Below are positions 1-64,000 of a DNA stretch of 64,000 nucleotides, one piece after another. The stretch is taken from positions 44,316-108,315 of the forward strand of contig MGTX01000006.1 of NCBI GenBank assembly GCA_001799675.1, read 5' to 3'. Both the position numbers and the translations under genes were made by a program. How positions within the stretch are numbered: position 1 is the first letter of the stretch; each line of letters begins with the position of its first letter. Under the pieces are notes generated by a model. The model ran no database searches. It saw nothing but the letters and a program-made list of their open reading frames with translations, and had not been told where the DNA came from. This stretch comes from Elusimicrobia bacterium GWA2_66_18 (GTDB lineage Bacteria; Elusimicrobiota; Elusimicrobia; UBA1565; UBA9628).

Positions 1-418
1 CGGCGTCCGCGAACGGGTTGCCCTTGAGCAGGGCGAGCGCGACGGTCGCAATGCCGCGCGCCGAGCAAAACAGCGCCGCGGGCTCGATGAGAGCGAGGTT
101 GCGCCCGGGCAGGTAGACGCCGGTCCAGGCGGCGCCGGCGGGCGGTGTTCCGCGCCCCGTCAGCGCCCAGTGGTCTGCGGGCACGAGTCCTCGCATCGGC
201 GCATCGACCACGGTCAGGGTTTTGAGGCGCGGCGAGCGCAGGGCGCGCAGATATCTTCGGAGCGCGTGCAGTTCCGCGCGCTCCCATAGGTAGCCGCAGC
301 GAACGTAGAGGGGGTGAACCTCGCGGCCGCGGCGCAGGAGGTCGGCGACGAGCGCGCAGCTGTCGACGCCTCCGCTTGCGAGCACGCAAATTTTCGCCGG
401 CCGCCCCGGGCTTCTCAT
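1..418 (-). CDS. queC: 7-cyano-7-deazaguanine synthase QueC, N-terminal part (gene continues beyond window start)
   Basis: Hand translation of reverse strand from ATG at ~416-418: MRSPGRPAKICVLASGGVDSCALVADLL...LALLKGNPFAD; SGGxDS PP-loop motif typical of QueC; absent from ORF track because there is no stop inside the window. Confidence 0.75.
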   Translation of the reverse strand, partial: MRSPGRPAKICVLASGGVDSCALVADLLRRGREVHPLYVRCGYLWERAELHALRRYLRALRSPRLKTLTVVDAPMRGLVPADHWALTGRGTPPAGAAWTGVYLPGRNLALIEPAALFCSARGIATVALALLKGNPFADA

Positions 419-452
419 CGTTTATCCTCTGCGCGGCGGTTGAGGCCGCGGT

Positions 453-1457
453 CTATTGCCGCTGCCCCAGCGGGCGTCTTTGCATGCCCTTGACATAGGG
501 GGGGGGCGGGTTTTCCGGTTTCTTGGGATAGAAAATTTCCTTGATCTTCTTGCAGAATTTAACGATGAATGCGGCGATCTCATGGCGATATTGGTAAATG
601 CTCGCCCCCATGTACAGCAACGACCCGGCCGCGAGGAGATACGGAGCGGCCGCTAACAGCGCCAGAGAGAGCAATTGCAGGGTTCCCCCGCCGACCTTGA
701 CTCCTCCGATGATCGTTCTCTCGTTGAAATTTCCCTTGTGGGTCTTGTGCGCCAGCATGACGCCGCTCACGATGTTCCACACCCCGTCGGCGACCGCGAG
801 GCCGCCCCCGACGGCCGTCAAGGTTTGGCCGATTTTGGCCGTGTGCAGCGCCTTGGAGCCCGCGGAATCGGCCTTGCTGCTCCAGGAGAACGTCCTATCG
901 CCTATGCGCTGCGCCCGGAGAAATTCAGCTCCAGCGGAGATGTCCGCCGCCACGACGGCGGCGGGGGCGATGATCGAGGCGGCTTTCTGCGCTCTAGCGC
1001 CGTCGAAGACGGCGCCGCCGTCCTGCGCGGAGGCTCTTGGGTCCGGGATTATTGAGGACACCACGCCGAGATTGATCTTTTTCGCTTCTTTCAATTGAGT
1101 CGACTCTTGGGCATTCCTATTCAGGAGTTGAAGTCCTTCCGGCGTCGGCTTCTCGCGCTCGTCGACGTATCGTTTCCAGCCCTCGCCCGCCAGGCTTTTG
1201 AGTTCTGCGACCTGCCCGCGCCGGATCTGTTCAAGTGGCCTCACGAGTTGCTCGACGATTTTCTTACGCTCATCAGGCAGAGCGTCGTAGAGCGCAGGCT
1301 CGATATCCCAGCGCCGCAGGACTTCGTCGTCGACAATGATGGGCGTGTCTGTATCGTGAGGGGTCGGGTAGGACTGACAAAAAGACTGTCCCGTCATGCT
1401 CGTTGATAGGAGCAGGCAGAGTAATCCTTTCGTCAAGGCGATATGCCCTCTGGTCAT
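453..1457 (-). CDS. hypothetical exported/membrane protein (signal-peptide-like N-terminus, hydrophobic C-terminal segment, PPPP near C-terminus encoded by the poly-G/C tract)
   Basis: 334-aa ORF; N-terminus MTRGHIALTKGLLCLLLSTSMTG is signal-like; no recognisable catalytic motifs. Confidence 0.5.
   Translation of the reverse strand: MTRGHIALTKGLLCLLLSTSMTGQSFCQSYPTPHDTDTPIIVDDEVLRRWDIEPALYDALPDERKKIVEQLVRPLEQIRRGQVAELKSLAGEGWKRYVDEREKPTPEGLQLLNRNAQESTQLKEAKKINLGVVSSIIPDPRASAQDGGAVFDGARAQKAASIIAPAAVVAADISAGAEFLRAQRIGDRTFSWSSKADSAGSKALHTAKIGQTLTAVGGGLAVADGVWNIVSGVMLAHKTHKGNFNERTIIGGVKVGGGTLQLLSLALLAAAPYLLAAGSLLYMGASIYQYRHEIAAFIVKFCKKIKEIFYPKKPENPPPPYVKGMQRRPLGQRQ
498..506. repeat. homopolymeric G9 tract (C9 on coding strand) inside the 3' end of the 453..1457 gene
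   Basis: Read directly: ...tgacataggg ggggggcggg...; encodes the PPPP run. Confidence 0.6.
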
Positions 1458-1605
1458 GGGTGCCTATGTCTCTACAGCAGGATAGATTGCCGACCGCAAA
1501 TCCGCCAGGGGGTCTTTGGGGCAGAAACATGCGGCGATGGGCCTAGGGGGGTGGGGGGATATTCCTGGCATTGCGCCGTTCGCCGAAAGAATCTACACTG
1601 TGGCC

Positions 1606-1812
1606 ATGTCCCATCACATGCTGGTCGTTGAGGACGATCCCGATATTCAAGGCTACTGCAATACGGCGCTTGAGAGCGCCGCCTTGGGGCTGGCGTTCTG
1701 CCGCGTCGCCGCGCAGGCGCTCCCGGGAAGGCTTTGGGTCGAGGACCGCGACGGCGGCGGCAGCCGCTTCGTTCTCGACGTGCCCGGCAACGCGACGTCC
1801 GTTGTCGTTTAG
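1606..1812 (+). pseudogene. 68-codon micro-ORF resembling a collapsed two-component-system remnant (response-regulator receiver N-terminus joined to histidine-kinase C-terminal tail)
   Basis: MSHHMLVVEDDPDIQ... (receiver-domain start) followed ~35 aa later by ...LWVEDRDGGGSRFVLDVP (typical HK HATPase_c C-terminal motif); part of ORF 1516..1812. Confidence 0.3.
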
Positions 1813-1852
1813 CGCGCGCCCGGTGAGGCGCTATTCGCCGACGGCCGCGGCG

Positions 1853-3367
1853 ATGACGGCATTATTGCTCGTTGCGACGGCGCTGATTTATATCCGCAGC
1901 GGCTACGTCCCCTCGCCGGGGGAATTCGGCATACTTGTGGAGCGCGCTTATCGCGTGGCCAGCGGCGAGATGATCTACCGTGATTTTGAGACCTTCACCA
2001 CGCCGTTGTCCTATTATCTTCAAGCCGTGCCGTTGCGCCTCTTTGGACCGACGCTCGGCATGGTGCGCGGTTATATCGCGCTCCAGGGCGCGCTGATGAC
2101 GTGGCTTTGTTTTGCGGTCTTGCGCAAGTCGTTGGGGCTGGGGCGAGTGGAAAGCGCGCTGGCCGCCGCTTTTGGTTTTCTGTGGTCGTCGCAATGGCTG
2201 ACCGGGATGCCTTGGTATAGCTCGGACGCCTACGCTTTTATCATGGCGGCGACCGCGGCGCTGCTCTTTGTGCGGCACGATCATTATGAGCGTGGAAAAT
2301 CTTTTTTCATCGGTCTGTGCTGCGCGCTGACGTTTTTGTGTAAACAAGACCTTGGCGCCGCGGCGTTGATCCTGGGACTTCCTTTGTTGGCGGCGGCCGG
2401 CGGCCGCGCCGCGATGGCCTCGCGGGCGTGCTTCTACGTGGCCGGTGCGCTGCTTCCGTTTGCGGCCTTTGCCGCCTGGCTGAGCTGCTACGGCGTGCTG
2501 GGGACCTCGTACTGGTGGATCGTTGAGCGTGCCCTATCCTATCGCGTCGCCACCAGCGGCGCCAGTCTCATTGACCGCACGCTGAAAGCAGTTCTGGGCG
2601 CGGAGAATTGCGTCGGCAAGTTGCTTCTGTTGGTTTACTGGTTTGGCGCCGCGCTGTCATGGAGGCGCGCCGCCGTCGCCGCTCTCCCGCAGCGTGCCGT
2701 TTATCGGCGCAGCGCCTGCGCCGCCGCCTTCCTCGGCGGAATCTATTTCGTGGGGTTGATCAGCTACAATTCCGCGGGATTCTCATTGCTTCAGGAGGGC
2801 GTGGGATGCGCGCTGGGGATCGCCTGGGCCGCGGTAAAACCGCGGGGGCCGATGGGCCCATTCGCGAAGGTCTGCGCCGTAGCCGGAGCGCTGACCGTAT
2901 CGGCGTTGGCCCTCAGAAGCTTCAATTATATGTTCTATAGCCATCCGCCGCCGGCCTTCGAAAAATTGGAAGGCGCGGAGTTTTCCTCAACGAGCTTTCC
3001 GCGTGTAATGGCGCGGCGCATCAGCGCTGTCACGGCTTTCATCGGCGGTCGCATCCCGCCGGACGAACCAGTGCTGCTGTTGCCGCCAGAGGCGTTTCCC
3101 GCGGTTTATCTGGCCGTCAGACGACTGCCGCCTCTGCCTTTGACTGCGTTTTCCGAGACCATCAACCGTTTTCGGGACCAGGATCAGAAGCGCTGGATCG
3201 CCGTGTTGCAGAGACGGCGCCTGCATTGGGCGATCATTGCGCCGGGGTCGCTGCCGGAGGGCTTCTTGACCGATCAGCCGCTCGGCCGCTTCCTCGCAGA
3301 GAACTTCGAGCGGGTAGCCGATGCCGGGCCGGATGTTCTGATGTTGCGGCGCAGTCCTTTTCATTAA
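1853..3367 (+). CDS. polytopic membrane protein, PMT/ArnT-like (GT39/GT83-type) glycosyltransferase family candidate
   Basis: Internal Met (MTALLLVATALIYIRSGY...) of ORF 1571..3367; ~11 predicted hydrophobic helices, aromatic-rich first loop (YRDFETFTTPLSYY); upstream part of the ORF is Arg/Pro-rich and was judged non-coding. Confidence 0.5.
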   Translation: MTALLLVATALIYIRSGYVPSPGEFGILVERAYRVASGEMIYRDFETFTTPLSYYLQAVPLRLFGPTLGMVRGYIALQGALMTWLCFAVLRKSLGLGRVESALAAAFGFLWSSQWLTGMPWYSSDAYAFIMAATAALLFVRHDHYERGKSFFIGLCCALTFLCKQDLGAAALILGLPLLAAAGGRAAMASRACFYVAGALLPFAAFAAWLSCYGVLGTSYWWIVERALSYRVATSGASLIDRTLKAVLGAENCVGKLLLLVYWFGAALSWRRAAVAALPQRAVYRRSACAAAFLGGIYFVGLISYNSAGFSLLQEGVGCALGIAWAAVKPRGPMGPFAKVCAVAGALTVSALALRSFNYMFYSHPPPAFEKLEGAEFSSTSFPRVMARRISAVTAFIGGRIPPDEPVLLLPPEAFPAVYLAVRRLPPLPLTAFSETINRFRDQDQKRWIAVLQRRRLHWAIIAPGSLPEGFLTDQPLGRFLAENFERVADAGPDVLMLRRSPFH

Positions 3368-3410
3368 CAGACTACAAGTCCAGGGCGCGACTCCATAGCA
3401 AGTACGCCGC

Positions 3411-7356
<3,946 letters not shown>

Positions 7357-7364
<8 letters not shown>

Positions 7365-7794
7365 GATGATGGAGCTCCATGCCCAGCGCGGCCATCTCCA
7401 AGGCGGCCAGGGCCGCTTCCTTGCCTCGGTCGAGGCGGCCCCGCGTGCGGGCCAACGCCTGCTTCCAGGTGTCGGGCGTCAGCACGCCCAGGATGACGGG
7501 CACCCGGGCGTCCAGGCTGACGCGGTGCAGGCTTTGCACCAGCGAGCGCGCGATGTGGTCGTTCTGCGGGGTCCGGCCCTTGAGCACGCAGCCGAGCGCC
7601 ACGACCGCCGCGTAGCGGCCGCTCAGAGCCAGTTCCTGGACCGCCCAGGGGAGCTCGTAGCCGCCGGGCACATGCACGACCTTGAGGCGGGAGTCCGTCC
7701 AGCCTTCGCGACGGAAGGTCTTCAGGCAGCTCTCCAAGAGGCGGGAGGTGACCTCCTCGTTGAAGCGCGAGACGACGATCGCGACCTTCTTCAT
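7357..7794 (-). CDS. ribH: 6,7-dimethyl-8-ribityllumazine synthase RibH
   Basis: Internal start MKKVAIVVSRFNEEVTSRLL... of ORF 7357..8904; ~146 aa lumazine synthase fold; ATG overlaps ribBA stop. Confidence 0.9.
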
Positions 7795-9032
7795 CGACGT
7801 TCCTCCAGGCCCTCGAGCCAGTGTCCCATCTTCTCCTTCTTGGCGCGCAGGTAGCGCGCCGCGTGCTTCGGCGCGGGGACCTGCAGGGGCACGCGCTCGA
7901 CGACCTTGAGCCCGTAGCCCTCGATGCCGACGATCTTGCGGGGGTTGTTGGTCAGGATGCGGAAGGAGGTCAGGCCTTGGTCGGCCAGAATCTGCGCGCC
8001 GATGCCGTACTCGCGCAGGTCGGGCTTGAGGCCCAGCTTCAGGTTCGCCTCGACCGTGTCGAGGCCCTTGTCCTGGAGGGCGTAGGCGCGGATCTTGTCG
8101 ATGAGGCCGATGTCTCGCCCTTCCTGGTTGAGGTAGACCAGCACGCCCTTGCCCGCCGCCGCGATCTGCTTGAGCGCGGCCTCCAGCTGGCGGCCGCAGT
8201 CGCACTTCTCCGAGAAGAGGGCGTCGCCCGTCACGCAGGAGGAGTGCACGCGCACGAGCGCGCTCTTCCGCCTCGCCACGTCGCCCATGACCAGGGCGAG
8301 GTGGACCTTGCCGGTGAGGGTCTCCTCGTAGACGCGGATGATGAAGTCCCCGTACTTGGTGGGCAGGCGCGCGCTCGCCCTGCGCGTCACGAGGCGGTCC
8401 TTGCGGCGGCGGTGCTCGATGAGGTCGGCGATGGTGATGATGCGCAGGCCGTGCTTGCGGGCGAAGCGCGCGAGTTCCCGCGTGCGCGCCATGGTCCCGT
8501 CGGCGTTGAGGATCTCGCAGATGACGCCGGCGGGGGTGAGCCCCGCCAGGCGCGCCAGGTCCACGGCGGCCTCGGTGTGCCCGGCGCGGACCAGGACGCC
8601 GCCCTCCTTGGCCCGCAGGGGGAAGACGTGGCCGGGACGCACGAGGTCCTCGGGGCGGGAGCGGGGGTGGATGAGGGCCGCGATGGTGGCCGCGCGGTCC
8701 TTGGCGGAGATGCCCGTGGTGGTGCCCCTCTTGGCGTCCACGGAGACGGAAAAGGCGGTGTCGCGGCCGGGCCCGGGGCCATGCGGCTGGGTCGCGTCCA
8801 CCATGGGGTGGAGCCGGAGAGCGTCCAGGCGCGGCGCGGGCAGGGGAACGCAGATCAGGCCCCGGGCGTGGACGGCCATGAAGTTGACGGCCTTCACGCC
8901 GCACTTCTCGGCGGCGATGACGATGTCGCCTTCGTTCTCCCGATCCGGGTCGTCGACGACCACCACCATGCGTCCTTTGCGGACGTCGGCGACGGCGTCC
9001 TCGATGCGGTCGAATCCCTTGGCGGGCTTCAT
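7791..9032 (-). CDS. ribBA: bifunctional 3,4-dihydroxy-2-butanone-4-phosphate synthase / GTP cyclohydrolase II RibBA
   Basis: Internal start MKPAKGFDRIEDAVADV...; DHBP synthase motifs (RENEGDIV, GHTEA) then GTP cyclohydrolase II motifs (CDCG, zinc Cys triad). Confidence 0.92.
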   Translation of the reverse strand: MKPAKGFDRIEDAVADVRKGRMVVVVDDPDRENEGDIVIAAEKCGVKAVNFMAVHARGLICVPLPAPRLDALRLHPMVDATQPHGPGPGRDTAFSVSVDAKRGTTTGISAKDRAATIAALIHPRSRPEDLVRPGHVFPLRAKEGGVLVRAGHTEAAVDLARLAGLTPAGVICEILNADGTMARTRELARFARKHGLRIITIADLIEHRRRKDRLVTRRASARLPTKYGDFIIRVYEETLTGKVHLALVMGDVARRKSALVRVHSSCVTGDALFSEKCDCGRQLEAALKQIAAAGKGVLVYLNQEGRDIGLIDKIRAYALQDKGLDTVEANLKLGLKPDLREYGIGAQILADQGLTSFRILTNNPRKIVGIEGYGLKVVERVPLQVPAPKHAARYLRAKKEKMGHWLEGLEERR

Positions 9033-9616
9033 CTCTTGGTCCTCAGGGCGGCGACGGCGGCCCGGGCGTAGCGGGCCAAGGGGTCCGCCTCCAGATTGAC
9101 GCGATCTCCCGGGCGGCGGCATCCCAGCGTGGTGTTCTTGAGGGTGTGAGGCACCAGCATCACCTCGAACCAGGCCGGCCGCGCGGCCGTGACGGTGAGG
9201 CTGGTCCCGTCGATGGCAATGGAGCCTTTCCGCGCGATCAAGCCGCGCAGGGCTTTGGGCCGTTCCACCCGCAGACGCCGGAAGCCTTCGGCCCAGGTCT
9301 CGTGGACGAGGACCTTCGCGGCCGCGTCCACGTGGCCGGTCACGAAATGTCCGCCCACTTCCGATCCCAATCGCAAGGATGGTTCCATGTTCACCGCTTG
9401 GCCGGTTTTGAGTTCTCCCAGATTCGTCCGGGCCCAAGTGTCCGGCCCGACGTCGAAGCGATGTGTCCCGTTCTTCGTGGCCACGACCGTCAGACAACAG
9501 CCGTTGACCGCGATGGACGCTCCGATCTTCGGCTGGGTGATCTTCGCGCGGATGGCGAGGGTCGTCGCGGTCCGCTTCCCGACGGTTCCCATGACTTCGA
9601 TGATGCCGCTGAACAT
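9029..9616 (-). CDS. ribE: riboflavin synthase alpha subunit RibE
   Basis: MFSGIIEVMGTV... two lumazine-binding repeats (NGCCLTV / DGTSLTV). Confidence 0.88.
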   Translation of the reverse strand: MFSGIIEVMGTVGKRTATTLAIRAKITQPKIGASIAVNGCCLTVVATKNGTHRFDVGPDTWARTNLGELKTGQAVNMEPSLRLGSEVGGHFVTGHVDAAAKVLVHETWAEGFRRLRVERPKALRGLIARKGSIAIDGTSLTVTAARPAWFEVMLVPHTLKNTTLGCRRPGDRVNLEADPLARYARAAVAALRTKR

Positions 9617-10604
9617 CAAAGAACTCCTTGAATGAGCCAGTCGCCGCCGAGACGGGAGACCCTCGGGTCCTTCAGGCGTGGCGCGCGGTTGGGGTCGTTC
9701 GTGCCCGAGAGCAGTTTCGGCGCGAGGAACACCCGCGCCTCGTCCACCAATCCCGCGCGGAGGAAGGCCGCGTGGACGGTCGGGCCGCCTTCGACGAGGA
9801 GCGTGCCCACTCCGCGGCGGCCGAGGTCCCGGAGCATGGCGCGCAGGTCCATGGGTCGGCGCGCGCGGTAGACCAGCGCCGGCGCCGGGCCCTGGAAGAC
9901 GCGGGCGCGGGGAGGCAGGGCTCGGCGCCCGGCCAGCACGACGCGCAGGGGGTCCGGCCCCGCACCGTGGGCGGTGAGCGCGGGGTCGTCGGCGCGCACG
10001 GTCCCGGCGCCGACGAGGATGGCGTCGCACTCGGCGCGCATCGCGTGGACGGACGCGCGGGCCTTGGCTCCGGTGACCCAGCGCGAGCGGCCCGAGGCGG
10101 CGGCGGCCTTGCCGTCCAGGGAGAGGGCGGTTTTCATAACGACCCAGGGGCGACGGCGGCGCATCAGGGAGAAGAAGCCTCGGTTGAGCTTCTCGGTTTC
10201 CGCGCCAAGGTCCACGACTTCGGCCTTGGCGTCCGCGCGTCGGAGGATGGTCAGGCCGCGGCCCGTCACGGCCCGGTTCGGGTCCCGCGCGGCGCAGACG
10301 ACGCGGCGCACGCCGGCCGCCGCCAGGGCTTCGGCGCAGGACGGCGTCTTCTTGCCCTTGAAGGGGGCGCAGGGCTCCATCGTGACATAGGCCGTAGCGC
10401 CCTGGGCGAGGGAACCGGCTTGAGCGAGGGCCAGGGCTTCGGCGTGAGGGCCGCCGAACCGGCGGTGCGCGGCTTGCGCGATCACGCGTCCGTTCTTGAC
10501 CAACACGCAGCCTACGCGGGGGTTGGGACTGACGTCGCGCGGAGCCACGCGCCGTGCAAGCGCGAGGGCGCGACGCAGGAAGCGCAGGTCGGACGCGCGG
10601 CTCA
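9616..10604 (-). CDS. ribD: bifunctional diaminohydroxyphosphoribosylaminopyrimidine deaminase / 5-amino-6-(5-phosphoribosylamino)uracil reductase RibD
   Basis: Internal start MSRASDLRFLRRALALA...; CMP/dCMP deaminase Zn motif (HAEALAL...MEPCAPFKGK) then RibD C-terminal reductase domain; N-terminal 150 codons of ORF 9616..11058 judged artefact. Confidence 0.9.
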
Positions 10605-11615
10605 TGGCCGGACCACCGTTTTGGCGATCGATTGATCGGCGTTGGCGGCGAAGAAGGCGGGGATGTCCGCGAGTCTTACCTCGCCTTTGACGAGCAATTC
10701 GGTCTTGACCTTGCCCTCGGACAGGAGCCGTACGGCTTCCTTGAAGTGGCGCGGATTGTGATGGAACACGCCGTGGAGGGTGATCTGCTTGTAATGGAGG
10801 CGATGGACGTCGAACGCGACGACGGTCCCATGGGCGCAGCCGCCGAACAGGCAGACCTTGCCGCCGTCGCGAACGATTGCCGCCGCCTGGAGATAGATCT
10901 CCGGCTTTCCCACGGCTTCGAAGACATGGTCGGGTCCGCGCCCGTCGGCCCAAGCTCTCACTCCCTGCTCGGCATCGAAGGCCGCCTCGGCGCCGGCGGA
11001 TTGCGCCGCCTCGAGAGGTCCCTTCGAGCGGCCCAGCACGGCGACGCGCGCGCCGCACGCGCGCAGGGCGTGGACCAGCAGGAGGCTCATGGGGCCCGCG
11101 CCGATGATGAGCGCGGTCTCGCCGGGGCGCACGGCGTTTATCTCGGCGGCGTGGATGGCGCAGGCGAAGGGCTCGGCAAGAGCGCCGACCTCGAAGGGGA
11201 CCGACGCGGCCAGTGAGTGGAGGTTGTGGCGGACGATGTGCGCGGGGATGATATCGTAATCGGAGTAGGCTCCGTTATGGAGCTTTAGATTCGGACAAAG
11301 ATGGTTCTGGCCGTTCGCGCACCAGAAGCAGTCATCCATCGGGGCGGAGTTGGCGACCACGACGCGGTCTCCCTCCCTCGCCGCCGTCACGCCCCGGCCG
11401 ACGCAGACCACGGTCCCCGCCAGTTCATGGCCGAAGGACGACGGATAATCGCCCAGAAGGACGCGATGACCCTGGCGGTAGGCCTTGAAGTCGGTGCCGC
11501 AGGTAAGGGCCGCGCCCATCTTCACGACGACCTCGCCCGCGCCGGGCGCGGAGACGGGAGACTCTTCGAGGCGTATGTCGCGCGGGGCGTGGAAGATGAT
11601 CCGGCGGTTTATCAT
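10602..11615 (-). CDS. Zn-dependent medium-chain alcohol/polyol dehydrogenase (MDR family)
   Basis: Last ~338 codons of 1318-aa ORF, starting MINRRIIFHAPRDIRLEESPV...; GHE..G motif (GHELAGTV), structural Zn Cys cluster (CFWCANGQNHLC), Rossmann GAGPMS. Confidence 0.8.
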   Translation of the reverse strand: MINRRIIFHAPRDIRLEESPVSAPGAGEVVVKMGAALTCGTDFKAYRQGHRVLLGDYPSSFGHELAGTVVCVGRGVTAAREGDRVVVANSAPMDDCFWCANGQNHLCPNLKLHNGAYSDYDIIPAHIVRHNLHSLAASVPFEVGALAEPFACAIHAAEINAVRPGETALIIGAGPMSLLLVHALRACGARVAVLGRSKGPLEAAQSAGAEAAFDAEQGVRAWADGRGPDHVFEAVGKPEIYLQAAAIVRDGGKVCLFGGCAHGTVVAFDVHRLHYKQITLHGVFHHNPRHFKEAVRLLSEGKVKTELLVKGEVRLADIPAFFAANADQSIAKTVVRP

Positions 11616-12610
11616 GGCGTCAGCACCGCCTTCAGGATGCGCCGCGACTTCACGGCGTGAACGGCGTCGTCGAAGGCCGAGAGAGGAAATCGTTCGGGGT
11701 TGAGAGATAAAGGACCGAACTTCCCCGAGGCGATAAGCTCGAAGGCTTCCCTCAGGTCGACGAGGGAGGGGGAATAGGAGGCAATGACGGACAGTTCCCG
11801 GTGATAGACCTGATTTAAGTCGAGCTTCATCAAGGGGTCGGGATGAAAGGATGTGAACACGTTGAGGGCGCCTCCGTCCCGGAGCCAGCCCAGGGACGCT
11901 GCGACCAGGGCGGGCGTGCCCGCTGAGAAGATGACGGCGTCGAAGCCCCGGTTCTCGCTGGCGTTGCGGCCCGCCTGCGCGAACGCTTCCAGGTCGGTGA
12001 TTCCCGTCCCCCATCGCCCGAACGTCGCGGCGCGCGAGGCGTCCAAGTCCAAGCCCACGGGGCGGGCGCCGCGCAGCTTCAGCAGTTGCCCCGTCATCTG
12101 CCCCATCGCCCCCAGACCCACGACGGCGATCACGTCGCCCGGCCCGGCTTCCAGCCTCTTGACGTTGCGCAGCACGCAGGCCAGGGGTTCGGTCTGCGAG
12201 GCGGCGACGGGGTCCACGCCTTCCGGGACGCGGAAGGCGGCGCGGCGGGCGTGGAGGGCGGGCACGCGCACGAACTCGGCGAAGCCCCCGGGGGCGATGT
12301 TGGTGGCCTTGAACTGGCGGCACATGGACTCCTGCCCCTTGCGGCAATAGTGGCAGGTCAGGCAGGGGACGTGGTGGGAAACGACGACGCGCTCGCCGAC
12401 GCGGAAGGGGGCGTCCGCGTCGGCCTCGGCGACCAGACCGCAGAGCTCGTGGCCCAGCACCGCGTCTTGGGCGCGCGTGTCGAGCTTCATGATATCGGTG
12501 CCGCAGAGCCCGCAGACTTCGACCTTCAGCAGGAACTCGCCCGCGCCGATCCCGGGGACCGGGACCTCGCAGAGACGCGCGGCACCGTCGCGTGCCAGGA
12601 TGGCCTTCAT
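11612..12610 (-). CDS. second Zn-dependent alcohol dehydrogenase (MDR family), tandem to the first
   Basis: ORF 11612..12655; likely start MKAILARDGAARL (ATG ~12610) because the upstream ATG at 12655 would overlap divergent speA start; CGLCGTD, GHE, CxxCxxC motifs, GLGAMG Rossmann. Confidence 0.75.
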   Translation of the reverse strand: MKAILARDGAARLCEVPVPGIGAGEFLLKVEVCGLCGTDIMKLDTRAQDAVLGHELCGLVAEADADAPFRVGERVVVSHHVPCLTCHYCRKGQESMCRQFKATNIAPGGFAEFVRVPALHARRAAFRVPEGVDPVAASQTEPLACVLRNVKRLEAGPGDVIAVVGLGAMGQMTGQLLKLRGARPVGLDLDASRAATFGRWGTGITDLEAFAQAGRNASENRGFDAVIFSAGTPALVAASLGWLRDGGALNVFTSFHPDPLMKLDLNQVYHRELSVIASYSPSLVDLREAFELIASGKFGPLSLNPERFPLSAFDDAVHAVKSRRILKAVLTP

Positions 12611-12653
12611 AAAGAACTGCCAGGATGATAGAATATCTTTTACAATCTTCGCC
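12611..12653. promoter_or_regulatory. short divergent intergenic region between ADH-rib operon (minus) and speA (plus); AT-richer, contains TAGAAT-like -10 element
   Basis: Sequence aaagaactgccaggatgatagaatatcttttacaatcttcgcc is markedly AT-richer than surroundings. Confidence 0.3.
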
Positions 12654-14640
<1,987 letters not shown>

Positions 14641-14651
<11 letters not shown>

Positions 14652-16188
14652 CCGTCCCGCCGTTCGGGCGCTGCTCGCCCTCTCCGGCGCCGCCCTGCTC
14701 GTCGGCTGGATCTGGAGTCGCGCAGCTCCGTGCGGGGGATGGGAAAACTCCGTCTTTGGCTTCCGTCTTTGGAACGAGTCCGATCCGGGCGGATACTACG
14801 TCCCCAGCGCCCACGAGCTCGGCCGCTGGCGCGGACGTCTGCTCTACCCCGGCCACCCCGGGCTGACGCTGCAGGTCCTGCTGCGCGCCCTGCAGGAAAC
14901 CTACTTCCGCCTGCGAGCTCCGGCGGGCGCGTCCCTCGGTTTCACCGCCTTCACCGCGAAGAACATCGTGAGCGTATTCCTCCTTTCGAAGATGATGATC
15001 GCGTCGCTGCATGTCCTCTCTTTCTGGCTCTTCTTGCCGTTCGCGCGACGGCTTCTGTCCAGCGAGTTCGCATCGCTCCTCGCGGTCCTCGGGTACGCGA
15101 CCTCTCTTCCCGTCGTCTACTATCTCACTCGCGTCTCGGTGGAGCCGCTGATGGTCGTCTTCTTTCTCGCGGCGTTCCTCTGCGTCTGGCGCTGCGGCGA
15201 GGACTTGGAGTGCGGCCGACCGAGGAGGGCGATCCTCGACGGCGCGCTGTCCGGCGCGGCGGCGGCCGGAGCGCTCGCCACGAAGTTCCACCTGCTCTGG
15301 CCGCTTCCCGCGGTCTGCCTGCTGCACCTGTGGTGGGGCGATGGAGCGCGGCGGCAGCGGGGCCGCGGGCCGGCGGTCATCGGATTCATCGCGGGGGCGT
15401 CGGCGTCCTTCGCCTGGTATTGCCGGATCCTCGATTGGAGGGACTTTTTCGCCTATTGGGATGTGGGCGGCGCGGGAGGGCTCACCGTTCTCGGGGGCCT
15501 CGCGGCCCTCGTCCGCGGCGCGGCGCGCCTCCCGTTGGGGGAGTTGCTTCCGGCGCGGACGAGGTCGGGGCTCTTCCTCTTTTGCGAGTGGCCGCTGCTG
15601 GCGGCCGCGGCGTACGGCCTGTTCCTGGAGGTCCGGCGCCCCGACGCTCCCTGGGGCCGCTGGTTCTGGTTGGCGCTGGCCGGGAGCTACACCGTCTTGA
15701 TATGGGCTTACCGCTGCTTTGCGGTGAGCGGGGATTTTCACGGCTTCCATTATCTCTTCGTCTTCATCCTGCTGGCGTCCGTCTTTTTCGGCCGCGCCTG
15801 CGACGCCTTCATTGCGCGCCTGCCCTTCACGGCGCGTTGGCAGCGCGCCGCTGCGGCCGCGCTCTTCGTGGCCGTAAGCCACGCCATGGTCCTGGCAGCC
15901 GCCCGGGACGCTTACGCCTACGACGCCGCGCAATACGCCCGCATCCGGGCCTTCGGCTCGGCCCTGGCCGCGGCGCGGGCAGGGGAGCGGGTCGGCCTCG
16001 TCGGGAGAGTGGGCGCGCCCGTGTCCGTCCTTCTGGGCCTCGGCGTCCTGCGCGATTCGCAGCCGAGGCGCTCCGCTCTCATCGACGCGGTCGACGGCTC
16101 GTTCATTGCCGGAAACGCCGGCTCCGGTCCCACCGTGGAGATTTTCGAGGCCGGGGGGATGAAGTCGGCCCGCCGTCGGGGAGAGTAG
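14641..16188 (+). CDS. hypothetical polytopic membrane protein (possibly glycosyltransferase-like)
   Basis: 515 aa, >10 hydrophobic helices; start overlaps speA stop; no confident family assignment. Confidence 0.5.
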
Positions 16189-16281
16189 TTGCCGAGCCAT
16201 GCAGCGCGCGGATGCCCGGAGATTGCCTCAGAGCCTGGGACTTTTGCCGCGGTTTGCTAGGACTTTCGCCTCTCTCGCTCG

Positions 16282-17610
16282 GTGCGAGACTTGGTTATCA
16301 TAATGATGATGAAAATCCGACGAGGTCTCGCCGCCGTGCTTCTTGGGATTGCCGTTCCGGCATCGGCCGTGGTGGAAGCGCGTCCGGCGGCGGGCGTTCG
16401 GCCGGCGCCGGCGCTTGTCGCGTCGGCGCCGACGTTCGCGCTGCGCGCCGCCGCCGTCGCGCTGCCGGCGCCGGAGCCTCTTCTGAGCGCGCCGCCTGCC
16501 GAGGCATCGTTGCCTCCGGTCCAGGTGCGCGCGGCGGCGCTTTCCGGAGCGTTGGCCGAGTTCGCCCGTACGGATCTCCAGGAGGCGTCGTCGGTCGAAG
16601 TCCGCGACGCGGGCGACATCCTGATGCTGCGCGCGCTGGGCGCGGACGCGCTCGGCGCGGCGTCCGTCCCGGCCGCGCCCTCCGACTCCCCGGCGCCGCC
16701 GCTCGCCTTGCCGCAGCGGGTCTCGCGGCCCGCCGAGCATCGAATCTATCTGCTGTCGAAGCCTCTGCACGAGAAGATGCACCTCGGGCCGCTGTCGATT
16801 GCTTTTCACTTGACGTGGAGTATTTCCTTGGAAGTGGCCCAGGCGTTGTTCATTTGGAAGGAGACGGGCTCGCTGATAGCGCCGGCGACCACGTTCCTGC
16901 TCGGGCTGCCGTGGGCCCCGGCGTCGATCATGGGGCGCACTTCGGTGGACCTGGGGCTGCGCTACTGGAGACGCAAGCTCGCGGTGCTGCGCGAGCTCGC
17001 GCGGACGCCGGGCGTGGAGCGCCTGCGGGTGCTGACGACCGGAGACGTCGAGTTCCTCGGTCCGATCGCGCGGCGCAAGGACAACACGGGGTTGATCTTC
17101 GTCGAGGCTTCCTCAGAGCTTCCCCGGGAGTTCGGCCGTTTCGGCACGCCGATTCACATCGCGGATGTCGACACCCATCACGTGCGCATGACGCTCGTCG
17201 GCGCCCAGCAGCGCGCGGAGACGGACTGGACGCGGTCTCTCAGCGGGATGCTCGAAGGATGGCCGATCCCGCAGGAAACCGCGGCCGCGTGGAGGGAGGA
17301 ACACAAGCGTCTGAGATCCGCCGGCGCGAAAACGGCGCACTTCCGCGTGGAGGCGGTCTTGGTCGGTCCCGACGGGGAATCGCGCCCGCTCGGCGCGATC
17401 ATCCACGGTCCCGCGGTCAAGACCTTGATCGGCCTCGGGATATTGGATCGAGTGCTCTCGGGGCTCGGCCGGGGGCGGCTGTCCCGCCGGATCTCGATTT
17501 CGGATACCATCATCGAACGGCCGGGAGATTTAGTCGAATCCGGCTGGCAGGCGTCGCTTCGGCGCGCGTGGCGCCGGATTTCGGGGCGGCTGATCGTCGT
17601 CAAACCCTGA
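16282..17610 (+). CDS. hypothetical exported protein with Ala/Pro-rich N-terminal region
   Basis: Signal-like MMMKIRRGLAAVLLGIAVPASAVV; unknown ~300-aa C-terminal domain. Confidence 0.5.
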   Translation: MRDLVIIMMMKIRRGLAAVLLGIAVPASAVVEARPAAGVRPAPALVASAPTFALRAAAVALPAPEPLLSAPPAEASLPPVQVRAAALSGALAEFARTDLQEASSVEVRDAGDILMLRALGADALGAASVPAAPSDSPAPPLALPQRVSRPAEHRIYLLSKPLHEKMHLGPLSIAFHLTWSISLEVAQALFIWKETGSLIAPATTFLLGLPWAPASIMGRTSVDLGLRYWRRKLAVLRELARTPGVERLRVLTTGDVEFLGPIARRKDNTGLIFVEASSELPREFGRFGTPIHIADVDTHHVRMTLVGAQQRAETDWTRSLSGMLEGWPIPQETAAAWREEHKRLRSAGAKTAHFRVEAVLVGPDGESRPLGAIIHGPAVKTLIGLGILDRVLSGLGRGRLSRRISISDTIIERPGDLVESGWQASLRRAWRRISGRLIVVKP

Positions 17611-17620
17611 CCGAGTCTCC

Positions 17621-19987
17621 TTGATAAAGTTCTGGCTCTGCCTGGCGCTGGCCGTCTCGACCTCCGCCGCTTCCGCGGTTTCGGCGGCGCTCAACGCTCC
17701 GGCGCGGGGCGCGACGGCGCCCGGCGCCCTGCACGCCTCGCCGGTGTCGTCTTGGACGCCCGTCTTCGACGCTCCCCTGTCGAACGCCGCCTCGCTGCTT
17801 GTCGATACCAGCTTTTCTCCGATCTTGCGGGCCCTGGAACTGAAGGGTTGGACGCCTCGGGGCTATGCCGCCGCCGCCGAGGCCGTGAAGACCTCGGCCA
17901 TCGCCGAGGCCGTCGCCGCCGTCCGCGCGCAAGCCGCCGAGGAGGCCGCCCGCGCGTTGGCCGAGATCGCCCAAGCCGATCCCGCTTCGCCGGAGTATCC
18001 CATCCTCGCGGCCCGCCTCGCTCAGCTGGCCGGGCCGTTTTCCGGCTTCGTGCCCGACGAGCACCGCGCCGCCGTGCTGCTGGCCGCGCGCGCCGCCTCC
18101 GCCCGGATGGGGGCCGCAAAGAGCGAGAAGCTGGCGCGCTTAATCGAGACGATGCAGGAGAATCTAAGCCGCCCCGGGGAGCTTTTAGAGACGGCCGTCG
18201 AAGCATTCGTCGCCGACCTGGCCGACCCGCCGGCGCGCCTCATGACGCCGGGCGTGGCCAGGCTGCGCGAGGCCGGCGACCCCGTCCTCAAGGAGGCGCC
18301 GCCCCCGCCGTCGTCGGGCCTTGTTTTCGGCTCTAAGGTGGGTCTGCTGAAGACGCGTCAGGCCGCCGTCCGCCTCGTCGCGCGCGGCCTCTATCGTCCG
18401 CTGCTCGACGCCTTCCGCCTCGTGATGACCCGCGCCGGCGAGATCTGCCGCAAGTACATCTCCGGACGGGAGCAGGACAAGCATAATTTCCGCTGGAGCG
18501 TGCTGGAGTTCCTTCACCGGAAGGGCGACTTCCGCGGCTCCTTCGGCCATCCCGTCTATCAGGGCCAGCCCGAGATCATGTCGCCCGTGATCTTCAACGA
18601 GCCGAACCTGGAATCCCTGCGGACCCAGAAGCACGACCTGCGCGGCGCCCAGATATCCCCCATGCTCGGCATCTCGGGCATGAGCTTCCCCCAGCTTTCC
18701 GCTCAGTCGCACCTTTCCTTGCTCTACATCCATCTCAAGCTCGCCAAGGAGCAGGGAGCGCGCATCCTCTACAACACCGGCGAAGGCGGTCCGGGCCTCC
18801 TGCTCGGCCTGATGGAGGGCGACGCGGCCAAGATGAAAGCCGGCATCGTCGCTTGGAACACGGCCAACGGCCAGTTCCAGGCGGGCAGCTGGAACGAGGC
18901 CAGGATCGTCGCGCTCATCGACGTCTTGATGGCGCAGCGCCGGGCGCTCTTCGCGGAATTCTCCGCGGAGGACTTGGCGCGCGCCCAGATCGTGGCGCAG
19001 TTCGGTTCCGCGCTCAACGGCATTCGCCGCGACGACGCGGAGGGGCGCGTCGACTTCGACAAGCTGCGCCGCGTGGCGGCCAACCCGCATGTGGCCATGG
19101 TGCAGTACAAGCTCAAGCAGGCCGCCAAGCGCGGCGCCAAGATCGATCCGCGCAAAGTCAACGACATCGTGGCGGCATGGCGCGAGATCCCGCGCAACAG
19201 ATCTTTCAGGTCCCCCGAGCGCATCGCCGACATGCAGAGTTACGGGGAGATCGCCGCGCTGATCAAGGCCACCCGCTCCGTCTCCGCGAAGCCCGTCTCG
19301 CTCAAGTTCGGCATCGGCGACGCCGCGGACCTTCTGGATTTCATGCGCTTCCTGCGCGACGCCGACGCCCTGCCCGATCACCTCCAGATCGACGGCCGGG
19401 GCGACGATTTCTCTCCCGGCTCGGGCAACGCCCCGCCCGGCGCCAACACCAGCCTGCCCGCCAACGAAGCGGTCATCGTCATCGACGCCGTCCTTAAGAA
19501 GCTGGGCGCGCGCGACCGCGTCTTCATCGACGCCGGCGGCGATGTCATGCTTGCCGCCGAGGCCGTGGAGAGGCTGGTCCTGGGCGCCGACGGCGTCTGC
19601 GGCGCGCGCACCTGGATGGCGATGGGCTTGGGATGCTCGAAGGTGAAGGCCTGCGCCGACGGCAACTGCCCCTACGGCATCGCCTCCAGGAACGGCTCTC
19701 TCGTCGGCTTGGGCTTGGACCCGCAAGTCCTCGGCCCGAAGGGCTACGCGGCCGCCGCCAACTGGCAGAAGTCCTTCGTCCAGGCGCTCGTGGAAGCGGG
19801 GCTCACCGACTGGCGCAAGGCCCGCGCCGTGCTGGGCCTGGGCACGGGCTCCGCCGCGATCCGGATCAAGGACGGCGCCAAGACCGTCCCGCTCGACCGC
19901 TACTACTCGCCGCAATACGTGGCCGACCTTCTGCGCGGCGCTCTCACGCGGCAGGAAGTCGACCGCCTCGTCTTCGGCCGCCGCTGA
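17621..19987 (+). CDS. signal-peptide-bearing protein with C-terminal glutamate-synthase-type FMN-binding / 3Fe-4S domain (GltS_FMN family)
   Basis: N-terminus MIKFWLCLALAVSTSAASAVSAA; C-terminal half has YNTGEGGP, ...FSPGSGNAPPGANTSLP..., DAGGDVMLAAEAVERLVLGADGV and Cx5Cx4C (GCSKVKACADGNCPYGIA), matching the GltB FMN-domain / 3Fe-4S signature. Confidence 0.65.
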   Translation: MIKFWLCLALAVSTSAASAVSAALNAPARGATAPGALHASPVSSWTPVFDAPLSNAASLLVDTSFSPILRALELKGWTPRGYAAAAEAVKTSAIAEAVAAVRAQAAEEAARALAEIAQADPASPEYPILAARLAQLAGPFSGFVPDEHRAAVLLAARAASARMGAAKSEKLARLIETMQENLSRPGELLETAVEAFVADLADPPARLMTPGVARLREAGDPVLKEAPPPPSSGLVFGSKVGLLKTRQAAVRLVARGLYRPLLDAFRLVMTRAGEICRKYISGREQDKHNFRWSVLEFLHRKGDFRGSFGHPVYQGQPEIMSPVIFNEPNLESLRTQKHDLRGAQISPMLGISGMSFPQLSAQSHLSLLYIHLKLAKEQGARILYNTGEGGPGLLLGLMEGDAAKMKAGIVAWNTANGQFQAGSWNEARIVALIDVLMAQRRALFAEFSAEDLARAQIVAQFGSALNGIRRDDAEGRVDFDKLRRVAANPHVAMVQYKLKQAAKRGAKIDPRKVNDIVAAWREIPRNRSFRSPERIADMQSYGEIAALIKATRSVSAKPVSLKFGIGDAADLLDFMRFLRDADALPDHLQIDGRGDDFSPGSGNAPPGANTSLPANEAVIVIDAVLKKLGARDRVFIDAGGDVMLAAEAVERLVLGADGVCGARTWMAMGLGCSKVKACADGNCPYGIASRNGSLVGLGLDPQVLGPKGYAAAANWQKSFVQALVEAGLTDWRKARAVLGLGTGSAAIRIKDGAKTVPLDRYYSPQYVADLLRGALTRQEVDRLVFGRR

Positions 19988-19993
19988 GGTGAA

Positions 19994-20407
19994 ATGTTGA
20001 GGACTCCACTGCTCTGGATTGCCGCCATGCTCTTCCTGTGGGCGCCGTTCATGCTGCTCACGGGCGGCATCGAGGCCGCCCAGCGCCGCTACGTGCTGTG
20101 GAAGGGGACCCCGGCCGTGGGCGTGGTCACGGGCGTGTCCGCCGCCCGGAGCGGCCTGCGCGTGGACTTCTCATACCGGACGGCCGATGGCCGACAGAAC
20201 GACGGCTTCTCTCTCGTGGGCGGGAACAGTTTCGGCGCCGCGTTCAAGGGCCGCCCGGTGCTGATCCACTTCCTGCCCGCGCCGGACCCGCGGCTGGCCT
20301 CATCGGCCGCGCTCGACGACGACCTGGGCTTCGAGCGCTCCATCCTCATCCAGGCGGGATGTCTGATCGCCGCGGCCCTGCTCTTGCGACTGATGCGCCG
20401 CGCCTAG
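19994..20407 (+). CDS. small two-TM membrane protein (DUF3592-like topology)
   Basis: 137 aa; N-terminal and C-terminal hydrophobic helices flanking a soluble segment. Confidence 0.45.
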   Translation: MLRTPLLWIAAMLFLWAPFMLLTGGIEAAQRRYVLWKGTPAVGVVTGVSAARSGLRVDFSYRTADGRQNDGFSLVGGNSFGAAFKGRPVLIHFLPAPDPRLASSAALDDDLGFERSILIQAGCLIAAALLLRLMRRA

Positions 20408-21048
20408 GGGCTCTTGTCCCCCGGTTCCCCGCGCGGGGTGTTGTTCCAAAGGGACAGGACATAGTCGGCGAATTCCTGGGCCTCGCCCGGGGACTTGAAC
20501 TCCCGCGCGCGCATGAGGTGCGCCAGGACCTGGGAGGGGTGGCTCGCCAGCAGGATCATCTCGTTGACCGTGGCGGTCTCCTCGAAGCGGGGGTCCTCGA
20601 ACTGCTCGAGATTTTTGCGGGCGGCCTCATTGGCGGGCGCCAGGCCGAGGGCGCGCCGCCAGGAGAGGACGGCCTGGATCGTGTCTTTTCTCTCGAAATG
20701 GAGGTTGCCCCAGTCGAGATGGAGTTCGGAGAGCTCGCCCGTCTGCTCGGGCTGGTAGCCCGCTTCGGCCCGCCGCAGGCAGGCCTCGGCATCCCCGAGC
20801 CTGCCCGCGTCCAGCAGTTCCATCGCCTGGAGATGGTTGGCCCGCGCATGGGAGGGATCCGCCGCCAGTATCTTTTCGAGCTCCCGCTTCGCCTGCGCGT
20901 CTTTCTTGAGCATCCTGCAGACGCTGACATAGAGGCAGCCGTCCCGGGCGTCCCGCTCGCGCGGCGCGAGCAGCTCGAAAGCCTTCTCGAACTCGCCTTC
21001 GAGGGCGAACCGCTCGGCCGCCTCGAAGCCGCCGCCGTCCGCGCTCAT
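20404..21048 (-). CDS. TPR-repeat protein, translationally coupled to the giant activase-like gene
   Basis: 214 aa with TPR-like helical repeats; ATG overlaps stop of 21045..27140 gene (ATGA). Confidence 0.6.
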   Translation of the reverse strand: MSADGGGFEAAERFALEGEFEKAFELLAPRERDARDGCLYVSVCRMLKKDAQAKRELEKILAADPSHARANHLQAMELLDAGRLGDAEACLRRAEAGYQPEQTGELSELHLDWGNLHFERKDTIQAVLSWRRALGLAPANEAARKNLEQFEDPRFEETATVNEMILLASHPSQVLAHLMRAREFKSPGEAQEFADYVLSLWNNTPRGEPGDKSP

Positions 21049-24000
21049 CGGGTCCCCTTCGCCTGGCTCTGGGGGTCCATGTACTCCTTGGCCTGATAGA
21101 CGAGGGCCTCGGTGCGGGTCCGGACGTTCTTGAGGTTGCGCGATTCGCTCATGGACACGACCAAAGTCGGGAAATCGCGCTTATCGGGGGGCAGCCCGTT
21201 CTTCATCTTCTGGATCAGGCCCTCGTAGATGGTGTTGGGCAGGCACCCCGCGGGGCCGATCATGATCGCTCCGTCGGCGCCGTGCAGCGCGTACTCCTCC
21301 ATGGCTCCCAAGGTCAGGGGGCCCTCGCCGGACGAGAATTGACCCGTATGCTTGACTCCGTGCCGGATGACGTTCTTGACGTCACGGCCGCGCCCGAACT
21401 CCTTGCGCTGGATCCCCCGGCGCAGCACGCGGTAGATCTTGTCGTCGTATAATCTCAGGAAGCCCTTGCCCGCGAAATAGCCGAGCAGGGACTTGAGTCC
21501 CTTGAACCTGAAGAAATCGCGCCAGCCCATGGTCTCCAGGGGAGAGCCGAATTCGAGGCCGTTGTAGACGAACTCGTTGAAGGGCGCCAGGAACACCTCG
21601 GCGCCCTGGGCCTCGAGTTGGCGGATGATATCGCCGTTGGCGTAGTCGTTCATCCTCAGATAGATCTCCCCCACGAGGCCGATGAGGGGTTTGCGCTGGG
21701 TGCGGTCCTGCGGGACGCCGCGTATCTCCGCGACGAAGCGCTCGAGCGTGGTCAGGAGCTTCCTCTCGTTGCCCATCGCCTCCGCGGCCTCGCGCAGGTA
21801 TTTTTGGTAGACGAGCTCCGTCAGCTTGACCTTGCGCAAATAGTCGGGCGCGGAGGCGTTGATCTGATCCATGTAGTCGCCCAGCACCTGCCTGCCTCCC
21901 GCGAGGATTTCCAGCTTCTTGCGGGCCGAATCCTCCGTGTGGATCTCGTAGGGCCTGTTTTCAAGCAGGAGCTGGTGCAGATAGTCGCCGATGAGAAAGG
22001 ACTTCCAGATGTTGACGGTCAACCGCAAGGACGGGACGAAATGGTTGGGCACGGCGGGGGACTTGGAGCGCCCGGCGAGGTTGGCCACGCGCAAGCCGGG
22101 GAAGCCCGCCTCGCGGAGGCTCGTCTCCAAGGCGCTGGTGTATTGGCTGAAGCGGCAGCTCCCATTGCTCTTGTAGAACATGACCGCGATGTCCCCGGGC
22201 TTGGTCCCGGCCTTGATCTGCTCGCGGATGCCGACGATGGCCTCTCCCATGAGCACGGGGTAGGGCAGGCACTCCTTGCCGTTGGAGTATTTCCTGCCCT
22301 CATCGAGCGCGGCGTCCGTGGCGGGCTTGAAGGCCTCGGCGTCGATTCCCGCGGCCCGCAGCGCCCCTGCCAGAACGACGATGTGGTCCGACATCCTGGG
22401 GATGAAGGTCTTCTTGCCCTTGAGCTCCTCCAGGGTGAGGAATTCCATGGGCTTGGGCGCGGGCCGGCCCGAGGCGGCGAACGCCTCGGCGGTCTCCGCC
22501 TTCTCGATAGTCCTCTGGGCCGCCTCGTTGGCGAGCTTGATGGAGGTGATGTAGGCGTCGATGCGGGTCTTGAAGCCGGCGGCGCTCGTGTGCTCGTCGA
22601 TCTCGAGAACGAGCAGGGGCTTGCCCGCGGCGCGACAGCGCGCCTCCAGCTTCTTGATGATGTAGGCGTCCGGGCCGCAGCGGAAGGGCGTGATGTAGAC
22701 GGGATAGAGGTCGGGGTCGTCGGCGACGATCTCGGCCGCCTGGAGGATCTTGCCCTGGTAGTACCAGGTGTCATCGGCCGCCATGTGGGGGTCGCGGCGA
22801 CCCTCCTCCAGGGCGAGGAAGTCCATGGGCAGGGCCTGCCAGCCGTGCTTGCGCACCTCTCGGGGCACGCCCATGTTCAGCCCGCCGTCGAGGCTGCTGT
22901 AGGGGCGGGAAAGGAAGACGACGCCCTTTTGCCCCTGCTCTCGCATCTCGGACAGGGCCTTGGCGCCCTCCGCGCGCTGAGCCTTGCGGAAGTCCTCGGC
23001 CGCCCGCTCGGCCGCGTCGAAGGCGCGCCGCACCTCGCCGCGGGGCAGCCCGATCCCCGCCCCGAAGCGTTCGAACTGCTCGAGGATTTCCTCGCGCGGC
23101 ACGCTCAGGTCGAGTTCGGGGCTCAAGAACCGCTTGCCGTGCTCCTCAGGATTGAAGACGCCCTTGAGGGCGTAGGGGGCGCCCGTGACCTGGGGGCAGG
23201 GCGAGGCGTGCTTGGAGGCGGGGTTGAACGGCTTGAGCTCCAGGAGGACGGGCAGGAAGATGTCCGTCACCCCCTCCTTCTGCAGAAGGTCGGCCACCAT
23301 GCCGTACAGCATCTTCATCGGCAGGCAGGGGTCGATGTTGAGGTGCTGCTTGGCCAGATCCAGGATATGCTTGTCGCTCGTGCGCGAGGCCACGACCTCG
23401 AAGCCCGCGGCGTTGAAGAAGGCGTGCCAGAAGGGGAAGTTCTCCCAGAAGTTGAGGCCCGCGGGAAAGCCGATGACGCGCCCGTCCCGGGTCTTGATGC
23501 CGGCGGCGGGGACGGCGGAAGGAGCGGGCCGTCCTCCGGCCGCGAGAGTCTTGGCCCAGAGCGTGAAACGCTCTCGGAGGGAGGCCTTCGCGGACGGCGG
23601 CGCGGCCTCGCCCGCGAGATAGTCCTTGGTCAGCAGCTCGTGCCTCCGATGCAGCAGGTCCGGGAGATTATCGGAAAGGCGCTTGAGCTCCTTGGGGATG
23701 CTCTTGTCATGCAGGTCGCAGTTCGGCCCGTAGACCAGCTTCTTGCCTTCCGGGGTCACCAGGTACATGAGCTGGCATTGGTTGGCGCAGGCCGCGCAGC
23801 GCTTGCCCTTGACGACCTCCGTCGGGATGAAGCCCGCCGAAAGCCCGCGGAACTTCGTGGCGACGAGCTTGGCCGCCTCGGGCAGGGAAGCGTCGGCCAG
23901 TTTGTTCTCGTAGCGAGTCTTGGCGATGAGGGCCATCCCGATGGCGCCCATGACCTCCGCGTGCTCCGGGACTTCGACCGGTTTGCCCGTGAGCGCCTCG

Positions 24001-27000
24001 AGGGCGGCGACCACGGCCTTGTTGTTGGAGACCCCGCCCTGGAACACGATCTTCCGTCCCACGGCTTTGCCGCCCTTGACCTTGTTGAGATAGTTCTTGG
24101 CGATGGAGTAGGCAAGCCCCGCCGAGATATCCTCGGGGGTGTAGCCCTCGGCCTGGGCCTGGACGATGCGGGACTTCATGAAGACGGTGCAGACCTCGCC
24201 CAAGTCCGCGGGCGACATGGCCCGCAGGGCGGAATCGCCGAGTTCCTCCACCATGACGCCGAGGACCCGGTCGGCGGCCTCGTCGAAGAAGGAGCCCGTG
24301 CCCGCGGCGCAGGCCTTGTTCATCTCGAAATCCTCGATCATGCCTTTCATCACGCGCATGAATTTCGAGTCCTGCCCCCCGATCTCGATGATGGTGTCGG
24401 CGTCCGGATGCAGCCGCCCCACGGCCGTGGCGTGGGCGTTGATCTCGTCGACGACCGCGTCGGCCCCGACCATGGCGCCCATGGCCTCGCGTCCGGAGCC
24501 GGTGACCCCGACGTGGAGGATGCGGATGCGGGAGCCCAGCTTGTCGCGGATATCGTGGATGCCCCTTTCCATGACCGCGAAGGGCTGGCCCTCGGTCCTG
24601 ACGTAATCCTTATGAAGGACCGCCTCGGTCTTGGCGTCGATGAGCACGAACTTGGTCGTGGTGGAGCCGACGTCGAGGCCGAGGAATACGTCACGGACCT
24701 CGCCCTCCTTGAACTGATACGGCGTCCAGGTCTTCTCGAGCCGCCGCGGGTCGCGCAGCCGCAACTGGGGCAGGGCGCTGGTGACCGTGCGGTTGGCGAC
24801 GAAGTCCTTGAGCTTGGCGAGCCCCTCGACGAGGGCACTGCGGTCGAGCATGCGTCCCTCGGCCAGATTCCGGGCCGCGAACATGGCCGCCCCCTGCGCG
24901 ATGCGTATCTCCGGGAAGTCGGGCACGATGAGCCGGGCGGGGTCTATGCCCTTCTTCTGCAGGAGCCTCTTGAAAGCCTCCACCAGGACGCGGTTCTTGG
25001 AGGTCCCGCCCTGGAAGATGATGATGCCGTCGCCGGCCATTCCCCTCTTGACTTCGCCCACCAGATTCATGAGGTAGGTGAGAACGATGGTGTTGTGCAC
25101 CCCCCAGGCAACGAGCTCCTTGGGCAGGTTCTCATGGCGCAGCAGATGGGTGATATCGGTCTTTGCGAAAACCGTGCAGCGGCCCGCGATCTCGGGCGGC
25201 ATCTTGTCCACGGCGGTCCACGCCCCGTCGATCATCGCCAGGAGCTTGTCGAAGCCCAGGCGGGCCACCTGCTCCTCGAGGAAGGTGCCCGTCCCGGCCG
25301 CGCACTCGCCGTTGAGGGCCGTCTTCTTGAGCTTGCCGTCGGCGCCGAGGTGGATGTACTTGGAATCCTCGCCGCCGATTTCGAAGATGTGCGTGTCCTT
25401 ATTGAGATGGCCGTACTGCTCCAAGATGGGGGCGGTCTGGGAGATGACCTCGTTGGTGTAGCGGATGTTGACCTGCCCTTTCTTGCCCTCTGCGCCGTAG
25501 CGCCCTTCGAGCGCCAGGTCGATGTAGCCGGCCAGCTTCTCGGAGACCTTCTGTCCGGCCGATCCGGAAAAGCCGATATTGACGACCTCCTGGTCCTTGA
25601 AGCGCTCCAGGACGGACTCAAGGAGCAGCGCCGACATCTCGTAGACGCGGGCGTGGTGCTTCTGGTAGGTGCCGTGGACGATGTTTCCGGCTTCGTCGAG
25701 GACGAGGGTCTTGGCGGTCGTCGATCCGCACTCCACGGCGATGCGCACCGTGGCGCCCTTGGGAAGGGTGACGGGGTCGCCGAAGCCGGCGAGGCCCTCC
25801 ACCCGGCCGCCCAGCTCGATGACCGGGGCGGCGCGCTTACGCTCCGCCGGCGGGTCGCTCACCGGGGGGGCCGCCGCCGGCGGCGCGGGCTGGGGCTTCT
25901 CCGAGATGAGGGAGGCCGTCGGTTTAATCGGGATGGACGCCGCGGGCGCCGCCGCCGCCCCGTCCGCAAGCAGCCTGCGGCGGCGTCGCGCCAGAAGCTC
26001 CAGGAAGAGGACGGCGCCGAGAGCGCAGAGCACGGCGACGATGAGCGGAAGACCGCGTTCGACGGGGAGCTTTGCCATCGGGACGCTCACCGCCGCGCCG
26101 AGAGCGCCGGCGGCCGCCGGAACGGCCGAGAGGGAGGGGCCGAACGTCCTCTTCTCGTTGACGGCGTCCCTCAGGGATGCCGCGAGGCGCGTGACGCGCG
26201 TATAGAAGGACGGCAGTCCCCTGGTGATGGAGGCCGCGTTAAAGGCGGCCCGGAGTTGAAGGCCTAGGCGGCTCAGAAGGCCGCCGGCCCAGACCGCGGG
26301 CTTGCCGCTTGCGGCCCGCCGGCTCGCGGCCGCCGGATCGATCACGGCGTGAGACGCCTCAGAGACGGACTTCTCCTGGGTGGCGCGCGGGTCCCAGGCC
26401 GTCTGCAGGCTCGAGGCGAGGATCCCGGACGCATCGGCCGGCGACACTCCGGCATCGACGATATTGTCCTCGTGCGTGACGCCGGACAAGACGTCCGCCC
26501 GTTCGATGGGTTTATTGAGGGCGGAGGCCGTCAGCGTCAGGGAGGAGGCGACCTTCCCCTGCCGCGCCTTGCGCGCCGCCACGGCGGCCTTCTCCAAATT
26601 CGGCAGGACCCGCCGCAGGCGCTCGGCGTTCCTCGACGAGAGGAAGACGGCCTTCTCCGACAGGACGTCCCGGGCCCAAGTCAGGGTCCGTTCCAGGTCG
26701 CCGTCGGCCAGGCTTCCAGACTCGAACCGGGCGACGATTCCGTCCACGAAGGCGTTGGACTCGCGCTCCTCGACGCGGGCGGCTTGCGCGAGCATTTCGA
26801 CGCGGCGCTCCTGCCTCGCGCTCAAAAAGGCTTCCGGGCTGAGGGTGGGATGAACGGTCCCGATCCTGAGCGCGAGGCGGCGGATCGCGAAAGGGCGCGC
26901 CGTCAAACCGTCCGGGGAGGCCAGGAGGCTGAGGGAGCCGAGTTTGAGGCCGGAGAGCGCGTCCGGCCCCATTTGCGCGATGGCGGCGGAAATGGCGCCG

Positions 27001-27140
27001 TTCCAGGCCGCCTGGCCGGCCTCCGCGGAGGCCGCCCCGCGCGGACCGGCGAAGCCGCCGCACCTCCCCGCGCAGGGAGCAAGGAGGGCCGCGCTCAGCA
27101 ACGCGGCCGAGAGACATCGTGTCATGGTGCTGGGTATCAT
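21045..27140 (-). CDS. giant (2031 aa) membrane-anchored protein: N-terminal signal peptide + ~360-aa unknown region + TM helix, then two BadF/BadG/BcrA/BcrD (HgdC-type) activase ATPase domains and a large C-terminal hydroxyacyl-CoA-dehydratase-like / DUF2229-like region
   Basis: ATPase 1: VRIAVECGSTTAKTLVLD...IFEIGGEDSKYIHL...NGECAAGTG; ATPase 2: VFLGLDVGSTTTKFVLID...IIEIGGQDSKFMRV...NKACAAGTG; Cys-rich linker CAACANQC...NCDLHD; TM helix LPLIVAVLCALGAVLFLELLARRRRR at aa ~364-385. Confidence 0.75.
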   Translation of the reverse strand: MIPSTMTRCLSAALLSAALLAPCAGRCGGFAGPRGAASAEAGQAAWNGAISAAIAQMGPDALSGLKLGSLSLLASPDGLTARPFAIRRLALRIGTVHPTLSPEAFLSARQERRVEMLAQAARVEERESNAFVDGIVARFESGSLADGDLERTLTWARDVLSEKAVFLSSRNAERLRRVLPNLEKAAVAARKARQGKVASSLTLTASALNKPIERADVLSGVTHEDNIVDAGVSPADASGILASSLQTAWDPRATQEKSVSEASHAVIDPAAASRRAASGKPAVWAGGLLSRLGLQLRAAFNAASITRGLPSFYTRVTRLAASLRDAVNEKRTFGPSLSAVPAAAGALGAAVSVPMAKLPVERGLPLIVAVLCALGAVLFLELLARRRRRLLADGAAAAPAASIPIKPTASLISEKPQPAPPAAAPPVSDPPAERKRAAPVIELGGRVEGLAGFGDPVTLPKGATVRIAVECGSTTAKTLVLDEAGNIVHGTYQKHHARVYEMSALLLESVLERFKDQEVVNIGFSGSAGQKVSEKLAGYIDLALEGRYGAEGKKGQVNIRYTNEVISQTAPILEQYGHLNKDTHIFEIGGEDSKYIHLGADGKLKKTALNGECAAGTGTFLEEQVARLGFDKLLAMIDGAWTAVDKMPPEIAGRCTVFAKTDITHLLRHENLPKELVAWGVHNTIVLTYLMNLVGEVKRGMAGDGIIIFQGGTSKNRVLVEAFKRLLQKKGIDPARLIVPDFPEIRIAQGAAMFAARNLAEGRMLDRSALVEGLAKLKDFVANRTVTSALPQLRLRDPRRLEKTWTPYQFKEGEVRDVFLGLDVGSTTTKFVLIDAKTEAVLHKDYVRTEGQPFAVMERGIHDIRDKLGSRIRILHVGVTGSGREAMGAMVGADAVVDEINAHATAVGRLHPDADTIIEIGGQDSKFMRVMKGMIEDFEMNKACAAGTGSFFDEAADRVLGVMVEELGDSALRAMSPADLGEVCTVFMKSRIVQAQAEGYTPEDISAGLAYSIAKNYLNKVKGGKAVGRKIVFQGGVSNNKAVVAALEALTGKPVEVPEHAEVMGAIGMALIAKTRYENKLADASLPEAAKLVATKFRGLSAGFIPTEVVKGKRCAACANQCQLMYLVTPEGKKLVYGPNCDLHDKSIPKELKRLSDNLPDLLHRRHELLTKDYLAGEAAPPSAKASLRERFTLWAKTLAAGGRPAPSAVPAAGIKTRDGRVIGFPAGLNFWENFPFWHAFFNAAGFEVVASRTSDKHILDLAKQHLNIDPCLPMKMLYGMVADLLQKEGVTDIFLPVLLELKPFNPASKHASPCPQVTGAPYALKGVFNPEEHGKRFLSPELDLSVPREEILEQFERFGAGIGLPRGEVRRAFDAAERAAEDFRKAQRAEGAKALSEMREQGQKGVVFLSRPYSSLDGGLNMGVPREVRKHGWQALPMDFLALEEGRRDPHMAADDTWYYQGKILQAAEIVADDPDLYPVYITPFRCGPDAYIIKKLEARCRAAGKPLLVLEIDEHTSAAGFKTRIDAYITSIKLANEAAQRTIEKAETAEAFAASGRPAPKPMEFLTLEELKGKKTFIPRMSDHIVVLAGALRAAGIDAEAFKPATDAALDEGRKYSNGKECLPYPVLMGEAIVGIREQIKAGTKPGDIAVMFYKSNGSCRFSQYTSALETSLREAGFPGLRVANLAGRSKSPAVPNHFVPSLRLTVNIWKSFLIGDYLHQLLLENRPYEIHTEDSARKKLEILAGGRQVLGDYMDQINASAPDYLRKVKLTELVYQKYLREAAEAMGNERKLLTTLERFVAEIRGVPQDRTQRKPLIGLVGEIYLRMNDYANGDIIRQLEAQGAEVFLAPFNEFVYNGLEFGSPLETMGWRDFFRFKGLKSLLGYFAGKGFLRLYDDKIYRVLRRGIQRKEFGRGRDVKNVIRHGVKHTGQFSSGEGPLTLGAMEEYALHGADGAIMIGPAGCLPNTIYEGLIQKMKNGLPPDKRDFPTLVVSMSESRNLKNVRTRTEALVYQAKEYMDPQSQAKGTR

Positions 27141-27268
27141 GGCAAGTAGGATACCCCGGGCCCCGGGCCTGAGGCTAGGGCCCTATTGCCCAAACCAGAC
27201 GGACCAATCAGCCCAATAAAACGTGGGTCCGATTCGAGGATTCCTTAGGACCACTCGCTCAGGGCGGC

Positions 27269-28171
27269 TTATGTGCGGTAGCCGAATTCCTCGAGCGACC
27301 TCTGGTCCTTGCGCCAGTCCTTGCGGACCTTGATCCAGAGCTCGAGGATCACGGGGCGGCCTAGGAAGTTTTCGAGCGCGGCCTGGGCGCGTTCGGTCAA
27401 ACTCCGCAGGTCCTTTCCGGACTTGCCGATGATGATGCCCTTCTGCCCGTCGCGTTCCACATAGAGCGTGGCGAAGACCTCGTCAGGCCGGCCCTTCTTC
27501 TGATGATGCTCGCGGAAGGTTTCCACGACCACGGCGGTCGCATGCGGGATCTCGTCGTGATAGAGCGCGAAGACCTGCTCGCGCACGATCTCGGCGGCGA
27601 AGAAGCGCTCCCAGCGGTCGGAGAGCCGGCCTTTCTCGTAGAAGGGAGGGTTCTCGGGCAGTCGCGCGAGGATCTCCGCCTTGAGCTCATCGACTCCCGC
27701 GCCCTTGAGCGCGGAGATGCGCAAGACTTGGTCGGGCTTGAGCGCGGCGGAGTAGGCCGCCTCGAGGGCCGCCACCCGAGCTTCCGACACGACCCGGTCG
27801 CACTTGTTGAGGGCGAGCAGGACCGGGACTCCCGAGCGCAGGGGGGAATGGATGACGTCGCCGGGATCGGCCTCGGCGACGTCGACGAGATAGACGACGA
27901 GGTCGGCATCTTCGCGGATGGCGCGGGAGGCCTCCACGCGCAGGGCCTTCTGGAGCGGGTCGGCGGGCTTCTCGATGAGCCCCGGCGTGTCGAGGAAGCA
28001 GGCCTGGAAGCCCGGGCCCTCGAGTATGCCGAGCACGCGGTGGCGCGTGGTCTGGGGCTTGTGCGAGACGATGGAAAGCTTGAACTTCAGGAGGCTGTTG
28101 AGCAACGTGGACTTGCCCACGTTGGGCAGCCCCGCCAACGCCACGAAGCCGGCCTTATGCGCGCTTTCCAT
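27269..28171 (-). CDS. era: GTPase Era
   Basis: [12 protein letters not shown] (G1), DTPG (G3), NKCD (G4), C-terminal KH domain (GKSGKDL...). Confidence 0.92.
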
Positions 28172-28248
28172 GCGGCCATCCTAGCATTTCACCCGTCTGT
28201 CACCCGTCTTGCGCGGCCGGGAAGGGATATGTCAAAATCCTGCCGTCA

Positions 28249-28255
28249 GAGGAGG
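28249..28255 (+). promoter_or_regulatory. Shine-Dalgarno (GAGGAGG) for SPFH gene
   Basis: cagaggaggaacttccccATG, 9 nt spacing. Confidence 0.5.
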
Positions 28256-28264
28256 AACTTCCCC

Positions 28265-29005
28265 ATGCCCGGATTCCCGTTGCCGCTCGTCATCATCGGC
28301 GTCGTCGCCCTCATGTCCATCCGTCTGGTGACCGAGTACGACCGCTTAGTGCTCTTCGTGCTGGGAAAATTCTGGAAGATTTCCGGCCCGGGTCCGGTCC
28401 TAGTGGTGCCCGGCATCATGTCCGCGCAGAAGGTCAGCCTGCGCACCGTGGTCCTCGACGTGCCGCCCCAGGACGTCATCACGAAGGACAACATCTCCAT
28501 CAAGGTCAACGCCGTCCTCTACTTCCGCGTCGTCGACCCCCAGAAGGCCATCCTGATGGTCGAGAACTATATCTACGCCACCAGCCAGATCGCGCAGACG
28601 ACCCTGCGCTCGGTGCTGGGCAAGCTCGACATGGAGGACCTGCTCGCCAACCGCGACAAGATCAACGCGGAGCTCGCGATCATCCTCGACTCGCACACCG
28701 GCCCCTGGGGCATCAAGGTCGCCAACGTCGAGGTCAAGAACGTGGATCTGCCTCCGGAGATGATGCGCGCCATGGCCAAGCAGGCCGAGGCCGAGCGGGA
28801 GCGCCGCGCCAAGGTCATCCACGCCGAGGGCGAGCTCCAGGCCTCCGTGAAGCTCGGCGAGGCCGCCGAGATCCTGGGCCGCAACCCGGCGTCCATCCAA
28901 CTGCGCTACCTCCAGACCCTCACCGATATCGCCGCGGAGAAGAACAGCACCACCATCTTCCCCGTGCCCATCGATATGATCTCGATGTTCTTGAAGAAGA
29001 ACTGA
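28265..29005 (+). CDS. SPFH/band-7 (stomatin-like) membrane protein
   Basis: Internal start [19 protein letters not shown]... in ORF 27503..29005; conserved SPFH core ([18 protein letters not shown]...), Ala/Glu-rich coiled-coil tail. Confidence 0.8.
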
Positions 29006-29020
29006 GAAAATCCCAGGGAA

Positions 29021-30130
29021 TTGATAGGCCTCTACGTTCACATCCCGTTCTGCGCGGTGAAGTGCTTCTACTGCGATTTTGCCGCCTTTTCGGGGCAGAA
29101 TAAGCAGGTGGACCGCTATCTCGCCGCCCTCGCAAGTGAGGCCGCCCTCAGGGCCCCGCATGCGCCCGACACGCTCTATGTGGGCGGCGGCACGCCCTCC
29201 GAGCTCTCCGCCGGGCAAATCGACGACCTCTTCGCGCGCCTGCGCCGCGCCTATCCCGACGCGCGCCTCGTTGAGACGACCTTCGAGGCGAACCCCGAGA
29301 GCCTCGACGAGGAGAAGCTGGCGGTTCTCGCCCGTTCCGGCGTGACGCGGCTCTCCATCGGATTGCAGACGGCTGATGACGCCCTATTGAAGGCCATCGG
29401 GCGTCGTCATAAGGCCGCGGATTTCGCGCGCGTGCTGCGCGCCGCGCGAGCGGCCGGCATTCCCGCTCTGTGCGTGGACTTGATGTACGGTCTGCCCGGC
29501 CAGACGCTGGACGGCCTTGGTTCCACTCTCGACTCCGTCCTGTCTTTGGAGCCGGAGCATATATCCTTGTACGGCCTCCAGGTCGAGGATCGAACCATCT
29601 TCGCCAAGCGCGGCGTGGAGGAAGATCAAGATATGGGCCGGGAGATGTATCAACTCGCCATCGCGGCGCTCTCCCGCGCGGGCCTGGAGCACTACGAAAT
29701 CTCGAACTTCGCGCGTCGCGGGCGCCGCTCCCGGCACAATCTCAACTATTGGGACCGCGGCGAATATATGGGGCTGGGATGTTCGTCGGCCTCCTTCCTG
29801 GGCGGGGTGCGATCCTCCAACGAGGAGAAGATCGTCCCCTACATGACGGCCGTGGAAGCCGGCCGGCGTCCTACTGCCGAGACCGAGGCCCCCGCGGGCC
29901 TTGAGGCGCTGGGCGAAGAGGCTTTCCTCGGCCTGCGTCTGCTGGAAGGCTTCGTTCCTTCGAAGCAGACGAGGGAATCTTTCGCCGGTCCTTGGGCCGC
30001 GCTCAAGGCTCGGGGTCTCGCCCGCGAAGACGGCTCCCGCTGGCGCCTGACCGGCGAGGGCGTGTTCCTCGCCAACGAAGTCTTCAAAGAGTTTATTCCG
30101 CCGTTCCCTCGCCAGGAGGCGACTGCATGA
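29021..30130 (+). CDS. hemW: radical SAM heme chaperone HemW (HemN-like, oxygen-independent coproporphyrinogen-III oxidase family)
   Basis: MIGLYVHIPFCAVKCFYCDF (CxxxCxxC radical-SAM motif), 369 aa. Confidence 0.85.
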   Translation: MIGLYVHIPFCAVKCFYCDFAAFSGQNKQVDRYLAALASEAALRAPHAPDTLYVGGGTPSELSAGQIDDLFARLRRAYPDARLVETTFEANPESLDEEKLAVLARSGVTRLSIGLQTADDALLKAIGRRHKAADFARVLRAARAAGIPALCVDLMYGLPGQTLDGLGSTLDSVLSLEPEHISLYGLQVEDRTIFAKRGVEEDQDMGREMYQLAIAALSRAGLEHYEISNFARRGRRSRHNLNYWDRGEYMGLGCSSASFLGGVRSSNEEKIVPYMTAVEAGRRPTAETEAPAGLEALGEEAFLGLRLLEGFVPSKQTRESFAGPWAALKARGLAREDGSRWRLTGEGVFLANEVFKEFIPPFPRQEATA

Positions 30131-31434
30131 AGACCTTCGTCCTCGACACCAACGTGATCCTCCACGACCCCCTGTCCATGTTCGCCTTCCAGGGCTCGCG
30201 CGTGGTCCTGCCCTTGACGGTCATCGAGGAGCTCGACACCTTCAAGCGCAACAACGACGAGCGCGGACGCTCGGCCCGCCTGGTCGCGCGCAAGCTGGAC
30301 CAACTGCGCCAGAGCGAGGGCAAGCTCTCCGAGTGGGTCGACCTCGAGCACGGCGGCAAGCTGAAAGTCGAGATCCAGGTCTGCGACGGCCTGCCCAAGG
30401 CCTTCTCCGCGGTGAGCAAGGACAACGAGATACTGAGCTGCGCTCAGTATCTGAAGAAACAGGGCGAGAACGTGGTCTTCATCTCCAAGGACATCAACCT
30501 GCGCATCAAGGCCGAGGCCCTGGGCCTGGAGACGCAGGACTATGAGAAGGAGAAGGTGGACGTCGACGATCTCTACAAGGGTTGGCGCGAGGCCGCCGTC
30601 GCTTCCGAGGACATCGACCGCTTCTACAAGGACAAGCGCCTGGAAGCGCCGACGGCGGACCTGGTCCCCAATGAATTCGTCATCCTGAAGGCCGCCGACG
30701 CGCCCTCCAAGAGCGCGCTCGCGCGCTACGACGCGAAGAGCCTGTCTTTGGCGCCGCTCGTCAAGGCCGACTCCGCGCCCTGGGGGATCAAGCCGCTCAA
30801 CATGGAACAGCGCTTCGCCCTGGAGCTGCTCCTTAATAAGGACATCCAGTTGGTGACCCTGGTCGGACTCGCCGGCTCGGGCAAGACGATGCTGGCCCTG
30901 GCCGCGGCGCTCCAGCACACGCTGGAGGAGAAGGTCTATCGCCGCATCCTTATCGCGCGTCCCGTCATCGCGGTGGGCCACGATCTCGGCTTCCTGCCGG
31001 GCACGAAGGAGGAGAAACTCACCAACTGGATGGGGGCCATCTACGACAACCTGTCCTACCTGCTCGAGAAGCCCAAGGGCTCGCTCGAGACGGCGGATAT
31101 GGACATCCAGATGCTCATTGAGGAAGGCGCCATCGAGATCGAGGCCGTGACCTATCTGCGCGGCCGCTCCCTGCCGAACCTGCTCATCATCATCGACGAC
31201 GCCCAGAACCTGACCCCGCACGAGATCAAGACCATCATCTCGCGCGCGGGTCAGGGCGCCAAGATCGTGCTGACCGGCGACCCGCACCAGGTGGACAACT
31301 ACTATCTGGACGCGGCCTCCAACGGCCTGACGAACCTCGTCGAGCGCTTCAAGGGCCAGCAGCTCTTCGGGCATGTGACCTTCACCAAGAGCGAGCGCTC
31401 GGTCCTGGCCGCGCTGGCCTCGGACCTGCTGTAG
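30126..31434 (+). CDS. PIN-domain / PhoH-like ATPase fusion protein (PhoH2 / YlaK type)
   Basis: MKTFVLDTNVILHD (PIN) ... LVGLAGSGKTMLALAAA (Walker A) ... IIIDDAQNL (Walker B); ATG overlaps hemW stop. Confidence 0.85.
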
Positions 31435-31438
31435 GACC

Positions 31439-34060
31439 ATGATCGAGAAGATCTACGATCCGAAGCCCGTCGAGGAAGCCCTCATCCGCGCCTGGGAGGA
31501 GGCCAAGCTCTTCCGCTCCACGCCCCGCCTCGGCGGCAGGCCCTTCACCGTCGTCATCCCGCCGCCGAACGTGACGGGGGCTCTGCACGTCGGGCATGCC
31601 CTCGACAACGCCCTCCAGGACGCCTTCATCCGCCACCAGCGCCTGCTGGGCCGGCAGGCCTGCTGGGTGCCGGGCTGCGACCACGGCGGCATCGCCACGC
31701 AGAACGTGATGGAGAAGCAGTTGAAGGCCGAAAAGACCGACCGGCACGCGCTGGGACGCGAGGCCTTCCTTGAGCGCATGCAGGTCTGGACGCGCGACTG
31801 CAAAAAGACGATCTTGGGCCAGTTGAGGCGCCTGGGCTGCTCTCTCGATTGGGAACGGGAAGCTTTTACGATGGACGAAGTCCGGGCCAAGGCGGTGTTT
31901 TATGCGTTCCGGACGCTTTGGGAGAAGGGCCTGATCTATCGCGGCGAACGCCTGGTCAACTGGTGCGTGCGCTGCGGCACGGCGCTCTCGGATATCGAGG
32001 TCGAGCGCGAGGAGAGGAAAGGCGCTCTTTATCACATCCACTACCGTCTGGAAGGCGGGGGGGAGGGTCTCGTCGTGGCCACGACCCGGCCGGAGACGAT
32101 GTTCGGCGACACGGCGGTGGCCGTCAACCCGAAGGACCCGCGCTGGAAGCCTATGGTGGGCCGGAAGGTCCTGATCCCCTTCATCGACCGCGCCGTCCCG
32201 GTCATCGCGGATTCGTACGTCGAGTTCGAGTTCGGCACGGGGGCGCTCAAGGTCACGCCCGCCCACGACCAGAACGACTGGGAGATCGGACAGCGGCATG
32301 ATCTTGCGGCCCTCAAGGCCATCGGCCCGGATGGGCGATTGACGGCGCAAGCGGGCCCTTACGAGGGCCTTTCCCGCGAGAAGGCCCGCGACCAAGTCGT
32401 GGCCGACCTCGAGGCGCGGGGATATCTCCGCAAGAAAGAAGATCATAAGAGCCCGGTCGGGGTCTGCTATCGGTGTCATAGCGTGATCGAGCCTCTGTTG
32501 TCGCTGCAGTGGTTCGTCAAGCAGGCCGAGTTGGCTTTGCCCGCCCTGAAGGCCCTCGATGACGGTCGTTTCAAGATCCATCCCGCGAACTGGGCCAAGC
32601 CGTACCGCGATTGGCTCGTGAACATCAAAGACTGGTGCGTCTCCCGCCAGATCTGGTGGGGCCACCGCATCCCGGTGTGGTACCGGGGCGACGAGAAGCC
32701 CGTCGTGAGCCTGGAGTCGCCCGGCGCGGGCTGGACTCAGGACCTCGACGTGCTCGACACCTGGTTCTCCTCCGCGCTGTGGCCGCTGGCGGTGTTCGGC
32801 TGGCCGGAGAAGACTCCGGACTTCGCCTATTACTATCCCACCGCAACCTTGGTCACGGGCTATGAGATCCTCCACCTGTGGGTGGCGCGCATGCAGATGA
32901 TGGGCCTGGCCTTCGAGGGCAAGGTCCCGTTCTCGGACGCGGTCATCCACGGCATCGTGCGCGACAAGAGCGGCAAGAAGATGTCGAAGTCGTTGGGCAA
33001 CGTGGTCGACCCGCTCCTGATGATGGACAAGTACGGCACCGACGCCCTGCGCTTCGCTCTGCTGGCGCAGGCTCACCCGGGCAAGGACATCGCGTTCGAC
33101 GAGCAGTCGGTCCTGAGCGCGCGCAACTTCGTCAACAAACTTTGGAACTCAACCCGGTTCGTCTTGATGAACCTGCCGCCACGAGCGCCGGACGGCGGAT
33201 ATCAGCTGGGCCAACTGCCCCGCGCGGAGCTGGAACTCGCCGACCGGTGGATATTATCCCGCTATCAGGCGACGCTCGCCAAGGCGAAGACGCATCTCGA
33301 CGCGTACGAGACGGCGGCCGCGGCCGAGGCTCTCTACGCATTCCTATGGGACGAACTCTGCGCCTGGCACATCGAGCTCGCCAAGGCGCGGCTCCTGGGC
33401 CCCGACGGGGCGCGGAAGGACGCCGCGCGCACGATCCTCGTCCAGGTCCTCGTCGGCACGCTCAAGGCCCTGCACCCGCTGATGCCCTTCGTGACCGAGG
33501 AGATCTACGCGTCGCTCAAGTCCTATGCGGGCGAATCCGCGCGCTTCGTGCTCCAGGGCGGCTATCACGCGCTCGATTGCGACTGGTCGAACCCAGAGGC
33601 GGAGAAGGAGATGGCGCTGGTGATGGCGGCCGTGACTTCCATCCGCTCACTGCGCGCCCAACTCCGAGTGCCGATCGACATGAAGCTCGCCGCCGTGGCG
33701 GAGGGCCCTTTCGCCGGGAAGACGCTCAAGACTCATCACGCGTACGTGACCCTGCTGGCCGGCCTGGAGAGCCTGGAGCCGTTCTCGGCGCGGCCGCCGC
33801 GGAGCGCGACGGCCGTGGCGGAAGGCGTGACGTTCCACATCCCCCTGGCCGGCGTCATCGACTTCGCCAAGGAGCGCGAGCGCCTGGGCAGGGAGCTGGC
33901 CAAGGCCGAGGCAGACATCGCGAAGATCGAAGCGAAGGTGAAAAATCCCGACTTCCTGGCCCGCGCTCCCGAGGGTCAGATCGCCGAGGCCAAGGTCCAG
34001 CACGAGGCCGCCCGCGGCCGCCGCGATGAGCTCCGCAAAACCTTGGCCGATTTGTCATGA
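31439..34060 (+). CDS. valS: valine--tRNA ligase ValS
   Basis: 873 aa; PPPNVTGALHVGHA (HIGH), KMSKSLGN (KMSKS), C-terminal coiled coil. Confidence 0.95.
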   Translation: MIEKIYDPKPVEEALIRAWEEAKLFRSTPRLGGRPFTVVIPPPNVTGALHVGHALDNALQDAFIRHQRLLGRQACWVPGCDHGGIATQNVMEKQLKAEKTDRHALGREAFLERMQVWTRDCKKTILGQLRRLGCSLDWEREAFTMDEVRAKAVFYAFRTLWEKGLIYRGERLVNWCVRCGTALSDIEVEREERKGALYHIHYRLEGGGEGLVVATTRPETMFGDTAVAVNPKDPRWKPMVGRKVLIPFIDRAVPVIADSYVEFEFGTGALKVTPAHDQNDWEIGQRHDLAALKAIGPDGRLTAQAGPYEGLSREKARDQVVADLEARGYLRKKEDHKSPVGVCYRCHSVIEPLLSLQWFVKQAELALPALKALDDGRFKIHPANWAKPYRDWLVNIKDWCVSRQIWWGHRIPVWYRGDEKPVVSLESPGAGWTQDLDVLDTWFSSALWPLAVFGWPEKTPDFAYYYPTATLVTGYEILHLWVARMQMMGLAFEGKVPFSDAVIHGIVRDKSGKKMSKSLGNVVDPLLMMDKYGTDALRFALLAQAHPGKDIAFDEQSVLSARNFVNKLWNSTRFVLMNLPPRAPDGGYQLGQLPRAELELADRWILSRYQATLAKAKTHLDAYETAAAAEALYAFLWDELCAWHIELAKARLLGPDGARKDAARTILVQVLVGTLKALHPLMPFVTEEIYASLKSYAGESARFVLQGGYHALDCDWSNPEAEKEMALVMAAVTSIRSLRAQLRVPIDMKLAAVAEGPFAGKTLKTHHAYVTLLAGLESLEPFSARPPRSATAVAEGVTFHIPLAGVIDFAKERERLGRELAKAEADIAKIEAKVKNPDFLARAPEGQIAEAKVQHEAARGRRDELRKTLADLS

Positions 34061-34731
34061 CCTTCGCCGCCCTCCTGCTCGCGTCCGCGATCTCCTCGGC
34101 GCAGACGGCGGCCGTTTCGACGGGGCCGGCCGCCGCGCAGGCCGGCCCCGGGGTGAAGGCCGAGGCGGAGGCGAAGCTCAAGTTTAAGAATTTGCTCCAC
34201 GCCGTCATCCACCCCGAGGCCAAGGAATGGGAGCCGCTCTCGCTCCAAGCGGGGGGCGACCCCGGCCAAGCCGTGAACGCGGTCGTCCTGCGCCAAGTCA
34301 AGGTGAAGGGCAAGATCAAGGGCGCCTCCGCCAAGGCCCGGGCCTCGGCGCGCCTGGTCCGCTCGAAGGACGACCGCTGGCTCGTCGTCTCGATCTTTCC
34401 CCAGGCCCTGGAGAAGCGGCGCTTCCACCTGGAGGTCCGCTTTCGCGTGGTCGAGGGCTTCATCGAGGACGCGAAGGCCGCGGCCGTCTTCGTCATGGAC
34501 TCCCGCCCCGGCGCCGGCGAGGGCCTCGACTCCTTCGCCCTGCGCGCCGCGGGCGTCGCGTTCCAGGAGGAGTCTCCCGGCTCCGGCCAGGTCCTGGTCT
34601 CGGCCCTGGACCCCCGCCCGGGCAAGACCGCCTTCAACGCCGGCCGGCTCAAGCTGGCCGAGTTCGCCGACGCGGACCTCGGCTTCGTCGACGCGTCCTG
34701 GTCCGTGCGCGGCCTCTCCGCTTCCCCATAA
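34057..34731 (+). CDS. hypothetical exported protein
   Basis: 224 aa, signal-like MTFAALLLASAISSAQTAA; start overlaps valS stop. Confidence 0.45.
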   Translation: MTFAALLLASAISSAQTAAVSTGPAAAQAGPGVKAEAEAKLKFKNLLHAVIHPEAKEWEPLSLQAGGDPGQAVNAVVLRQVKVKGKIKGASAKARASARLVRSKDDRWLVVSIFPQALEKRRFHLEVRFRVVEGFIEDAKAAAVFVMDSRPGAGEGLDSFALRAAGVAFQEESPGSGQVLVSALDPRPGKTAFNAGRLKLAEFADADLGFVDASWSVRGLSASP

Positions 34732-34775
34732 GACTCCTAGACATCGAACTCGACATAGACAACCAACGCTCCTGG

Positions 34776-36008
34776 CTAATCGATGTCGGTCTTTTGGCTC
34801 GCAAGGAGTTTGTGGAGACCGTGCATGGTGACGATCTTGACCCCGTGATGGATATATTCCTCCTTCCCGGCATAGACCAGAGCGGCTCCGCGACTCTTGG
34901 GAAACACCTTGGCGTAATGGAGGAGGCCCTTGAAGTAGTCGCTCGCGACCGTGGCCCCGGCTTTGACCTCGATCGGCAAGGCGTCGCTCCCGCGGCCATA
35001 TAACAGGTCCACCTCGTTGCCGACGTTGTCTCGGTAGAATGCCAACTGGCTGCGTTGCCCCCGATGGAGGCGATGCTTGAGCGCTTCGGCCACCACGAGG
35101 TTCTCAAACAAGCCCCCGCGCAGCGGATCGCGGGCGACTTGATTCTCGTTCTCCAGCCCCAGGAGGCTACAGGCCAACCCCGTATCGTAGAAGTAAAGCT
35201 TGGGCGTCTTGACCAAACGCTTGCGAACGTTGGCGTGGTGCGGCTCCAGGAGGAATACGATGTACCCGGCTTGAAGCAATGTGATCCAGGCTCGTGCCGT
35301 GGTGTGAGACACGCCTGCGTCGCTGCCCAGCGAATGAAGATTCAGCAATCCCCCGACCCGGCCGGCGCACAGCCGTACGAATCGCTCAAAGAGGTTCAAG
35401 TCTTTCACGGATACCAGTTGGCGCAGGTCCCGCTCGATGCAGGTTTCCATATAGTCGCCGTAGAATCTCGCGGGCTCCAAGCTCTCCCTGTGGAGACGCG
35501 GATAGAACCCGGCCAGCATCAAGCGATCTATGGAAACGTTTTGGAGATCATGCGGCATTTCATCGAGGCTCAAGGGTAGCAATTTCAAGACCGCCGTCCG
35601 CCCGGCCAGGGACTGGCTGATGCGCGTCATGACCTCGAACTGCTGGCTGCCGGTCAGGATAAATAGGCCGTTGCGGCGCTCGCTATCCACCACTTCCTGC
35701 AAGTAGGACGCCAGTTGCGGCGCGCGTTGGATTTCGTCAAGGATCGCTCCATCCGGAATACCCGCCAGGAAACCCCGGGGGTCTTCGGTCGCAAGCCTTC
35801 GCGTATCCGGATTTTCGAGATTGACATAGGCCTTGAGAGGAAACGCCCGCCGGCACAAGGTCGTCTTTCCGCTCTGTCGCGGCCCGGTCATCGTCAGGAC
35901 CGGGTACTGCTTTGCCAATGAGATAAGGAGCGGCTCCAGTGTATTTACATTTTGCAAGTATAACTTTCCAATTGCAATATTTACGGAAGTGGCCGGGCCC
36001 CTTTCCAT
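34776..36008 (-). CDS. AAA-family ATPase with DUF4143-type C-terminal domain (AAA_14/DUF4143 ATP-binding protein)
   Basis: 410 aa; Walker A TGPRQSGKTTL, Walker B FILDEIQ; GC ~58%, clearly below flanks. Confidence 0.75.
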   Translation of the reverse strand: MERGPATSVNIAIGKLYLQNVNTLEPLLISLAKQYPVLTMTGPRQSGKTTLCRRAFPLKAYVNLENPDTRRLATEDPRGFLAGIPDGAILDEIQRAPQLASYLQEVVDSERRNGLFILTGSQQFEVMTRISQSLAGRTAVLKLLPLSLDEMPHDLQNVSIDRLMLAGFYPRLHRESLEPARFYGDYMETCIERDLRQLVSVKDLNLFERFVRLCAGRVGGLLNLHSLGSDAGVSHTTARAWITLLQAGYIVFLLEPHHANVRKRLVKTPKLYFYDTGLACSLLGLENENQVARDPLRGGLFENLVVAEALKHRLHRGQRSQLAFYRDNVGNEVDLLYGRGSDALPIEVKAGATVASDYFKGLLHYAKVFPKSRGAALVYAGKEEYIHHGVKIVTMHGLHKLLASQKTDID

Positions 36009-36122
36009 GGCCGCCGGAGCTTACGTGGCCTCAAGCTCCGAGCATGAAATACAAAGAATCGAGAGAGGACGAGCGGAATTCCTGGGGGATCGCTCTTTAG
36101 CACATCGCCGGGCGGGAGGCTA

Positions 36123-36893
36123 TCAGCGCTTACGGCCCTTCCTGGACTTGGCGTAGGCCAGCATGTCGGCCTCGACTTTTTCAAGCAGGCCGTCGCCGAT
36201 CTCCCAGACCTCCAGGCCCTTGAGCCTGGCCTCGATCTTGCGCGCAAGCGCGTCATCGATGAAGGGCGTGACCTTGCCCTTCTTGTACTCGGCCTCCTTC
36301 TCGGCGTAGAGGCCGAGGAAGGTCTTGTCGCGAAACCACGCTTCGCGGTTGGAGGATGCTTCCAACCGGCGGAGGAGCTCCGGGCTCGGGTCGCGCTGGA
36401 CGAACTCGAAGAAGACGGCCGTCGGGCGGCCGCCCGGAACCATCCACTCGCCGCTGAAGACCTGGATCAGGTCCTCTTCGGCGTCCTTGAGCACCGGCGT
36501 GATGAAGTTGACGCCGCGATCCAAAGCATAGCGATGGAACGACGGCAGATCGGGAGTTCGCAAAGCGATATGCTGCCAGTGGCCGCCCCCGCCCCGGTTC
36601 TTGAGCATCGTGCGGACATGAGAGCCCCGCCCCTTGGGCTCCGTGGGCTGGACCACCGCGACGATGGTCTGCGCGGGCGCGCGCGCGTCATCGGCCGCGC
36701 CCAGGCGCGAGGCGAAGGTCATGGAGGCGGGCTTCTTCTGTCCGGGCCAGTCGGAGCGTTTCTCGTAGATCAGGTCCTCGCGGGTCACCCCGAAGATGAC
36801 GCGGAAGAGCGCGTAGGTCGTCTTGTACAGGTCGGGCTCGACGAGGAAGGTCATGTGGTCGACGACGAAGTTGTGGAAAGGCTGCTTTTTCAT
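36123..36893 (-). CDS. VOC-family dioxygenase-like protein resembling (short) 4-hydroxyphenylpyruvate dioxygenase
   Basis: FVVDHMTFLV (N-terminal VOC His), GGGGHWQHIALRTPDL and GGRPTAVFFEFVQR resembling HPPD motifs GxQHIAL / RPTLFFEIIQR; only 256 aa (canonical HPPD ~350 aa). Confidence 0.55.
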   Translation of the reverse strand: MKKQPFHNFVVDHMTFLVEPDLYKTTYALFRVIFGVTREDLIYEKRSDWPGQKKPASMTFASRLGAADDARAPAQTIVAVVQPTEPKGRGSHVRTMLKNRGGGGHWQHIALRTPDLPSFHRYALDRGVNFITPVLKDAEEDLIQVFSGEWMVPGGRPTAVFFEFVQRDPSPELLRRLEASSNREAWFRDKTFLGLYAEKEAEYKKGKVTPFIDDALARKIEARLKGLEVWEIGDGLLEKVEADMLAYAKSRKGRKR

Positions 36894-37504
36894 AAGAGCG
36901 CCTCCGGGCGGGGGAGTTCGAAGTCATCGCGGGTGCGGGCGTACCAGGAGCCTTCCAGCCGTCCGACGGTCTTCAGGTCCTGATGCCTGATCTTGCCGCC
37001 GTTCCATATCTCGTCCTTGCAGTGGAATCGCACCACTTTGCCGATGACGAGGTTGCCTCCGAGGGGGCCTTCGGCGAGCGTCACGATTTGCAGGAGCTCG
37101 CATTCCATCGAGACCGGGCTTTCGGCTAAGCGGGGCGGCTTGACCGACGTCGAGGGCAGGGGCGTCAGGCCGGCCTTCTCGAACTCGCTGACGCCGTAGG
37201 GATAGGCGGCGGCGGTGAGGTTCATCTTCTCGACGGTCTCCTCATTGGCGATGTTGATCACGAATTGCCGGGTCGTTTCGACGTTGATGAGGGTGTCTTT
37301 CTTCTTGCCGTTGCGGTCGTTGACGGGAGCAAAGCACACGGACATGGGATTGGCGGCGATGCCGGTGAAGAAGCTGAACGGCGCGAGATTGGGGATGCCC
37401 TCGGGGGATAGGGACGATATCCAGGCGATGGGTCGGGGCTGGATCACGGCGATGAGCAGGCCGTAGCGGTCCCGGGCGCGCAGAGACTCGGGGTCGAGGT
37501 CCAT
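36890..37504 (-). CDS. flavin reductase-like FMN-binding protein
   Basis: C-terminal 204 codons of ORF 36890..38344 starting MDLDPESLRARDRYGLLIAVIQPRPIAWISS... (Flavin_Reduct pattern). Confidence 0.7.
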   Translation of the reverse strand: MDLDPESLRARDRYGLLIAVIQPRPIAWISSLSPEGIPNLAPFSFFTGIAANPMSVCFAPVNDRNGKKKDTLINVETTRQFVINIANEETVEKMNLTAAAYPYGVSEFEKAGLTPLPSTSVKPPRLAESPVSMECELLQIVTLAEGPLGGNLVIGKVVRFHCKDEIWNGGKIRHQDLKTVGRLEGSWYARTRDDFELPRPEALL

Positions 37505-38727
37505 CAGGACGCAGAGACGCCCTGGGTGTCGCGGTTCCAACTCGCGGGGTAGTCCTTGTCCGCCACGCCCAGGGCCTGCCTGGCCACGCGCAGGGGCTCG
37601 AAGAAGGTGTCCAGCATGACGGCAAGGTAGTCGGAGAGCTTGCCGCGCTCGGCGAAGGATCGTCGCGCCGCCATCCCGTGCGGGGAGTGCGGCAGCGAGC
37701 CGGGATGGAAGGTCAACGAGCCCGGCTCCACGAGCCCTTTGCGGGCCCCGTAGCTGGTGTTCGAGAAGAACATCACCTCGTCGGAGTCGACGTTGAAATG
37801 GGCGTAGGGCGCGGGGACGTCGAGCGGATGCCAGCCCTCCATCTGTCCCTTGAAGGTGCAGACGGCGAATCCGTCGTGCGGGGCGTGCCCGGACTGGAAG
37901 GTCTGGCGCGTCGGGGGGGCCGTGTGCGTCTGCTTGGCGAGGGGATGCTGGTCGTCGGTGTGGAAGGCGTACGGGTAGAGAGCGCCTTCCCAGCCGATCA
38001 GGTCGAAGGGGTGGTGGCCCAGGAACATCTCGGTGACGAAGCCGCCGTCGTGTTTGGTCCACACGCGGAAGAGCCCGTCCTCGTCTCGCGGCGGGCGGAA
38101 CTCGGGCAGGTCGACCTCGGTCTCGACCACCGGGGCCATGAGCGTGGCCTGGCCCGAGGCGTTGAGGTGGTGGGGGGCGAACTGGATGGGGAAGCGCGAC
38201 TCGACCATCAGGAGCAAGCAGTCCTCGCTCTCCAACTCCAGGCGGTAGGTCGTGCCCTTGGGGACGACCACGTAGTGGCCGGGACGGAAGGCCAGCACGC
38301 CGTACTCGCTGGCCAGGAGGCCTCGTCCTTCCTGCACGAACCACAGCTCGTGGCCGTCGCCGTTGCGGAAGAACCGGTCGGCGGGGCAGGACTTCTCGAA
38401 ATGGGCGGCGCCGACGAGCGTGTGGGTTCCGTAGACGAGGGGCACGCGGCCGCTGACCGCGTCGCCGTGCGCCTTGAGCCGGCTCGTGCGCAGGTGCCAG
38501 GGCTGCAGGGGCAGGGGCGGCAGGGGCTGGGGCCTCAGGTCGAGAGGGAGCTTATGCGCGTCGCGCACCTGCTGGGTCGGGTATTTCCGGTAATGATACT
38601 TGCGCGACCAGTCGCCGCTGAAGCCGGAAACGCCGTGGATCTCCTCGAGGGCCAGGACCTCGGGCTCCGAGTAATACTCCGTGTGCGGGGTCCTGGGCGC
38701 CCGGCCTCGCGTGAGGATGACGCTCAT
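37504..38727 (-). CDS. hmgA: homogentisate 1,2-dioxygenase-like cupin protein
   Basis: 407 aa; overall resemblance to HmgA incl. FRNGDGHELWFVQEG and His/Glu metal ligands in C-terminal cupin; sits between HPPD-like and FAH genes. Confidence 0.7.
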   Translation of the reverse strand: MSVILTRGRAPRTPHTEYYSEPEVLALEEIHGVSGFSGDWSRKYHYRKYPTQQVRDAHKLPLDLRPQPLPPLPLQPWHLRTSRLKAHGDAVSGRVPLVYGTHTLVGAAHFEKSCPADRFFRNGDGHELWFVQEGRGLLASEYGVLAFRPGHYVVVPKGTTYRLELESEDCLLLMVESRFPIQFAPHHLNASGQATLMAPVVETEVDLPEFRPPRDEDGLFRVWTKHDGGFVTEMFLGHHPFDLIGWEGALYPYAFHTDDQHPLAKQTHTAPPTRQTFQSGHAPHDGFAVCTFKGQMEGWHPLDVPAPYAHFNVDSDEVMFFSNTSYGARKGLVEPGSLTFHPGSLPHSPHGMAARRSFAERGKLSDYLAVMLDTFFEPLRVARQALGVADKDYPASWNRDTQGVSAS

Positions 38728-39758
38728 GGGGCATAGCTCCCGTCGCGGTTGTATTTGAGATGCGTCGCGCCTTTCGGGGCGCCGACCTTGTTCTTGAGCA
38801 CGCCGAGCGGCCCCGCGTCGAGCTCGATTTCATCTCCGGGCTTGATCCAGCGGTCCAGGTCGAGGCCGCAGCCTTTGTGATAGGCGCCCGAGCCCAGGAG
38901 GTCGCCGGGAAGCAGGGTCTCGCTTTGCGAGGCGTGCGACAGCATTACGGCGAACGACCAATAAGGCTGGGCGCCGTGGGAGCGGCTCCATTGCTCGCCG
39001 TTGACCCGGACCTTCAGATCGGGAATCCGTCCATCCCATTCATCGGCCGTCAAGAGCCACGGTCCGATTGCCGTCGCGAAATCCTTCCCCTTGGCCGGGC
39101 CCATGCGGCTGAGCATCTCGTTCTTCTGGATGTCGCGCGCCGAGCAGTCGTTCATCACGATGTAGCCCGCGATGTGCCGGTCGGCGCTCGCGACCGGGAT
39201 ATCTCGTCCCCGGCGGCCGACGACCGCGGCCACCTCGAACTCGAAATCGAGTTTGCGGGTGTAGTCCGGCCAGGGGATCTCGTCGCCGGGCCCGTACATC
39301 TCGCGCGGATTGCCCTTGTAGTAGACGGGCTGCTCGTACCAGGCCGGGAGCATCTCTTCCTTTCGCCGCGCCGCGCCGGCCTTGGCATGGTCTTCGAAAG
39401 CGAAGAAATCCCGCAGCGAGCGGGGCCGGGGCAGGGGAGCCCGCGGCCGTATCTCGGACTCGTTCCAGAGGATGCGCTCTCCGCGCGGGCCCGCGGGTTC
39501 GCCTTCCAGGGCGTCGAGGGCTCTCTTCGCTTCGGCCAGGGCTTCGTCCCCCCGGTCGAGCAAGCCCAGCATGCAGGAGGGGACGAAGAAGTCGGCCCGC
39601 TCGCGGGGCCGGGTCTTGCCCTGCGCTTCATAAAGGAGGGCGGCGGCGAGGTTGAGGTCGGCGACGCGTCCGTCGCGCCGGGCGCCCAGGCGCTCGACGG
39701 GGCCCAGCGGCGTGGCGACCTCGAAGGTGACGAGTCTCACGATTTTTAATCGTAGCAA
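38724..39758 (-). CDS. fumarylacetoacetate hydrolase (FAH) family protein
   Basis: 344 aa; FAH-fold motifs (...IVMNDCSARDIQ...GTPxG-like); ATG overlaps hmgA stop. Confidence 0.75.
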   Translation of the reverse strand: MLRLKIVRLVTFEVATPLGPVERLGARRDGRVADLNLAAALLYEAQGKTRPRERADFFVPSCMLGLLDRGDEALAEAKRALDALEGEPAGPRGERILWNESEIRPRAPLPRPRSLRDFFAFEDHAKAGAARRKEEMLPAWYEQPVYYKGNPREMYGPGDEIPWPDYTRKLDFEFEVAAVVGRRGRDIPVASADRHIAGYIVMNDCSARDIQKNEMLSRMGPAKGKDFATAIGPWLLTADEWDGRIPDLKVRVNGEQWSRSHGAQPYWSFAVMLSHASQSETLLPGDLLGSGAYHKGCGLDLDRWIKPGDEIELDAGPLGVLKNKVGAPKGATHLKYNRDGSYAP

Positions 39759-39780
39759 ATCCCCGGCTCGGTCTTAGCCG

Positions 39781-40437
39781 TCAGCGGAGCAGGGAGAGGA
39801 CCTTCACGGGCGTGAGACTCCGGAAATCACGCACGCGCAGGCGCGCGTGGCGGAACTCGTCGGCCGCATGGGAGGTCGTGACGGCCACGACCGGCATCCC
39901 GGCCCGCCGCGCGGCTTCCTCGCCCAGCAGAGAGTCCTCGAAGACGACGCAGTCGCGCGGCCGTACCCTGAGGCGCTCGGCCAGCAGGAGGAAGGTCTCC
40001 GGGTCGGGCTTGCCTTTGGTCACCATCCCGCCGTCGACGACCGCGTCGAAGGAGCCCCTCAGTCCGAGGCCGTCCAAGATGAAGGCCACGTTGTCGTCCT
40101 TGGAGCCCGTGCCCAGCCCGAGCCTCAGTCCCTCGTCGCGCGAGGCGTCCAGGAAGTCCCGCAGGCCCGCGGCGGCGCGGCGCTTGGGGAGGTAGAGCTT
40201 GCGGTAGAGCGTCTCCTTGGCGACGGCGTGCTCGTGCGCCTCCCGGGGAGGGACCTCGCGCTTGAAATAATAGCGCAGGACCTCGCGGGTGGGCATGCCC
40301 ATGGTGTTCGCGCGGAAGTCCTGGAGTTCGATCTTGATGCCGTGGCGGCAAAAGAAGCGGCGCCAGGCCTCCTCGTGGGCGGGCATGTTGCGACAGACCA
40401 CGCCGTCCATGTCGAAGAGCAATCCTCGAGGTTTCAT
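39781..40437 (-). CDS. HAD-superfamily hydrolase (beta-phosphoglucomutase-like subfamily IA)
   Basis: LLFDMDGVV (motif I DxDG), ...GSKDD..., FEDS..G. Confidence 0.75.
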   Translation of the reverse strand: MKPRGLLFDMDGVVCRNMPAHEEAWRRFFCRHGIKIELQDFRANTMGMPTREVLRYYFKREVPPREAHEHAVAKETLYRKLYLPKRRAAAGLRDFLDASRDEGLRLGLGTGSKDDNVAFILDGLGLRGSFDAVVDGGMVTKGKPDPETFLLLAERLRVRPRDCVVFEDSLLGEEAARRAGMPVVAVTTSHAADEFRHARLRVRDFRSLTPVKVLSLLR

Positions 40438-40449
40438 CGGCTGGAGATT

Positions 40450-41442
40450 CTAGCCGACCCCGGCCGAAGCCGCTTTCAATAGCTTGAGCCAGAGAGATGA
40501 GACCAAATATCCCGTCGCCTTCTTGGCGCTCACCCAGCGCGCTTCCTGCGGAAGCTTCCTTCCTTCGGGCCACGCCGCTTCTCGGAGTTCGACGCTCAGA
40601 GCGTGATGGGTGATGGCGTGACTCACCGCGGCAAGCCTTCTCCCCGGCACGGCGGCGATCTGTCGCGCTTCCGGGAGTCCCCAAAGATCTTTCAACAGGC
40701 GCTCCTTCTGAGAGCGCCGCCAGATCAATATTTTTTCGTTGCGGAGGATCCAAAAACATACCCATCTGACCGCAATGACTTCCCGCCGTTTTTCCGGGGT
40801 GGGCAGCCGATCCTGAAGTTCCTTCTTATGGGCCACGCAGACGTTCGCGACCGGGCAGACGCCGCATGAGGGAGAGCCGGGCGTGCAGACCGTCGCTCCC
40901 AACTCCATGAGGGCTTGGTTCCAGTCTCCGGGATCTTTTTTGGGGACGAGAGTTGCCGCGAGGCTCCAGATCCTTTTGATGAAGGCCGGGTCCTTGGCCC
41001 TGCCGCGCAGGCCGAAAAGACGCGAGAAGACCCGGATGACGTTGCCGTCGACGACGGGATACGGCCGGCGGAAGGCGATGGAGAGGATGGCCCCGGCGGT
41101 GTAGCGCCCGATGCCGGGAAGGGCCAGCACGGCGTCGAAGTCGGAGGGGAACGTCCCGCCGTGCCGAGACATGACCTCGAGGGCGGCGCGACGGAGGTTG
41201 CGGGCGCGGCGGTAGTAGCCCAGGCCCGCCCATCGCTCGAGAACCTCGTCTTCGGTCGCGGTCGCGAGGGCCGACAGGTCCGGGAAGCGGCGCAGAAAGC
41301 GCTCGTACTTGGCGGCGACGGAGGCGGCCGTGGTCTGTTGGAGCATGATTTCCGAGACCCAGGTCCGGTAGGGGGAGACCCGGCGCCGCCAGGGCATGTC
41401 GCGGCGCGCGAGGCGATACCAGCGCAGGAGCCGCGCGTGCAC
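40450..41442 (-). CDS. mutY: A/G-specific adenine DNA glycosylase MutY
   Basis: HhH-GPD motif (LPGIGRYTAGAILSIAF), 4Fe-4S Cys cluster CTPGSPSCGVCPVANVC, C-terminal NUDIX-like domain. Confidence 0.85.
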   Translation of the reverse strand: MHARLLRWYRLARRDMPWRRRVSPYRTWVSEIMLQQTTAASVAAKYERFLRRFPDLSALATATEDEVLERWAGLGYYRRARNLRRAALEVMSRHGGTFPSDFDAVLALPGIGRYTAGAILSIAFRRPYPVVDGNVIRVFSRLFGLRGRAKDPAFIKRIWSLAATLVPKKDPGDWNQALMELGATVCTPGSPSCGVCPVANVCVAHKKELQDRLPTPEKRREVIAVRWVCFWILRNEKILIWRRSQKERLLKDLWGLPEARQIAAVPGRRLAAVSHAITHHALSVELREAAWPEGRKLPQEARWVSAKKATGYLVSSLWLKLLKAASAGVG

Positions 41443-41446
41443 GCGG

Positions 41447-41737
41447 TTATTCCTGGATGACGAGGTTGTTGAGGATATGGTCCACGCCGCGGGTCCGGCG
41501 CACGAGCCGGTCGATGAGGCGTTGCTGCTCGAGGTCGGGCACCAGGCCGGAGACCGTGGCGATGCCCGAGTGGACGTCTACGGTGACGTATCGAAGGTCC
41601 AGCTCCGGACGGCCTTTGAGCTGCAACTCGATGTTGGCTTTGACCGCGGGGTCGGAGAGATCCTCCTCCTGGACCGTGCGGGTGCAGGAGCACAGAGCCA
41701 GGGCCAGCAGGAGAGCCCCGGCGAAAGATCGTTTCAC
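41447..41737 (-). CDS. small BON-domain lipoprotein (OsmY-like), probable GTG start
   Basis: VKRSFAGALLLALALCSCTR (lipobox LALC) then BON-like ...VTVDVHSGIATVSGLVPDLEQQRLIDRLVRRTRGVDHILNNL; only believable part of antisense ORF 41447..43819. Confidence 0.55.
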   Translation of the reverse strand: MKRSFAGALLLALALCSCTRTVQEEDLSDPAVKANIELQLKGRPELDLRYVTVDVHSGIATVSGLVPDLEQQRLIDRLVRRTRGVDHILNNLVIQE

Positions 41738-41743
41738 GGGAAA

Positions 41744-44059
41744 ATGATAACATACGCTCCCGTGCTTCGCCAGACCGCCAGACTCGTCCTCGCCACGCGC
41801 AACGCGCACAAGGCCGCCGAGATCTCCCGCCTCCTGGAGGGTTCGGGCGTCGAGTGCGCTGCTCTCGACGCATATCCCGGCGTGCCCGAGGTCGAGGAGG
41901 ACCTCGACACCTTGGAAGGCAACGCCGCCAAGAAGGCCGAGCAGACGGCGCGGGCCTGCGGGACCTGGGCCCTGGCAGACGACACGGGTCTGGAGGTCGC
42001 AGCCCTCAACGGCGCGCCGGGCGTCTTCTCCGCGCGCTGGGCGGGTCACGGCTGTTCCTACGCCGACAACTGCGCCAAGCTCCTGCGCGAACTGTCCGAC
42101 GTGCCCGCGCCCCGGCGCGCGGCGAGCTTTCGGACCGTGATGGCCCTGAGCGGCCCCGACGGGCGCGTGGAGACGGTCGAAGGCCGCCTCGATGGGACCA
42201 TCGCCTCGGCCCCGCGCGGGACGGGAGGCTTCGGCTACGACCCTCTCTTTCTCCTGCCGGACGGCCGTACGCTCGCGCAACTCGGGGCCGACGAGAAGAA
42301 CGCCTTGAGCCATCGAGGCCGCGCCCTGCGCGAGATCCTCCCGCGTCTGAAGGCCCTGGCGCTGGGCGCCGTGCTCTCGCTCCTGGTTGCGGACGTCAGC
42401 GCCTCGAAGACGGAGCCGGGTCAGGAGACGATCTGGGACCAGATCATGGCCGCCCAGGCCCAGCGCGGACTGCGCCAGGGGCACAGGTACCTCGAGGAAA
42501 AGAAGTACGACCTGGCGATGCAGGAGATCAAGCGCGCGGTCGCCGGCAACCCCAAGGACCCGCTCGGGCGCCTCCTCCTCGGCGTAGCGCAGTATTGGAG
42601 CGGCGCGGTGGACGAATCCATCGCCTCCTACCAGGCCGCCCTGGCGCTGGACCCGGGCAACGCCCAAGGCCATCTCTTGCTCGGCATCTCCCACGCCTGG
42701 CAGGGCGACGCCTCGGCGGCGGAGGCCGAGTTCCACCGCGCCGTGGAACTGGACCCCGCGCGCGCCGACGCGCAGATGAACCTGGGCTCCATCCGAGAGA
42801 CCTTCGGCGACTATCCCGGCGCGCTCGAGCGCTTCCGGCTCGCCGTCGATCTGGAGAAGCGCAACCCGCTCTACCGGTTCCAACTGGGCTCGCTCTATCG
42901 CAAGCTGGGCCGCGATGCCGACGCCCTGGAGCAGTTCCGCGAGGCGGTGAAGATCGAGTCGAGCTACGAGGACGCCATGCTGGAGATGGGCTGCGCCCAG
43001 GAGCGGCTCAAGGACGCTAAGGGCGCCATCGCGACCCTGCGCCGCGCGGTGGACCTCAAGCCCGGCGACTCGGTGGCGCGCATGCGCCTGTCCCGCCTCT
43101 ACCTGGCCGTGGGCCGGCCCCGGAAGGCGCGCGCGATCTTGGCCGAGGCCTTCCATCTCACGCCGGAAGAGGGCGGCTCCGGCCTCCAGCTCTCGGTCGC
43201 CTACGCCTCGGGCCGCAAACCCGCCTCCGAGACCGGCGGACCGGCCGGCTCCGCCGAACCGGAGCCGGCCGTCGAGCTCGAGCCCGCCGACCCGCTCTCC
43301 CTGTTCGAGCGCAACTTGCGGCGCGTGCCCCTGGAGCAGGCCGCGGTCATGCACATGGACGCGGTCTTCCTGCCGCGCCCCAAGCTGCTCAAGGAGGGCC
43401 CGAAGGAGGGATCGAGCCTGCGCCGCGCCCTGGCCCGCGCCGGCGCCGGCGGCGACGACGCGGCGCCCCGCGCGGTCCGGCGCGACTTCATCCTGACCGC
43501 GTCCGACGCCGTCGCGCGCGAGAAGCAGGTCGCCGACATCATGGGCGAGATGCGTCAGGTCATGCGCGAGGCCCCGCCGGAGGCGGACGCGCGCCTGGGC
43601 ATGAACCTCACCTTCACGCGTCCGGTGGACGCGGGCCGCTCCGACGGAGCCGCTCCCTCGAAGGTGAGCTACCAGCCGCGCCAGGTCGGCAACGACATGG
43701 GCCTGTGGGTCATCGGCACGGGCTGGATGGCGCTGGTCGCCGAGGTCCTCCCGGAGCCGGGAGAGAAGGCAGCCTTCCCCGAGGACGCGGACGGGTGGAC
43801 CGCGATCGGATTGGCCCACGCCACCGTCGGCGAGGGCCAGCGGGCCATGGAGGCGTTCCTGAACGCGACCCGCCTTGACCTGCGCTCGGTCCCGGCGTGG
43901 CTCGGGCGCGGAGTGGCCGGCGTGATGACCGGCGATGATGCTGGAGCCGTGTCGGCGCTACGCACCGTCCTGGCCATCGACCCTAAGAACAAGGCCGCAA
44001 ACGACGGGCTCAAGTGGCTGCTGCGCCCCGCCCAGGCGAAGGAGACGCCGAAGAAATGA
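41744..44059 (+). CDS. fusion ORF: RdgB/Ham1 non-canonical purine NTP pyrophosphatase domain + signal/TM-like segment + large TPR-repeat domain
   Basis: Internal start MITYAPVLRQTARLVLATRNAHKAAEI...FGYDPLFL (Ham1) ... LKALALGAVLSLLVADVSAS ... >8 TPR-like repeats; no stop between the parts; upstream 116 codons of ORF 41396..44059 judged artefact. Confidence 0.7.
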   Translation: MITYAPVLRQTARLVLATRNAHKAAEISRLLEGSGVECAALDAYPGVPEVEEDLDTLEGNAAKKAEQTARACGTWALADDTGLEVAALNGAPGVFSARWAGHGCSYADNCAKLLRELSDVPAPRRAASFRTVMALSGPDGRVETVEGRLDGTIASAPRGTGGFGYDPLFLLPDGRTLAQLGADEKNALSHRGRALREILPRLKALALGAVLSLLVADVSASKTEPGQETIWDQIMAAQAQRGLRQGHRYLEEKKYDLAMQEIKRAVAGNPKDPLGRLLLGVAQYWSGAVDESIASYQAALALDPGNAQGHLLLGISHAWQGDASAAEAEFHRAVELDPARADAQMNLGSIRETFGDYPGALERFRLAVDLEKRNPLYRFQLGSLYRKLGRDADALEQFREAVKIESSYEDAMLEMGCAQERLKDAKGAIATLRRAVDLKPGDSVARMRLSRLYLAVGRPRKARAILAEAFHLTPEEGGSGLQLSVAYASGRKPASETGGPAGSAEPEPAVELEPADPLSLFERNLRRVPLEQAAVMHMDAVFLPRPKLLKEGPKEGSSLRRALARAGAGGDDAAPRAVRRDFILTASDAVAREKQVADIMGEMRQVMREAPPEADARLGMNLTFTRPVDAGRSDGAAPSKVSYQPRQVGNDMGLWVIGTGWMALVAEVLPEPGEKAAFPEDADGWTAIGLAHATVGEGQRAMEAFLNATRLDLRSVPAWLGRGVAGVMTGDDAGAVSALRTVLAIDPKNKAANDGLKWLLRPAQAKETPKK

Positions 44060-45462
44060 CGCGCCAAGACGACGACCGAGCCATGATGAAATCGTTCGTC
44101 AAGAGCATCCACTTCGTGGGGATAGGCGGCGTGGGCATGAGCGGCATTGCCGAGGTCCTCAACAACCTCGGCTACCGGGTGTCCGGCTCCGACGTGAAAT
44201 CCACGGAGATCACCCGCCGCCTGCAGGCCGCGGGCGTGCGCGTCTTCGAGGGTCACCGCGCCGCGCACGCCAAGGGCGCGCAGGTCGTCGTCGTCAGCTC
44301 CGCCGTGGCCGAAGACAACCCAGAACTGGCCTACGCCCGCAAGCGCGCCGTTCCCGTGGTCTTGCGCGCGCAGATGCTCGCCGAGCTCGGACGCATGAAG
44401 AAGACCGTGACCGTGGCCGGCTCCCACGGCAAGACCACGACCACCTCCATGGTCGCCATGGCCCTGAGCTCGGCCGGCGCCGAGCCGACCATCATCATCG
44501 GCGGCCAACTCAAGAACATCCGCTCCAACGCGCGGCTGGGCGTGGGCGAGTACCTCGTCGCGGAGGCCGACGAGTCCGACGGGTCCTTCCTTTTTCTCGC
44601 TCCGCTCGTCGGCGTGGTCACGAACGTGGACGACGACCACCTGGACCACTACAAGACCATGGACGCGCTCAAGGACGCCTTCGTGGCCCATCTCCAGCGC
44701 CTGCCCTTCTACGGCGCGGCCGTGCTCTGCGCCGACGACGCCGTCCTCATGTCGCTGCGCCCGCGCGTGACGTGTCCCGTGGTGACCTTCGGCGCGTCGA
44801 ACGACGCGGACTGGCGCGCGCGCGGCGTGCGTCTGACCAAGGACGGCTCCGTCTGCGAGGTCCTGCACAAAGGCCGGCGCGCGCTCACCCTCCGGTTGAG
44901 GGTCCCCGGCCGACACAACGTCTCCAACGCACTGGGCGCCCTCGCGGCGGGGCACTACCTCGGCTTCGACCTCAAGCGCCTGGCGCGCGGGCTATCCGAG
45001 TTCCGCGGCGTGGGCCGGCGCCTGGATCGTCTGGGCGCGGCCGGCGGCGTGGAGTTCGTCGACGATTACGGCCACCACCCCACCGAGGTCCGCGTCACGC
45101 TTGCCGCGGTCTCCGGGCTCTGGAAGGCGGGGCGCGTCATCGTGATCTTCCAACCCCATCGTTACTCGCGCACCCAGCGGTTGGCCAAGGACTTCGGGCC
45201 GGCCTTTAAGGGCGCGGATTTCGTCTGGGTCATGGACGTCTATCCCGGAGGGGAGAAGCCGCTCCAGGGTGTGAGCTCGAAGCTCATCCTCGACTCCCTC
45301 GCCAAGGCGGGAGTCAAGGCCGCGGCCTTCCCGGGGTCGCGCGAGTTGGCCAAGCAGCTCAAGCCCGACGACGTGGTCTTGACCCTGGGCGCCGGGGATG
45401 TGTGGAAGGCGGCCGAGGACCTGCTCCGCCGGCTCCGCGGGCAGGGCGCCGCGCCCATCTAA
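44056..45462 (+). CDS. murC: UDP-N-acetylmuramate--L-alanine ligase MurC
   Basis: Start MTRQDDDRAMMKSFVKSIHFVGIGGVGMSGIA; GSHGKTTTT P-loop; ATG overlaps previous stop. Confidence 0.92.
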   Translation: MTRQDDDRAMMKSFVKSIHFVGIGGVGMSGIAEVLNNLGYRVSGSDVKSTEITRRLQAAGVRVFEGHRAAHAKGAQVVVVSSAVAEDNPELAYARKRAVPVVLRAQMLAELGRMKKTVTVAGSHGKTTTTSMVAMALSSAGAEPTIIIGGQLKNIRSNARLGVGEYLVAEADESDGSFLFLAPLVGVVTNVDDDHLDHYKTMDALKDAFVAHLQRLPFYGAAVLCADDAVLMSLRPRVTCPVVTFGASNDADWRARGVRLTKDGSVCEVLHKGRRALTLRLRVPGRHNVSNALGALAAGHYLGFDLKRLARGLSEFRGVGRRLDRLGAAGGVEFVDDYGHHPTEVRVTLAAVSGLWKAGRVIVIFQPHRYSRTQRLAKDFGPAFKGADFVWVMDVYPGGEKPLQGVSSKLILDSLAKAGVKAAAFPGSRELAKQLKPDDVVLTLGAGDVWKAAEDLLRRLRGQGAAPI

Positions 45463-45465
45463 GCC

Positions 45466-46239
45466 ATGGGCTCCAAGCTCAGCCAGCACTTCCTCACGGA
45501 CCAGGGCGCCCTCCAGGACATCGTTGCCGCCTCCGGGATACGTCCCGGCGACGCGGTGCTCGAGATCGGCCCCGGGCGCGGGGCGCTGACCGGGTCCCTT
45601 CTCGCGGCCGGCGCGCGCGTGACCGCCGTCGAGATGGATGACGCCTTCGCCGCGGCTCTGCCCAGGCTGATCAAGGAAGCCGAGCGCCTGGTCGTCGTCA
45701 ACGAGGACTTTCTTCTTTTCGATCTCGCCGCCCTCGGCCCCGGCCCGTGGATCGTGGTCGGCAACCTGCCCTACGCCGTGGGCACGCCCATTCTCCAGAA
45801 GCTCCTCCGCTGGGACGCATGGACGACGGCCGCGCTCATGTTCCAGAAGGAGGTCGCCCTGCGCGCGGTGTCGGGCACGGGGGGCGCCGACTACGGCCTG
45901 TTGTCGCTCTCCGTGGGCCTGCGCGCCGACGCGGAGGTGGTCCTGGAGCTTCCGCCCGAGGCCTTCCGGCCGCGGCCGAAGGTCGACTCCGCCGTCGTCC
46001 TCTTGCGGCGTCTGCCCCAGCCGCGCGTGCCGGCCGAGGATGAACGCGCTTTCTGGCGCCTAGCCAAGGCGGCCTTCGCCCAGCGCCGCAAGATGGCCGC
46101 GGGCGTGATCGCCCAAGCGCTCGGCCGCCCGAGGACCGAGGTCGAGGCCGCCTTCGCGTCGGCGGGCGTGCCCGCCGACGCGCGGCCTGAGAAGATCGGC
46201 TTGTCGGCTTGGGCCGCCCTGGCTAAGGCCTTGCGATGA
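45466..46239 (+). CDS. rsmA: 16S rRNA (adenine1518/1519-N6)-dimethyltransferase RsmA (KsgA)
   Basis: GQHFL motif (SQHFLTD), SAM motif LEIGPGRGALT, NLPY. Confidence 0.88.
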   Translation: MGSKLSQHFLTDQGALQDIVAASGIRPGDAVLEIGPGRGALTGSLLAAGARVTAVEMDDAFAAALPRLIKEAERLVVVNEDFLLFDLAALGPGPWIVVGNLPYAVGTPILQKLLRWDAWTTAALMFQKEVALRAVSGTGGADYGLLSLSVGLRADAEVVLELPPEAFRPRPKVDSAVVLLRRLPQPRVPAEDERAFWRLAKAAFAQRRKMAAGVIAQALGRPRTEVEAAFASAGVPADARPEKIGLSAWAALAKALR

Positions 46240-47687
46240 GCCGCCGCCGCGCGCTGATCCTGCTGGCGGCCGCGGCGTTGTTCTGGCTCTGCCGCCGCGC
46301 CTACTTCGTCGGCTACTTCAACGACGACGCCTATTACCTCATCGGGGCTAAGTCGCTGCTGTCGGGGCGCTACGCGGAGGTCTCCGCGCCCGGCGCGCCC
46401 CCGCTCGTCAATTACCTGCCCGGATGGCCGCTCCTGCTGGCCCCCGTGCTGGCGCTGACGGGGGCGAGCCTCCCCGCCGCCCAGGCCTTCGCGGTCATGC
46501 TGCTCATCGCCGGCCTGGGTTTCTTCGCCCGCGTCTTCGAGCGCGAGTCCGGCGTCGAGGCCGCGGACCTGGCGCTGGCTTGCGCGGCGGTCTCGCCTCT
46601 GCTGTCAAGCACCGCGGCGACCCTGCTCTCCGACGGGCCCATGCTCTTCTGCGCGGGCGCGGCACTCGCCGTCCTGCCGCGCCTGTGGCGCAGACGCGAA
46701 GAGCGCGTTTGGCTTGGATTCGGGCTGGCGTTGGGACTGGCCGCGCTCGTGCGCCCCACGGGGCTGGCTCTAGCCGCCGCCGTTGCGGCCGTCCTCCTCG
46801 CCGAGAAGCGCATCGCGTCGGCGCTCGGCGTCTTCGCCGTCGCGACCCTGGTCCTCGGGGCGTGGCTGGGGCGCAACGCCCTGCTCTCGGGGGCGGGCTG
46901 GAACTACTGGAGAGAAGCGAGCGCGGCCGCCCGCGCGGGAGGCATCCCCTTCTTCGCCAACGCCTGGGCCTGCGTGGATGCGCTCTTCGCACGCTCGCTC
47001 TTGAGGCCTCCGACGCCGAGCGCGTTCTGGGAAGCGGCCGCCGCGCTGGCGGGGCTCGGCCTGGCGCTTGCCGGCGGCCGGGGCCTCAAGACCCCGTCCG
47101 GCCGGGCGGCCGCGCTCTTCGCCGCGCTCTTCGCGCTGCCGCATCTCGTCTGGTCCAAGACGGCCGCGCGTTACTTCATCCCGCTTCTGCCCATCGCGGC
47201 CTGGCTCTTCCTGCGCGGCGCCGCCCGGCTGGGGCCGCGGATGACGCGCGCCGCCGCCGCCCTGTCGGTCGCGCTGTCTGCGATGGCGACGGCGGGGGTC
47301 GTGCGCGCGTCCTGGTCGCCCTCCACGTCCCGGAACCTGCCCCCGCGGCAGGCCGCGGACTGGCTGGGCTCGCGCGCCCGTCCCGGCGCGGTCGTGGCGG
47401 CGGAGTACGACGCGCGCTGGCACATCCTCACGGGGCTGCCCTGCGTCCACATCCCCTACGACGCGCGCACGCCTCAGGCCCTGGACCGCTTCCTTGCCGA
47501 CTCGCGGGTTTCGTTCGTTGTGGTCGAGGACACCGCCGACGGGCTCAAACCCGCCGCGGGCGCCTACTCCGTGCCCGACGCTTCCTCCCTGCGCGGCCTT
47601 CTCGGCGCCGTGAAAAGAGCCCGTCTTGTCCATTCGGACGGGGCGGGCCGCGTCGAGGTGTGGTTCGTTCGTCCGCTCATTTGGTAA
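46236..47687 (+). CDS. polytopic membrane protein, PMT/ArnT-like (GT39/GT83-type) glycosyltransferase candidate
   Basis: 483 aa, N-terminal loop YFVGYFNDDAYYLIGAKSLL (DD/DE motif position typical of GT-C), many TM helices. Confidence 0.55.
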   Translation: MSRRRALILLAAAALFWLCRRAYFVGYFNDDAYYLIGAKSLLSGRYAEVSAPGAPPLVNYLPGWPLLLAPVLALTGASLPAAQAFAVMLLIAGLGFFARVFERESGVEAADLALACAAVSPLLSSTAATLLSDGPMLFCAGAALAVLPRLWRRREERVWLGFGLALGLAALVRPTGLALAAAVAAVLLAEKRIASALGVFAVATLVLGAWLGRNALLSGAGWNYWREASAAARAGGIPFFANAWACVDALFARSLLRPPTPSAFWEAAAALAGLGLALAGGRGLKTPSGRAAALFAALFALPHLVWSKTAARYFIPLLPIAAWLFLRGAARLGPRMTRAAAALSVALSAMATAGVVRASWSPSTSRNLPPRQAADWLGSRARPGAVVAAEYDARWHILTGLPCVHIPYDARTPQALDRFLADSRVSFVVVEDTADGLKPAAGAYSVPDASSLRGLLGAVKRARLVHSDGAGRVEVWFVRPLIW

Positions 47688-47699
47688 CATGCCGGCACT

Positions 47700-48263
47700 A
47701 TGATCGACACCTCGCAGTTCAAGAACGGCCTCGTCTTCGAAGACGACGGCCAGATCGTCCAGATCATCTCGTACCAGCATCACCGCAAGTCCCAGTCGGC
47801 CGCCGTGTACCGGACCACCCTGCGCGTGCTCGCCAACAACAGCGTCATCGAGCGATCCTACGCCTCCGGCGCCAAGTTCCGCGAGGTTCCCGTCACCAAG
47901 CGCGAGAAGATCTACAGCTACGATGAGGGCGACAAGGCCGTGTTCATGGACAACGAGACCTACGAGCAGGTCTTCTACCCGAAGTCGCTCCTCGGCCCAT
48001 CCTCGAAGTTCTTGACCGAGAACATGGAGGTCCTGGGCGTGTACGTCGACGACAAGCTGACCGCCATCGAGCTGCCGGCAAACGTCGTCCTCACGGTGAG
48101 CTCCACCGTGCCGGGCGTCAAGGGCGACTCGGTCTCCAATATGGTCAAGCCCGCCACGCTCGAGACCGGCCTCGAGATCAGCGTCCCGCTCTTCGTCAAG
48201 GAAGGCGACCGCATCCGCGTCGACACCCGCAACTCCCAGTACGTGGAGCGCGTCAAAGACTGA
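47700..48263 (+). CDS. efp: elongation factor P
   Basis: 187 aa; KxG loop context (…HHRKSQSAAVYRTTLRV…), three-domain EF-P pattern. Confidence 0.93.
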   Translation: MIDTSQFKNGLVFEDDGQIVQIISYQHHRKSQSAAVYRTTLRVLANNSVIERSYASGAKFREVPVTKREKIYSYDEGDKAVFMDNETYEQVFYPKSLLGPSSKFLTENMEVLGVYVDDKLTAIELPANVVLTVSSTVPGVKGDSVSNMVKPATLETGLEISVPLFVKEGDRIRVDTRNSQYVERVKD

Positions 48264-48280
48264 CCCCGCCCGCCAAAGGC

Positions 48281-48970
48281 ATGATCAAAGCAGTCATCTT
48301 CGACATCGACAACACCTTGACCGACTTCATGAAGATGAAGCGGACGGCGGTGGACGCGGCCGTCGAGGGGATGATGGATGCGGGGCTGCCGGGCGCCAAG
48401 GAGGAGTTGGTCAAGGAAGTCTTCGACGTCTACTGGAAAGAAGGCATCGAGGACCAGAAGATCTTCGACAAGATCCTCAAGGCCAAGCTCGGCCACATCG
48501 ACTTCAAGATCCTCGCCGGGGGCATCCTCGCCTACCGGCGCGCCAAGAACGGGACCATGACCCTTTACCCGCGCGTCAACCACACGCTCATCGAGCTGAT
48601 GAAGATGGGGATCAAGCGCACGGTGATCTCGGACGCCCCGAAGATGGAGGTGTGGCTGCGCATCGTGGGCCTGGGCCTCCACCATTTCTTCGACGATATC
48701 ATCACTTCCGAGGACTTCGGCATCAAGAAGCCCGACCCGAAGCCCTACCGCCGGGCGCTCGAACTGCTCGCGACCAAACCGGAGGAGACGCTCATGGTCG
48801 GCGACTGGCCCGAGCGCGATATCCAGGGAGCCAAAGGCGTGGGCATGCGCACCGCCTGGGCCAAGTACGGCGACACCTTCGGCACCACGGAGTCCGGCGC
48901 CGACTACGTGCTCGAGGATATCTACGAGGTCATCGGCCTCATCAAGCGGGAGAACGCCGTTGCGGCCTAG
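48281..48970 (+). CDS. HAD-superfamily hydrolase
   Basis: MIKAVIFDIDNTL (motif I), ISDAPK, GDWPERDIQGAKGVG (motif IV). Confidence 0.7.
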   Translation: MIKAVIFDIDNTLTDFMKMKRTAVDAAVEGMMDAGLPGAKEELVKEVFDVYWKEGIEDQKIFDKILKAKLGHIDFKILAGGILAYRRAKNGTMTLYPRVNHTLIELMKMGIKRTVISDAPKMEVWLRIVGLGLHHFFDDIITSEDFGIKKPDPKPYRRALELLATKPEETLMVGDWPERDIQGAKGVGMRTAWAKYGDTFGTTESGADYVLEDIYEVIGLIKRENAVAA

Positions 48971-50585
48971 CGGCCCGGTCGCGCTCGCGCTCCTCGCCCT
49001 TCTCTGCGTCCCCGCCTCCGCCATCCGGGTGGAGCGCCTGCCCTTGCCGGCGCTCGCCAAGGTCCGCGGCGTCGTCCCCGCCGCTCCGGCTTTCGAGGCC
49101 GTCGCGGCCGAGGAGGCGATCGTATGGTTTGACGCGTCCGTCTCCACCGCCCAGAGGACCGCCCTGATCGCGGGGATCGGCGGGCGGATCATCCAGGAAC
49201 AGCCGGCCTACGGCTGGGTCCATGTGGGCCTGGCCGCCGGTTCTTCCGTGTCCGACGGACTGACCGCTCTGCGCTCCGCGCCCGGGGTGCTCCGCGCCGA
49301 ACCCAACCGCGTCTACGCGGCCGTGCGCGCGCCCAACGACCCGTTTTTCGCCTCCCAGTACCACTTCAACAAGATCGACGCTCCCGCGGCCTGGGAGTTC
49401 GAGGTCGGGACTTCCTGCCTGACGACCATCGCGATCATCGACACGGGCATTGAAGGGACCCACCCCGACCTTCAGGCCAAGCTCGCGAGCCTGGCTCACC
49501 AGGAGTGCGTCACCCCCGGCTGTGCGCCCGACGCCCCCGTCGCCGCCTGCGAACACGGCACCGCGGTCGCGGGCTTGGCGGCGGCCGCGACCGACAACGG
49601 CTCCCAGGTCGCGGGACTGTCTTGGGGCTCGCAACTTCTGTCCATGCGCGTCTTCGACACGGCCGACTGCAACTCCGATTGCGGCGACAAGGCGGGCCAA
49701 TCCTGCGCCACCTCCGACGCGCGCATCGTCGATGCCCTCGCCTTCCTCGGCAATCTGCAGAACACGGCCGCTTACGGCCGTATCGTGGCGAACATGAGCC
49801 TGGGATGCCTGCCCGGATTCGGTTGCGCCGCCTGCTCGGTCCCTCTCCAAACCGTCATTGACGCCGCCTTGGCAAAGGGGATCGTGATCGTCGCCGCCGC
49901 CGGAAACGACGGCCCCGGCGACGATACGATGAACGTCCCCGCTTCCTGTCCTGGCGTCATCCCCATCGGCGCCACCGACATCAACGACGCGGTCGCTTCT
50001 TTCTCTTCCCGAGGTTCGGACCTGGCCAATAACGGCCTCTCCGCCCCCGGCGACGGCCTGACCAGCACCAGCCTGGGCGGGACGACGAAAGGGGGGCTGA
50101 GGGGGACGTCCTTTGCCTCGCCTCTCGTCTCGGCGGCGGCGGCTCTGGTCCTTTCCGCCAAGCCGACGGCGACGGTCAACGGGAGCACGAACGAGGTCAA
50201 GAACATCTTGCGTGGAACGGCCGATAACGTGGGGGGCGGCGCGAACGCTTGCGGGGCGGGACGCCTCAACGCGTTCCGAGCCTTGCGCTATACGGTCAAA
50301 GGCACGCTGGCCGGCTTCGACGGCGAGGCCAAACCCATCGCCTTCCCCAACCCCTTCCGCGTGTCCCAGGCAGGGCTGGTCTCATTCGCCGTCCCGCCCT
50401 CGCTCCAGGGTTCCGGCGTGAAGATCAAGATCTACGCCCTTGACGGGCAGCTCGTCCGCGAGATCACCGGCCTGATCTGGGACGGCAAGAACATAGACGG
50501 CGGCCTCGTCGCCAGCGGGACCTACGTATTCCAGGTCTCCTCGAGCGGCGGCCGGGGCCGAGGGCGCTTGGCGGTGATCCGATGA
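48960..50585 (+). CDS. secreted subtilisin-family (S8) serine peptidase with C-terminal beta-sandwich (FlgD-Ig/sorting-like) tail
   Basis: Signal MRPSGPVALALLALLCVPASA; catalytic triad contexts IIDTGI (Asp), HGTAVAG (His), GTSFASP (Ser); C-terminal GTYVFQV motif. Confidence 0.8.
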   Translation: MRPSGPVALALLALLCVPASAIRVERLPLPALAKVRGVVPAAPAFEAVAAEEAIVWFDASVSTAQRTALIAGIGGRIIQEQPAYGWVHVGLAAGSSVSDGLTALRSAPGVLRAEPNRVYAAVRAPNDPFFASQYHFNKIDAPAAWEFEVGTSCLTTIAIIDTGIEGTHPDLQAKLASLAHQECVTPGCAPDAPVAACEHGTAVAGLAAAATDNGSQVAGLSWGSQLLSMRVFDTADCNSDCGDKAGQSCATSDARIVDALAFLGNLQNTAAYGRIVANMSLGCLPGFGCAACSVPLQTVIDAALAKGIVIVAAAGNDGPGDDTMNVPASCPGVIPIGATDINDAVASFSSRGSDLANNGLSAPGDGLTSTSLGGTTKGGLRGTSFASPLVSAAAALVLSAKPTATVNGSTNEVKNILRGTADNVGGGANACGAGRLNAFRALRYTVKGTLAGFDGEAKPIAFPNPFRVSQAGLVSFAVPPSLQGSGVKIKIYALDGQLVREITGLIWDGKNIDGGLVASGTYVFQVSSSGGRGRGRLAVIR

Positions 50586-50949
50586 CCGCGGCGACCGGCA
50601 CGGGACTTTTGGCGGCTTTCAACGCGACGCGGGGCCGGCTCGTCGCGGGCCGGGTCGCGACGGCCGGCGACTGCGCTTCGCGCAACCAGGGCCTGCTCGG
50701 TCGCGCGTCGCTCGACGAGGGCGAGGGGCTCTGGATCGTGCCCTGCCCGATGATCCACACCTTCTTCATGAAGTTCCCCATCGACGTCCTGTTCCTGGAC
50801 CGCGGCCTGCGCGTGGTGCGCGTCATCGAGGATCTTCGTCCCTGGCGCCTCTCGCCCTGGGTGCTCTCGGCGCACAGCGCGCTGGAGCTCGAGGGCGGAG
50901 CCCTCAATGGTTCGGTCGCCGTGGGCGACCGTCTGGAGATGAGACCGGC

Positions 50950-50953
<4 letters not shown>
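50582..50953 (+). CDS. DUF192-family protein
   Basis: 123 aa with ...GLWIVPCPMIHTFFMKFPIDVLFLD... typical DUF192 core. Confidence 0.55.
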
Positions 50954-54327
<3,374 letters not shown>

Positions 54328-54331
<4 letters not shown>

Positions 54332-55425
54332 CCATGGGCGACACGAACGCGCTGGAGACGAACGTCGACCTGGCCCTCGAGCTGTTCTCGATCGCGGGCT
54401 CCCTGAACTCGACGCTGGACCTGGACTTCCTCCTGCAGAAGATCGGGACCGCCGCCGAGCAGTTGACCGAGTCGGAGGCGAGCTCCATCATGCTCGTCAC
54501 CGACGACAAGAAGCACCTCTTCTTTCGCGTCGCGACGGGCGAGAAGGCCAAGGCCTTGAAGACCATGGTCCTGCCCATGGGCCAGGGCATCGCGGGCTGG
54601 GTGGCGCAGCACCGCCAGCCCCAGTTGGTCAACGACACGAAGACGGACGAGCGCTTCGCGGGCAAGTTCGACAAGGCCTCGGGATTTACGACCCGCTCGC
54701 TGCTGTGCGTGCCGATGATCTTCCGCGGGGAGTTGGTCGGGGTCGTGGAGGTGCTCAACAAGAAACAGGGCGGCTATACCGAGGCGCACGTCGGCCTGCT
54801 CTCGAGCTTGGCGAGTCTCGCCTCCGTCGCCATCACGAACACGAAGATCATCGCGGAGCAGAAGAACTTCTTTTCCCACGTGCTGGAGCTCCTCGTGGGC
54901 GTCGTCGAGACGATGAAGCCCGGCTACGAGGGCTATCCCGTCCGCGCGGCCAAGCTCGCCTGCGAGATCGGCCGGGCTCTGGGCGTGGATGATTACGACT
55001 ACCGGATGCTCTATTACGCCGGCATCCTGCACAAGATCGGCTATGTGGCCTTCAAGAACCCGCGCATGCTGGCCGACATGGGCGTCAGGTCCGCTCCCGA
55101 GGAGATGCTGCCCAGCTTCTCGGCGCGCCTGCTCACGGGCATCAAGATGATCGAGGGCGCCCTCCCCGCGATCCGCCATCACAAGGAACGCTTCGACGGC
55201 TCGGGCTATCCGGGCAAACTCGAGGGCGAGGCCATCCCTCTGGGCGGACGCATCCTGCGCCTGGTCTCGGACATGGAGGGACTGCGCATCTCCGGGGGCC
55301 TCAAGGGCGCGGAGTTGGGCGCGCGGGCGCTCAGGGAGGCCCAGGCGGGCGCGGGCAAGACCTATGACCCGAAGGTCGTGGAGGCCTTCGCGGCCGTCCT
55401 GGAGTCTCAAGGAGGAAGTTGGTGA
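54328..55425 (+). CDS. GAF-domain + HD-GYP-domain protein (HD-GYP metal-site residues apparently degenerate)
   Basis: Internal start MTMGDTNALETN...; GAF core (QGIAGWVAQHRQPQLVND); HD-GYP: GYPVRAAKLA (expected GHS.RVA), ILHKIGY (expected HD), HHKERFDGSGYPG retained. Confidence 0.75.
55411..55417 (+). promoter_or_regulatory. Shine-Dalgarno (AGGAGGA) for B12-binding subunit gene
   Basis: ctcaaggaggaagttggtgATGgac. Confidence 0.5.
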
Positions 55426-55826
55426 TGGACAAACCTTTCCGCATCCTCATCGCAAAGCCGGGTCTTGACGGCCACGACCGCGGGGCGAAGGTCATCGTGC
55501 GCGCCCTGCGCGACGCGGGCTTCGAGGTCATCTACACCGGCATCCGCCAGACGCCGGAGATGATCGCGACGGCGGCCATGCAGGAGGACGTGGACGCCGT
55601 GGGGCTTTCGCTCTTGTCGGGGGCGCATCTGACGCTTTTCCCGGAGATCTGCCGGCACCTCAAGAAGAAGGGCCTCAAGACGGTCCTGGTCTTCGGCGGC
55701 GGCATCATCCCCGACGAGGACGCGGCCGCGCTCCGGAAGGCCGGCATCGACCGCGTCTTCGGCCCCGGCACGCCGCTGCAAACCATCGTGGACTATCTCA
55801 AAGAGAAGCTCCCGGTTGCGCGTTAG
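55425..55826 (+). CDS. methylmalonyl-CoA mutase-family small subunit, B12(cobalamin)-binding domain
   Basis: MDKPFRILIAKPGLDGHDRGAKVI (DxHxxG B12-binding motif), ~133 aa Rossmann-like. Confidence 0.85.
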   Translation: MDKPFRILIAKPGLDGHDRGAKVIVRALRDAGFEVIYTGIRQTPEMIATAAMQEDVDAVGLSLLSGAHLTLFPEICRHLKKKGLKTVLVFGGGIIPDEDAAALRKAGIDRVFGPGTPLQTIVDYLKEKLPVAR

Positions 55827-56763
55827 CAACGACCCGAAGGACCTCATCAAACGCGTGCGCCGAGGCGATCACGCCGCGGCCTCGCGCGCCCTCTCGCTCG
55901 TCGTCGACGAGAACGCCGCCGGCGAGCCCCTCGCCAGGGACTTCTTTAAGTCGGCCGGCACGGTCCAGAAGGTCGGCGTCTGCGGACCTCCGGGCGCGGG
56001 CAAATCCACGCTCACCGGCCGGCTGATCGGGCATTACCGCTCTCTCAAACGCAAGGTCGGCGTGCTGGCCGTCGATCCCAGTTCCTCCATTTCGGGCGGC
56101 GCTTTTCTAGGGGACCGCCTGCGCATCATGGAGCACGCGACCGACCCCGGGGTATTCATCCGCTCGCTGGCTTCGCGCGGGATGATCGGGGGTCTGACCC
56201 ACACCATCTTCGGCGCCATCCACGTCCTGGAGGCTTTGGGCTGCGACAAGATCATCGTCGAGACCGTGGGCACCGGCCAGGACGAGGTCGACATCGCCTC
56301 GGTCGTCGACACCGTCCTCTATGTCACGACGCCCGCCATGGGCGACGAGATCCAGGCGATGAAGGCCGGCGCGATGGAGGTCGGAGACGTCTTCGTCGTC
56401 AATAAGGCCGACTTGGCCGGCAAGGACAAGGCCGTCGGCGACCTCAAAGGCGCCTTGGCGCTCGGGCACGGCGCGGGGCAGGCCGTCAAGGCCTGGGAGT
56501 CGCCGGTGGTCGCGACCGCCGCCCTTTCGGGCGAGGGAGTGGCGCAACTCGCCAAGCTTGTCGATGAGCATTGGACGCATCTCAAGAAGTCGGGCGAGGG
56601 CAGGAAGCGGCTCAAGAGGCAGCATGCCACCGAGCTTCAGTTCTGGGTCCACCGCCACGTCGTCAAGAACGCCCTCGGCCGGGTCACCGACAAGGACCTT
56701 GATGACATGGTGACGCGTAAGACCGACCCGGCGACGCTGGGGCGGAAGTTGCTGCAAAGTTGA
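55816..56763 (+). CDS. meaB: methylmalonyl-CoA mutase-associated G-protein chaperone MeaB (ArgK family), probable TTG start
   Basis: GVCGPPGAGKSTL (P-loop), VETVGTGQ, NKAD; start overlaps B12 subunit stop. Confidence 0.88.
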   Translation: MRVSNDPKDLIKRVRRGDHAAASRALSLVVDENAAGEPLARDFFKSAGTVQKVGVCGPPGAGKSTLTGRLIGHYRSLKRKVGVLAVDPSSSISGGAFLGDRLRIMEHATDPGVFIRSLASRGMIGGLTHTIFGAIHVLEALGCDKIIVETVGTGQDEVDIASVVDTVLYVTTPAMGDEIQAMKAGAMEVGDVFVVNKADLAGKDKAVGDLKGALALGHGAGQAVKAWESPVVATAALSGEGVAQLAKLVDEHWTHLKKSGEGRKRLKRQHATELQFWVHRHVVKNALGRVTDKDLDDMVTRKTDPATLGRKLLQS

Positions 56764-56782
56764 TTCGGACTGGAGATTTCCC

Positions 56783-57187
56783 ATGGGGAATAAGCCCGTT
56801 ACGTCGACGCGCTCGTCAGAAATGATGCGAACTCTTTATGGTCCATCCTATGCCAAAGATGTGTTCCGCCGCCTTGAATGCCTCGACCCTGAACTCAACA
56901 AGATAATCCAGGAAATTCCTTATGATGCTTTCTGGTCGCGCGAAGGGCTGAATCTACGCGATAAAAGCCTGATAACGGTCGCGGCATTGATCGCCATGGG
57001 CAAAGAAGAGCAGACCAAGATTCACATGCGGGGATTTCTTCACTCCGGCGGCACAGTGTCCGAGATTCGGAATATGCTGATCCATCTTGCCGTCTATTGC
57101 GGTTTTCCGGCCGTCATGAACGGCTTTGCTGCTCTTAGAGATGTCTTGCCCCTGATACCGACAGGCCGGAAGAAGACACGCCGATGA
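56783..57187 (+). CDS. carboxymuconolactone decarboxylase (CMD/AhpD-like) family protein
   Basis: 134 aa; ...REGLNLRDKSLITVAALIAMGKEEQTKIHMRGFLHSGGTVSEIRNMLIHLAVYCGFPAV (CMD helix pattern); GC ~50%. Confidence 0.65.
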   Translation: MGNKPVTSTRSSEMMRTLYGPSYAKDVFRRLECLDPELNKIIQEIPYDAFWSREGLNLRDKSLITVAALIAMGKEEQTKIHMRGFLHSGGTVSEIRNMLIHLAVYCGFPAVMNGFAALRDVLPLIPTGRKKTRR

Positions 57188-58887
57188 TATGGAGGCATTG
57201 GTCGAAGCATGTTCTCATCCTGTCGCTGACGTTTATCGCCCTGCTTTTCCTATTTTCCAGCGGATATGCTTACTTGAAGTTCCGGGACGACCTTATTCAC
57301 GCGCAGTTGGCCAACCAGCAGAAAATGACTCGAATCGTCAACCAATCGCTCAACCTTTATTTCGACAAATTGAGGTTTGCAGTCGAGGTCACCGTGCTAC
57401 AGACGGCCTTCCGCCCAGATGTCAACAGGGGTGAAGATGCAATCCGCTACGAACAGCCGCGCGTGGCAATATCCAAGACATCGCTTGCCTTTCAGGGTAT
57501 TGCGAAGGTGCTGGAAAATCCGCGCAAAGCCGTCGATCCAGCGGACTCCCTCAAGCGTCTGCGTAATTGGCAGATTTATAAAGCGCTTCCGGAGGTGGAC
57601 TTGCGCGGCGAGATCATCGCCAGGCTCCGCCGAGTTCTTGCGAGAAACATTCTAAGAACGTTCAAGGATGTCCATTACGTCTTTGAAATGGATATCAACG
57701 GCGATTTGGTTTTTCTGGAGCCTTTTGAGATTCAAAAGAACATTTCGAGTTTTAATTATGAGTTTCGCGACTATTTGCAACTTGTAAAAGCGTGCCGCTC
57801 CAGTGTGATAGTGGAGTTCAAGCGCCTGGTCTCAAACCTCGTCAACAACGCGGTCGAGGCCTTCGGCGACGGTCACGGTTCGGTGAACATCGGTCTCGCC
57901 TCCAGCGGCGGGTGCGCCCTGGTGAGCGTGCAGGATAACGGCAAGGGCATCCCTCCCGATGTGCTGGCCAAGCTCGGACGCCGCGGCGAGACCCATGGCA
58001 AAGCCGGGGGCTCGGGGTTGGGGCTCTATCATGCCCAGACCAGCGCCGAATCATGGGGCGGAAGCCTGGAGATTGCCTCTGAAGTCGGCAAGGGAACAAC
58101 GACCACAGTGATCCTGCCCCTGTCCCCCGCGCCGGAGTGGTTCGTGCCGGAGCTTCGGCTTACGCCCGGCAAGGTCGTGGTGATCTTGGATGACGATGCG
58201 AGCATACACCAGGTCTGGCAGGGACGGCTTGACGCCTTGAAGGCGGGCGGGCGAGGCGTCGAGGTCGTTCATGTTTCGACGCCGGATGAGACACGGGGCT
58301 GGGTCAAGGGTGAGGGGGCCAAGGCGCGGCAGGCGCTGTACCTGTTCGACTACGAACTGCTGGGCTATCACGAGACGGGACTGAGCCTGGCCGAGGAGCT
58401 TGCCCTCGGTGATCGCGTGGTCCTAGTGACGAGCCGCTACGATGAACCGAAAGTGTTGGAAGGCTGTCGGAGGCTCAAGGCACGTCTGATCCCCAAGGGA
58501 CTGGCGGGGTCGGTACCGATGCACATGGCGGCGGCGGTGGAGACTCCCGAAAGGGAGCGGCTCGACGCGGTGCTCATCGACGACGATGCATTGGCTCGAA
58601 TGAACTGGAAGATGGCGGCCAAGAGGGTGGGGAAGTCCTTTAAAGCGTATGCGGACGCGGCGTCCTTCCTGGCCGAACTGGACGCGGGCGCTATTTCCAC
58701 GGATACGCCCATCTATATCGACTCAAACCTCGCCGATGGAGTCAAGGGCGAAGACGTGGCGCGGGAGATCAGTCGCCGGGGTTTTGCCGAGATTCGACTG
58801 GCGACGGGTCATGAGCCCTCATCGTTTCCCGTGATGCCGCACATCCGCGAGGTTGTCGGAAAAACGCCGCCGTGGGATGCGGTGTGA
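57184..58887 (+). CDS. sensor histidine-kinase-like protein: TM + periplasmic sensor region, HATPase_c domain without recognisable HisKA/H-box, followed by two receiver-like domains
   Basis: N-box LVSNLVNNAVEAF, G1 VQDNGKGIP, G2 GGSGLGLYHAQ, GKGTTTTVILPL; REC-like KVVVILDDDASIH...FDYELL...LVTSRYDEPK and AVLIDDDALARM...IYIDSNL...RLATGHEP; no H-E-x-x-x-P box upstream of N-box; GC switches from ~48% to ~68% near 57820. Confidence 0.65.
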   Translation: MIWRHWSKHVLILSLTFIALLFLFSSGYAYLKFRDDLIHAQLANQQKMTRIVNQSLNLYFDKLRFAVEVTVLQTAFRPDVNRGEDAIRYEQPRVAISKTSLAFQGIAKVLENPRKAVDPADSLKRLRNWQIYKALPEVDLRGEIIARLRRVLARNILRTFKDVHYVFEMDINGDLVFLEPFEIQKNISSFNYEFRDYLQLVKACRSSVIVEFKRLVSNLVNNAVEAFGDGHGSVNIGLASSGGCALVSVQDNGKGIPPDVLAKLGRRGETHGKAGGSGLGLYHAQTSAESWGGSLEIASEVGKGTTTTVILPLSPAPEWFVPELRLTPGKVVVILDDDASIHQVWQGRLDALKAGGRGVEVVHVSTPDETRGWVKGEGAKARQALYLFDYELLGYHETGLSLAEELALGDRVVLVTSRYDEPKVLEGCRRLKARLIPKGLAGSVPMHMAAAVETPERERLDAVLIDDDALARMNWKMAAKRVGKSFKAYADAASFLAELDAGAISTDTPIYIDSNLADGVKGEDVAREISRRGFAEIRLATGHEPSSFPVMPHIREVVGKTPPWDAV

Positions 58888-58894
58888 GATTCCC

Positions 58895-59293
58895 ATGATG
58901 AGACTCCACCACGTCGGCGTGGCCGTGACGAATCTCAACGAAGCGATTGCGCGTTACGAACGCATGGGTCTGAGGCTTGCGCATAGAGAGGTCGTCGCGT
59001 CTCAGGAGGTCGAGGTGGCATTCGTGGGCGAGGGACCGTTCGTGGAGCTTCTGGCGGGGACCTCGGCCGATTCGCCCGTCTCCAAGTTCGTGGTGAAGAA
59101 AGGTCCGGGCCAGCATCACCTCGCTTTCGCCGTGCCGAGCATCGCGGAAGAACTGAAGCGCCAGGCCGCGGCGGGCGCCAAACTCATCGACCGGGTCGCG
59201 CGGCCGGGAGCGTGGGGGCGCCAGGTCGCTTTCCTGCATCCCGAGAACCAAGGCGGGGTGCTCGTCGAACTGGTGGAGGATCATGCCGGATAA
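58895..59293 (+). CDS. mce: methylmalonyl-CoA epimerase (VOC/glyoxalase-fold)
   Basis: MMRLHHVGVAVTNLNEAIARYERMGL...GQHHLAFAV... typical epimerase VOC motifs; cluster context. Confidence 0.75.
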   Translation: MMRLHHVGVAVTNLNEAIARYERMGLRLAHREVVASQEVEVAFVGEGPFVELLAGTSADSPVSKFVVKKGPGQHHLAFAVPSIAEELKRQAAAGAKLIDRVARPGAWGRQVAFLHPENQGGVLVELVEDHAG

Positions 59294-60857
59294 GAAAACG
59301 AAGCGCCCGCTCATCTCCTCGAAGACGCGGCGGATGCTCGACAAACGCGCCCTCGCCGAGGCGGGGGGCGGTCCCGAGCGTCTGGCGGCGCAGAAGGCGT
59401 CGGGCAAGATGGCGGCGCGCGAGCGCATCGACATGCTCGTCGACGACGACAGCTTCGAGGAAGTCGACGCCTTGGTCGAGACGAAGTCGACGGATTTCGG
59501 CCTGGACAAGAAGTACCTGGCGGCCGACGGGGTGGTGACGGGTTTCGCCCGCATTAATGGCCGCCTCGTCTGCATTTATTCCCAGGATTTCACGGTCATG
59601 GGGGGCTCGCTCGGCCTGGCCCACGCCATGAAGATCTGCAAGGTGATGGACATGGCGGTGACCGCCGGCGTGCCCGTCATCGGCCTGTGCGACTCGGGCG
59701 GCGCGCGCATCCAGGAGGGCGTGGAGAGCCTGGGCGGCTACGCGGAGATCTTCTATCGGAACGTCCGCGCCTCCGGCTTCGTCCCTCAGATTTCCGCCAT
59801 TCTCGGACCTTGCGCGGGAGGGGCGGTGTATTCACCCGCCCTGACCGATTTCATCATCATGGTCGACGGGACCAGCCACATGTTCATCACGGGCCCCGGG
59901 GTGGTCAAGGCCGCCACGGGCGAGACCTGCGATTTCGAGAGCCTAGGCGGGGCCGACACGCACAGTCGCCTTTCGGGGGTGGCCCAATTCGTGGCGGGCA
60001 GCGAGCAGGACTGCTTCCGCCAGATCCGGGAGTTGCTCGACTACCTCCCGCAGAACTGCCGCGAGACCGCCAAGCCGAACATGGCCGGCGACGATCCCCT
60101 GCGCGAGAGCGCGACGTTGGAGCGCGTCAGCGAGCTCGAAGCCAAGAAATCCTATCAGGTCCACGCGGTCGTCTGGGAGATCGCCGACGGCCACCAGTTC
60201 TTCGAGGTCCACAAGAACTTCGCGCGCAACATCGTCTGCGGCTTCATCCGCCTCGACGGCGAGTCCGTGGGCGTGGTCGCAAACAATCCCCAGGTGCTCT
60301 CCGGCGCGCTCGACATCGACGCATCGGAGAAGGGCGCGCGTTTCATCAACTTTTGCGATGCCTTCAATATTCCGCTCCTGACGCTGGTCGACGTGCCGGG
60401 CTACTGGCCGGGCCTGGAGCAAGAGCACGGCGGCATCATCCGACGCGGCGCCAAGCTCCTCTACGCCTACTGCCGCGCCTCAGTGCCCCTCGTGACCGTC
60501 GTTTTGAGGAAGGCTTACGGCGGGGCCTACGACGTGATGAGCTCCAAGCACATCCGCGGCGACATCAACTTCGCCTGGCCCTGCGCCGAGATCGCCGTCA
60601 TGGGCCCTCAGGGCGCGGTCAATATCCTTTATAAGACGGAGCTGGCCAAGGCAGCCGACCCCGAGAAGCGCCGGGCCGAATTGGTGCGTGAGTATGTCGC
60701 GAAGTTCGCCTCGCCCTTCCAGGCCGCCAAGCACGGCTACATCGACGAAGTCATCGAGGCGCGCAAGACCCGCCCGAAGGTCATCCGGGCGTTCCGATTC
60801 CTGAAGGGCAAGAAGGTTGAACCGTTGCCCAAGAAGCACGGCAACATCCCCTTATAG
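59283..60857 (+). CDS. carboxyltransferase subunit of the propionyl-CoA carboxylase beta / methylmalonyl-CoA decarboxylase alpha / transcarboxylase 12S family
   Basis: 524 aa; crotonase-fold carboxyltransferase halves (...FTVMGGSLG..., ...AYGGAYDVM...). Confidence 0.88.
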
Positions 60858-60881
60858 AAGACCAGCGACCAGCGATGCACA

Positions 60882-60887
60882 GGAGGC
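60882..60887 (+). promoter_or_regulatory. Shine-Dalgarno AGGAGG for mdh
   Basis: gcacaggaggcacaaATGgct. Confidence 0.55.
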
Positions 60888-60892
60888 ACAAA

Positions 60893-61824
60893 TGGCTCGG
60901 AAAAAAGTGACGGTGATCGGCGCCGGGAACGTCGGGGCGTCTCTCGTCCAGCGCCTGGCGGAGATGGACATGTGCGACGTCGTCATGGTGGACATCCCGC
61001 AGACCGGGGATATGCCCGCCGGCAAGGCCCTCGACATCATGGAGTCGGGGCCGATCTGCGGCTATGACTCGCGCGTGACGGGGACCACGACCTACGAGAG
61101 CACCAAGGACTCGGACGTCGTCGTCATCACCGCGGGCATCCCGCGCAAGCCGGGGATGAGTCGCGACGACCTCCTCAACACCAACGCCGGCATCGTCAAG
61201 GCTGTGACCGAGCAGGCGGTCAAGTTCTCGCCGCGCTGCGTGCTCATCATCGTCTCGAACCCGCTCGACGCGATGTGCTCGGTGGCGCTGAAGACATCCC
61301 AGTTCCCGAAGCACCGCGTCCTCGGCATGGCCGGGGTCCTCGATAGCGCGCGCATGCGCTGGTTCCTGGCCGAGGCCCTCGACGTTTCCATGGAGAGCGT
61401 TCACGCGATGGTGCTCGGCGGCCACGGCGACACCATGGTTCCCATGCCCCGCTTCTCCACGGTCAACGGCATCGCCGTCACCGAACTCCTGCCCAAGGAG
61501 AAGATCGAGGCCATCAATCAGCGCACCCGGGACGGCGGCGCCGAGATCATCAAGCTTCTCAAGACCGGTTCGGCGTATTACGCGCCCTCGGCCGCCGCGG
61601 CCGAGATGGTCGAGGCCATCCTCAAGGACAAGAAGAAAATCCTGCCCTGCGCCGCCCTCCTCGAGGGCGAGTACGGCATCGAGGGCGTCTTCGTGGGCGT
61701 GCCCTGCAAGCTGGGAGAGCGCGGCATCGAGGCCGTCATCCAGCTTAATCTCACGGTCGAGGAACGCGCCGCGCTCCTGAAGTCGGCCGGCGCGGTCAAG
61801 GAGTTGGTCGGGGCGCTGAAGTAA
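60893..61824 (+). CDS. mdh: malate dehydrogenase (LDH-like MDH type)
   Basis: [17 protein letters not shown] (Rossmann), ...[17 protein letters not shown]..., catalytic His in [12 protein letters not shown]; starts inside ORF 60817..61824. Confidence 0.92.
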
Positions 61825-61825
61825 G

Positions 61826-62569
61826 TTGCTCCTCGCCGTCGACGTCGGTAACACCAACCTGACGATCGGATTGTTCGACGGGGATCGACTGGTCCGCCGC
61901 TGGCGGCTCCAGACCGATCCCCGTCGTTGCGTCGCTTGGTATGTCGAGCGCCTCCGGCGCTCTCCCCATCCCCAGGCCGTCATCTACGGCAGCGTCGTTC
62001 CTAGCCTCGACGCCAAACTCGAAGTGGCCGTTCGAAAGTCCTTCGGCCTGAAAGCCTGCGCCATCACGCCTCGCACGAGGCTCGGGGTGAAGCTCAAGGT
62101 GCGCAGGCCGGGTCAGGTCGGCGCGGACCGCCTCCTCAACGCCGTGGCGCTGAAGGCGCTTTTCGGCAGGACCGCCATCGCCATCGATTTTGGCACGGCC
62201 ACCACCTTCGACTGCGTCGACGCCGAGGGGGACTATCTCGGCGGGGCCATCCTCCTGGGCCCTGATTGCGCGGCGCGCGCCCTGCACGAGTTCACCGCCA
62301 AGCTGCCGCTCGTCAAGGTCCGCAAGCCCGCGACCGTGATGGGCAAGGACACCGTGCACTGCTTGGAGGCCGGCCTCTATTTCGGCTACCTCGGCATGAT
62401 CAAGGAGGTCCTGGCCCGGACCAAGGCCGAGATGAGCGGCCGCCCGACCGTCGTCGCCACAGGAGGCCTCGCCCCGCTCTTCTTGAGGGACCTGCCGGGC
62501 GTGCGTCACGAGCCCGACCTGACCCTCCACGGGTTGAGATTCGCCCACGAAATATCGCATCATGGCTGA
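61826..62569 (+). CDS. coaX: type III pantothenate kinase CoaX (TTG start)
   Basis: LLAVDVGNTNLTIGLF (DxGNT), ...IAIDFGTATTFD..., GGLAP. Confidence 0.85.
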   Translation: MLLAVDVGNTNLTIGLFDGDRLVRRWRLQTDPRRCVAWYVERLRRSPHPQAVIYGSVVPSLDAKLEVAVRKSFGLKACAITPRTRLGVKLKVRRPGQVGADRLLNAVALKALFGRTAIAIDFGTATTFDCVDAEGDYLGGAILLGPDCAARALHEFTAKLPLVKVRKPATVMGKDTVHCLEAGLYFGYLGMIKEVLARTKAEMSGRPTVVATGGLAPLFLRDLPGVRHEPDLTLHGLRFAHEISHHG

Positions 62570-62572
62570 GCC

Positions 62573-63304
62573 ATGAAGGCGCTCCTGGCCGCAGCCGCCC
62601 TCGTCTTCCTCGCGCCGCCCCTCCGCGCCGGCGGCGACCAGTACGGGGGGTTCGAGCAGTACGCCGATGAAGGCTCGCTCAAGCCCTTCGCCCGCGACCT
62701 GGGCGGCATCCTCGGCGCGGCCACCTTTCACAGCGGGCGGCCGCTGGGCTTCTCCGGCTTCGACGTCGGCGCCCGCTTCGGCGGGCAGTTCTATCCGTCC
62801 AAGGGAGACCAGATCCTGCTGCGCAAGGGCGTGAGCCTCTTCGGCCTGCCTTGGGTTCAGGCTGAGATCGGCTTGCCCTTCAAGCTGGACGGCTTCATCC
62901 GCGGCATCTCCTACCAGGGCCTGACCATCGCGGGCGGCGGCGTGCGCTGGGGCATCTACTCCGCCTCGGACAAGCGTTGGGTCCCCCAACTCCTCGTCTC
63001 GGCCGTCGGCCACTCGGTGGTCCATCGGGCCTTCTCCGCCTCCCATTTCGGCGCGAACCTAGTCTGCTCCGCGGGCACGCCGGCCGTAGCGCCCTTCGTG
63101 GGCGCGGGCTTCGACCGCGCGCGCTTGGTGGTGCGTTCCTCCCTGCTCGACTCGACCCTCAACGGCCGCGAGGTCGCGACCTTCGAGGGCCGCTACACTG
63201 CGGGGGTGACCCTCAAGCCCTTCCAGTTCGTCTACCTCAACCTCGCCTATACCCTGGCCCACGGCCAGTCCGGCGCCGACGCCGGTCTCGGTGTCCGTTT
63301 CTAG
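62573..63304 (+). CDS. hypothetical exported protein, possible small outer-membrane beta-barrel (C-terminal Phe)
   Basis: Signal MKALLAAAALVFLAPPLRAGG; alternating hydrophobic pattern; ends ...GLGVRF. Confidence 0.45.
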   Translation: MKALLAAAALVFLAPPLRAGGDQYGGFEQYADEGSLKPFARDLGGILGAATFHSGRPLGFSGFDVGARFGGQFYPSKGDQILLRKGVSLFGLPWVQAEIGLPFKLDGFIRGISYQGLTIAGGGVRWGIYSASDKRWVPQLLVSAVGHSVVHRAFSASHFGANLVCSAGTPAVAPFVGAGFDRARLVVRSSLLDSTLNGREVATFEGRYTAGVTLKPFQFVYLNLAYTLAHGQSGADAGLGVRF

Positions 63305-64000
63305 GAGGCTCGCCCTCCTCTGCGCCGCCGTCGTCGTCCTTGTCTACCTCCCGACGCTCTCCTTCGGCTGGGTGGACTGGGACGACGACGCGCTCCTGGT
63401 CGGCAACGCCCTTTTCCGCGGCCTCGGTTGGGCTCAGATTCGATGGGCATTCACCTCAGCGCTCGGCGGCGCTTATCAGCCGCTGGCTTTCCTCAGCTAC
63501 GGGCTGGACTTCCTGCTGTGGGGGATGGAGCCGAGGGGCTATCACCTGACGAGCGTGCTCCTCCACGCGCTGAACGCCGGGCTGTTCTTCCTCGCCGCAT
63601 GGCGCCTTCTGGAGTTCGGCGCGTCGTCGCGCGGGCCGCAGCGCGACTTGGCCGCGGGCGCGCTCTTCGCGGCGCTCGTCTTCGCGCTCCATCCCCTGCG
63701 CGTCGAGTCCGTGTCCTGGGTCTCGGAGCGTCGGGATGTGCTCTGCGGCGCTTTCTGGCTGGGCGCCGTGCTGGCCTACCTGCGCGCCCGCGAGCCGGGC
63801 CGCCGGAGACGCTCCCTGATTTTGGTCCATGTCTTTTTTGGCGCCGCGTGCCTCGCCAAAGGCCTGGCCGTCACTCTTCCCGTCGTGCTCCTCGTTCTGG
63901 ATGTCTGGCCTTTGCGCCGTCGCTTGGACGAGTGCTTGAGGGAGAAGGTCCCTATGGCCGTCCTGGCGTTGGCGCTCGGCGCCCTCGCCATCGCGGCCCA
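63291..64000 (+). CDS. N-terminal part of a TMTC/PMT-like (DUF1736-type) membrane glycosyltransferase, continues past window end; start uncertain (GTG ~63291 after GGAGG at ~63303 is inconsistent, so true start may differ)
   Basis: Frame translation ...RRLALLCAAVVVLVYLPTLSFGWVDWDDDALLVGNALFRGLGW...GYHLTSVLLHALNAGLFFLAAWRLL... (hallmark YHLxN..LH..N motif); no stop before window end so absent from ORF track. Confidence 0.5.
   Translation, partial: MSVSRRLALLCAAVVVLVYLPTLSFGWVDWDDDALLVGNALFRGLGWAQIRWAFTSALGGAYQPLAFLSYGLDFLLWGMEPRGYHLTSVLLHALNAGLFFLAAWRLLEFGASSRGPQRDLAAGALFAALVFALHPLRVESVSWVSERRDVLCGAFWLGAVLAYLRAREPGRRRRSLILVHVFFGAACLAKGLAVTLPVVLLVLDVWPLRRRLDECLREKVPMAVLALALGALAIAA

Follow-up and report, generated by a model that had tools for sequence, protein, structure and literature searches.

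Standalone GltB2-type FMN/Fe-S proteins with predicted Sec-type signal peptides form a small clade in Elusimicrobia and predatory bacteria

The gene at positions 17621–19987 of the window (the whole stretch of 64,000 nucleotides that was analysed; this gene and every feature located below lie on the forward, + strand) encodes a protein of 788 amino acids that is, judged from its sequence, a glutamate synthase (GltS)-type FMN/3Fe-4S domain protein with an intact triad of cluster ligands, predicted to carry the corresponding cofactors. It belongs to a small, sharply delimited and undescribed clade of standalone GltB2-type enzymes, most of whose members begin with a signal-like segment, and the reading that we prefer, at a probability of about 0.4, is that these proteins are exported through Sec and would act, by means of FMN and an Fe-S cluster, as oxidoreductases on a carboxylate substrate. 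The ORF call (TTG start, stop codon included in the coordinates) and the neighbouring ORFs agree with those in an earlier note on this DNA. Database entry P0001 is identical to the window protein, and there are about 50 full-length homologues at 31–64% identity.

A GltS-type FMN domain on a GltB2 core

The earlier note had recognised a GltB-type FMN domain, and this was confirmed with Pfam Glu_synthase (PF01645), which matched residues 341–694 (18641–19702; E=9e-31, 107.8 bits against a cut-off of 20.4), the region of the FMN TIM barrel. The window protein has the (beta/alpha)8 FMN-binding barrel fold of this family, and the Pfam scan of the protein returned no domain besides PF01645. The AF2 model (pLDDT 92.3, pTM 0.92) is a single globule. 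Assignment as a glutamate synthase proper (GOGAT, GltB, Fd-GltS) was rejected, since the Ntn glutaminase domain, the central domain and the C-terminal beta-helix are missing and the NCBIfam GltB equivalog model (NF008730) scored 14.3 bits against a cut-off of 1047; in the phmmer and hmmsearch alignments to glutamate synthases in the PDB, coverage was restricted to the FMN domain. What is held in common with the GltS alpha subunit and Fd-GltS (1ea0, 1llw, 7mfm) is the PF01645 domain with its FMN TIM barrel, the aligned 3Fe-4S cysteines and the counterparts of Q969, K972 and R992, whereas the window protein differs in its altered loop 4 and its predicted signal peptide. The FMN-dependent alpha-hydroxy-acid oxidases and dehydrogenases and the type-2 IPP isomerase (flavocytochrome b2, lactate and mandelate oxidases, IDI-2) show only 11–17% identity and lack an Fe-S loop; they are found in the cytoplasm, in peroxisomes or in mitochondria.

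The generic standalone 'FMN-binding glutamate synthase family proteins' (COG0069, GltB2 type; P0052–P0060 and P0075–P0097) are ~500 aa long with an N-terminal TM anchor. As in the family described here, the amidotransferase, central and beta-helix domains found in true GltS are missing, and both groups possess the GMS, NTGEGG, KxxQxAK, GxGxAP and GAD..AR motifs and the Cx5Cx4CP triad. Residues 242–765 of the window protein (18344–19915) match generic GltB2 residues 33–494 end to end (hhalign, A1 against A4, probability 100, E=5.8e-49) and constitute the GltB2 core. Unlike generic GltB2, the family has lineage-specific N-terminal domains and a helical insertion of ~56 residues after GEGG (roughly residues 396–451; 18806–18973). 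The insertion separates GEGG from the IVAQFG strand, has no counterpart in the generic profile, where hhalign leaves a gap, is modelled by AF2 as helices 402–415 and 424–443, and is present in all family members, including those without a signal.

The ~300 Ala-rich residues that the earlier note had described behind the signal are indeed rich in Ala (residues 26–230 are 25% Ala and 10% Pro), but they are folded: residues 45–340 form packed helices with pLDDT >90 in the AF2 model, and a low-complexity linker for residues 26–230 was therefore rejected. The stretch consists of an all-helical domain (residues 45–241; 17753–18343), found in Elusimicrobia-type members only, followed by residues 242–340, which are part of the conserved GltB2 core. 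Modelled alone, the helical domain reached a pLDDT of 78 and had no significant fold match in the PDB (best Foldseek E=2.4); no conserved Cys or His was found in it, and hhalign detected no homology between the N-terminal domains of the Elusimicrobia-type and Bdellovibrionota-type members (probability 0.1).

The cluster loop and the active site

Conservation was read from an alignment of 60 sequences that included distant generic relatives. Invariant in this alignment are G387, E388 and G389 of the GEGG motif (G387-E388-G389-G390; 18779–18790), the active-site motif Q500-A-A-K503 (KLKQAAK; 19118–19129), which aligns to Q969 and K972 of Synechocystis Fd-GltS, and R521 (19181–19183), the counterpart of Fd-GltS R992; the SPGSGNAPP and GAD motifs are conserved too. 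In GltS, Q969 and K972 have roles in 2-oxoglutarate and flavin binding, and R992 binds the carboxylate. In the alignment, K507 takes the place of Fd-GltS Q978 and the PGEGG loop is shorter, and the distal substrate pocket would thus differ from that of GltS. The loop after the catalytic K503 reads RGAKVD in the family, in place of the PGxGGxLPG of GltS and generic GltB2, and the substrate is therefore not predictable.

The cluster motif GCSKVKACADGNCPYGIA is present in the window protein with Cys at 672, 678 and 683, giving a predicted cluster-binding loop C672-x5-C678-x4-C683-P684 (19634–19672). By phmmer and hmmsearch, this triad aligns with the cluster cysteines C1137/C1143/C1148 (alignment numbering) of Synechocystis Fd-GltS (1llw) and with the equivalent positions in B. 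subtilis GltA (7mfm), and C672, C678, C683 and P684 are all invariant across the 60 sequences. The Cx5Cx4C triad pointed out in the earlier note consequently stands, and in the alignments to GltS the cysteines and the active-site residues alike are in register.

Fe-S insertion takes place in the cytoplasm, and periplasmic Fe-S proteins are regarded as obligately Tat-dependent (PMC10924467), so that an Fe-S enzyme exported through Sec would have to mature by a route not yet recognised. That rule (PMC10924467) would be respected if the proteins were exported through Sec and had lost the cluster, being periplasmic FMN-only enzymes or binding proteins in which the three Cys would ligate a different metal or be divided between a disulfide and a free thiol; some periplasmic flavoproteins can, moreover, be Sec-dependent (PMC10924467). 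The cysteine pattern bears on this in both directions. The three Cys, the Pro and the GxGC...CPxGIA loop are invariant across 31–64% identity and in the generic cytoplasmic relatives, as expected for a retained cluster site, although the triad's second spacing is not fixed in the family and ranges from Cx4C to Cx5-7C. The mature proteins of low-GC members contain exactly four Cys, which is an even number and would allow two disulfides, whereas in Elusimicrobia-type members only three, an odd number, are conserved. On this evidence we consider loss of the cluster rather unlikely.

Predicted N-terminal signals and topology

The window protein begins with MIKFWLCLALAVSTSAASAVSAALNAP, which contains one Lys, an uncharged hydrophobic stretch and the small-x-small motifs ASA and VSA, with no twin arginine. 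Its heuristic n/h/c reading (MIK, then FWLCLALAV, then STSAASA/VSA/A) gives a predicted Sec-type signal peptide, MIKFWLCLALAVSTSAASAVSAAL, comprising residues 1 to ~24 (17621–17692), which SPase I would likely cut behind ASA (residue 19) or VSA (residue 22). The non-twin-arginine, Sec-type signal that the earlier note had called is upheld by this prediction. A flexible Ala/Pro-rich linker follows (residues 25–44; 17693–17752), modelled as coil with the lowest pLDDT of the AF2 model (54–81). A lipoprotein signal was rejected for the window protein, because the residues before C7, FWL, do not make a lipobox.

By the heuristic, an N-terminal hydrophobic core or signal peptide is present in 48/56 family members, with a strict AxA after the core in 33 of these 48. 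The same layout is seen in low-GC genomes, where Ala is not abundant (AQA/AE, SFA/NG, ASA/AP), and lipoboxes occur in two relatives, P0062 and the Halobacteriovorax marinus homologue. In homologous loci an in-frame stop sits 2–3 codons upstream of the ATG, so the signal segments are true N-termini. A small sub-clade (P0042, P0044 and P0045) is without a signal, with an in-frame stop upstream of the P0044 ATG, and no signal was seen in one Myxococcota homologue; the core enzyme is therefore presumably able to work in the cytoplasm.

These signal-less members, together with the cytoplasm-facing topology of the closest relatives, would fit a reading in which the hydrophobic segment is no export signal at all and the protein remains cytoplasmic, perhaps bound to the membrane at its periphery like generic GltB2, where the cofactors would pose no problem. 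The segments themselves argue otherwise. In generic GltB2 proteins, basic residues come after one or two strong TM helices, so that the catalytic domain is placed on the cytoplasmic side, whereas in the family a short signal peptide carries its basic residues before the core, the reverse polarity. Approximate insertion energies give a family median of +2.75 kcal/mol (3/49 below 0) against −1.2 for the generic anchors (14/21 below 0; p=7e-7), too weak for a TM anchor, and the +1.7 kcal/mol likewise approximated for the window segment indicates that it is not a stable TM helix. Retention of an n/h/c signal with small-x-small motifs in so many members across phyla, the two lipoboxes and the low-confidence linker between segment and fold also speak against cytoplasmic retention, which we judge improbable. 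Between the two possibilities raised in the earlier note, the weak segment, the charge pattern and the lipobox-bearing relatives favour an extracytoplasmic protein and disfavour an uncleaved, cytoplasm-facing anchor. From these sequence features the window protein is probably extracytoplasmic; given export, the chances that it also carries an Fe-S cluster there are about even.

Export in a folded state by Tat, after loading of FMN and Fe-S in the cytoplasm and through a degenerate signal without twin arginine, is what the cofactor content would demand under current doctrine. RR does occur in 6/48 signal-bearing members, but close relatives have RS, RT or RL, and it is not conserved even among near-identical relatives, whose n-regions read MRRLL, MRSLR, MRTRL, MRTLP and MRLPL. 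Non-conservation of RR has been used as a criterion to exclude Tat targeting (PMC10924467), and the motif S/T-R-R-x-F-L-K is missing from the n-region of the window protein and is not conserved across the family. In the window protein the single basic residue before the core is K3, with no Arg there, and in Bdellovibrionota-type members the n-regions contain Lys but no Arg and the cores are very hydrophobic (KD 3.1–3.7); these features, like the lipoboxes, are at odds with Tat. Arg in the c-region (ARA/G) of many Elusimicrobia-type signals, on the other hand, is a known Sec-avoidance feature, and the Rieske Fe-S protein of one related Elusimicrobia genome, taken as a Tat control, reads SRGDFL with a single Arg and no RR, so that Tat motifs in this lineage may be atypical. 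A regex for a TatA-like motif gave no matches in the 64-kb window, a stretch too short for this result to be informative. If the predictions hold, the window protein would resemble the Tat-exported periplasmic proteins NapG, NrfC, HybA and Rieske in placing redox Fe-S outside the cytoplasmic membrane; those proteins, however, have conserved twin-arginine signals and are exported folded, whereas the family has Sec-like or lipoprotein signals with no conserved RR. Tat export thus appears distinctly unlikely to us.

Clade extent, gene neighbourhood and proposed function

The clade comprises 26 clusters at E<=1e-30 among 1.84 billion representatives and is set apart by a gap, below which generic proteins follow at ~1e-25; between the two groups similarity falls sharply, from 1e-40 to 1e-25. 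It occurs in Elusimicrobia and in predatory bacteria (the Bdellovibrionota-type members). A literature search yielded no paper describing a signal-bearing GltB2 family and no functional or topological study of either the generic GltB2 proteins or the family. One relative sits in a genome assigned to Halobacteriovorax marinus, a culturable species. The C-terminal extension of P0032 (~220 aa), considered as a 2OG-oxygenase-like fusion, was dropped as it had no Pfam match.

Two co-directional genes lie upstream of the window gene (14641–17610), encoding a 515-aa polytopic membrane protein (14641–16188) and a 442-aa signal-bearing Ala/Pro-rich protein (16282–17610), and the earlier note had suggested that they may form a unit with it. 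The flanking window proteins had no matches in Pfam or NCBIfam. The neighbourhood was sampled in 23 homologous loci (8 located through exact matches of the protein, 15 taken from species genomes), in which tblastn with three flanking window proteins (the two upstream and a downstream 137-aa protein) found no match. As none of the window's neighbours recurs in these loci, the proposed three-gene unit was not borne out, and the upstream genes adjoin the window gene without belonging to a conserved system. When the flanking ORFs of the 23 loci were compared all against all, no neighbour was common beyond one closely related sub-clade; in this Elusimicrobia sub-clade the shared neighbours are a cluster of CcsA, HemA and an 850–930-aa protein, and DUF2231. 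An S8 peptidase adjoins the gene in 5 loci, though not in the window. As regards a redox partner, the 23 loci thus offer no conserved neighbour. A terminator scan found terminators at chance level, and a promoter scan found two promoter-like sites, upstream of speA only.

In the Sec-export reading that we prefer, a cleavable Sec-type signal peptide, or in some members a lipoprotein signal, would have taken the place of the generic family's cytoplasm-facing membrane anchor. The Elusimicrobia-type members, the window protein included, have in addition a novel helical domain of ~200 residues. The precursor would cross the inner membrane via Sec and be cleaved around residues 19–24, and the mature protein would fold in the periplasm. 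There, FMN may oxidise or reduce a carboxylate substrate by two electrons. This substrate would be a 2-oxo, 2-imino or 2-amino acid bound by the conserved residues Q500, K503 and R521, and the Cys-triad Fe-S cluster would exchange single electrons with a periplasmic partner encoded by a separate gene.

According to current doctrine, the cytoplasm is the only site of Fe-S cluster insertion, and extracytoplasmic Fe-S proteins must consequently use Tat (PMC10924467, PMC5449189). The family is a testable candidate exception, in which the Fe-S loop and flavin site of GltS are intact and Sec or lipoprotein signals are predicted in two unrelated phyla. That the whole clade is exported unfolded via Sec, with some members as lipoproteins, and receives its FMN and its [3Fe-4S] or [4Fe-4S] cluster after leaving the cytoplasm is a proposal we make tentatively and with some doubt. 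Experiments look feasible, given the relative assigned to the culturable H. marinus, and either outcome would be informative: a cluster present outside the cell would imply a new maturation route, and its absence would imply that a strictly conserved cluster loop has been repurposed. If the proposal is true, Elusimicrobia and Bdellovibrionota-like predators would possess an unrecognised route of periplasmic Fe-S insertion, together with a redox reaction of amino acids or 2-oxo acids in the periplasm that feeds the respiratory chain. It would also be the first indication of GltS-domain chemistry outside the cytoplasm, and the family offers a handle on the large, uncharacterised GltB2 family.

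The catalytic core and its family

The 788-aa GltS-like protein (17621-19987, forward strand, an ORF with a TTG start) carries PF01645 Glu_synthase as its sole Pfam domain (residues 341-694; E=9e-31, 107.8 bits, cut-off 20.4 bits), and sequence searches of solved structures matched it to glutamate synthases only (B. subtilis GltA, 7mfm; Synechocystis Fd-GltS, 1llw; Azospirillum GltB). C672, C678 and C683 align with the three cluster cysteines of GltS (C1137, C1143 and C1148 in the 1llw alignment numbering), and Q500, K503 and R521 align with Q969, K972 and R992 of 1llw, residues that line the 2-oxoglutarate/flavin site of GltS. Across a 60-sequence alignment of the family (a small clade of about 50 relatives) and distant generic relatives, the three cysteines and P684, Q500, K503 and R521, the G387-E388-G389 stretch and the glycines of motifs GxGxAP and GAD were all invariant. 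The motifs quoted in an earlier note are thus real and under selection, and the GltS-type domain that it proposed is borne out by the PF01645 match and the cysteine alignment to solved glutamate synthases. The second spacing of the triad ranges from 4 to 7 residues across the family.

Assignment as a glutamate synthase was rejected, the protein being devoid of glutaminase, central and beta-helix domains and scoring 14 bits against the NCBIfam GltB equivalog (cut-off 1047). In a profile-profile comparison, generic ‘glutamate synthase domain 2’ proteins (GltB2; standalone, membrane-anchored, ~500 aa) aligned end to end with the core of the window protein, their residues 33-494 pairing with its residues 242-765 (hhalign probability 100, E=5.8e-49). 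The family departs from them in its N-terminus, in a shorter loop after the catalytic Lys (RGAKVD versus PGxGGxLPG) and in ~56 additional helical residues inserted behind GEGG. When 1.84 billion cluster representatives were searched exhaustively with phmmer, only 26 clusters reached E<=1e-30, with a gap from 1e-40 to 1e-25 between the family and the first generic proteins. A pattern-seeded, tblastn-confirmed scan of one genome per species (about 185,000 species) yielded 15 loci, nine of them in Elusimicrobia MAGs and the others in Bacteriovorax, Halobacteriovorax marinus, Oligoflexia, Bdellovibrionales, a Myxococcota MAG and ‘Proteobacteria SG_bin7’; the closest named relatives of the window protein are groundwater Elusimicrobia (about 61% identity), which makes an origin of the window in this phylum probable. 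One Elusimicrobia homologue, P0032 (1008 aa; locus L015), is longer at its C-terminus by ~220 aa; this stretch shows an HVDGG...H pattern, has no Pfam match and could reflect either a true fusion or an artefact of read-through.

The N-terminal domain and signal-like segment

AlphaFold2, run with the 60-sequence alignment, gave a confident single globule (mean pLDDT 92.3, pTM 0.92) made up of a helix at the N-terminus (residues 2-25), a coil of low confidence (26-44), packed helices (45-301), a beta/alpha barrel (roughly 340-700) and, capping the C-terminus, further helices and a small sheet; the Ala-rich stretch is thus predicted to be a folded domain rather than a linker. Modelled by themselves, residues 45-335 reached a pLDDT of 78. 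Foldseek found no PDB fold match for this region (best E=2.4), it contains no conserved Cys or His, the N-domains of Bdellovibrionota-type members, though similar in size, showed no detectable homology to it (hhalign probability 0.1), and the N-regions of other family members are far shorter; on these comparisons the domain is considered a lineage-specific accessory. What nearly the whole family has in common is a predicted signal peptide followed by a modified GltB2 core.

The Sec-like layout claimed for the N-terminus holds up: 48 of 56 family sequences open with 0-2 basic residues and an uncharged hydrophobic core, followed in 33 of the 48 by a strict A-x-A within 20 residues (e.g. ARA|G, ASA|V, ANA|G). 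Low-GC genomes, in which Ala is not abundant, keep the layout (AQA|AE, SFA|NG, ASA|AP, VLA|KE), and lipoprotein lipoboxes occur in P0062 (FAALSC) and the Halobacteriovorax marinus homologue (FILSSC). Several seemingly signal-less entries were start-codon miscalls, the true N-terminus of P0014 being MRHLLPCAFLLLATLASA|G, and at several loci the reading frame is closed by a stop 2-3 codons before the ATG, so the signal segment is the true N-terminus. The window protein had an approximate insertion energy of +1.7 kcal/mol (Hessa 2005 scale, plain sum over 19-residue windows) and the family a median of +2.75 kcal/mol (below zero in 3/49), whereas generic GltB2 anchors had a median of -1.2 (below zero in 14/21; Mann-Whitney p=7e-7). 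Generic GltB2 proteins have either a single helix with no basic residue before it and several after, or two helices, and either arrangement puts the catalytic domain on the cytoplasmic side; the family layout is the opposite. Given these energies and charges, the family has exchanged a cytoplasm-facing anchor for an apparent cleavable export signal. It comprises GltB2/PF01645 proteins of reversed predicted topology, and our literature search found no functional or topological study of proteins of this kind.

A small sub-clade (P0042, P0044, P0045) is genuinely signal-less, the ATG of P0044 (L024:6001-8226) being closely preceded by an in-frame stop, so an extracytoplasmic location is not intrinsic to the core enzyme. 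That the window protein itself is not exported is improbable in our estimation. In place of the signal, this sub-clade carries a ~70-aa helical C-terminal extension.

Gene neighbourhood

Upstream of the GltS-like gene lie speA and the genes for a polytopic membrane protein (14641-16188, forward) and a signal-bearing Ala/Pro-rich protein (16282-17610, forward); a two-TM protein of 137 aa, hydrophobic near both its N- and C-termini (19994-20407, forward), starts 7 nt after the GltS-like stop. All are co-directional with short gaps, and no terminator signal exceeded chance. The polytopic, Ala/Pro-rich and 137-aa proteins had no Pfam or NCBIfam match and were not found by tblastn in 23 homologous loci, so the proposal that the two upstream genes form a conserved three-gene unit with the GltS-like gene did not survive. 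Gene contexts of homologues were wholly unlike one another, with shared neighbours confined to one close Elusimicrobia sub-clade when all flanking ORFs were clustered. The GltS-like gene behaves as standalone, and no redox partner could be inferred from the homologous loci compared.

A Peptidase_S8 (subtilisin-type) gene adjoins the GltS-like gene in five loci (L008, L010, L011, L012 and L023), one of them from Bdellovibrionales, but the window has none. The region 7357-11058 (reverse) holds genes for riboflavin biosynthesis, namely an ORF with a lumazine synthase domain (7357-8904) and a RibD deaminase/reductase (9616-11058); they lie 7-10 kb upstream of the FMN-domain gene, probably by coincidence since they are on the opposite strand with other genes between. 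Two tandem zinc-type alcohol dehydrogenase-like ORFs, recognised by sequence motifs only, occupy 10602-12655 (reverse) between the rib genes and speA. A 2031-aa protein (21045-27140, reverse) combines two BcrAD_BadFG ATPase regions and DUF2229 (CoA-enzyme-activase-like) behind an N-terminal region of ~450 residues whose start is hydrophobic; directly downstream, with a 4-nt overlap, comes the gene for a TPR protein (20404-21048).

Probable export route and the putative iron-sulfur cluster

Cofactors are inserted in the cytoplasm, and Fe-S proteins of the periplasm depend obligately on Tat (PMC10924467; see also PMC5449189). Tat export by a degenerate signal appears improbable here. Only 6 of 48 members have a twin arginine, and it varies among near-identical relatives (MRRLL, MRSLR, MRTRL, MRTLP, MRLPL), and such non-conservation among close homologues is the criterion by which specialists exclude Tat targeting (PMC10924467). 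K3 is the sole basic residue ahead of the core in the window protein, and in Bdellovibrionota-type members the n-regions are Lys-only and the cores very hydrophobic. On the other side, many Elusimicrobia-type signals have a c-region Arg (ARA|G), a known Sec-avoidance feature (PMC10924467), and a related Elusimicrobia genome encodes a Rieske Fe-S protein (L001:1706-2269, reverse), chosen as a positive control for Tat, that begins MSRGDFLW, with a single Arg against the Tat consensus RRxFL. As this protein reads SRGDFL, its clade may have an atypical Tat motif or no Tat.

Some flavoproteins may be Sec-dependent (PMC10924467); export without an Fe-S cluster is unlikely as we judge it, and the invariance of the cysteine triad counts against it. 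Mature low-GC (Bdellovibrionota-type) proteins contain exactly four Cys, the triad plus one lying 5-20 residues past the predicted cleavage site in the context C-x-[DES]-[LMIV] (P0046, P0048-P0050, P0062-P0068; loci L019 and L020); this fourth Cys, absent from the window protein and the signal-less members, might serve as a fourth ligand of the cluster, bind flavin covalently or take part in a disulfide.

Our favoured reading, held tentatively at a probability of about 0.4, is a Sec-exported periplasmic FMN/Fe-S oxidoreductase: the precursor would be exported by Sec to the periplasm, where the enzyme would act with FMN on a carboxylate substrate and the Cys-triad cluster would exchange electrons one by one. 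The interest of the protein lies in the clash of a Sec-like signal and an Fe-S domain with the rule that ties periplasmic Fe-S proteins to Tat, a clash that is directly testable.

Follow-up and report, generated by a model that had tools for sequence, protein, structure and literature searches.

The locus analyzed here lies in a 64,000-nt stretch of a contig of Elusimicrobia bacterium GWA2_66_18 (hereafter, the window), in which a very large multidomain gene overlaps a small downstream TPR gene and is separated from era, upstream, by a short intergenic region. Along the coordinates, and thus from the 3' end of this minus-strand group, the features are as follows:

20404..21048, minus strand: TPR protein of 214 aa, with an ATGA stop/start overlap with the giant gene.
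21045..27140, minus strand: complete ORF of 2031 aa, stop included, with an ATG start, encoding a putative membrane-anchored PlsA-PlsR/Ger-like protein.
21066..22433, minus strand: catalytic half 2 (PlsR-equivalent), aa 1570-2025, with invariant C1624, C1662, and C1966.
22506..23495, minus strand: catalytic half 1, aa 1216-1545, made of DUF2229 and an HGD-D-like tail, with invariant C1272, C1315, and C1488.
23718..23798, minus strand: C-x2-C-x3-C...C motif, aa 1115-1141 (C1115, C1118, C1122, C1141).
23922..24683, minus strand: ATPase (activase) module 2, aa 820-1073 (PF01869, E = 3.7e-46), with candidate cluster ligands C944 and C984.
24876..25733, minus strand: ATPase (activase) module 1, aa 470-755 (PF01869, E = 1.3e-22), with candidate ligands C613 (CAAGTG) and C655 (CTVF).
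25776..25970, minus strand: Pro/Ala-rich linker from anchor to enzyme, aa 391-455 (pLDDT <50; dN/dS 1.45).
25971..26051, minus strand: single TM helix (aa 364-385) and RRRRR (aa 386-390), a predicted stop-transfer anchor.
26082..26552, minus strand: Ala/Ser/Arg-rich segment, aa 197-353 (pLDDT <50; dN/dS 1.09).
26553..27035, minus strand: all-helical domain, aa 36-196, predicted extracytoplasmic (AF2 pLDDT 67-88).
27066..27140, minus strand: signal-peptide-like N-terminus, aa 1-25 (R8, then hydrophobic CLSAALLSAALLAP, then CAG).
27141..27268, minus strand: intergenic region of 128 nt, from era to the giant gene.

The 2031-aa protein is recorded at NCBI as a "hypothetical protein" of Elusimicrobia bacterium GWA2_66_18 (OGR49216.1), and its gene is real and intact. 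The ORF is identical across four independent groundwater assemblies; three other assemblies show 100% identity over an 8.2-kb region, from which a fourth other one departs only by 121 bp within the TPR gene; and a relative with 92.5% nucleotide identity (ortholog P0173) carries the whole ORF without interruption. An assembly error or a frameshift, which the initial annotation had named as a way in which its reading could fail, can thus be set aside.

With regard to the neighborhood, the adjacency to era is correct as a matter of position, since era does lie 128 nt upstream, but it is not kept in the relative, where a different gene stands in its place and homology begins at 27267, just inside the era stop codon (27269-27271). 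Because synteny with the relative breaks exactly at this stop codon, we consider the adjacency to be incidental. The 128-nt intergenic region presumably carries the giant gene's own promoter; a scan of the minus strand of this region returned no sigma-70-like site. The proposal of a translationally coupled TPR partner fares better: the ATGA overlap is present, and both the TPR gene and the 4-nt overlap are kept in the relative, with 95.6% amino acid identity, the gene being absent beside 80 other family members. Its product matches TPR_14 at 24.9 bits (cut-off 23.5) and TPR_2 at 25.0 bits, just below the cut-off of 27. It is presumably cytoplasmic, because it has no signal peptide, and is probably an assembly or scaffolding partner, as a candidate role.

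The two BcrAD_BadFG ATPase modules that had been read from the letters were both recovered by Pfam search, TIGR00241 also matches the protein twice, and the GSTTAK, GSTTTK, EIGGEDSK, EIGGQDSK, and CAAGTG motifs are all found in the translation. Sequence matches of the ATPase modules to HadI, HgdC, and MbdQ range from E = 1e-29 to 1e-32, with module 2 matching in the PDB the HadI activator (4eht, E = 3e-32), MbdQ (9gai_D), and HgdC (1hux). Activator-type Cys (CAAGTG, CTVF) are present in both modules and are predicted to bind a cluster, C613/C655 of module 1 and C944/C984 of module 2 being invariant across the family alignments; the P-loop of module 1 reads ECGSTTAK, with Glu in place of the family-consensus Asp. 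In activator ATPases of the HgdC/HadI type ("archerases"), which have an ASKHA fold, two Cys per protomer bridge one [4Fe-4S] between two protomers, whereas here the "dimer" would consist of the two tandem modules of one chain. The Cys-rich linker announced after the ATPases is likewise present, and its four Cys (C1115/1118/1122/1141) are all invariant in 27 and in 18 aligned homologs; this C4 motif, modeled with low confidence as short beta-hairpins, is a predicted metal site, for Zn or Fe-S.

As for the large C-terminal region, DUF2229 (PF09989) is found at aa 1223-1441 (E = 4e-50, 175 bits against a cut-off of 29.4), and HGD-D gives weak matches at aa 1483-1532 (E = 0.027) and aa 1953-2014 (E = 0.27). 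Half 2 shows in Pfam only sub-threshold DUF2229 and HGD-D matches, but hhalign detects its homology to half 1 (probability 98.8%, E = 4.8e-16), with the Cys triplets of the two halves aligned with each other. The catalytic part is a duplicated HAD/BCR-like pair with 3 + 3 invariant Cys, the Cys pattern also seen in HadBC/HadI, HgdAB/HgdC, BzdNO/BzdPQ, MbdONQP, and DCCP/DCCP-R, although sequence identity to the HAD, BCR, and DCCP structures is only 9-15%; over the whole core, 14 of the 15 Cys are family-invariant. The cognate reductase subunits reported as missing from the vicinity are therefore not missing, since the reductase is the protein's own C-terminal half.

Giant activase-related proteins had also been described as functionally uncharacterized. 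This no longer holds for the family at hand, because the architecture of aa 461-2031 (two BcrAD_BadFG, C4, DUF2229, and the second half), as read from sequence, is that of the PlsA-PlsR plasmalogen synthase and of the glycerol ester reductase Ger. Both were characterized in 2021-2022, and both, when expressed in a heterologous host, were shown to reduce membrane glycerolipids at the sn-1 ester. The assignment is based on architecture, fold, size, and shared homologs, the verified members being compared by published description. Residues 2-1570 of the 1577-aa core align to at least 600 GTDB relatives at 25-35% identity, with E values of about 1e-130 or lower for the shared full-length homologs; the published Ger screen had its threshold at E ≤ 1e-50 and at least 30% coverage against the T. 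maritima Ger. These homologs come largely from taxa known as anaerobes, including Coriobacteriales, Clostridia, Thermodesulfatator, and Desulfobacterales. In the literature, pls orthologs are reported in Coriobacteriales, Clostridiales, and other Firmicutes orders, and Ger homologs in Thermodesulfobacteria and in the sulfate reducer Desulfatibacillum alkenivorans, Ger being widespread in anaerobes, with Deltaproteobacteria, Nitrospirae, Acidobacteria, and Elusimicrobia among them; the best GTDB matches of the core belong to the same phyla as this published distribution.

Among characterized systems, the fused PlsA of facultative anaerobes and Bifidobacterium (E. faecalis EF1327/Q835P9, L. cremoris, and B. 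longum subsp. suis, 4,920 bp) likewise holds two tandem BcrAD_BadFG modules and two reduction/dehydration domains in one chain, with conserved Fe-S Cys and a length of about 1415-1639 aa (calculated from published gene lengths) to be compared with the 1577-aa core. It differs in that its published descriptions include no signal peptide, TM helix, or N-terminal extension, in that identity to homologs of the same taxa is only about 26-28%, and in that no adjoining TPR partner was found. Ger, or "modified PlsA" (e.g., T. maritima Tmari_0479/AGL49404 and D. alkenivorans SHJ90043), has by published description two BcrAD_BadFG, DUF2229, and small DUF2229/HGD-D matches, which is the Pfam pattern of our protein, and no membrane anchor has been described for it; according to the Ger authors, the sequence determinants of a vinyl versus a saturated alkyl ether product are not known. 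In C. perfringens, the same modules are distributed over a two-gene PlsA + PlsR operon (Q8XL48/Q8XL47), half 2 being the counterpart of PlsR, when here they form one polypeptide with an N-terminal membrane module. Some homologs also carry half 2 as a separate gene, and several of the closest GTDB homologs, at 33-35% identity (from Acidobacteriota, KSB1, and Gaiellales), occur in two pieces of about 1030 aa and 310-470 aa. On this basis, the protein is most likely a membrane-tethered ether-lipid synthase.

Identity to every homolog being only 25-35%, this would be a divergent member of the family, whose substrate could therefore differ. One may thus imagine that the same fold and the same electron injection serve a non-lipid substrate, in a divergent BCR/HAD/DCCP-type reductase acting on a small molecule, with the anchor meeting another purpose such as closeness to a membrane-bound electron donor. 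Besides the low identity, this idea draws on a neighborhood in which, as far as it was examined, no lipid-biosynthesis genes are found, and on the fact that the characterized PlsA and Ger were compared by description rather than by sequence; the Glu-for-Asp replacement in the P-loop of module 1 also counts against a function read from the family. Yet the sole functions that we found reported for the fused single-chain architecture are sn-1 ester reductions (PlsA, Ger), whereas 2-hydroxyacyl-CoA dehydratases, class I benzoyl-CoA reductases, and DCCP act on CoA thioesters or small molecules and, in their solved structures, have the ATPase and the catalytic part on distinct soluble subunits, as in DCCP itself, where a HAD-like fold with an [8Fe-9S] double-cubane cluster is served by a separate DCCP-R ATPase. 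Moreover, homologs from taxa in which pls or ger are reported align to the entire core and share all the family-invariant Cys, and a membrane tether suits a membrane-lipid substrate. We therefore find a small-molecule reductase rather unlikely.

As a side observation, oxygen or nitrate respiration is predicted for related groundwater Elusimicrobia lineages, and a homogentisate-dioxygenase domain is weakly matched elsewhere in the window; both count against the PlsA/Ger reading. The PlsA/Ger family is oxygen-sensitive, and facultative anaerobes nonetheless use PlsA.

In front of this core, the protein departs from its family: homolog alignments begin at about query aa 455-467, and the N-terminal extension with its one TM helix, which proved to be real, is carried by none of the 127 homologs examined. 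Its beginning looks like a signal peptide, with a 14-residue hydrophobic stretch after R8 (mean hydropathy 1.95) that is kept in ortholog P0173; the LAPC found there does not correspond to the canonical lipobox consensus. The segment predicted to be exported (aa 24-353; 20% Ala, 11% Leu, 10% Ser) contains the sole confidently modeled part of the extension, the helical domain of aa 36-196, which has no Pfam match and no significant match in a PDB fold comparison, followed by aa 197-353, probably flexible according to the model. Then comes the TM helix, the only window in 2031 aa with a Kyte-Doolittle value of at least 1.6 (peak 2.75), with 5 Arg on its C-terminal side versus 2 K/R on its N-terminal side, and finally the linker (25% Ala, 18% Pro), which the model presents as flexible. 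Helix and RRRRR are seen in three related populations, and the extension is present too in a third relative known from error-ridden contigs (L006/L007); from the sequences compared, it appears to occur solely in a single narrow clade of groundwater Elusimicrobia.

An all-against-one HMMER search with the extension returned a single weak standalone homolog, P0051, an uncharacterized protein of 467 aa from Logan assembly ERR15087788 that is not fused to an enzyme. The homology concerns aa 36-196 (pairwise E = 2e-7) and is marginal at library scale (E = 7e-4), and the P0051 contig is only 1570 bp long. The two have in common a signal-peptide-like start, a helical domain with 34-41% identity over about 90-150 aa, C-terminal hydrophobic segments, and the motif AGQxAAWxGxI...LKLxSLSxLAxPGL. 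The extension thus resembles an in-frame fusion of a once-separate P0051-like protein, complete with signal peptide, helical domain, and C-terminal TM anchor.

It could be objected that translation begins inside the ORF, either at M354, a short way ahead of the TM helix, or in the vicinity of aa 455, and that aa 1-353 are a separate or untranslated remnant outside the mature enzyme, in frame by chance in a stop-poor genome of 67% GC, a content at which spurious long ORFs are common. In a contig of one relative, a gene caller did set the start at the M354-equivalent Met, the dN/dS of aa 197-353 and of the linker is about 1 or higher, and no clear Shine-Dalgarno lies upstream of the ATG at 27140. 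However, the contigs with the M354-equivalent call are riddled with indel errors, and the ATG at 27140, preceded by an in-frame stop just upstream, corresponds to a Met kept in P0173, when M6 is not kept. Furthermore, in-frame GC3 is 0.84-0.93 from codon 1 and over aa 1-460, equal to that of the core, and every indel between the two clean orthologs is a multiple of three, with no stop in ~460 codons at roughly 10% divergence. Finally, aa 36-196 are modeled as a folded domain with a homolog in which signal peptide, helical domain, and TM segment are likewise combined, and with an internal start some 1.1-1.4 kb of coding-like sequence would have no explanation. This makes such a start quite improbable, and the extension is better seen as translated but weakly constrained, its evolution being apparently near-neutral (dN/dS 0.78 for the extension and 0.30 for the core, against P0173). 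The initial annotation's novel exported extension is accordingly retained as regards its presence, when the notion of an elaborate new exported machinery has to be tempered.

We propose, with a probability of roughly 0.6, that the protein is a low-potential reductase of the fused PlsA-PlsR/Ger type, self-contained and powered by ATP, which its N-terminus tethers permanently to the cytoplasmic face of the inner membrane. As suggested by hydropathy and charge distribution, the signal-peptide-like start would send aa ~26-360 through Sec across the membrane, and TM helix 364-385 together with RRRRR would stop the transfer, in an N-out/C-in type I topology for which the TM helix and the positive-inside bias are clear and the start consists of R8 and 14 hydrophobic residues. 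Given such a start and stop-transfer, aa 391-2031 would therefore be cytoplasmic, on a Pro/Ala tether of ~65 residues. There, the tandem ATPase modules may form an intramolecular pseudo-dimer with one bridging [4Fe-4S] held by C613/C655 and C944/C984, a step that we infer from conservation and from the HgdC/HadI activator paradigm. By analogy with the BCR/HAD family, ferredoxin or flavodoxin would reduce this cluster, and ATP hydrolysis would drive an electron into the putative catalytic part, that is, the HAD/BCR-like pair of aa 1216-1545 and 1570-2025, the fold and duplication of which are shown here. The substrate is most likely, judging from PlsA/PlsR and Ger, the sn-1 acyl ester of a membrane glycerophospholipid, whose reduction and dehydration would give a vinyl ether (plasmalogen) or, carried further, a saturated alkyl ether. 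Because its sequence is weakly constrained, the main selected role of the extension is probably to anchor the enzyme beside its lipid substrate, and, evolution being near-neutral, it may add nothing beyond the anchor.

A more ambitious scheme, in which the periplasmic helical domain would act as a sensor or interaction module regulating the cytoplasmic enzyme through the TM helix in the fashion of a sensor kinase, with the TPR protein in the complex, so that ether-lipid synthesis responds to envelope or external conditions (envelope stress, periplasmic redox/oxygen), would, if true, yield the first transmembrane-regulated member of the BCR/HAD superfamily; a folded helical-bundle-like domain predicted outside, one TM helix leading to the enzyme, the occurrence of the same domain as a standalone membrane protein elsewhere, and the presence of the TorS and PilJ periplasmic sensor domains among non-significant fold matches speak for it, but these matches have E above 0.9 and are mostly generic four-helix bundles, fine tuning is at odds with dN/dS values of 0.73 in the domain and about 1 elsewhere in the extension, a fast-evolving 65-residue Pro/Ala linker is a poor route for conformational signals, and the domain is confined to one narrow clade, all of which makes this scheme highly doubtful.

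Under the tethered lipid reductase that we favor, the enzymatic portion is a member of a known family, and the protein is set apart by the fast-evolving exported segment and anchor fused in front of it. The significance of this fusion is bounded by its occurrence in one narrow clade and its almost neutral evolution, and the anchor itself, which all other family members lack, is not known to be required. PlsA and Ger are the enzymes of anaerobic plasmalogens and bacterial alkyl ether lipids, which bear on the "lipid divide" debate and on biomarkers such as brGDGT precursors, and both raise the question of how a soluble Fe-S enzyme of such size gains access to an ester bond that is buried at the membrane interface. 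In this regard, a natural variant covalently tethered to the membrane would favor a direct action of the family on lipids residing in the membrane, and it could serve as a construct for localization or structural work. It would also extend candidate ether-lipid capacity to high-GC groundwater Elusimicrobia.

The giant gene of the window is best read, with a probability of about 0.6, as encoding a membrane-tethered enzyme of the PlsA/Ger type, that is, of the type represented by plasmalogen synthases (PlsA/PlsR) and glycerol ester reductases (Ger). The genes concerned are the following:

21045-27140 (-): giant gene, ATG start, 2031 aa
20404-21048 (-): TPR gene, 214 aa, whose ATG overlaps the stop codon of the giant gene as ATGA

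The ORF itself, its overlap with the TPR gene, and its position downstream of era, which ends 128 nt away, were all seen as the initial annotation had claimed. Searches with Pfam and NCBIfam recovered both expected BcrAD_BadFG/TIGR00241 ATPase modules (aa 470-755, E 1.3e-22; aa 820-1073, E 3.7e-46) and placed DUF2229 in the large C-terminal region, where it had been proposed (aa 1223-1441, E 4e-50), along with weak HGD-D matches (aa 1483-1532 and aa 1953-2014). The first module scores 81 bits against PF01869, far below the 158 bits of the second. Its phosphate-1 loop (window 25722-25745, aa 466-473) reads VECGSTTAK, a Glu replacing the Asp of the family consensus LGLDxGSTTVK, and this Glu is kept in P0173, the orthologue of the giant protein in a relative. 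Matches from a PDB sequence search were confined to the ATPase modules (HadI, MbdQ, and HgdC). Further downstream, profile-profile alignment revealed that aa 1205-1545 are homologous to aa 1570-2025 (probability 98.8%, E 4.8e-16), with C1272/C1315/C1488 aligned with C1624/C1662/C1966 across the two halves. None of these residues varies within the family, and the same holds for C1115/1118/1122/1141 and, with regard to the Cys ligands that had been singled out for checking, for the two activator Cys in each ATPase module; overall, 14 of the 15 core Cys are invariant. Since the C-terminal halves are homologous and carry aligned invariant Cys, the giant protein combines activase and reductase, forming a complete machine in a single chain, and the cognate reductase subunits previously noted as missing from the neighborhood are its own duplicated C-terminal halves.

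The homologues of the giant protein start at query aa ~455-467 and extend to the C-terminal end. Scanning GTDB with the core alignment yielded at least 600 core relatives, the best 80 of which share 25-35% identity over core residues 2-1570 and belong to Nitrospirota, Thermodesulfatator, Anaerolineae, Syntrophobacterales, Acidobacteriota, Clostridia, Collinsella, and others; some GTDB relatives are split into one gene of ~1030 aa and one of 310-470 aa. A GTDB scan with the full giant protein gave no confirmed hit, and no orthologue above 32% identity was found outside its 90% cluster in a collection of 5.8 billion proteins. The family had been presented as functionally uncharacterized, a view superseded by the characterization of PlsA/PlsR and Ger, which has given it a known function since 2021-2022. 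[quoted passage not shown] The Pfam pattern of Ger consists of two BcrAD_BadFG domains, DUF2229, and then small DUF2229/HGD-D hits, and the published PlsA/PlsR and Ger architecture is exactly that of the enzyme part of the giant protein. The same architecture would also suit an enzyme of this type whose substrate is not a lipid, a reading that we hold to be rather unlikely, the characterized members yielding plasmalogens or glycerol ethers.

With regard to the membrane, the gene of P0007, a 1664-aa PlsA-like member of the family, is preceded by that of a 250-aa PF06541 (ABC_trans_CmpB/DUF1113) integral membrane protein (L008:4252-5004) that overlaps its start by 4 nt, which may be another way to bring the enzyme to the membrane. 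An adjacent membrane-protein partner was rejected as a general trait of the family, no consistent pattern being found across 80 loci.

The giant ORF is intact. An identical protein is encoded on contigs of at least four independent groundwater metagenome assemblies (at least one labelled groundwater), three of which are 100% identical over an 8.2-kb region, the fourth differing by 121 bp within the TPR gene. Moreover, P0173 (loci L092/L093, from two other sequencing runs) keeps the full ORF at 92.5% DNA identity to the window, with signal-like start, helical domain, TM helix, and linker all present and every indel in frame, and in-frame GC3 amounts to 0.84-0.93 from codon 1 on, the same values as in the enzyme part. 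These observations exclude a frameshift or assembly artefact, and thus any such break between the extension and the ATPase part, as the initial annotation had advised checking. The start Met common to the window and P0173 is the ATG at 27140. An internal translation start in the giant gene is improbable because of this conserved ATG, the GC3 values from codon 1, and the intact P0173. Both M6, the choice of one gene caller, and the start further downstream in the NCBI record (OGR49216.1, "hypothetical protein," Elusimicrobia bacterium GWA2_66_18) differ from the Met conserved with P0173. The ValRS gene within the window confirms the phylum. A third relative also carries the extension, on contigs L006/L007; these assemblies are full of indel errors, and their reading as a 75%-identical relative was rejected, the clean orthologue P0173 being used for constraint instead.

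As for the extension, the giant protein begins with R8 and a 14-residue hydrophobic stretch, and strongly hydrophobic 19-residue windows occur in the whole protein only at aa 358-386 (peak 2.75), next to RRRRR. Of the exported, membrane-anchored extension initially described, a single TM-type segment with its Arg run is thus borne out, and hydropathy suggests a start that is signal-like. No Pfam match was found within aa 1-460. AF2 was confident only at aa 40-195 (pLDDT 67-88), an all-helical domain, with low confidence at residues 197-355 and 397-460, and Foldseek of the N-terminal model against PDB gave no significant match, only generic helical bundles. When aa 1-460 were searched exhaustively with HMMER against 1.84 billion cluster representatives, three hits were returned: a close-relative fragment, P0050, and P0051. 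P0050 was rejected as a spurious eukaryotic repeat matching only the TM and Arg segment. P0051, a standalone protein of 467 aa, has its own signal-like start, shares 34-41% identity with aa 36-182, and bears hydrophobic segments toward its C-terminus. That so few homologues turned up must be read with caution, because the query's own cluster (P0001/P0173) was missing from the output, which shows that the library is incomplete for this lineage. Likewise, the extension is Ala-rich and of low complexity: a word-index search (aa 1-462) missed its own database entry, making its empty result uninformative, and two metagenome scans confirmed no hit and also missed the query's own entries, so that these negatives are weaker than they look. 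Neither the extension nor the TM helix occurs in any of 47 database homologues or 80 GTDB homologues (the best 80 of at least 600), in agreement with the distinctiveness first ascribed to it, and the flanks of these homologues encode nothing homologous to either the extension or the TPR protein. The most parsimonious scenario is that a P0051-like membrane protein became fused, in frame, to a PlsA/Ger-type gene within a single narrow clade.

Constraint along the protein was as follows:

dN/dS (Nei-Gojobori; window versus P0173, one orthologue pair) and amino-acid identity
Core, aa 461-2031: dN/dS 0.30; identity 93.0%
Extension, aa 1-353: dN/dS 0.78; identity 83.5%
Helical domain, aa 36-196: dN/dS 0.73; identity 88.8%
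aa 197-353: dN/dS 1.09; identity 78.2%
TM region, aa 354-395: dN/dS 0.79; identity 69.0%
Linker, aa 396-460: dN/dS 1.45; identity 72.3%

The reading frame of the extension is therefore maintained under weak sequence constraint, which is more in line with an anchor or spacer than with a precise sensor and makes a genuine transmembrane sensor quite improbable, the least credible of the alternatives. On the preferred reading of a PlsA/Ger-type enzyme tethered to the membrane, the N-terminal domain would lie outside the cytoplasm with one TM helix as anchor, and a flexible tether would keep an ATP-driven, presumably Fe-S-dependent reductase at the inner leaflet, where it could act on phospholipids, turning their sn-1 acyl esters into vinyl or alkyl ethers.

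The TPR protein is 95.6% identical in the relative, where the 4-nt overlap with the giant gene is kept, and the partner is for these reasons probably functional. On scaffold ANAN16 SAMN03202999 (L004, another assembly of the region), 121 bp of the TPR gene (window 20638-20758) are replaced by 119 non-matching bases (L004:7755-7873) and the gene is uncalled, which could reflect a gap in scaffolding or variation between strains. The adjacency of era carries no significance, since synteny with the relative sets in only at the end of era, within its stop codon, and the relative has another gene upstream. On the plus strand, window 14641-20407 converges on the giant and TPR genes and is conserved with them in L092; this block holds ORFs of 515, 442, and 137 aa without Pfam match and a 788-aa protein with Glu_synthase (PF01645) as its only domain. 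In closer Elusimicrobia (80-86% ValRS identity), the giant gene is absent from the syntenic position. Within the compared region 12351-28171, ~13 kb between the arginine decarboxylase gene (12351-14651) and the PhoH-like gene preceding ValRS, comprising three ORFs without Pfam hits, the Glu_synthase-domain protein, the TPR gene, the giant gene, era, Band_7, and a radical SAM gene, are missing from the corresponding interval of Elusimicrobia bacterium RBG_16_66_12, and another relative has a PAP2_3 gene after era instead (L010/L011 comparison); this segment is a variable chromosome region. The radical SAM gene located nearby, at 29021-30130, was rejected as a membrane-spanning-lipid synthase, being HemN/HemW-like.

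Elsewhere in the window, a Ham1/ITPase domain (aa 138-323) and a long TPR array are joined in one ORF (41372-44059, +; up to 895 aa), a fusion also present in a relative (L011:20315-22625). Finally, a cluster at 36123-40449 (-) combines a fumarylacetoacetase-family hydrolase, a HAD hydrolase, and an ORF that weakly and partially matches the N-terminal domain of homogentisate 1,2-dioxygenase (E 4e-10). If the latter were a true dioxygenase, O2-dependent aromatic amino-acid catabolism would stand beside an oxygen-sensitive PlsA/Ger-type enzyme in the same organism.

What the first reader, a model, noticed from the sequence alone, without database searches (positions are those of the whole stretch)
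41744..44059. In-frame fusion of RdgB/Ham1 dITP/XTP pyrophosphatase to a signal-like segment and a large TPR domain, with near-zero spacing to a divergent BON-lipoprotein gene
Residues ~10-200 are a complete Ham1/RdgB house-cleaning NTPase (LVLATRNAHKAAEI ... FGYDPLF). Without any stop the frame continues into LKALALGAVLSLLVADVSAS, which looks like a signal peptide or TM helix, and then >8 TPR repeats (~570 aa). RdgB is normally a stand-alone ~200-aa cytoplasmic protein. Either this is a genuine fusion anchoring RdgB to a TPR scaffold, a readthrough created by loss of the rdgB stop, or the TPR protein starts at an internal non-ATG codon. The divergent BON-domain lipoprotein gene (GTG start ~41737) begins only ~7-25 bp from the RdgB start, so their promoters must lie inside coding sequence. 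The BON gene heads the minus-strand operon containing mutY and the homogentisate genes.
Basis: seen in the sequence. Interest (0 to 1): 0.5.

Follow-up and report, generated by a model that had tools for sequence, protein, structure and literature searches.

The report
RdgB fused to exported TPR protein
In this Elusimicrobia genome the house-cleaning nucleotide pyrophosphatase gene rdgB has merged with the next gene, which encodes an exported TPR protein, so a complete secretion signal with a signal-peptidase site now sits in the middle of one long protein; the merger is real, is shared by about three quarters of related species, and has been undone repeatedly in the rest.

Summary
One uninterrupted + strand frame encodes a complete RdgB/Ham1 domain (residues 14-199), one hydrophobic segment (199-220) and a TPR protein. 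It is not a base-calling error: 40 of 54 informative GTDB species representatives, all Elusimicrobiota, carry the same fusion. Twelve have rdgB and the TPR gene as separate adjacent genes, mostly with ATGA/GTGA stop/start overlaps. In those, the TPR protein starts with a classical Sec signal peptide.

In the fusions, the RdgB C-terminal tail (LPRLK) acts as the signal's n-region. A variable hydrophobic run follows (median 15 residues). The -3/-1 cleavage motif is strictly kept: -1 is A/G/S in 88 of 88 proteins. The invariant mature N-terminus [KR]TEPGQETIWDQIM comes next.

Best reading (inferred, not shown): a one-gene, two-product precursor. The internal signal exports the TPR part, and signal peptidase I releases it. 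RdgB stays cytoplasmic or membrane-tethered. The main rival is an uncleaved signal anchor.

Fused and split states alternate about ten times on the tree. The true start is probably GTG 41762, not ATG 41744. The ATG lies inside a conserved bidirectional extended -10 motif, which explains the near-zero spacing to the BON gene. Interest is moderate.

The parts
41742..41754 (.). Conserved bidirectional extended -10-like motif (aaTGaTAACAT on +; aTGtTATCAT on -) between the BON and rdgB starts
   Evidence: A motif of the form TGnTAnnAT (or a close variant) is present upstream of rdgB in 47 of 48 related loci. In 29 of them the first in-frame GTG/TTG/ATG lies 8 or 10 nt after the hexamer. The BON start usually lies 7 nt from the other side of the motif. 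Its function as a promoter is inferred. A -35/-10 consensus scan found nothing here.
41762..44059 (+). Fused rdgB-TPR ORF from the probable GTG start (765 aa plus stop); the alternative ATG 41744 gives 771 aa
   Evidence: The frame is open. It is 100% identical to the 765-aa NCBI protein P0001 from 'Elusimicrobia bacterium GWA2_6...'. The start position holds GTG, TTG or ATG in relatives.
41783..42340 (+). RdgB/Ham1 (d)ITP/XTP pyrophosphatase domain, residues 14-199 (numbered from ATG 41744)
   Evidence: Pfam PF01725 E 2e-60. TIGR00042 scores above its cutoff. The best solved relative is 6wwd at E 3e-46, with the catalytic motifs aligned. The model superposes on E. coli RdgB 2q16 at TM 0.92, rmsd 1.6-1.8 A. 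Motif residues are at least 90% conserved in 89 family members.
42338..42403 (+). Internal Sec-type signal segment, residues 199-220: n-region LPRLK (the RdgB C-terminal tail), h-region ALALGAVLSLLVA, c-region DVSA; predicted signal peptidase I site A220|S221 (nt 42403|42404)
   Evidence: It is the only hydrophobic segment in the protein. In 88 fused homologues -1 is A 84, G 2, S 2; -3 is A/S/V/C/L/G; -4 is Pro in 66%; the uncharged run has a median of 15 residues. Split relatives have an N-terminal signal peptide at the same place. The model is a helix up to residue 216 and disordered from 217 to 229. Cleavage is inferred, not shown.
42404..44056 (+). Predicted mature exported TPR protein, residues 221-771, beginning SKTEPGQETIWDQIM
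   Evidence: The N-terminal motif [KR]TEPGQETIWDQIM is nearly invariant in fused and split forms. Unfused homologues of 530-600 aa occur throughout Elusimicrobiota.
42431..43144 (+). TPR block 1, residues 230-467 (about 8.5 repeats)
   Evidence: Pfam TPR families. Seventeen paired helices with pLDDT mostly above 90. Foldseek matches consensus TPR proteins.
43157..43741 (+). Non-TPR insert, residues 472-666: a disordered Pro/Glu-rich linker plus an alpha/beta domain, with the conserved motif PRQVGNDMGLWVIGTGWM
43787..44020 (+). TPR block 2, residues 682-759 (about 2.5 repeats)
   Evidence: PF23914 TPR_CcmH_CycH at residues 679-752. Five helices with pLDDT 85-98.
44056..45462 (+). murC, whose ATG overlaps the fusion's TGA (ATGA); rsmA/ksgA follows at 45466-46239
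   Evidence: Sequence. Mur ligase domains and RrnaAD. The same 4-nt overlap and gene order occur in L001 and L049.
41447..41737 (-). Divergent BON-domain protein gene with a signal or lipobox-like N-terminus (VKRSFAGALLLALALCSC), followed by mutY at 40450-41442
   Evidence: PF04972 BON E 6e-9; mutY has HhH-GPD, an FeS cluster loop and NUDIX_4. BON-mutY lies divergent from rdgB in L001/L002 as well.

Best explanation
This is a genuine, lineage-wide gene fusion. The housekeeping rdgB gene has merged with the next gene in its operon, which encodes a Sec-exported TPR protein. The merger came from losing the overlapping stop/start junction.

The fused protein keeps a full Sec signal (n-, h- and c-regions with an AxA-type site), but at residue ~200 instead of at the N-terminus.

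Proposed mechanism:
1. RdgB (~200 aa) is made first and folds in the cytoplasm.
2. The internal signal, whose positive n-region is RdgB's own C-terminal tail, engages the Sec machinery with an N-in orientation.
3. The TPR part is translocated to the periplasm.
4. Signal peptidase I cuts after A220 (V-S-A|S-K-T).

The result is the same mature TPR protein that split relatives make, plus an RdgB carrying a short C-terminal hydrophobic tail. That RdgB is either membrane-tethered or released after the tail is degraded.

Shown: the fusion, its conservation, an intact RdgB, the signal-like anatomy, the split relatives, and the repeated switching between fused and split states.

Inferred: export, orientation, cleavage, and the fate of the RdgB part.
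For: Fusion is real:
- The frame is open.
- More than 115 full-length fused clusters, at 53-100% identity, come from NCBI, JGI, ENA and Logan.
- 40 of 54 informative GTDB species representatives are fused, including the complete chromosome CP096137.

Origin:
- 12 species plus the metagenome loci L001/L002 have rdgB immediately upstream in another frame.
- Most of these show ATGA/GTGA overlaps.
- Each split TPR protein starts with a classical signal peptide ending AxA|x[KR]TEPGQ.
- More distant homologues are unfused proteins of 530-600 aa.

Cleavable-signal anatomy in the fusions (88 proteins):
- -1 is A 84, G 2, S 2.
- -3 is only A, S, V, C, L or G.
- -4 is Pro in 66%.
- The h-region positions are highly variable: the majority residue reaches only 19-47%, with 8-15 residue types per position.
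- The uncharged run has a median of 15 residues (range 7-19), and K/R precedes it in 73 of 88.
- The deepest fused lineages also keep AKA|D, CRA|E and AAA|G.
- The model shows the cleavage region disordered between two well-folded parts.

Equivalence of the two states: the split state appears in about 10 separate lineages nested among fused ones. That is easiest to explain if both states yield the same products.

RdgB is intact.

Precedent: bacterial type I signal peptidases cut bitopic N-in proteins after their membrane segment (RsiP, RsiV). Changing RsiP's VQS site to VQA made its degradation constitutive (PMC8844934).
Against: - No experimental data exist for these uncultured organisms. SignalP and DeepTMHMM could not be run here.
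- An optimal -3/-1 motif does not guarantee cleavage. PMC8277137 notes that not all signal sequences with optimal sites are processed, and that n- and h-region features matter. Here the 'n-region' is a 200-aa folded domain.
- Hydropathy is also compatible with a membrane anchor: the 19-residue Kyte-Doolittle mean is at least 1.6 in 74 of 88 proteins.
- AxA conservation could partly reflect frequent switching to the split state, where the motif is needed, rather than use in the fused state.
- A conserved K/R at +2 is not ideal for Sec export. Split relatives share it, however.
Confidence: 0.55

Rival explanations
1. Uncleaved signal anchor. The hydrophobic segment is a permanent N-in/C-out transmembrane helix. 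The protein would then be a bitopic inner-membrane protein with RdgB on the cytoplasmic face and the TPR scaffold in the periplasm. That could tether nucleotide-pool sanitation to an envelope complex, or couple the two sides.
For: The 19-residue Kyte-Doolittle mean is 1.87 in the window and at least 1.6 in 74 of 88 homologues. AlphaFold draws one continuous helix from 190 to 216, running from RdgB's last helix into the segment. A long folded N-terminal extension can disfavour signal peptidase cleavage; PMC8277137 discusses n- and h-region effects in general. The fusion is kept in 40 species.
Against: The uncharged run has a median of only 15 residues and drops to 7-13 in some members, which is short for a stable span. 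The window's run, ALALGAVLSLLVA, is 13 residues and is followed by Asp. The -1/-3/-4 pattern is held far more tightly than the hydrophobic core, and an anchor has no need for it. About 10 reversions to separate genes argue that a covalent link is not required.
Confidence: 0.3
2. Two proteins by internal translation initiation. Ribosomes start again at a non-ATG codon just before the hydrophobic segment, so the TPR protein is made separately with its own N-terminal signal peptide. The long ORF would then be largely a formal readthrough.
For: Split relatives use translational coupling at exactly this junction. The window has an in-frame TTG 34 codons and a GTG 12 codons before K222.
Against: The GTG would leave a hydrophobic core of only about 6 residues. 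The TTG lies inside the conserved KNALSHR motif, with no Shine-Dalgarno-like sequence. Seven fused loci (L007, L009, L013, L029, L034, L052, L056) have no ATG, GTG or TTG anywhere from 40 to 9 codons upstream. No start position is conserved. Without a stop codon there is no termination-reinitiation coupling.
Confidence: 0.07
3. Fully cytoplasmic fusion. The hydrophobic helix is buried or peripheral, and the TPR domain acts as a cytoplasmic scaffold for RdgB.
For: TPR domains are common in cytoplasmic proteins. AlphaFold gives no membrane information.
Against: Orthologous split genes encode the same TPR protein behind an unmistakable N-terminal signal peptide. The outgroup locus L049 places the gene next to a CsgG-like lipoprotein gene. 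The charge distribution follows the positive-inside rule: R201 and K203 come before the segment, and D217, E224 and E228 come after it.
Confidence: 0.05
4. Assembly or base-calling artefact that removed the rdgB stop codon in this one genome.
For: The source is a metagenome-assembled genome.
Against: The same fused junction is found in independent assemblies from many studies and in 40 species. Fused junctions are systematically shorter than split ones, not just shifted by one base.
Confidence: 0.02

Closest known systems
RdgB/Ham1/ITPA non-canonical purine NTP pyrophosphatases (Pfam PF01725, TIGR00042; E. coli RdgB, PDB 1k7k/2q16)
   Same: The N-terminal 200 residues are a complete member. 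Sequence motifs, the predicted fold (TM 0.92 to 2q16) and family score thresholds are all met. In split relatives the same locus holds a normal stand-alone rdgB.
   Different: Canonical RdgB is a soluble protein of about 200 aa. Here its C-terminal helix runs straight into a hydrophobic export signal and 550 further residues.
Sec-type (signal peptidase I) signal peptides
   Same: The segment has a positive n-region, a variable hydrophobic core of 7-19 residues, a helix-breaking Pro at -4, and small residues at -3 and -1. It is positionally orthologous to true N-terminal signal peptides in split relatives.
   Different: It sits about 200 residues from the N-terminus, behind a folded cytoplasmic enzyme. 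Cleavage is unproven.
Bradyrhizobium japonicum FbcH, the cytochrome b/c1 precursor ('from one gene to two proteins', Thony-Meyer et al. 1991; cited from memory, not found in the paper library)
   Same: One bacterial ORF is thought to give two mature proteins, because an internal signal sequence is cut by signal peptidase after membrane insertion.
   Different: In FbcH both halves are subunits of one membrane complex. Here a cytoplasmic nucleotide-sanitising enzyme is joined to a periplasmic repeat protein with no evident functional link.
Anti-sigma factors RsiP and RsiV, cleaved at site 1 by type I signal peptidases (PMC8844934)
   Same: The layout is N-in cytoplasmic domain, single membrane segment, signal peptidase site, then an extracytoplasmic domain. 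These proteins show that bacterial signal peptidases can cut such internal sites.
   Different: There, cleavage is regulated by a signal and destroys the protein as part of signalling. Here the site is canonical (AxA-like) and would presumably be cut constitutively.
Periplasmic or envelope TPR scaffolds (PilW, YbgF/CpoB, BamD, PrsT, MamA-like)
   Same: The protein has long runs of canonical TPRs behind a signal peptide. It scores sub-threshold against several of these NCBIfam models.
   Different: No model reaches its cutoff. The protein also has a unique ~200-residue alpha/beta insert and a conserved N-terminal TEPGQETIWDQIM motif. The family appears restricted to Elusimicrobiota.

Membership tests
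RdgB/Ham1 (PF01725, TIGR00042) | Profile score above the curated threshold | tested here: met
   PF01725 scores 204.3 bits against 22.5. TIGR00042 scores 148.0 against 145.35. More specific PRK equivalogs fall below their cutoffs.
RdgB/Ham1 (PF01725, TIGR00042) | Catalytic and substrate-binding motifs (T-x-N-x-x-K, E-E/D, N-A-x-x-K, A-D-D-S/T-G, S-A-R, F-R-T/F-H-C, G-F-G-Y-D-P, K-N-x-x-S-H-R) | tested here: met
   All motifs are present in the window protein and align with 6wwd and 3tqu. They are at least 90% conserved across 89 family members.
RdgB/Ham1 (PF01725, TIGR00042) | Ham1 fold | tested here: met
   Residues 12-200 have pLDDT around 90. Foldseek against 2q16_A/B gives TMt 0.92 and rmsd 1.6-1.8 A.
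RdgB/Ham1 (PF01725, TIGR00042) | dITP/XTP/ITP pyrophosphohydrolase activity | not testable with these tools
   This needs an enzyme assay.
RdgB/Ham1 (PF01725, TIGR00042) | Stand-alone soluble protein of about 200 aa | tested here: not met
   The ORF is 765-771 aa and has an internal hydrophobic segment. Split relatives meet this feature.
Sec signal peptide cleaved by signal peptidase I | Tripartite n/h/c organisation with a positive n-region | tested here: met
   The window has R201 and K203, then ALALGAVLSLLVA, then DVSA. K/R precedes the core in 73 of 88 homologues, and the core has a median of 15 residues.
Sec signal peptide cleaved by signal peptidase I | Small neutral residues at -3 and -1 | tested here: met
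   -1 is A/G/S in 88 of 88. -3 is A/S/V/C/L/G in 88 of 88. The window has V218 and A220.
Sec signal peptide cleaved by signal peptidase I | Location at the N-terminus of the precursor | tested here: not met
   The segment starts at about residue 199. No conserved internal start codon would make it N-terminal.
Sec signal peptide cleaved by signal peptidase I | Actual export and cleavage | not testable with these tools
   This needs proteomics or expression experiments. No signal-peptide predictor was available.
Bacterial precursor split by an internal signal peptide (FbcH type) | One ORF whose two halves exist as separate genes or proteins elsewhere | tested here: met
   Twelve species and the loci L001/L002 have separate rdgB and TPR genes at the same locus.
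Bacterial precursor split by an internal signal peptide (FbcH type) | Two mature polypeptides demonstrated | not testable with these tools
   No experimental data are available.
TPR repeat proteins | Multiple 34-residue helix-turn-helix repeats detected by profiles and by structure | tested here: met
   Fifteen or more Pfam TPR families score above their cutoffs. The model shows 22 paired helices. Foldseek matches consensus TPR proteins at E 1e-14.
Named envelope TPR families (PilW, YbgF, PrsT, MamA, Tgl, GltE, BcsC, LapB) | NCBIfam equivalog score above cutoff | tested here: not met
   All fall far below cutoff, for example MamA at 102 against 200, PilW at 85 against 154 and PrsT at 97 against 312.

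The most novel reading that the evidence does not exclude
The fused gene is a bacterial precursor that serves two compartments. A leaderless mRNA encodes a cytoplasmic house-cleaning enzyme and a periplasmic scaffold. Signal peptidase I separates them at a conserved internal AxA site, which leaves RdgB tethered to the inner membrane by the retained signal peptide. Because cleavage makes fused and split genes equivalent, the locus has flipped between the two states about ten times. That gives a natural series of matched controls for asking how the Sec machinery and signal peptidase handle a signal placed behind a folded 200-residue domain.
Probability: 0.45. Interest if true: 0.6.

Novelty: new variant of a known kind. 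Interest (0 to 1): 0.45.

Why it matters
- Annotation: these 765-aa proteins are currently labelled simply 'RdgB/HAM1 family pyrophosphatase' or 'tetratricopeptide repeat protein'. Either label hides half of the protein and its probable dual location.
- Protein targeting: internal cleavable signals behind large folded cytoplasmic domains are rare in bacteria. This clade offers 40 fused and 12 split natural variants of one locus, so the rules for n-region length, core length and cleavage could be tested on evolved sequences.
- Genome evolution: the locus shows how 4-nt stop/start overlaps let neighbouring genes fuse and separate repeatedly when a downstream signal peptide can act as a built-in separator.
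- No link between RdgB chemistry and the TPR protein is implied by the data. The fusion may be selectively near-neutral.

Tried and rejected
- Sigma-70 -35/-10 and terminator consensus scan of 41300-42500: no sites. The promoter inference rests on cross-species conservation instead.
- Foldseek of the whole model: only generic TPR and RdgB matches.
- NCBIfam: no TPR equivalog reaches its cutoff.
- Literature: no relevant paper mentions an RdgB-TPR fusion. The search for bacterial internal signal peptides with polyproteins gave only a virology paper. The FbcH papers are not in the library, so that precedent is cited from memory.
- Second rdgB or TPR paralogue in the window: none.
- My first regex-anchored -3/-1 count was out of register for some loci. 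I discarded it and redid the count.
- Hydropathy alone does not separate an anchor from a signal.
- Sequencing error, internal initiation and a fully cytoplasmic fusion were each considered and ranked low. The reasons are given under the rival explanations.
Full report
**1. What is in the sequence**

The + strand frame from ATG 41744 runs without a stop to the TGA at 44057-44059.

- Pfam places a complete Ham1p_like domain at residues 14-199 (E 2e-60). It also reports many TPR families at 240-490 and 680-760.
- NCBIfam TIGR00042 (RdgB/HAM1) is met at 148.0 bits against a cutoff of 145.35. No named TPR family reaches its cutoff.
- The only strongly hydrophobic stretch in the protein is residues 198-216, with a 19-residue Kyte-Doolittle mean of 1.87.
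- The minus-strand neighbour is a 96-aa BON-domain protein starting at GTG 41737, followed by mutY.
- murC starts at an ATG that overlaps the fusion's stop (ATGA, 44056-44059). rsmA follows.

**2. The fusion is not an artefact**

The window protein is 100% identical to a 765-aa NCBI entry from 'Elusimicrobia bacterium GWA2_6...'. More than 115 further clusters of 745-810 aa, down to 53% identity and from NCBI, JGI, ENA and Logan assemblies, carry both the Ham1 and TPR Pfam domains.

A scan of GTDB species representatives with the C-terminal part returned 57 loci. All those with a taxonomic name are Elusimicrobiota.

I classified each locus by reading frame:

| State | Loci |
|---|---|
| Fused | 40, including the closed chromosome CP096137 (L029) |
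| rdgB immediately upstream as a separate gene | 12 |
| TPR gene with no adjacent rdgB | 2 (L049, L050) |
| Truncated, uninformative | 3 |

**3. What the split relatives show**

A metagenome relative at 69% identity (P0107; loci L001/L002) has a 207-aa rdgB. Five bases downstream lies a 575-aa TPR gene starting MRTRYFLAIVSVGIFLAQPAWA|AKTEPGQ. Synteny is otherwise identical: mutY and BON are divergent, and murC and rsmA lie downstream.

In the 12 split GTDB species:

- The two genes usually overlap by four bases, as ATGA or GTGA. This is the signature of translational coupling.
- Every TPR protein begins with a textbook signal peptide ending in a small-x-small motif just before x-[KR]-T-E-P-G-Q-E-T-I-W-D-Q-I-M.

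More distant homologues in the 50%-identity representative library are almost all 530-600 aa. The named ones are all Elusimicrobiota.

So the TPR protein is ancestrally a stand-alone exported protein. The fusion arose by losing the rdgB stop/TPR start junction.

**4. Anatomy of the junction in the fusions**

Across 88 fused proteins, the RdgB C-terminal helix (…SHRGRALRAILPRL[KR]) runs directly into a hydrophobic run, then P-A-R-A, then x-[KR]-TEPGQETIWDQIM.

Counted in register from the conserved mature N-terminus:

- Position -1 is Ala 84, Gly 2, Ser 2.
- Position -3 is Ala 57, Ser 16, Val 9, Cys 3, Leu 2, Gly 1.
- Position -4 is Pro in 66%, and -2 is Arg in 59%.
- Positions -18 to -7 are highly variable. 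The majority residue reaches only 19-47%, with 8-15 residue types per position.
- The uncharged run is 7-19 residues long, with a median of 15.
- A K or R precedes the run in 73 of 88.

The most divergent fused lineages (44-48% identity) keep AKA|D, CRA|E and AAA|G.

In the window the segment reads LPRLK-ALALGAVLSLLVA-DVSA|SKTEPGQ.

The AlphaFold model (mean pLDDT 82.5) shows:

- a confident Ham1 domain;
- one helix from 190 to 216;
- a disordered stretch at 217-229, exactly at the putative cleavage site;
- TPR helices from 230 to 467;
- an alpha/beta insert from 472 to 666;
- TPR helices from 682 to 759.

The Ham1 part superposes on E. coli RdgB at TM 0.92. Its catalytic motifs are at least 90% conserved in the family. 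RdgB is therefore under purifying selection and presumably active.

**5. Mechanism**

The data are best explained by a precursor that carries an internal, still-cleavable Sec signal. RdgB folds in the cytoplasm. The signal inserts with an N-in orientation: R201 and K203 stay inside, and D217, E224 and E228 go outside. The TPR part is exported, and signal peptidase I cuts after A220.

Three arguments support this:

- The cleavage cassette is conserved much more tightly than the hydrophobic core.
- The core length is typical of a signal peptide.
- A neighbour-joining tree of the mature parts places the split state in about ten separate lineages nested among fused ones. Such free switching is expected if both states give the same mature products.

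Bacterial signal peptidases are known to cut N-in bitopic proteins after their membrane segment (RsiP, RsiV). Changing RsiP's VQS site to VQA made its degradation constitutive (PMC8844934). The cytochrome b/c1 precursor FbcH of Bradyrhizobium is an older one-gene, two-protein precedent, which I cite from memory.

None of export, orientation or cleavage is shown here. A good -3/-1 motif does not guarantee processing (PMC8277137), and hydropathy is also compatible with a permanent anchor. I put the cleaved-precursor reading at about 0.55 and the uncleaved anchor at about 0.3.

Internal initiation is unlikely. The window offers only a GTG that would leave a six-residue core, and a TTG inside the KNALSHR motif. 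Seven fused loci have no canonical start codon at all in the relevant 32 codons, and no position is conserved.

**6. How the states interconvert**

Some fissions are clearly derived.

- L010 is sister to the fused L006. It carries a palindrome with 66-nt arms that are 80% complementary, inserted at the junction.
- L016 carries a related palindrome with 38-nt arms that are 87% complementary.
- In both, the insert supplies the rdgB stop, a new start and part of the new signal peptide.
- The right-arm end of the insert, GTCTTTGTGGTT, also occurs at the junction of the fused L012, inside the stretch coding FCVFVSLWF. This hints at insertion followed by partial deletion.
- In L001 the new signal-coding stretch is conspicuously AT-rich.

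Which state is ancestral for the whole rdgB-adjacent clade is not settled by a midpoint-rooted neighbour-joining tree.

**7. The start codon and the spacing to BON**

In 47 of 48 related loci a motif of the form TGnTAnnAT lies between the BON and rdgB starts. Examples are aaaTGaTAACAT, aaTGaTACAAT and aaTGTACAAT. In 29 loci of the window's subclade, the first in-frame GTG, TTG or ATG follows the hexamer by 8 or 10 nt.

The reverse complement of the motif (TG-t-TATCAT) is again an extended -10, and it sits 6 nt from the BON GTG.

ATG 41744 lies inside this motif, and its TG is the 'extended' TG. The conserved 'MITYAPV' peptide is therefore more plausibly conserved promoter DNA than coding sequence.

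I infer three things:

- The real start is GTG 41762.
- The intergenic gap is 24 bp.
- A shared bidirectional -10 element drives two divergent leaderless, or nearly leaderless, mRNAs.

A standard -35/-10 scan finds nothing here, which fits an extended -10 promoter. Transcription-start mapping is needed to confirm any of this.

**8. What the TPR protein does**

This is unknown.

- The family appears restricted to Elusimicrobiota.
- The gene always precedes murC-rsmA.
- In the low-GC outgroup L049 it follows a CsgG-like lipoprotein gene and a small TPR gene, and it precedes a PF03266 NTPase.
- Its alpha/beta insert has no convincing structural relative.

A role as a periplasmic envelope scaffold is the reasonable guess. 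Nothing ties it functionally to RdgB beyond the shared operon.

**9. Verdict**

The finding is real and is more than an annotation quirk. It is a clade-wide fusion of a cytoplasmic enzyme to an exported protein through a retained signal peptide, with natural split controls.

It is a new variant of known kinds (gene fusion; internal signal sequence), not a new kind of system, and the fusion may be close to neutral. Interest is 0.45.

Noticed in passing
window 41742-41754 (and the equivalent position in L001-L059): A near-palindromic extended -10-like motif (aaTGaTAACAT / aTGtTATCAT) is conserved in 47 of 48 loci between the divergent BON and rdgB genes. The start codons lie 6-10 nt from the hexamers on both strands, which suggests two divergent leaderless mRNAs. 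It also suggests that ATG 41744 is promoter DNA rather than the start codon.
   Followed up: partly
L010 3449-3586; L016 344-474; L012 around 3952: Palindromic inserts of about 130 nt (arms 66 nt at 80% complementarity and 38 nt at 87%; ends AACCAC[AG]AAGAC...GTCTT[TC]GTGGTT) sit exactly at the rdgB/TPR junction of two split species. They provide the stop, a new start and part of the new signal peptide. The right-arm end also occurs at the junction of the fused L012, inside the stretch coding FCVFVSLWF. This may be a small mobile or hairpin-forming element that drives fission and re-fusion.
   Followed up: partly
L045 1761-1935: In this split species rdgB carries a C-terminal extension of about 50 residues with a CPCCG...CRRLCRGC four-cysteine pattern that looks like a zinc ribbon. 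No other locus has it.
   Followed up: no
L049 531-6076: In a low-GC Elusimicrobia outgroup the TPR gene has no rdgB upstream. A small TPR protein gene and a CsgG-like (PF03783) lipoprotein gene precede it. A PF03266 NTPase gene follows it, ahead of murC-rsmA.
   Followed up: partly
[not shown]
   Followed up: partly
window 44056-44059, 45462-45466 and 46236-46239: The fused gene, murC, rsmA and a PMT_2-family glycosyltransferase (46236-47684) are packed with 4-nt overlaps or 3-nt gaps. This suggests one translationally coupled operon behind the leaderless start.
   Followed up: no
window 34776-40437, minus strand: Downstream of BON-mutY lie a HAD hydrolase, a fumarylacetoacetate hydrolase, a 483-aa protein with a C-terminal flavin-reductase domain, a 255-aa ORF with no Pfam hit, and an AAA_14/DUF4143 ATPase.
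   Followed up: partly

What the first reader, a model, noticed from the sequence alone, without database searches (positions are those of the whole stretch)
56783..58887. Lower-GC insert carrying a CMD-family gene and the 5' half of a histidine-kinase-like gene that lacks an H-box (mosaic pseudo-kinase with two receiver domains)
GC content drops from ~68% to ~48-50% at about 56780 and returns to ~68% near 57820, which is inside the 57184..58887 ORF. The low-GC part encodes a CMD/AhpD-like protein and the TM plus sensor-like N-terminal portion of the next protein. The high-GC part encodes a complete HATPase_c (N, G1, G2 boxes) and two receiver-like domains. The junction falls exactly where the HisKA dimerisation/phosphoacceptor domain should be, and no H-E-x-x-x-P-type box is present. 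This looks like a recombination-generated chimera in which foreign DNA replaced the original sensor and H-box. The product could be a pseudo-kinase, or a kinase that phosphorylates in trans or uses an unorthodox site. It is embedded in the propionate cluster immediately before mce and the carboxyltransferase.
Basis: seen in the sequence. Interest (0 to 1): 0.65.

Follow-up and report, generated by a model that had tools for sequence, protein, structure and literature searches.

The report
Chimeric kinase remnant inserted in operon
A 2.1-kb piece of acquired DNA sits inside a conserved propionate-metabolism operon of one groundwater Elusimicrobia lineage; it carries an intact small enzyme gene and a sensor-kinase gene stitched from two parents that has lost its phosphorylation site, so it is most likely a recent recombination leftover, not a new kind of signalling protein.

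Summary
GC falls from about 0.67 to about 0.50 over roughly 56,780-57,810 (GC3 0.59-0.61 against 0.87-0.92 in flanking genes), and this is the lowest-GC kilobase in the window. The 567-aa ORF has one TM segment, a complete HATPase_c, two receiver-like domains and no H-box. The gene is a true chimera. Codons 1-209, like the upstream CMD gene, are closest to a CMD + dCache-kinase module from a ~50% GC Elusimicrobia lineage (N-part clade 91% bootstrap). Codons 210-567 group with high-GC paralogues that carry other sensors (100%). The join is out of register but in frame. It removes about 340 residues that all ~35 relatives keep: most of the Cache domain, TM2 and the DHp helix with the "QVAHDIRSPLAAL" H-box. 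However, no resident kinase was remodelled. In about 15 related genomes meaB abuts mce directly, so the whole 2.1 kb is a lineage-specific insertion, bounded by a 12/13-nt direct repeat. Neither half shows decay, and the form is a singleton, so the event looks recent. A second, independent H-box-less chimera (P0026) exists in the family and is also a singleton. Best reading: a kinase-dead by-product of sensor-module exchange. Interest is low to moderate.

The parts
55816..56763 (+). meaB (methylmalonyl-CoA mutase-associated GTPase). It is the upstream flank of the insertion. In relatives its stop codon overlaps or abuts the mce start.
   Evidence: Pfam MeaB E=6e-78; synteny in L006-L023 and L031.
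56773..56785 (+). Left copy of the flanking direct repeat, GAGATTTCCCATG. Its ATG is the CMD start codon.
   Evidence: these are the only two matches (one edit allowed) in the 64-kb window on either strand, and they lie exactly at the two ends of the insert. My rough estimate of chance placement is about 0.002.
56783..57187 (+). Intact CMD-family gene (134 aa, PcaC-like but not an equivalog). It is the low-GC partner gene of the Cache-kinase module.
   Evidence: PF02627 E=1e-17 over model positions 1-84/84. TIGR02425 scores 71.7 bits against a cut-off of 155.7. It is 80% identical to the CMD upstream of P0003 in L004. A CMD gene lies directly upstream of all 4 full-length Cache-type members checked. 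GC 0.52, GC3 0.585.
57184..57810 (+). Kinase ORF codons 1-209, the low-GC N-part. It comprises TM1 (residues 6-31, 57199-57276) and the first ~180 residues of a dCache-type periplasmic sensor, truncated before the core of the domain.
   Evidence: It aligns to residues 1-209 of the ~900-aa dCache kinases (P0003 64%, P0002 52%). In relatives the Pfam dCache_1 match runs to about residue 289. GC 0.49, GC3 0.61. There is one TM segment where relatives have two. The (window, P0003) clade has 91% bootstrap.
57803..57813 (+). Chimeric junction (codons S207-V210). It is an out-of-register, in-frame join with at most 2-3 nt of microhomology, and it is also the GC switch point.
   Evidence: blastn: similarity to L004 ends at 57,802 and similarity to the P0006 gene (L066) starts at 57,811. 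Codon-level comparison with parental proxies. A 343-column gap in alignment A3.
57811..58887 (+). Kinase ORF codons 210-567, the higher-GC C-part. It comprises HATPase_c (residues 211-314, 57814-58125), receiver-like domain 1 (about 326-448, 58159-58527) and receiver-like domain 2 (about 458-567, 58555-58884).
   Evidence: It is 77-78% identical at protein level to P0006 (same-genome paralogue) and P0004, and 77.7% at nucleotide level to the P0006 gene. The clade with high-GC members that carry other sensors has 100% bootstrap. All catalytic and receiver signature residues are kept, and only 1 of 113 conserved positions is changed. AlphaFold pLDDT 90.8; best PDB match is ShkA.
58886..58897 (+). 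Right copy of the flanking direct repeat, GAGATTCCCATG. It overlaps the kinase stop codon, and its ATG is the start of mce.
58895..59293 (+). mce (methylmalonyl-CoA epimerase, glyoxalase fold). It is the downstream flank, now 7 nt after the kinase stop instead of coupled to meaB.
   Evidence: Pfam Glyoxalase_4 E=1e-18; gene calls in L001-L003; synteny.

Best explanation
The region is a recent, lineage-specific 2.1-kb insertion into the translationally coupled meaB|mce junction of an otherwise strictly conserved Elusimicrobia methylmalonyl-CoA operon. Its cargo is a damaged copy of a two-gene signalling module that is common in Elusimicrobia. In that module a CMD-family gene is followed by a hybrid sensor kinase with the layout TM1 - dCache - TM2 - DHp (H-box) - CA - REC - REC. 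Here the CMD gene and the first 209 kinase codons derive from a lineage of about 50% GC. They are joined by illegitimate recombination, out of register but in frame, to the last 358 codons (CA-REC-REC) of a paralogue typical of high-GC Elusimicrobia. The join removes two-thirds of the Cache domain, TM2 and the whole DHp helix with the phospho-acceptor His. The product therefore cannot dimerise or autophosphorylate in the canonical way. If TM1 inserts as in the parent, its ATPase and receiver domains would face the periplasm. I infer that it is a kinase-dead by-product of the sensor-module exchange that shapes this family, and that it is still intact because it is young. In addition, an uninterrupted, tightly spaced ORF keeps translation running through the insert to mce and the carboxyltransferase. 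The CMD gene may still be expressed and functional. Shown: the insertion, the chimerism, the missing domains and the lack of decay. Inferred: the loss of kinase function, the recency, and the polarity argument.
For: Insertion: meaB directly abuts mce in about 15 related genomes, and none has CMD or a kinase there. The surrounding gene order is conserved in 17 lineages. A 12/13-nt direct repeat sits at both ends. Module: a CMD gene lies immediately upstream of all four full-length Cache-type kinases checked, in unrelated contexts. Chimerism: N-part (window, P0003) 91% bootstrap; C-part clade with P0002, P0004, P0006, P0009 and P0011 100% bootstrap; identity reversal (N-part 64% to P0003 vs 52% to P0002; C-part 50% to P0003 vs 69% to P0002 and 77-78% to P0006/P0004); GC3 0.61 vs 0.77. 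Missing segment: 320-355 residues separate the two parts in all ~35 relatives and 0 in the window. A clean 343-column gap covers TM2 and QVAHDIRSPLAAL. 112 of 120 family members have the H-box 108-125 residues before the N box; six of the others are fragments and two are complete but lack it, the window protein and P0026. Relatives give HisKA hits exactly in the missing region. The window protein has one TM segment where relatives have two. Illegitimate join: at most 2-3 nt of microhomology. Recency and singleton status: identical sequence in all assemblies; no other protein with this architecture among 1.84 billion representatives or; no decay in the C-part (1 of 113) or the N-part (1 substitution in 38). 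By-product reading: an independent second case, P0026, has different breakpoints, the same GC3 step and singleton status. Operon continuity: no terminator or promoter predicted, and gene spacings are 19 nt, a 4-nt overlap, and 7 nt.
Against: The ORF is intact and in frame. It retains every family-invariant residue of the ATP-binding site and both receiver pockets, which is also what a functional protein would show. Two independent in-frame H-box-less chimeras in one family is more than expected if such products were quickly lost. Membrane orientation of TM1 is only weakly specified by flanking charges, so a cytoplasmic location of the C-part is not excluded. There are no expression, polymorphism or dN/dS data, because all assemblies are one population. 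The direct donors of either half are not in the databases (best N-part match 64%, best C-part match 78-85%), so where the chimera was assembled is unknown.
Confidence: 0.68

Rival explanations
1. Functional H-box-less pseudo-kinase. The membrane-anchored CA-REC-REC protein is maintained by selection, for example as a phosphate sink or decoy phosphorylated in trans by paralogous kinases whose receivers are ~77% identical to its own. Alternatively it could be an ATP- or ligand-binding adaptor. It would be co-expressed with the methylmalonyl-CoA operon and might link it to a signalling network.
For: The ORF is intact and in frame. All N/G1/G2 residues and both receivers' Asp/Thr/Lys residues are conserved, with 1 of 113 conserved positions changed. 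The C-part fold is predicted with confidence. Spacing is operon-compatible and no terminator is predicted. A second independent H-box-less family member exists (P0026). From my own knowledge, not checked here: isolated CA domains can phosphorylate DHp domains in trans in vitro (EnvZ two-domain reconstitution).
Against: Both H-box-less forms are singletons with no orthologues sharing the junction. The breakpoints differ between the two cases, so no common architecture is being selected. TM2 is lost, so the parental topology would export the C-part. The Cache fragment is too short to be a domain and gets no confident fold (pLDDT 28-46, shallow alignment). Un-ameliorated codon usage and zero decay in the certainly useless Cache fragment show that lack of decay here reflects youth, not selection.
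Confidence: 0.15
2. A full-length high-GC paralogue was first inserted between meaB and mce in a recent ancestor. Incoming low-GC DNA (CMD plus the 5' end of a kinase) later replaced its 5' half, including the sensor and H-box.
For: The C-part has host-like composition (GC3 0.77, against 0.78 for the same-genome paralogue P0006) and groups with that paralogue. The meaB|mce junction has accepted unrelated inserts in at least four other lineages, so two successive events at this site are conceivable.
Against: No sampled relative has a kinase at this site, including L006 with 86% MeaB identity. The single pair of direct repeats bounding the whole block is simpler to explain by one insertion of an already chimeric fragment.
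Confidence: 0.12
3. Single donor, no chimera. A complete CMD + Cache-kinase module from one foreign genome was inserted and then suffered a ~1-kb internal in-frame deletion. The GC step would be intrinsic to the gene.
For: Intact relatives also have a C-part about 8 GC points richer than the N-part (L004 0.44 to 0.51; L005 0.54 to 0.62). Both halves belong to the same architecture.
Against: The window's step is about 15 points. The N-part and C-part have strongly supported, conflicting nearest relatives. The closest C-part relatives carry 7TMR-DISM or other sensors, not Cache. However, mosaicism is common in the family (for example P0002), so a donor that was already mosaic in register cannot be ruled out.
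Confidence: 0.04
4. Metagenome assembly artefact: a chimeric contig joining reads from a low-GC and a high-GC organism.
For: The window is from a MAG. The join lies inside a multi-copy gene family. All recovered copies come from one population.
Against: The identical 567-aa gene, with the same flanks, is found on six contigs of the collection, of which three assemblies from different sources (ENA, NCBI, JGI) were compared; NCBI also names it in the MAG GWC2_65_9. The junction joins non-homologous positions with at most 3 nt in common, so no shared k-mer could mislead an assembler. An artefact would need three false joins, all placed precisely at gene boundaries and in frame. Both flanks are collinear with the conserved operon.
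Confidence: 0.01

Closest known systems
Elusimicrobia CMD + dCache hybrid kinase module (e.g. P0003 in GCA_016209025.1 and P0002; unnamed family)
   Same: The CMD partner gene with a 4-bp overlap, TM1, the first 209 residues of the sensor, and the CA-REC-REC C-terminus are all homologous and collinear.
   Different: The window gene lacks the central ~340 residues (the rest of dCache, TM2, DHp with the H-box). Its two halves come from different branches of the family.
ShkA of Caulobacter crescentus (PDB 6qrj; DHp-CA-REC1-REC2 hybrid kinase activated by c-di-GMP binding to the pseudo-receiver REC1; PMC6969517, PMC7010744)
   Same: It is the best structural match of the C-part and covers CA plus both receiver-like domains (E=4e-12, 377 columns). 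The tandem-receiver layout after the CA domain is the same.
   Different: ShkA is cytosolic, has a DHp with the phospho-acceptor His, and its REC1 is a pseudo-receiver. In the window protein both receivers keep the acidic pocket, Asp, Thr/Ser and Lys, and the DHp is absent. Sequence identity is only 20%, so this is a layout resemblance and not evidence of orthology.
Pseudo-histidine kinases such as DivL (PDB 4q20 is among the CA-domain hits)
   Same: A histidine-kinase-like protein with an intact CA domain but no phospho-acceptor His.
   Different: DivL keeps the DHp fold (Tyr replaces His; my own knowledge), is conserved and has a known partner. Here the whole DHp is deleted and the protein is a singleton.
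Small horizontally acquired islets and illegitimate (microhomology-mediated) integration of foreign DNA; sensor-domain shuffling in lineage-specific kinase expansions (general knowledge, not checked in the literature here)
   Same: Atypical composition, absence from syntenic loci of relatives, short flanking direct repeat, a junction with 2-3 nt of microhomology, and transmitter modules that cluster by host while sensors cluster by type.
   Different: The insert carries no integrase, transposase or tRNA. It lies inside an operon at a translational-coupling junction, with ORF-exact boundaries.
4-carboxymuconolactone decarboxylase PcaC (TIGR02425) / CMD family PF02627
   Same: The upstream 134-aa protein matches the full CMD domain and aligns to PcaC over 108 residues.
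   Different: Its score of 71.7 bits is far below the PcaC equivalog cut-off of 155.7. Its conserved pairing with a Cache kinase suggests a signalling-related role that has not been characterised.

Membership tests
Canonical (HisKA-type) sensor histidine kinase | DHp/HisKA dimerisation domain carrying the phospho-acceptor His (H-box) | tested here: not met
   Pfam and NCBIfam give no HisKA-type hit even at E<=1; all NCBIfam kinase matches start at or after residue ~175-215. The H-box QVAHDIRSPLAAL of relatives falls in the 343-column gap. The motif is present in 112 of 120 family members and absent here. A MAFFT placement of K108 under the His is a misalignment of the Cache fragment.
Canonical (HisKA-type) sensor histidine kinase | CA (HATPase_c) domain with N, G1 and G2 boxes | tested here: met
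   PF02518 E=1.4e-21, residues 211-314. N218, N222, D251, G253, G255, G276, G278 and G280 are invariant. Structural matches to kinase CA domains have rmsd 1.3-2 A.
Canonical (HisKA-type) sensor histidine kinase | ATP-dependent autophosphorylation | not testable with these tools
   This needs biochemistry. It is predicted to be absent because the acceptor domain is missing.
Elusimicrobia TM-sensor-TM-DHp-CA-REC-REC hybrid kinase family | Homologous CA-REC-REC C-terminus | tested here: met
   60-78% identity over 358 residues to more than 100 members; 100% bootstrap clade.
Elusimicrobia TM-sensor-TM-DHp-CA-REC-REC hybrid kinase family | Second TM segment and an H-box 108-125 residues upstream of the N box | tested here: not met
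   One TM segment where relatives have two.
dCache_1 (double PDC) extracellular sensor | Complete double-PDC domain between two TM helices | tested here: not met
   Only the first 209 residues are present. dCache_1 gives no Pfam hit in the window protein but hits P0003 (154-287) and P0002 (39-289). There is no confident fold for residues 36-211 (weak evidence because the alignment is shallow).
Response-regulator receiver (REC) domain, two copies | (beta-alpha)5 fold with acidic pocket, phospho-acceptor Asp, conserved Thr/Ser and Lys | tested here: met
   D336-338, D389, T416/S417 and K438, and D466-468, D513, T541 and K560, are invariant or nearly so. Secondary structure and pLDDT >90. ShkA alignment over CA+REC1+REC2. 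REC1 vs REC2 hhalign probability 94.5%. Pfam Response_reg is only sub-threshold (E=0.016). Phosphorylation itself is not testable here.
CMD / AhpD-like family (PF02627) | Full-length CMD domain above the gathering score | tested here: met
   64.3 bits against a cut-off of 23, model positions 1-84/84.
PcaC (4-carboxymuconolactone decarboxylase, TIGR02425 equivalog) | Score above the equivalog cut-off | tested here: not met
   71.7 bits against a cut-off of 155.7.
Horizontally acquired genomic islet | Atypical composition, absence from the syntenic site in relatives, and flanking direct repeats | tested here: met
   composition; absence in about 19 relatives; 12/13-nt repeat.
Horizontally acquired genomic islet | Mobility genes (integrase or transposase) or a tRNA/att site | tested here: not met
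   The insert holds only the CMD and kinase ORFs. No RNA family matches. No tRNA search was run, so a tRNA/att site was not tested.

The most novel reading that the evidence does not exclude
Out-of-register sensor swaps in this Elusimicrobia kinase family repeatedly create membrane-anchored CA-REC-REC proteins without a DHp (the window gene and P0026). At least the window copy would then be retained as a working H-box-less pseudo-kinase or phosphate sink. It would be co-transcribed with the methylmalonyl-CoA operon and phosphorylated in trans by paralogous kinases, wiring propionate metabolism into a signalling network.
Probability: 0.1. Interest if true: 0.55.

Novelty: new member of a known kind. 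Interest (0 to 1): 0.25.

Why it matters
For annotation, this gene should not be called a sensor histidine kinase. It is a fusion product that lacks the phospho-acceptor domain, and the apparent link between a kinase and the propionate cluster is an accident of insertion, not a conserved regulatory arrangement. For evolution, the locus is a clean, datable snapshot of how sensor modules (partner gene plus sensor 5' end) move between lineages and recombine with resident transmitter modules in a large, poorly annotated Elusimicrobia kinase family. It also shows the failed, out-of-register products of that process, and an operon junction that repeatedly accepts foreign genes while keeping ORF-exact boundaries. 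If the minority reading were true, it would be a natural example of a DHp-less kinase derivative put to use.

Tried and rejected
1. A word-indexed homology search with the N-part alone returned one short hit and missed known relatives. I replaced it with the exhaustive phmmer search.
2. The global MAFFT alignment of the full chimera with 35 relatives (A1) forced the Cache fragment under the DHp and put K108 under the His. I rejected this as a misalignment. The Cache-only alignment A3 gives the correct single gap.
I relied instead on the structure model and the ShkA match.
4. The AlphaFold model of the whole chimera had only 5 sequences. The low confidence of the N-part cannot be separated from the shallow alignment, so I used it only as weak support.
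5. dN/dS or polymorphism analysis was impossible. L001 is identical to the window and L003 differs at 5 sites outside the insert. The L002 DNA comparison failed because of an upstream offset, although its protein matches are 100%.
6. The scan of metagenome contigs for the 30-nt junction found nothing. It is uninformative because that collection also failed to return the JGI contig known to carry the gene.
7. Promoter/terminator and Rfam scans of 55,300-59,600 found nothing.
8. I considered treating the GC step alone as proof of two donors and rejected it, because intact relatives show an intrinsic ~8-point step. Chimerism rests on the trees instead.
9. Literature searches found no description of this family or locus. 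They served only to cite ShkA.
Full report
**1. Observation**

The composition anomaly is real.
- In 200-nt windows, GC is 0.65-0.69 upstream, 0.44-0.56 between about 56,750 and 57,850, and 0.60-0.67 afterwards.
- It is a codon-usage effect, not an amino-acid effect. GC3 is 0.585 in the CMD gene and 0.61 in kinase codons 1-209. It is 0.87-0.92 in the flanking meaB, B12-subunit, carboxyltransferase and mdh genes. Kinase codons 210-567 have GC3 0.77.
- The kilobase starting at 56,801 is the lowest in the whole window (0.505; mean 0.668, SD 0.035).

The two ORFs are as described.
- Pfam gives a full-length CMD domain for the first ORF.
- For the 567-aa ORF it gives only HATPase_c (residues 211-314). 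There is no HisKA-type, Cache or PAS hit even at E<=1.
- NCBIfam kinase models match only from residue ~175-215 onward.

**2. Source and reality of the sequence**

The protein is 100% identical to a hypothetical protein of the MAG Elusimicrobia bacterium GWC2_65_9. The same gene, with the same flanks, lies on six contigs of the assembly collection, and I compared three assemblies from ENA, NCBI and JGI. L001 is base-for-base identical to the window over 16.8 kb. L003 differs at five positions outside the insert. These assemblies are therefore one population. They argue against an assembler-specific artefact but provide no polymorphism to analyse.

**3. What the 567-aa ORF is**

Its C-terminal 63% belongs to a large Elusimicrobia family of 640-950-aa kinases (more than 1,100 hits). 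A few members, P0002 and P0003 among them, also match the N-terminus.
- Residues 1-209 align with residues 1-209 of these ~900-aa dCache_1 proteins: 64% identity to P0003 and 52% to P0002.
- Residues 210-567 align with their residues ~545-903.
- A Cache-only alignment shows one clean 343-column gap between "...KACRSSVI" and "VEFKRLV...". The gap removes the rest of the Cache domain, the second TM helix and the conserved "QVAHDIRSPLAALD" H-box.
- In all ~35 relatives that contain both parts, 320-355 residues separate them. In the window the separation is zero.
- Relatives give sub-threshold HisKA hits exactly in the missing region.
- Of the best 120 family members, 112 have the H-box 108-125 residues before the N box. 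Six are N-terminal fragments. Two complete proteins lack it: the window protein and P0026.
- The window protein has one hydrophobic segment (6-31). The Cache-type relatives have a second at about 385-417.
- An exhaustive phmmer scan of 1.84 billion representatives found only 48 clusters with this sensor type. Every complete member is 630-980 aa, except the window protein itself.

**4. The C-terminal part is intact**

- All N, G1 and G2 residues and both receivers' acidic pocket, Asp, Thr/Ser and Lys are present and family-invariant. Only one of 113 positions that are >=90% conserved in 41 relatives differs, a conservative E-to-D change.
- With a 42-sequence alignment, AlphaFold gives pLDDT 90.8 and an ATPase domain followed by two (beta-alpha)5 domains.
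- The best PDB match is full-length ShkA (6qrj), a DHp-CA-REC1-REC2 hybrid kinase, over 377 columns. The following hits are kinase CA domains. The ShkA architecture is described in PMC6969517 and PMC7010744.
- The two receiver-like domains are homologous to each other.

**5. Chimera or simple deletion?**

GC alone does not decide this. In intact relatives the C-part is already about 8 points richer than the N-part (L004 0.44 to 0.51; L005 0.54 to 0.62). The window's step is 15 points. Phylogeny does decide it.
- In neighbour-joining trees with 300 bootstraps, the N-part pairs with P0003 from a ~50% GC contig (91%). P0002 and P0013 are excluded at 97%.
- The C-part falls in a 100%-supported clade with P0002, P0004, P0006, P0009 and P0011.
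- Its closest relatives there are P0004 (7TMR-DISM sensor) and P0006, a paralogue from the same genome with a different sensor (85%).
- The CMD gene follows the N-part: 80% identity to the L004 CMD against 54% to L005.

At nucleotide level, similarity to L004 ends at 57,802. Similarity to the P0006 gene (77.7%) begins at 57,811. Comparison with the two parental proxies shows at most 2-3 nt of shared sequence at the join. The join connects positions ~336 codons apart, and it is in frame. This is illegitimate recombination.

**6. The module**

All four full-length Cache-type members examined have a CMD gene immediately upstream, with either a 4-bp overlap or 2-10 bp spacing. Their wider neighbourhoods are unrelated to each other. 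The low-GC segment of the window is thus the 5' portion of a conserved two-gene module. Other sensor types have their own upstream partners: SBP_bac_5 with P0006 and Cupin_5 with P0026.

**7. The locus**

A scan of species-representative genomes with MeaB returned about 19 Elusimicrobia loci.
- In about 15 of them, mce starts 0-12 bp after meaB, typically with an ATGA overlap. None has a CMD or kinase gene there.
- The full gene order DUF192 - mutase - PilB/MshE-like ATPase - GAF-HD - B12 subunit - meaB - mce - carboxyltransferase - mdh is conserved in 17 lineages.
- Hence the entire 2.1 kb, including the high-GC half of the kinase, is an insertion specific to this lineage. The nearest sampled relative (L006, MeaB 86%) lacks it.
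- The insert is bounded by GAGATTTCCCATG (56,773-56,785; the ATG is the CMD start) and GAGATTCCCATG (58,886-58,897; the ATG is the mce start). These are the only two matches in the window on either strand.
- The same junction carries unrelated inserts in other lineages: an AbiJ-like gene at GC 0.46 in L014, a DUF2283 pair at GC 0.50 in L017, DUF6624 in L011 and an unknown ORF in L022. These are also ORF-exact and flanked by a repeated copy of the mce start region.

A two-step history confined to this lineage remains possible.

**8. Age and function**

- The Cache fragment is certainly not a functional domain, yet it shows no decay: one substitution at 38 conserved positions, within the 0-13 range of intact relatives. 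The perfect conservation of the C-part therefore reflects youth and cannot be read as selection.
- Codon usage is un-ameliorated, and the architecture is a singleton.
- Without the DHp there is no dimerisation interface and no acceptor His.
- Without TM2, the parental N-in orientation of TM1 would place CA-REC-REC outside the cytoplasm. This is an inference, because the charge bias around TM1 is weak.
- No terminator, promoter or RNA family is predicted in the region. Gene spacing is tight: 19 nt, a 4-nt overlap, then 7 nt.
- I infer that an uninterrupted ORF is tolerated, and perhaps favoured, because it keeps ribosomes moving through the insert to mce and the carboxyltransferase, whatever the protein itself does.
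- The CMD gene is complete and may be functional.

**9. A second case**

P0026 (608 aa; L068) is an independent H-box-less member.
- Residues 1-182 match residues 1-182 of ~837-aa HAMP-type members (73% to P0169).
- Residues 191-598 match P0169 residues 443-837 at only 55%, against 79% to P0017.
- About 260 residues, including TM2, HAMP and "SHDIRSPLAALD", are missing.
- GC3 steps from 0.63-0.68 to 0.83-0.93. The upstream Cupin_5 gene shares the lower GC3.
- The breakpoints differ in both partners from those in the window.
- It too is a singleton.

The transmitter parts of the family cluster by host lineage while the sensors cluster by type. Together, these results suggest frequent exchange of [partner gene + sensor] modules onto resident transmitters, with occasional out-of-register products. 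Two in-frame cases keep a small probability alive that such proteins are used.

**10. Verdict**

The feature is a recent, lineage-specific insertion. It carries an intact CMD gene and a chimeric hybrid-kinase gene that lacks the DHp and the H-box. It is most likely a non-functional by-product of recombination. This is a known kind of thing, an acquired islet with a fusion remnant, in a poorly described protein family. Interest is low to moderate.

Noticed in passing
window ~50,950-55,826 (mutase catalytic subunit, PilB/MshEN-T2SSE ATPase 52,5xx-54,331, GAF+HD_5 54,328-55,425, B12 subunit 55,419-55,826); L006-L022: In all 17 Elusimicrobia lineages with enough upstream DNA, a PilB/MshE-like ATPase (77-93% identical, at least as conserved as the mutase) and a GAF-HD gene separate the catalytic and B12-binding subunits of methylmalonyl-CoA mutase. 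It is an odd, strictly conserved arrangement that hints at c-di-GMP-type control or a moonlighting ATPase in this operon.
   Followed up: partly
L014 8,925-9,757; L017 ~7,780-8,365; L011 ~3,195-3,850; L022 ~8,940-9,525; L015 2,536-4,066: The meaB|mce coupling junction is a recurrent landing site for unrelated accessory genes in other lineages: AbiJ_NTD4 at GC 0.46, a DUF2283 pair at GC 0.50, DUF6624 and an unknown ORF. Each is ORF-exact and flanked by a repeated copy of the mce start region. L015 has an extra ~1.5 kb between the B12 subunit and meaB.
   Followed up: partly
L068 5,486-7,827 (P0026 and the upstream Cupin_5 gene): A second, independent, complete but H-box-less family member. It joins a lower-GC partner gene and 182 codons of a sensor, out of register and in frame, to a high-GC CA-REC-REC. 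About 260 residues (TM2, HAMP, H-box) are missing, and it is a singleton.
   Followed up: yes
proteins P0002-P0208; loci L004, L005, L066, L068, L069, L070: A large Elusimicrobia-centred family (more than 1,100 hits) of hybrid kinases with two tandem, divergent receiver domains. Pfam does not recognise the receivers, and the HisKA is mostly sub-threshold. Sensors are diverse (dCache_1, 7TMR-DISM, HAMP-linked, GAF), and each type has its own tightly coupled upstream partner gene (CMD, SBP_bac_5, Cupin_5). Transmitters cluster by host lineage and sensors by type. Sigma-54 activators lie near the module in L004 and L005.
   Followed up: partly
P0002 (L005 7,170-9,881): P0002 itself looks mosaic, but in register. 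Its CA and REC1 are 75-78% identical to the window's, while its REC2 is only 56% identical. Its N-part groups with P0013, while its C-part groups with high-GC members. Its CMD partner is a tandem double CMD (218 aa), and the one in L070 is 271 aa.
   Followed up: no
window 35,800-36,000 (and 34,700-35,600): This is the only other noticeable GC dip in the window: 0.51-0.53 over ~200 nt and 0.56-0.61 over ~1 kb. Its content was not examined.
   Followed up: no
L066 8,068-8,090 vs window 58,885-58,897: The same-genome paralogue P0006 has TGAGATT 9 nt after its stop codon. This resembles the GAGATT(T)CCCATG repeat at the insert ends. It is a weak hint that the right end of the insert was joined through a 6-7-nt microhomology, and it could be chance.
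   Followed up: no
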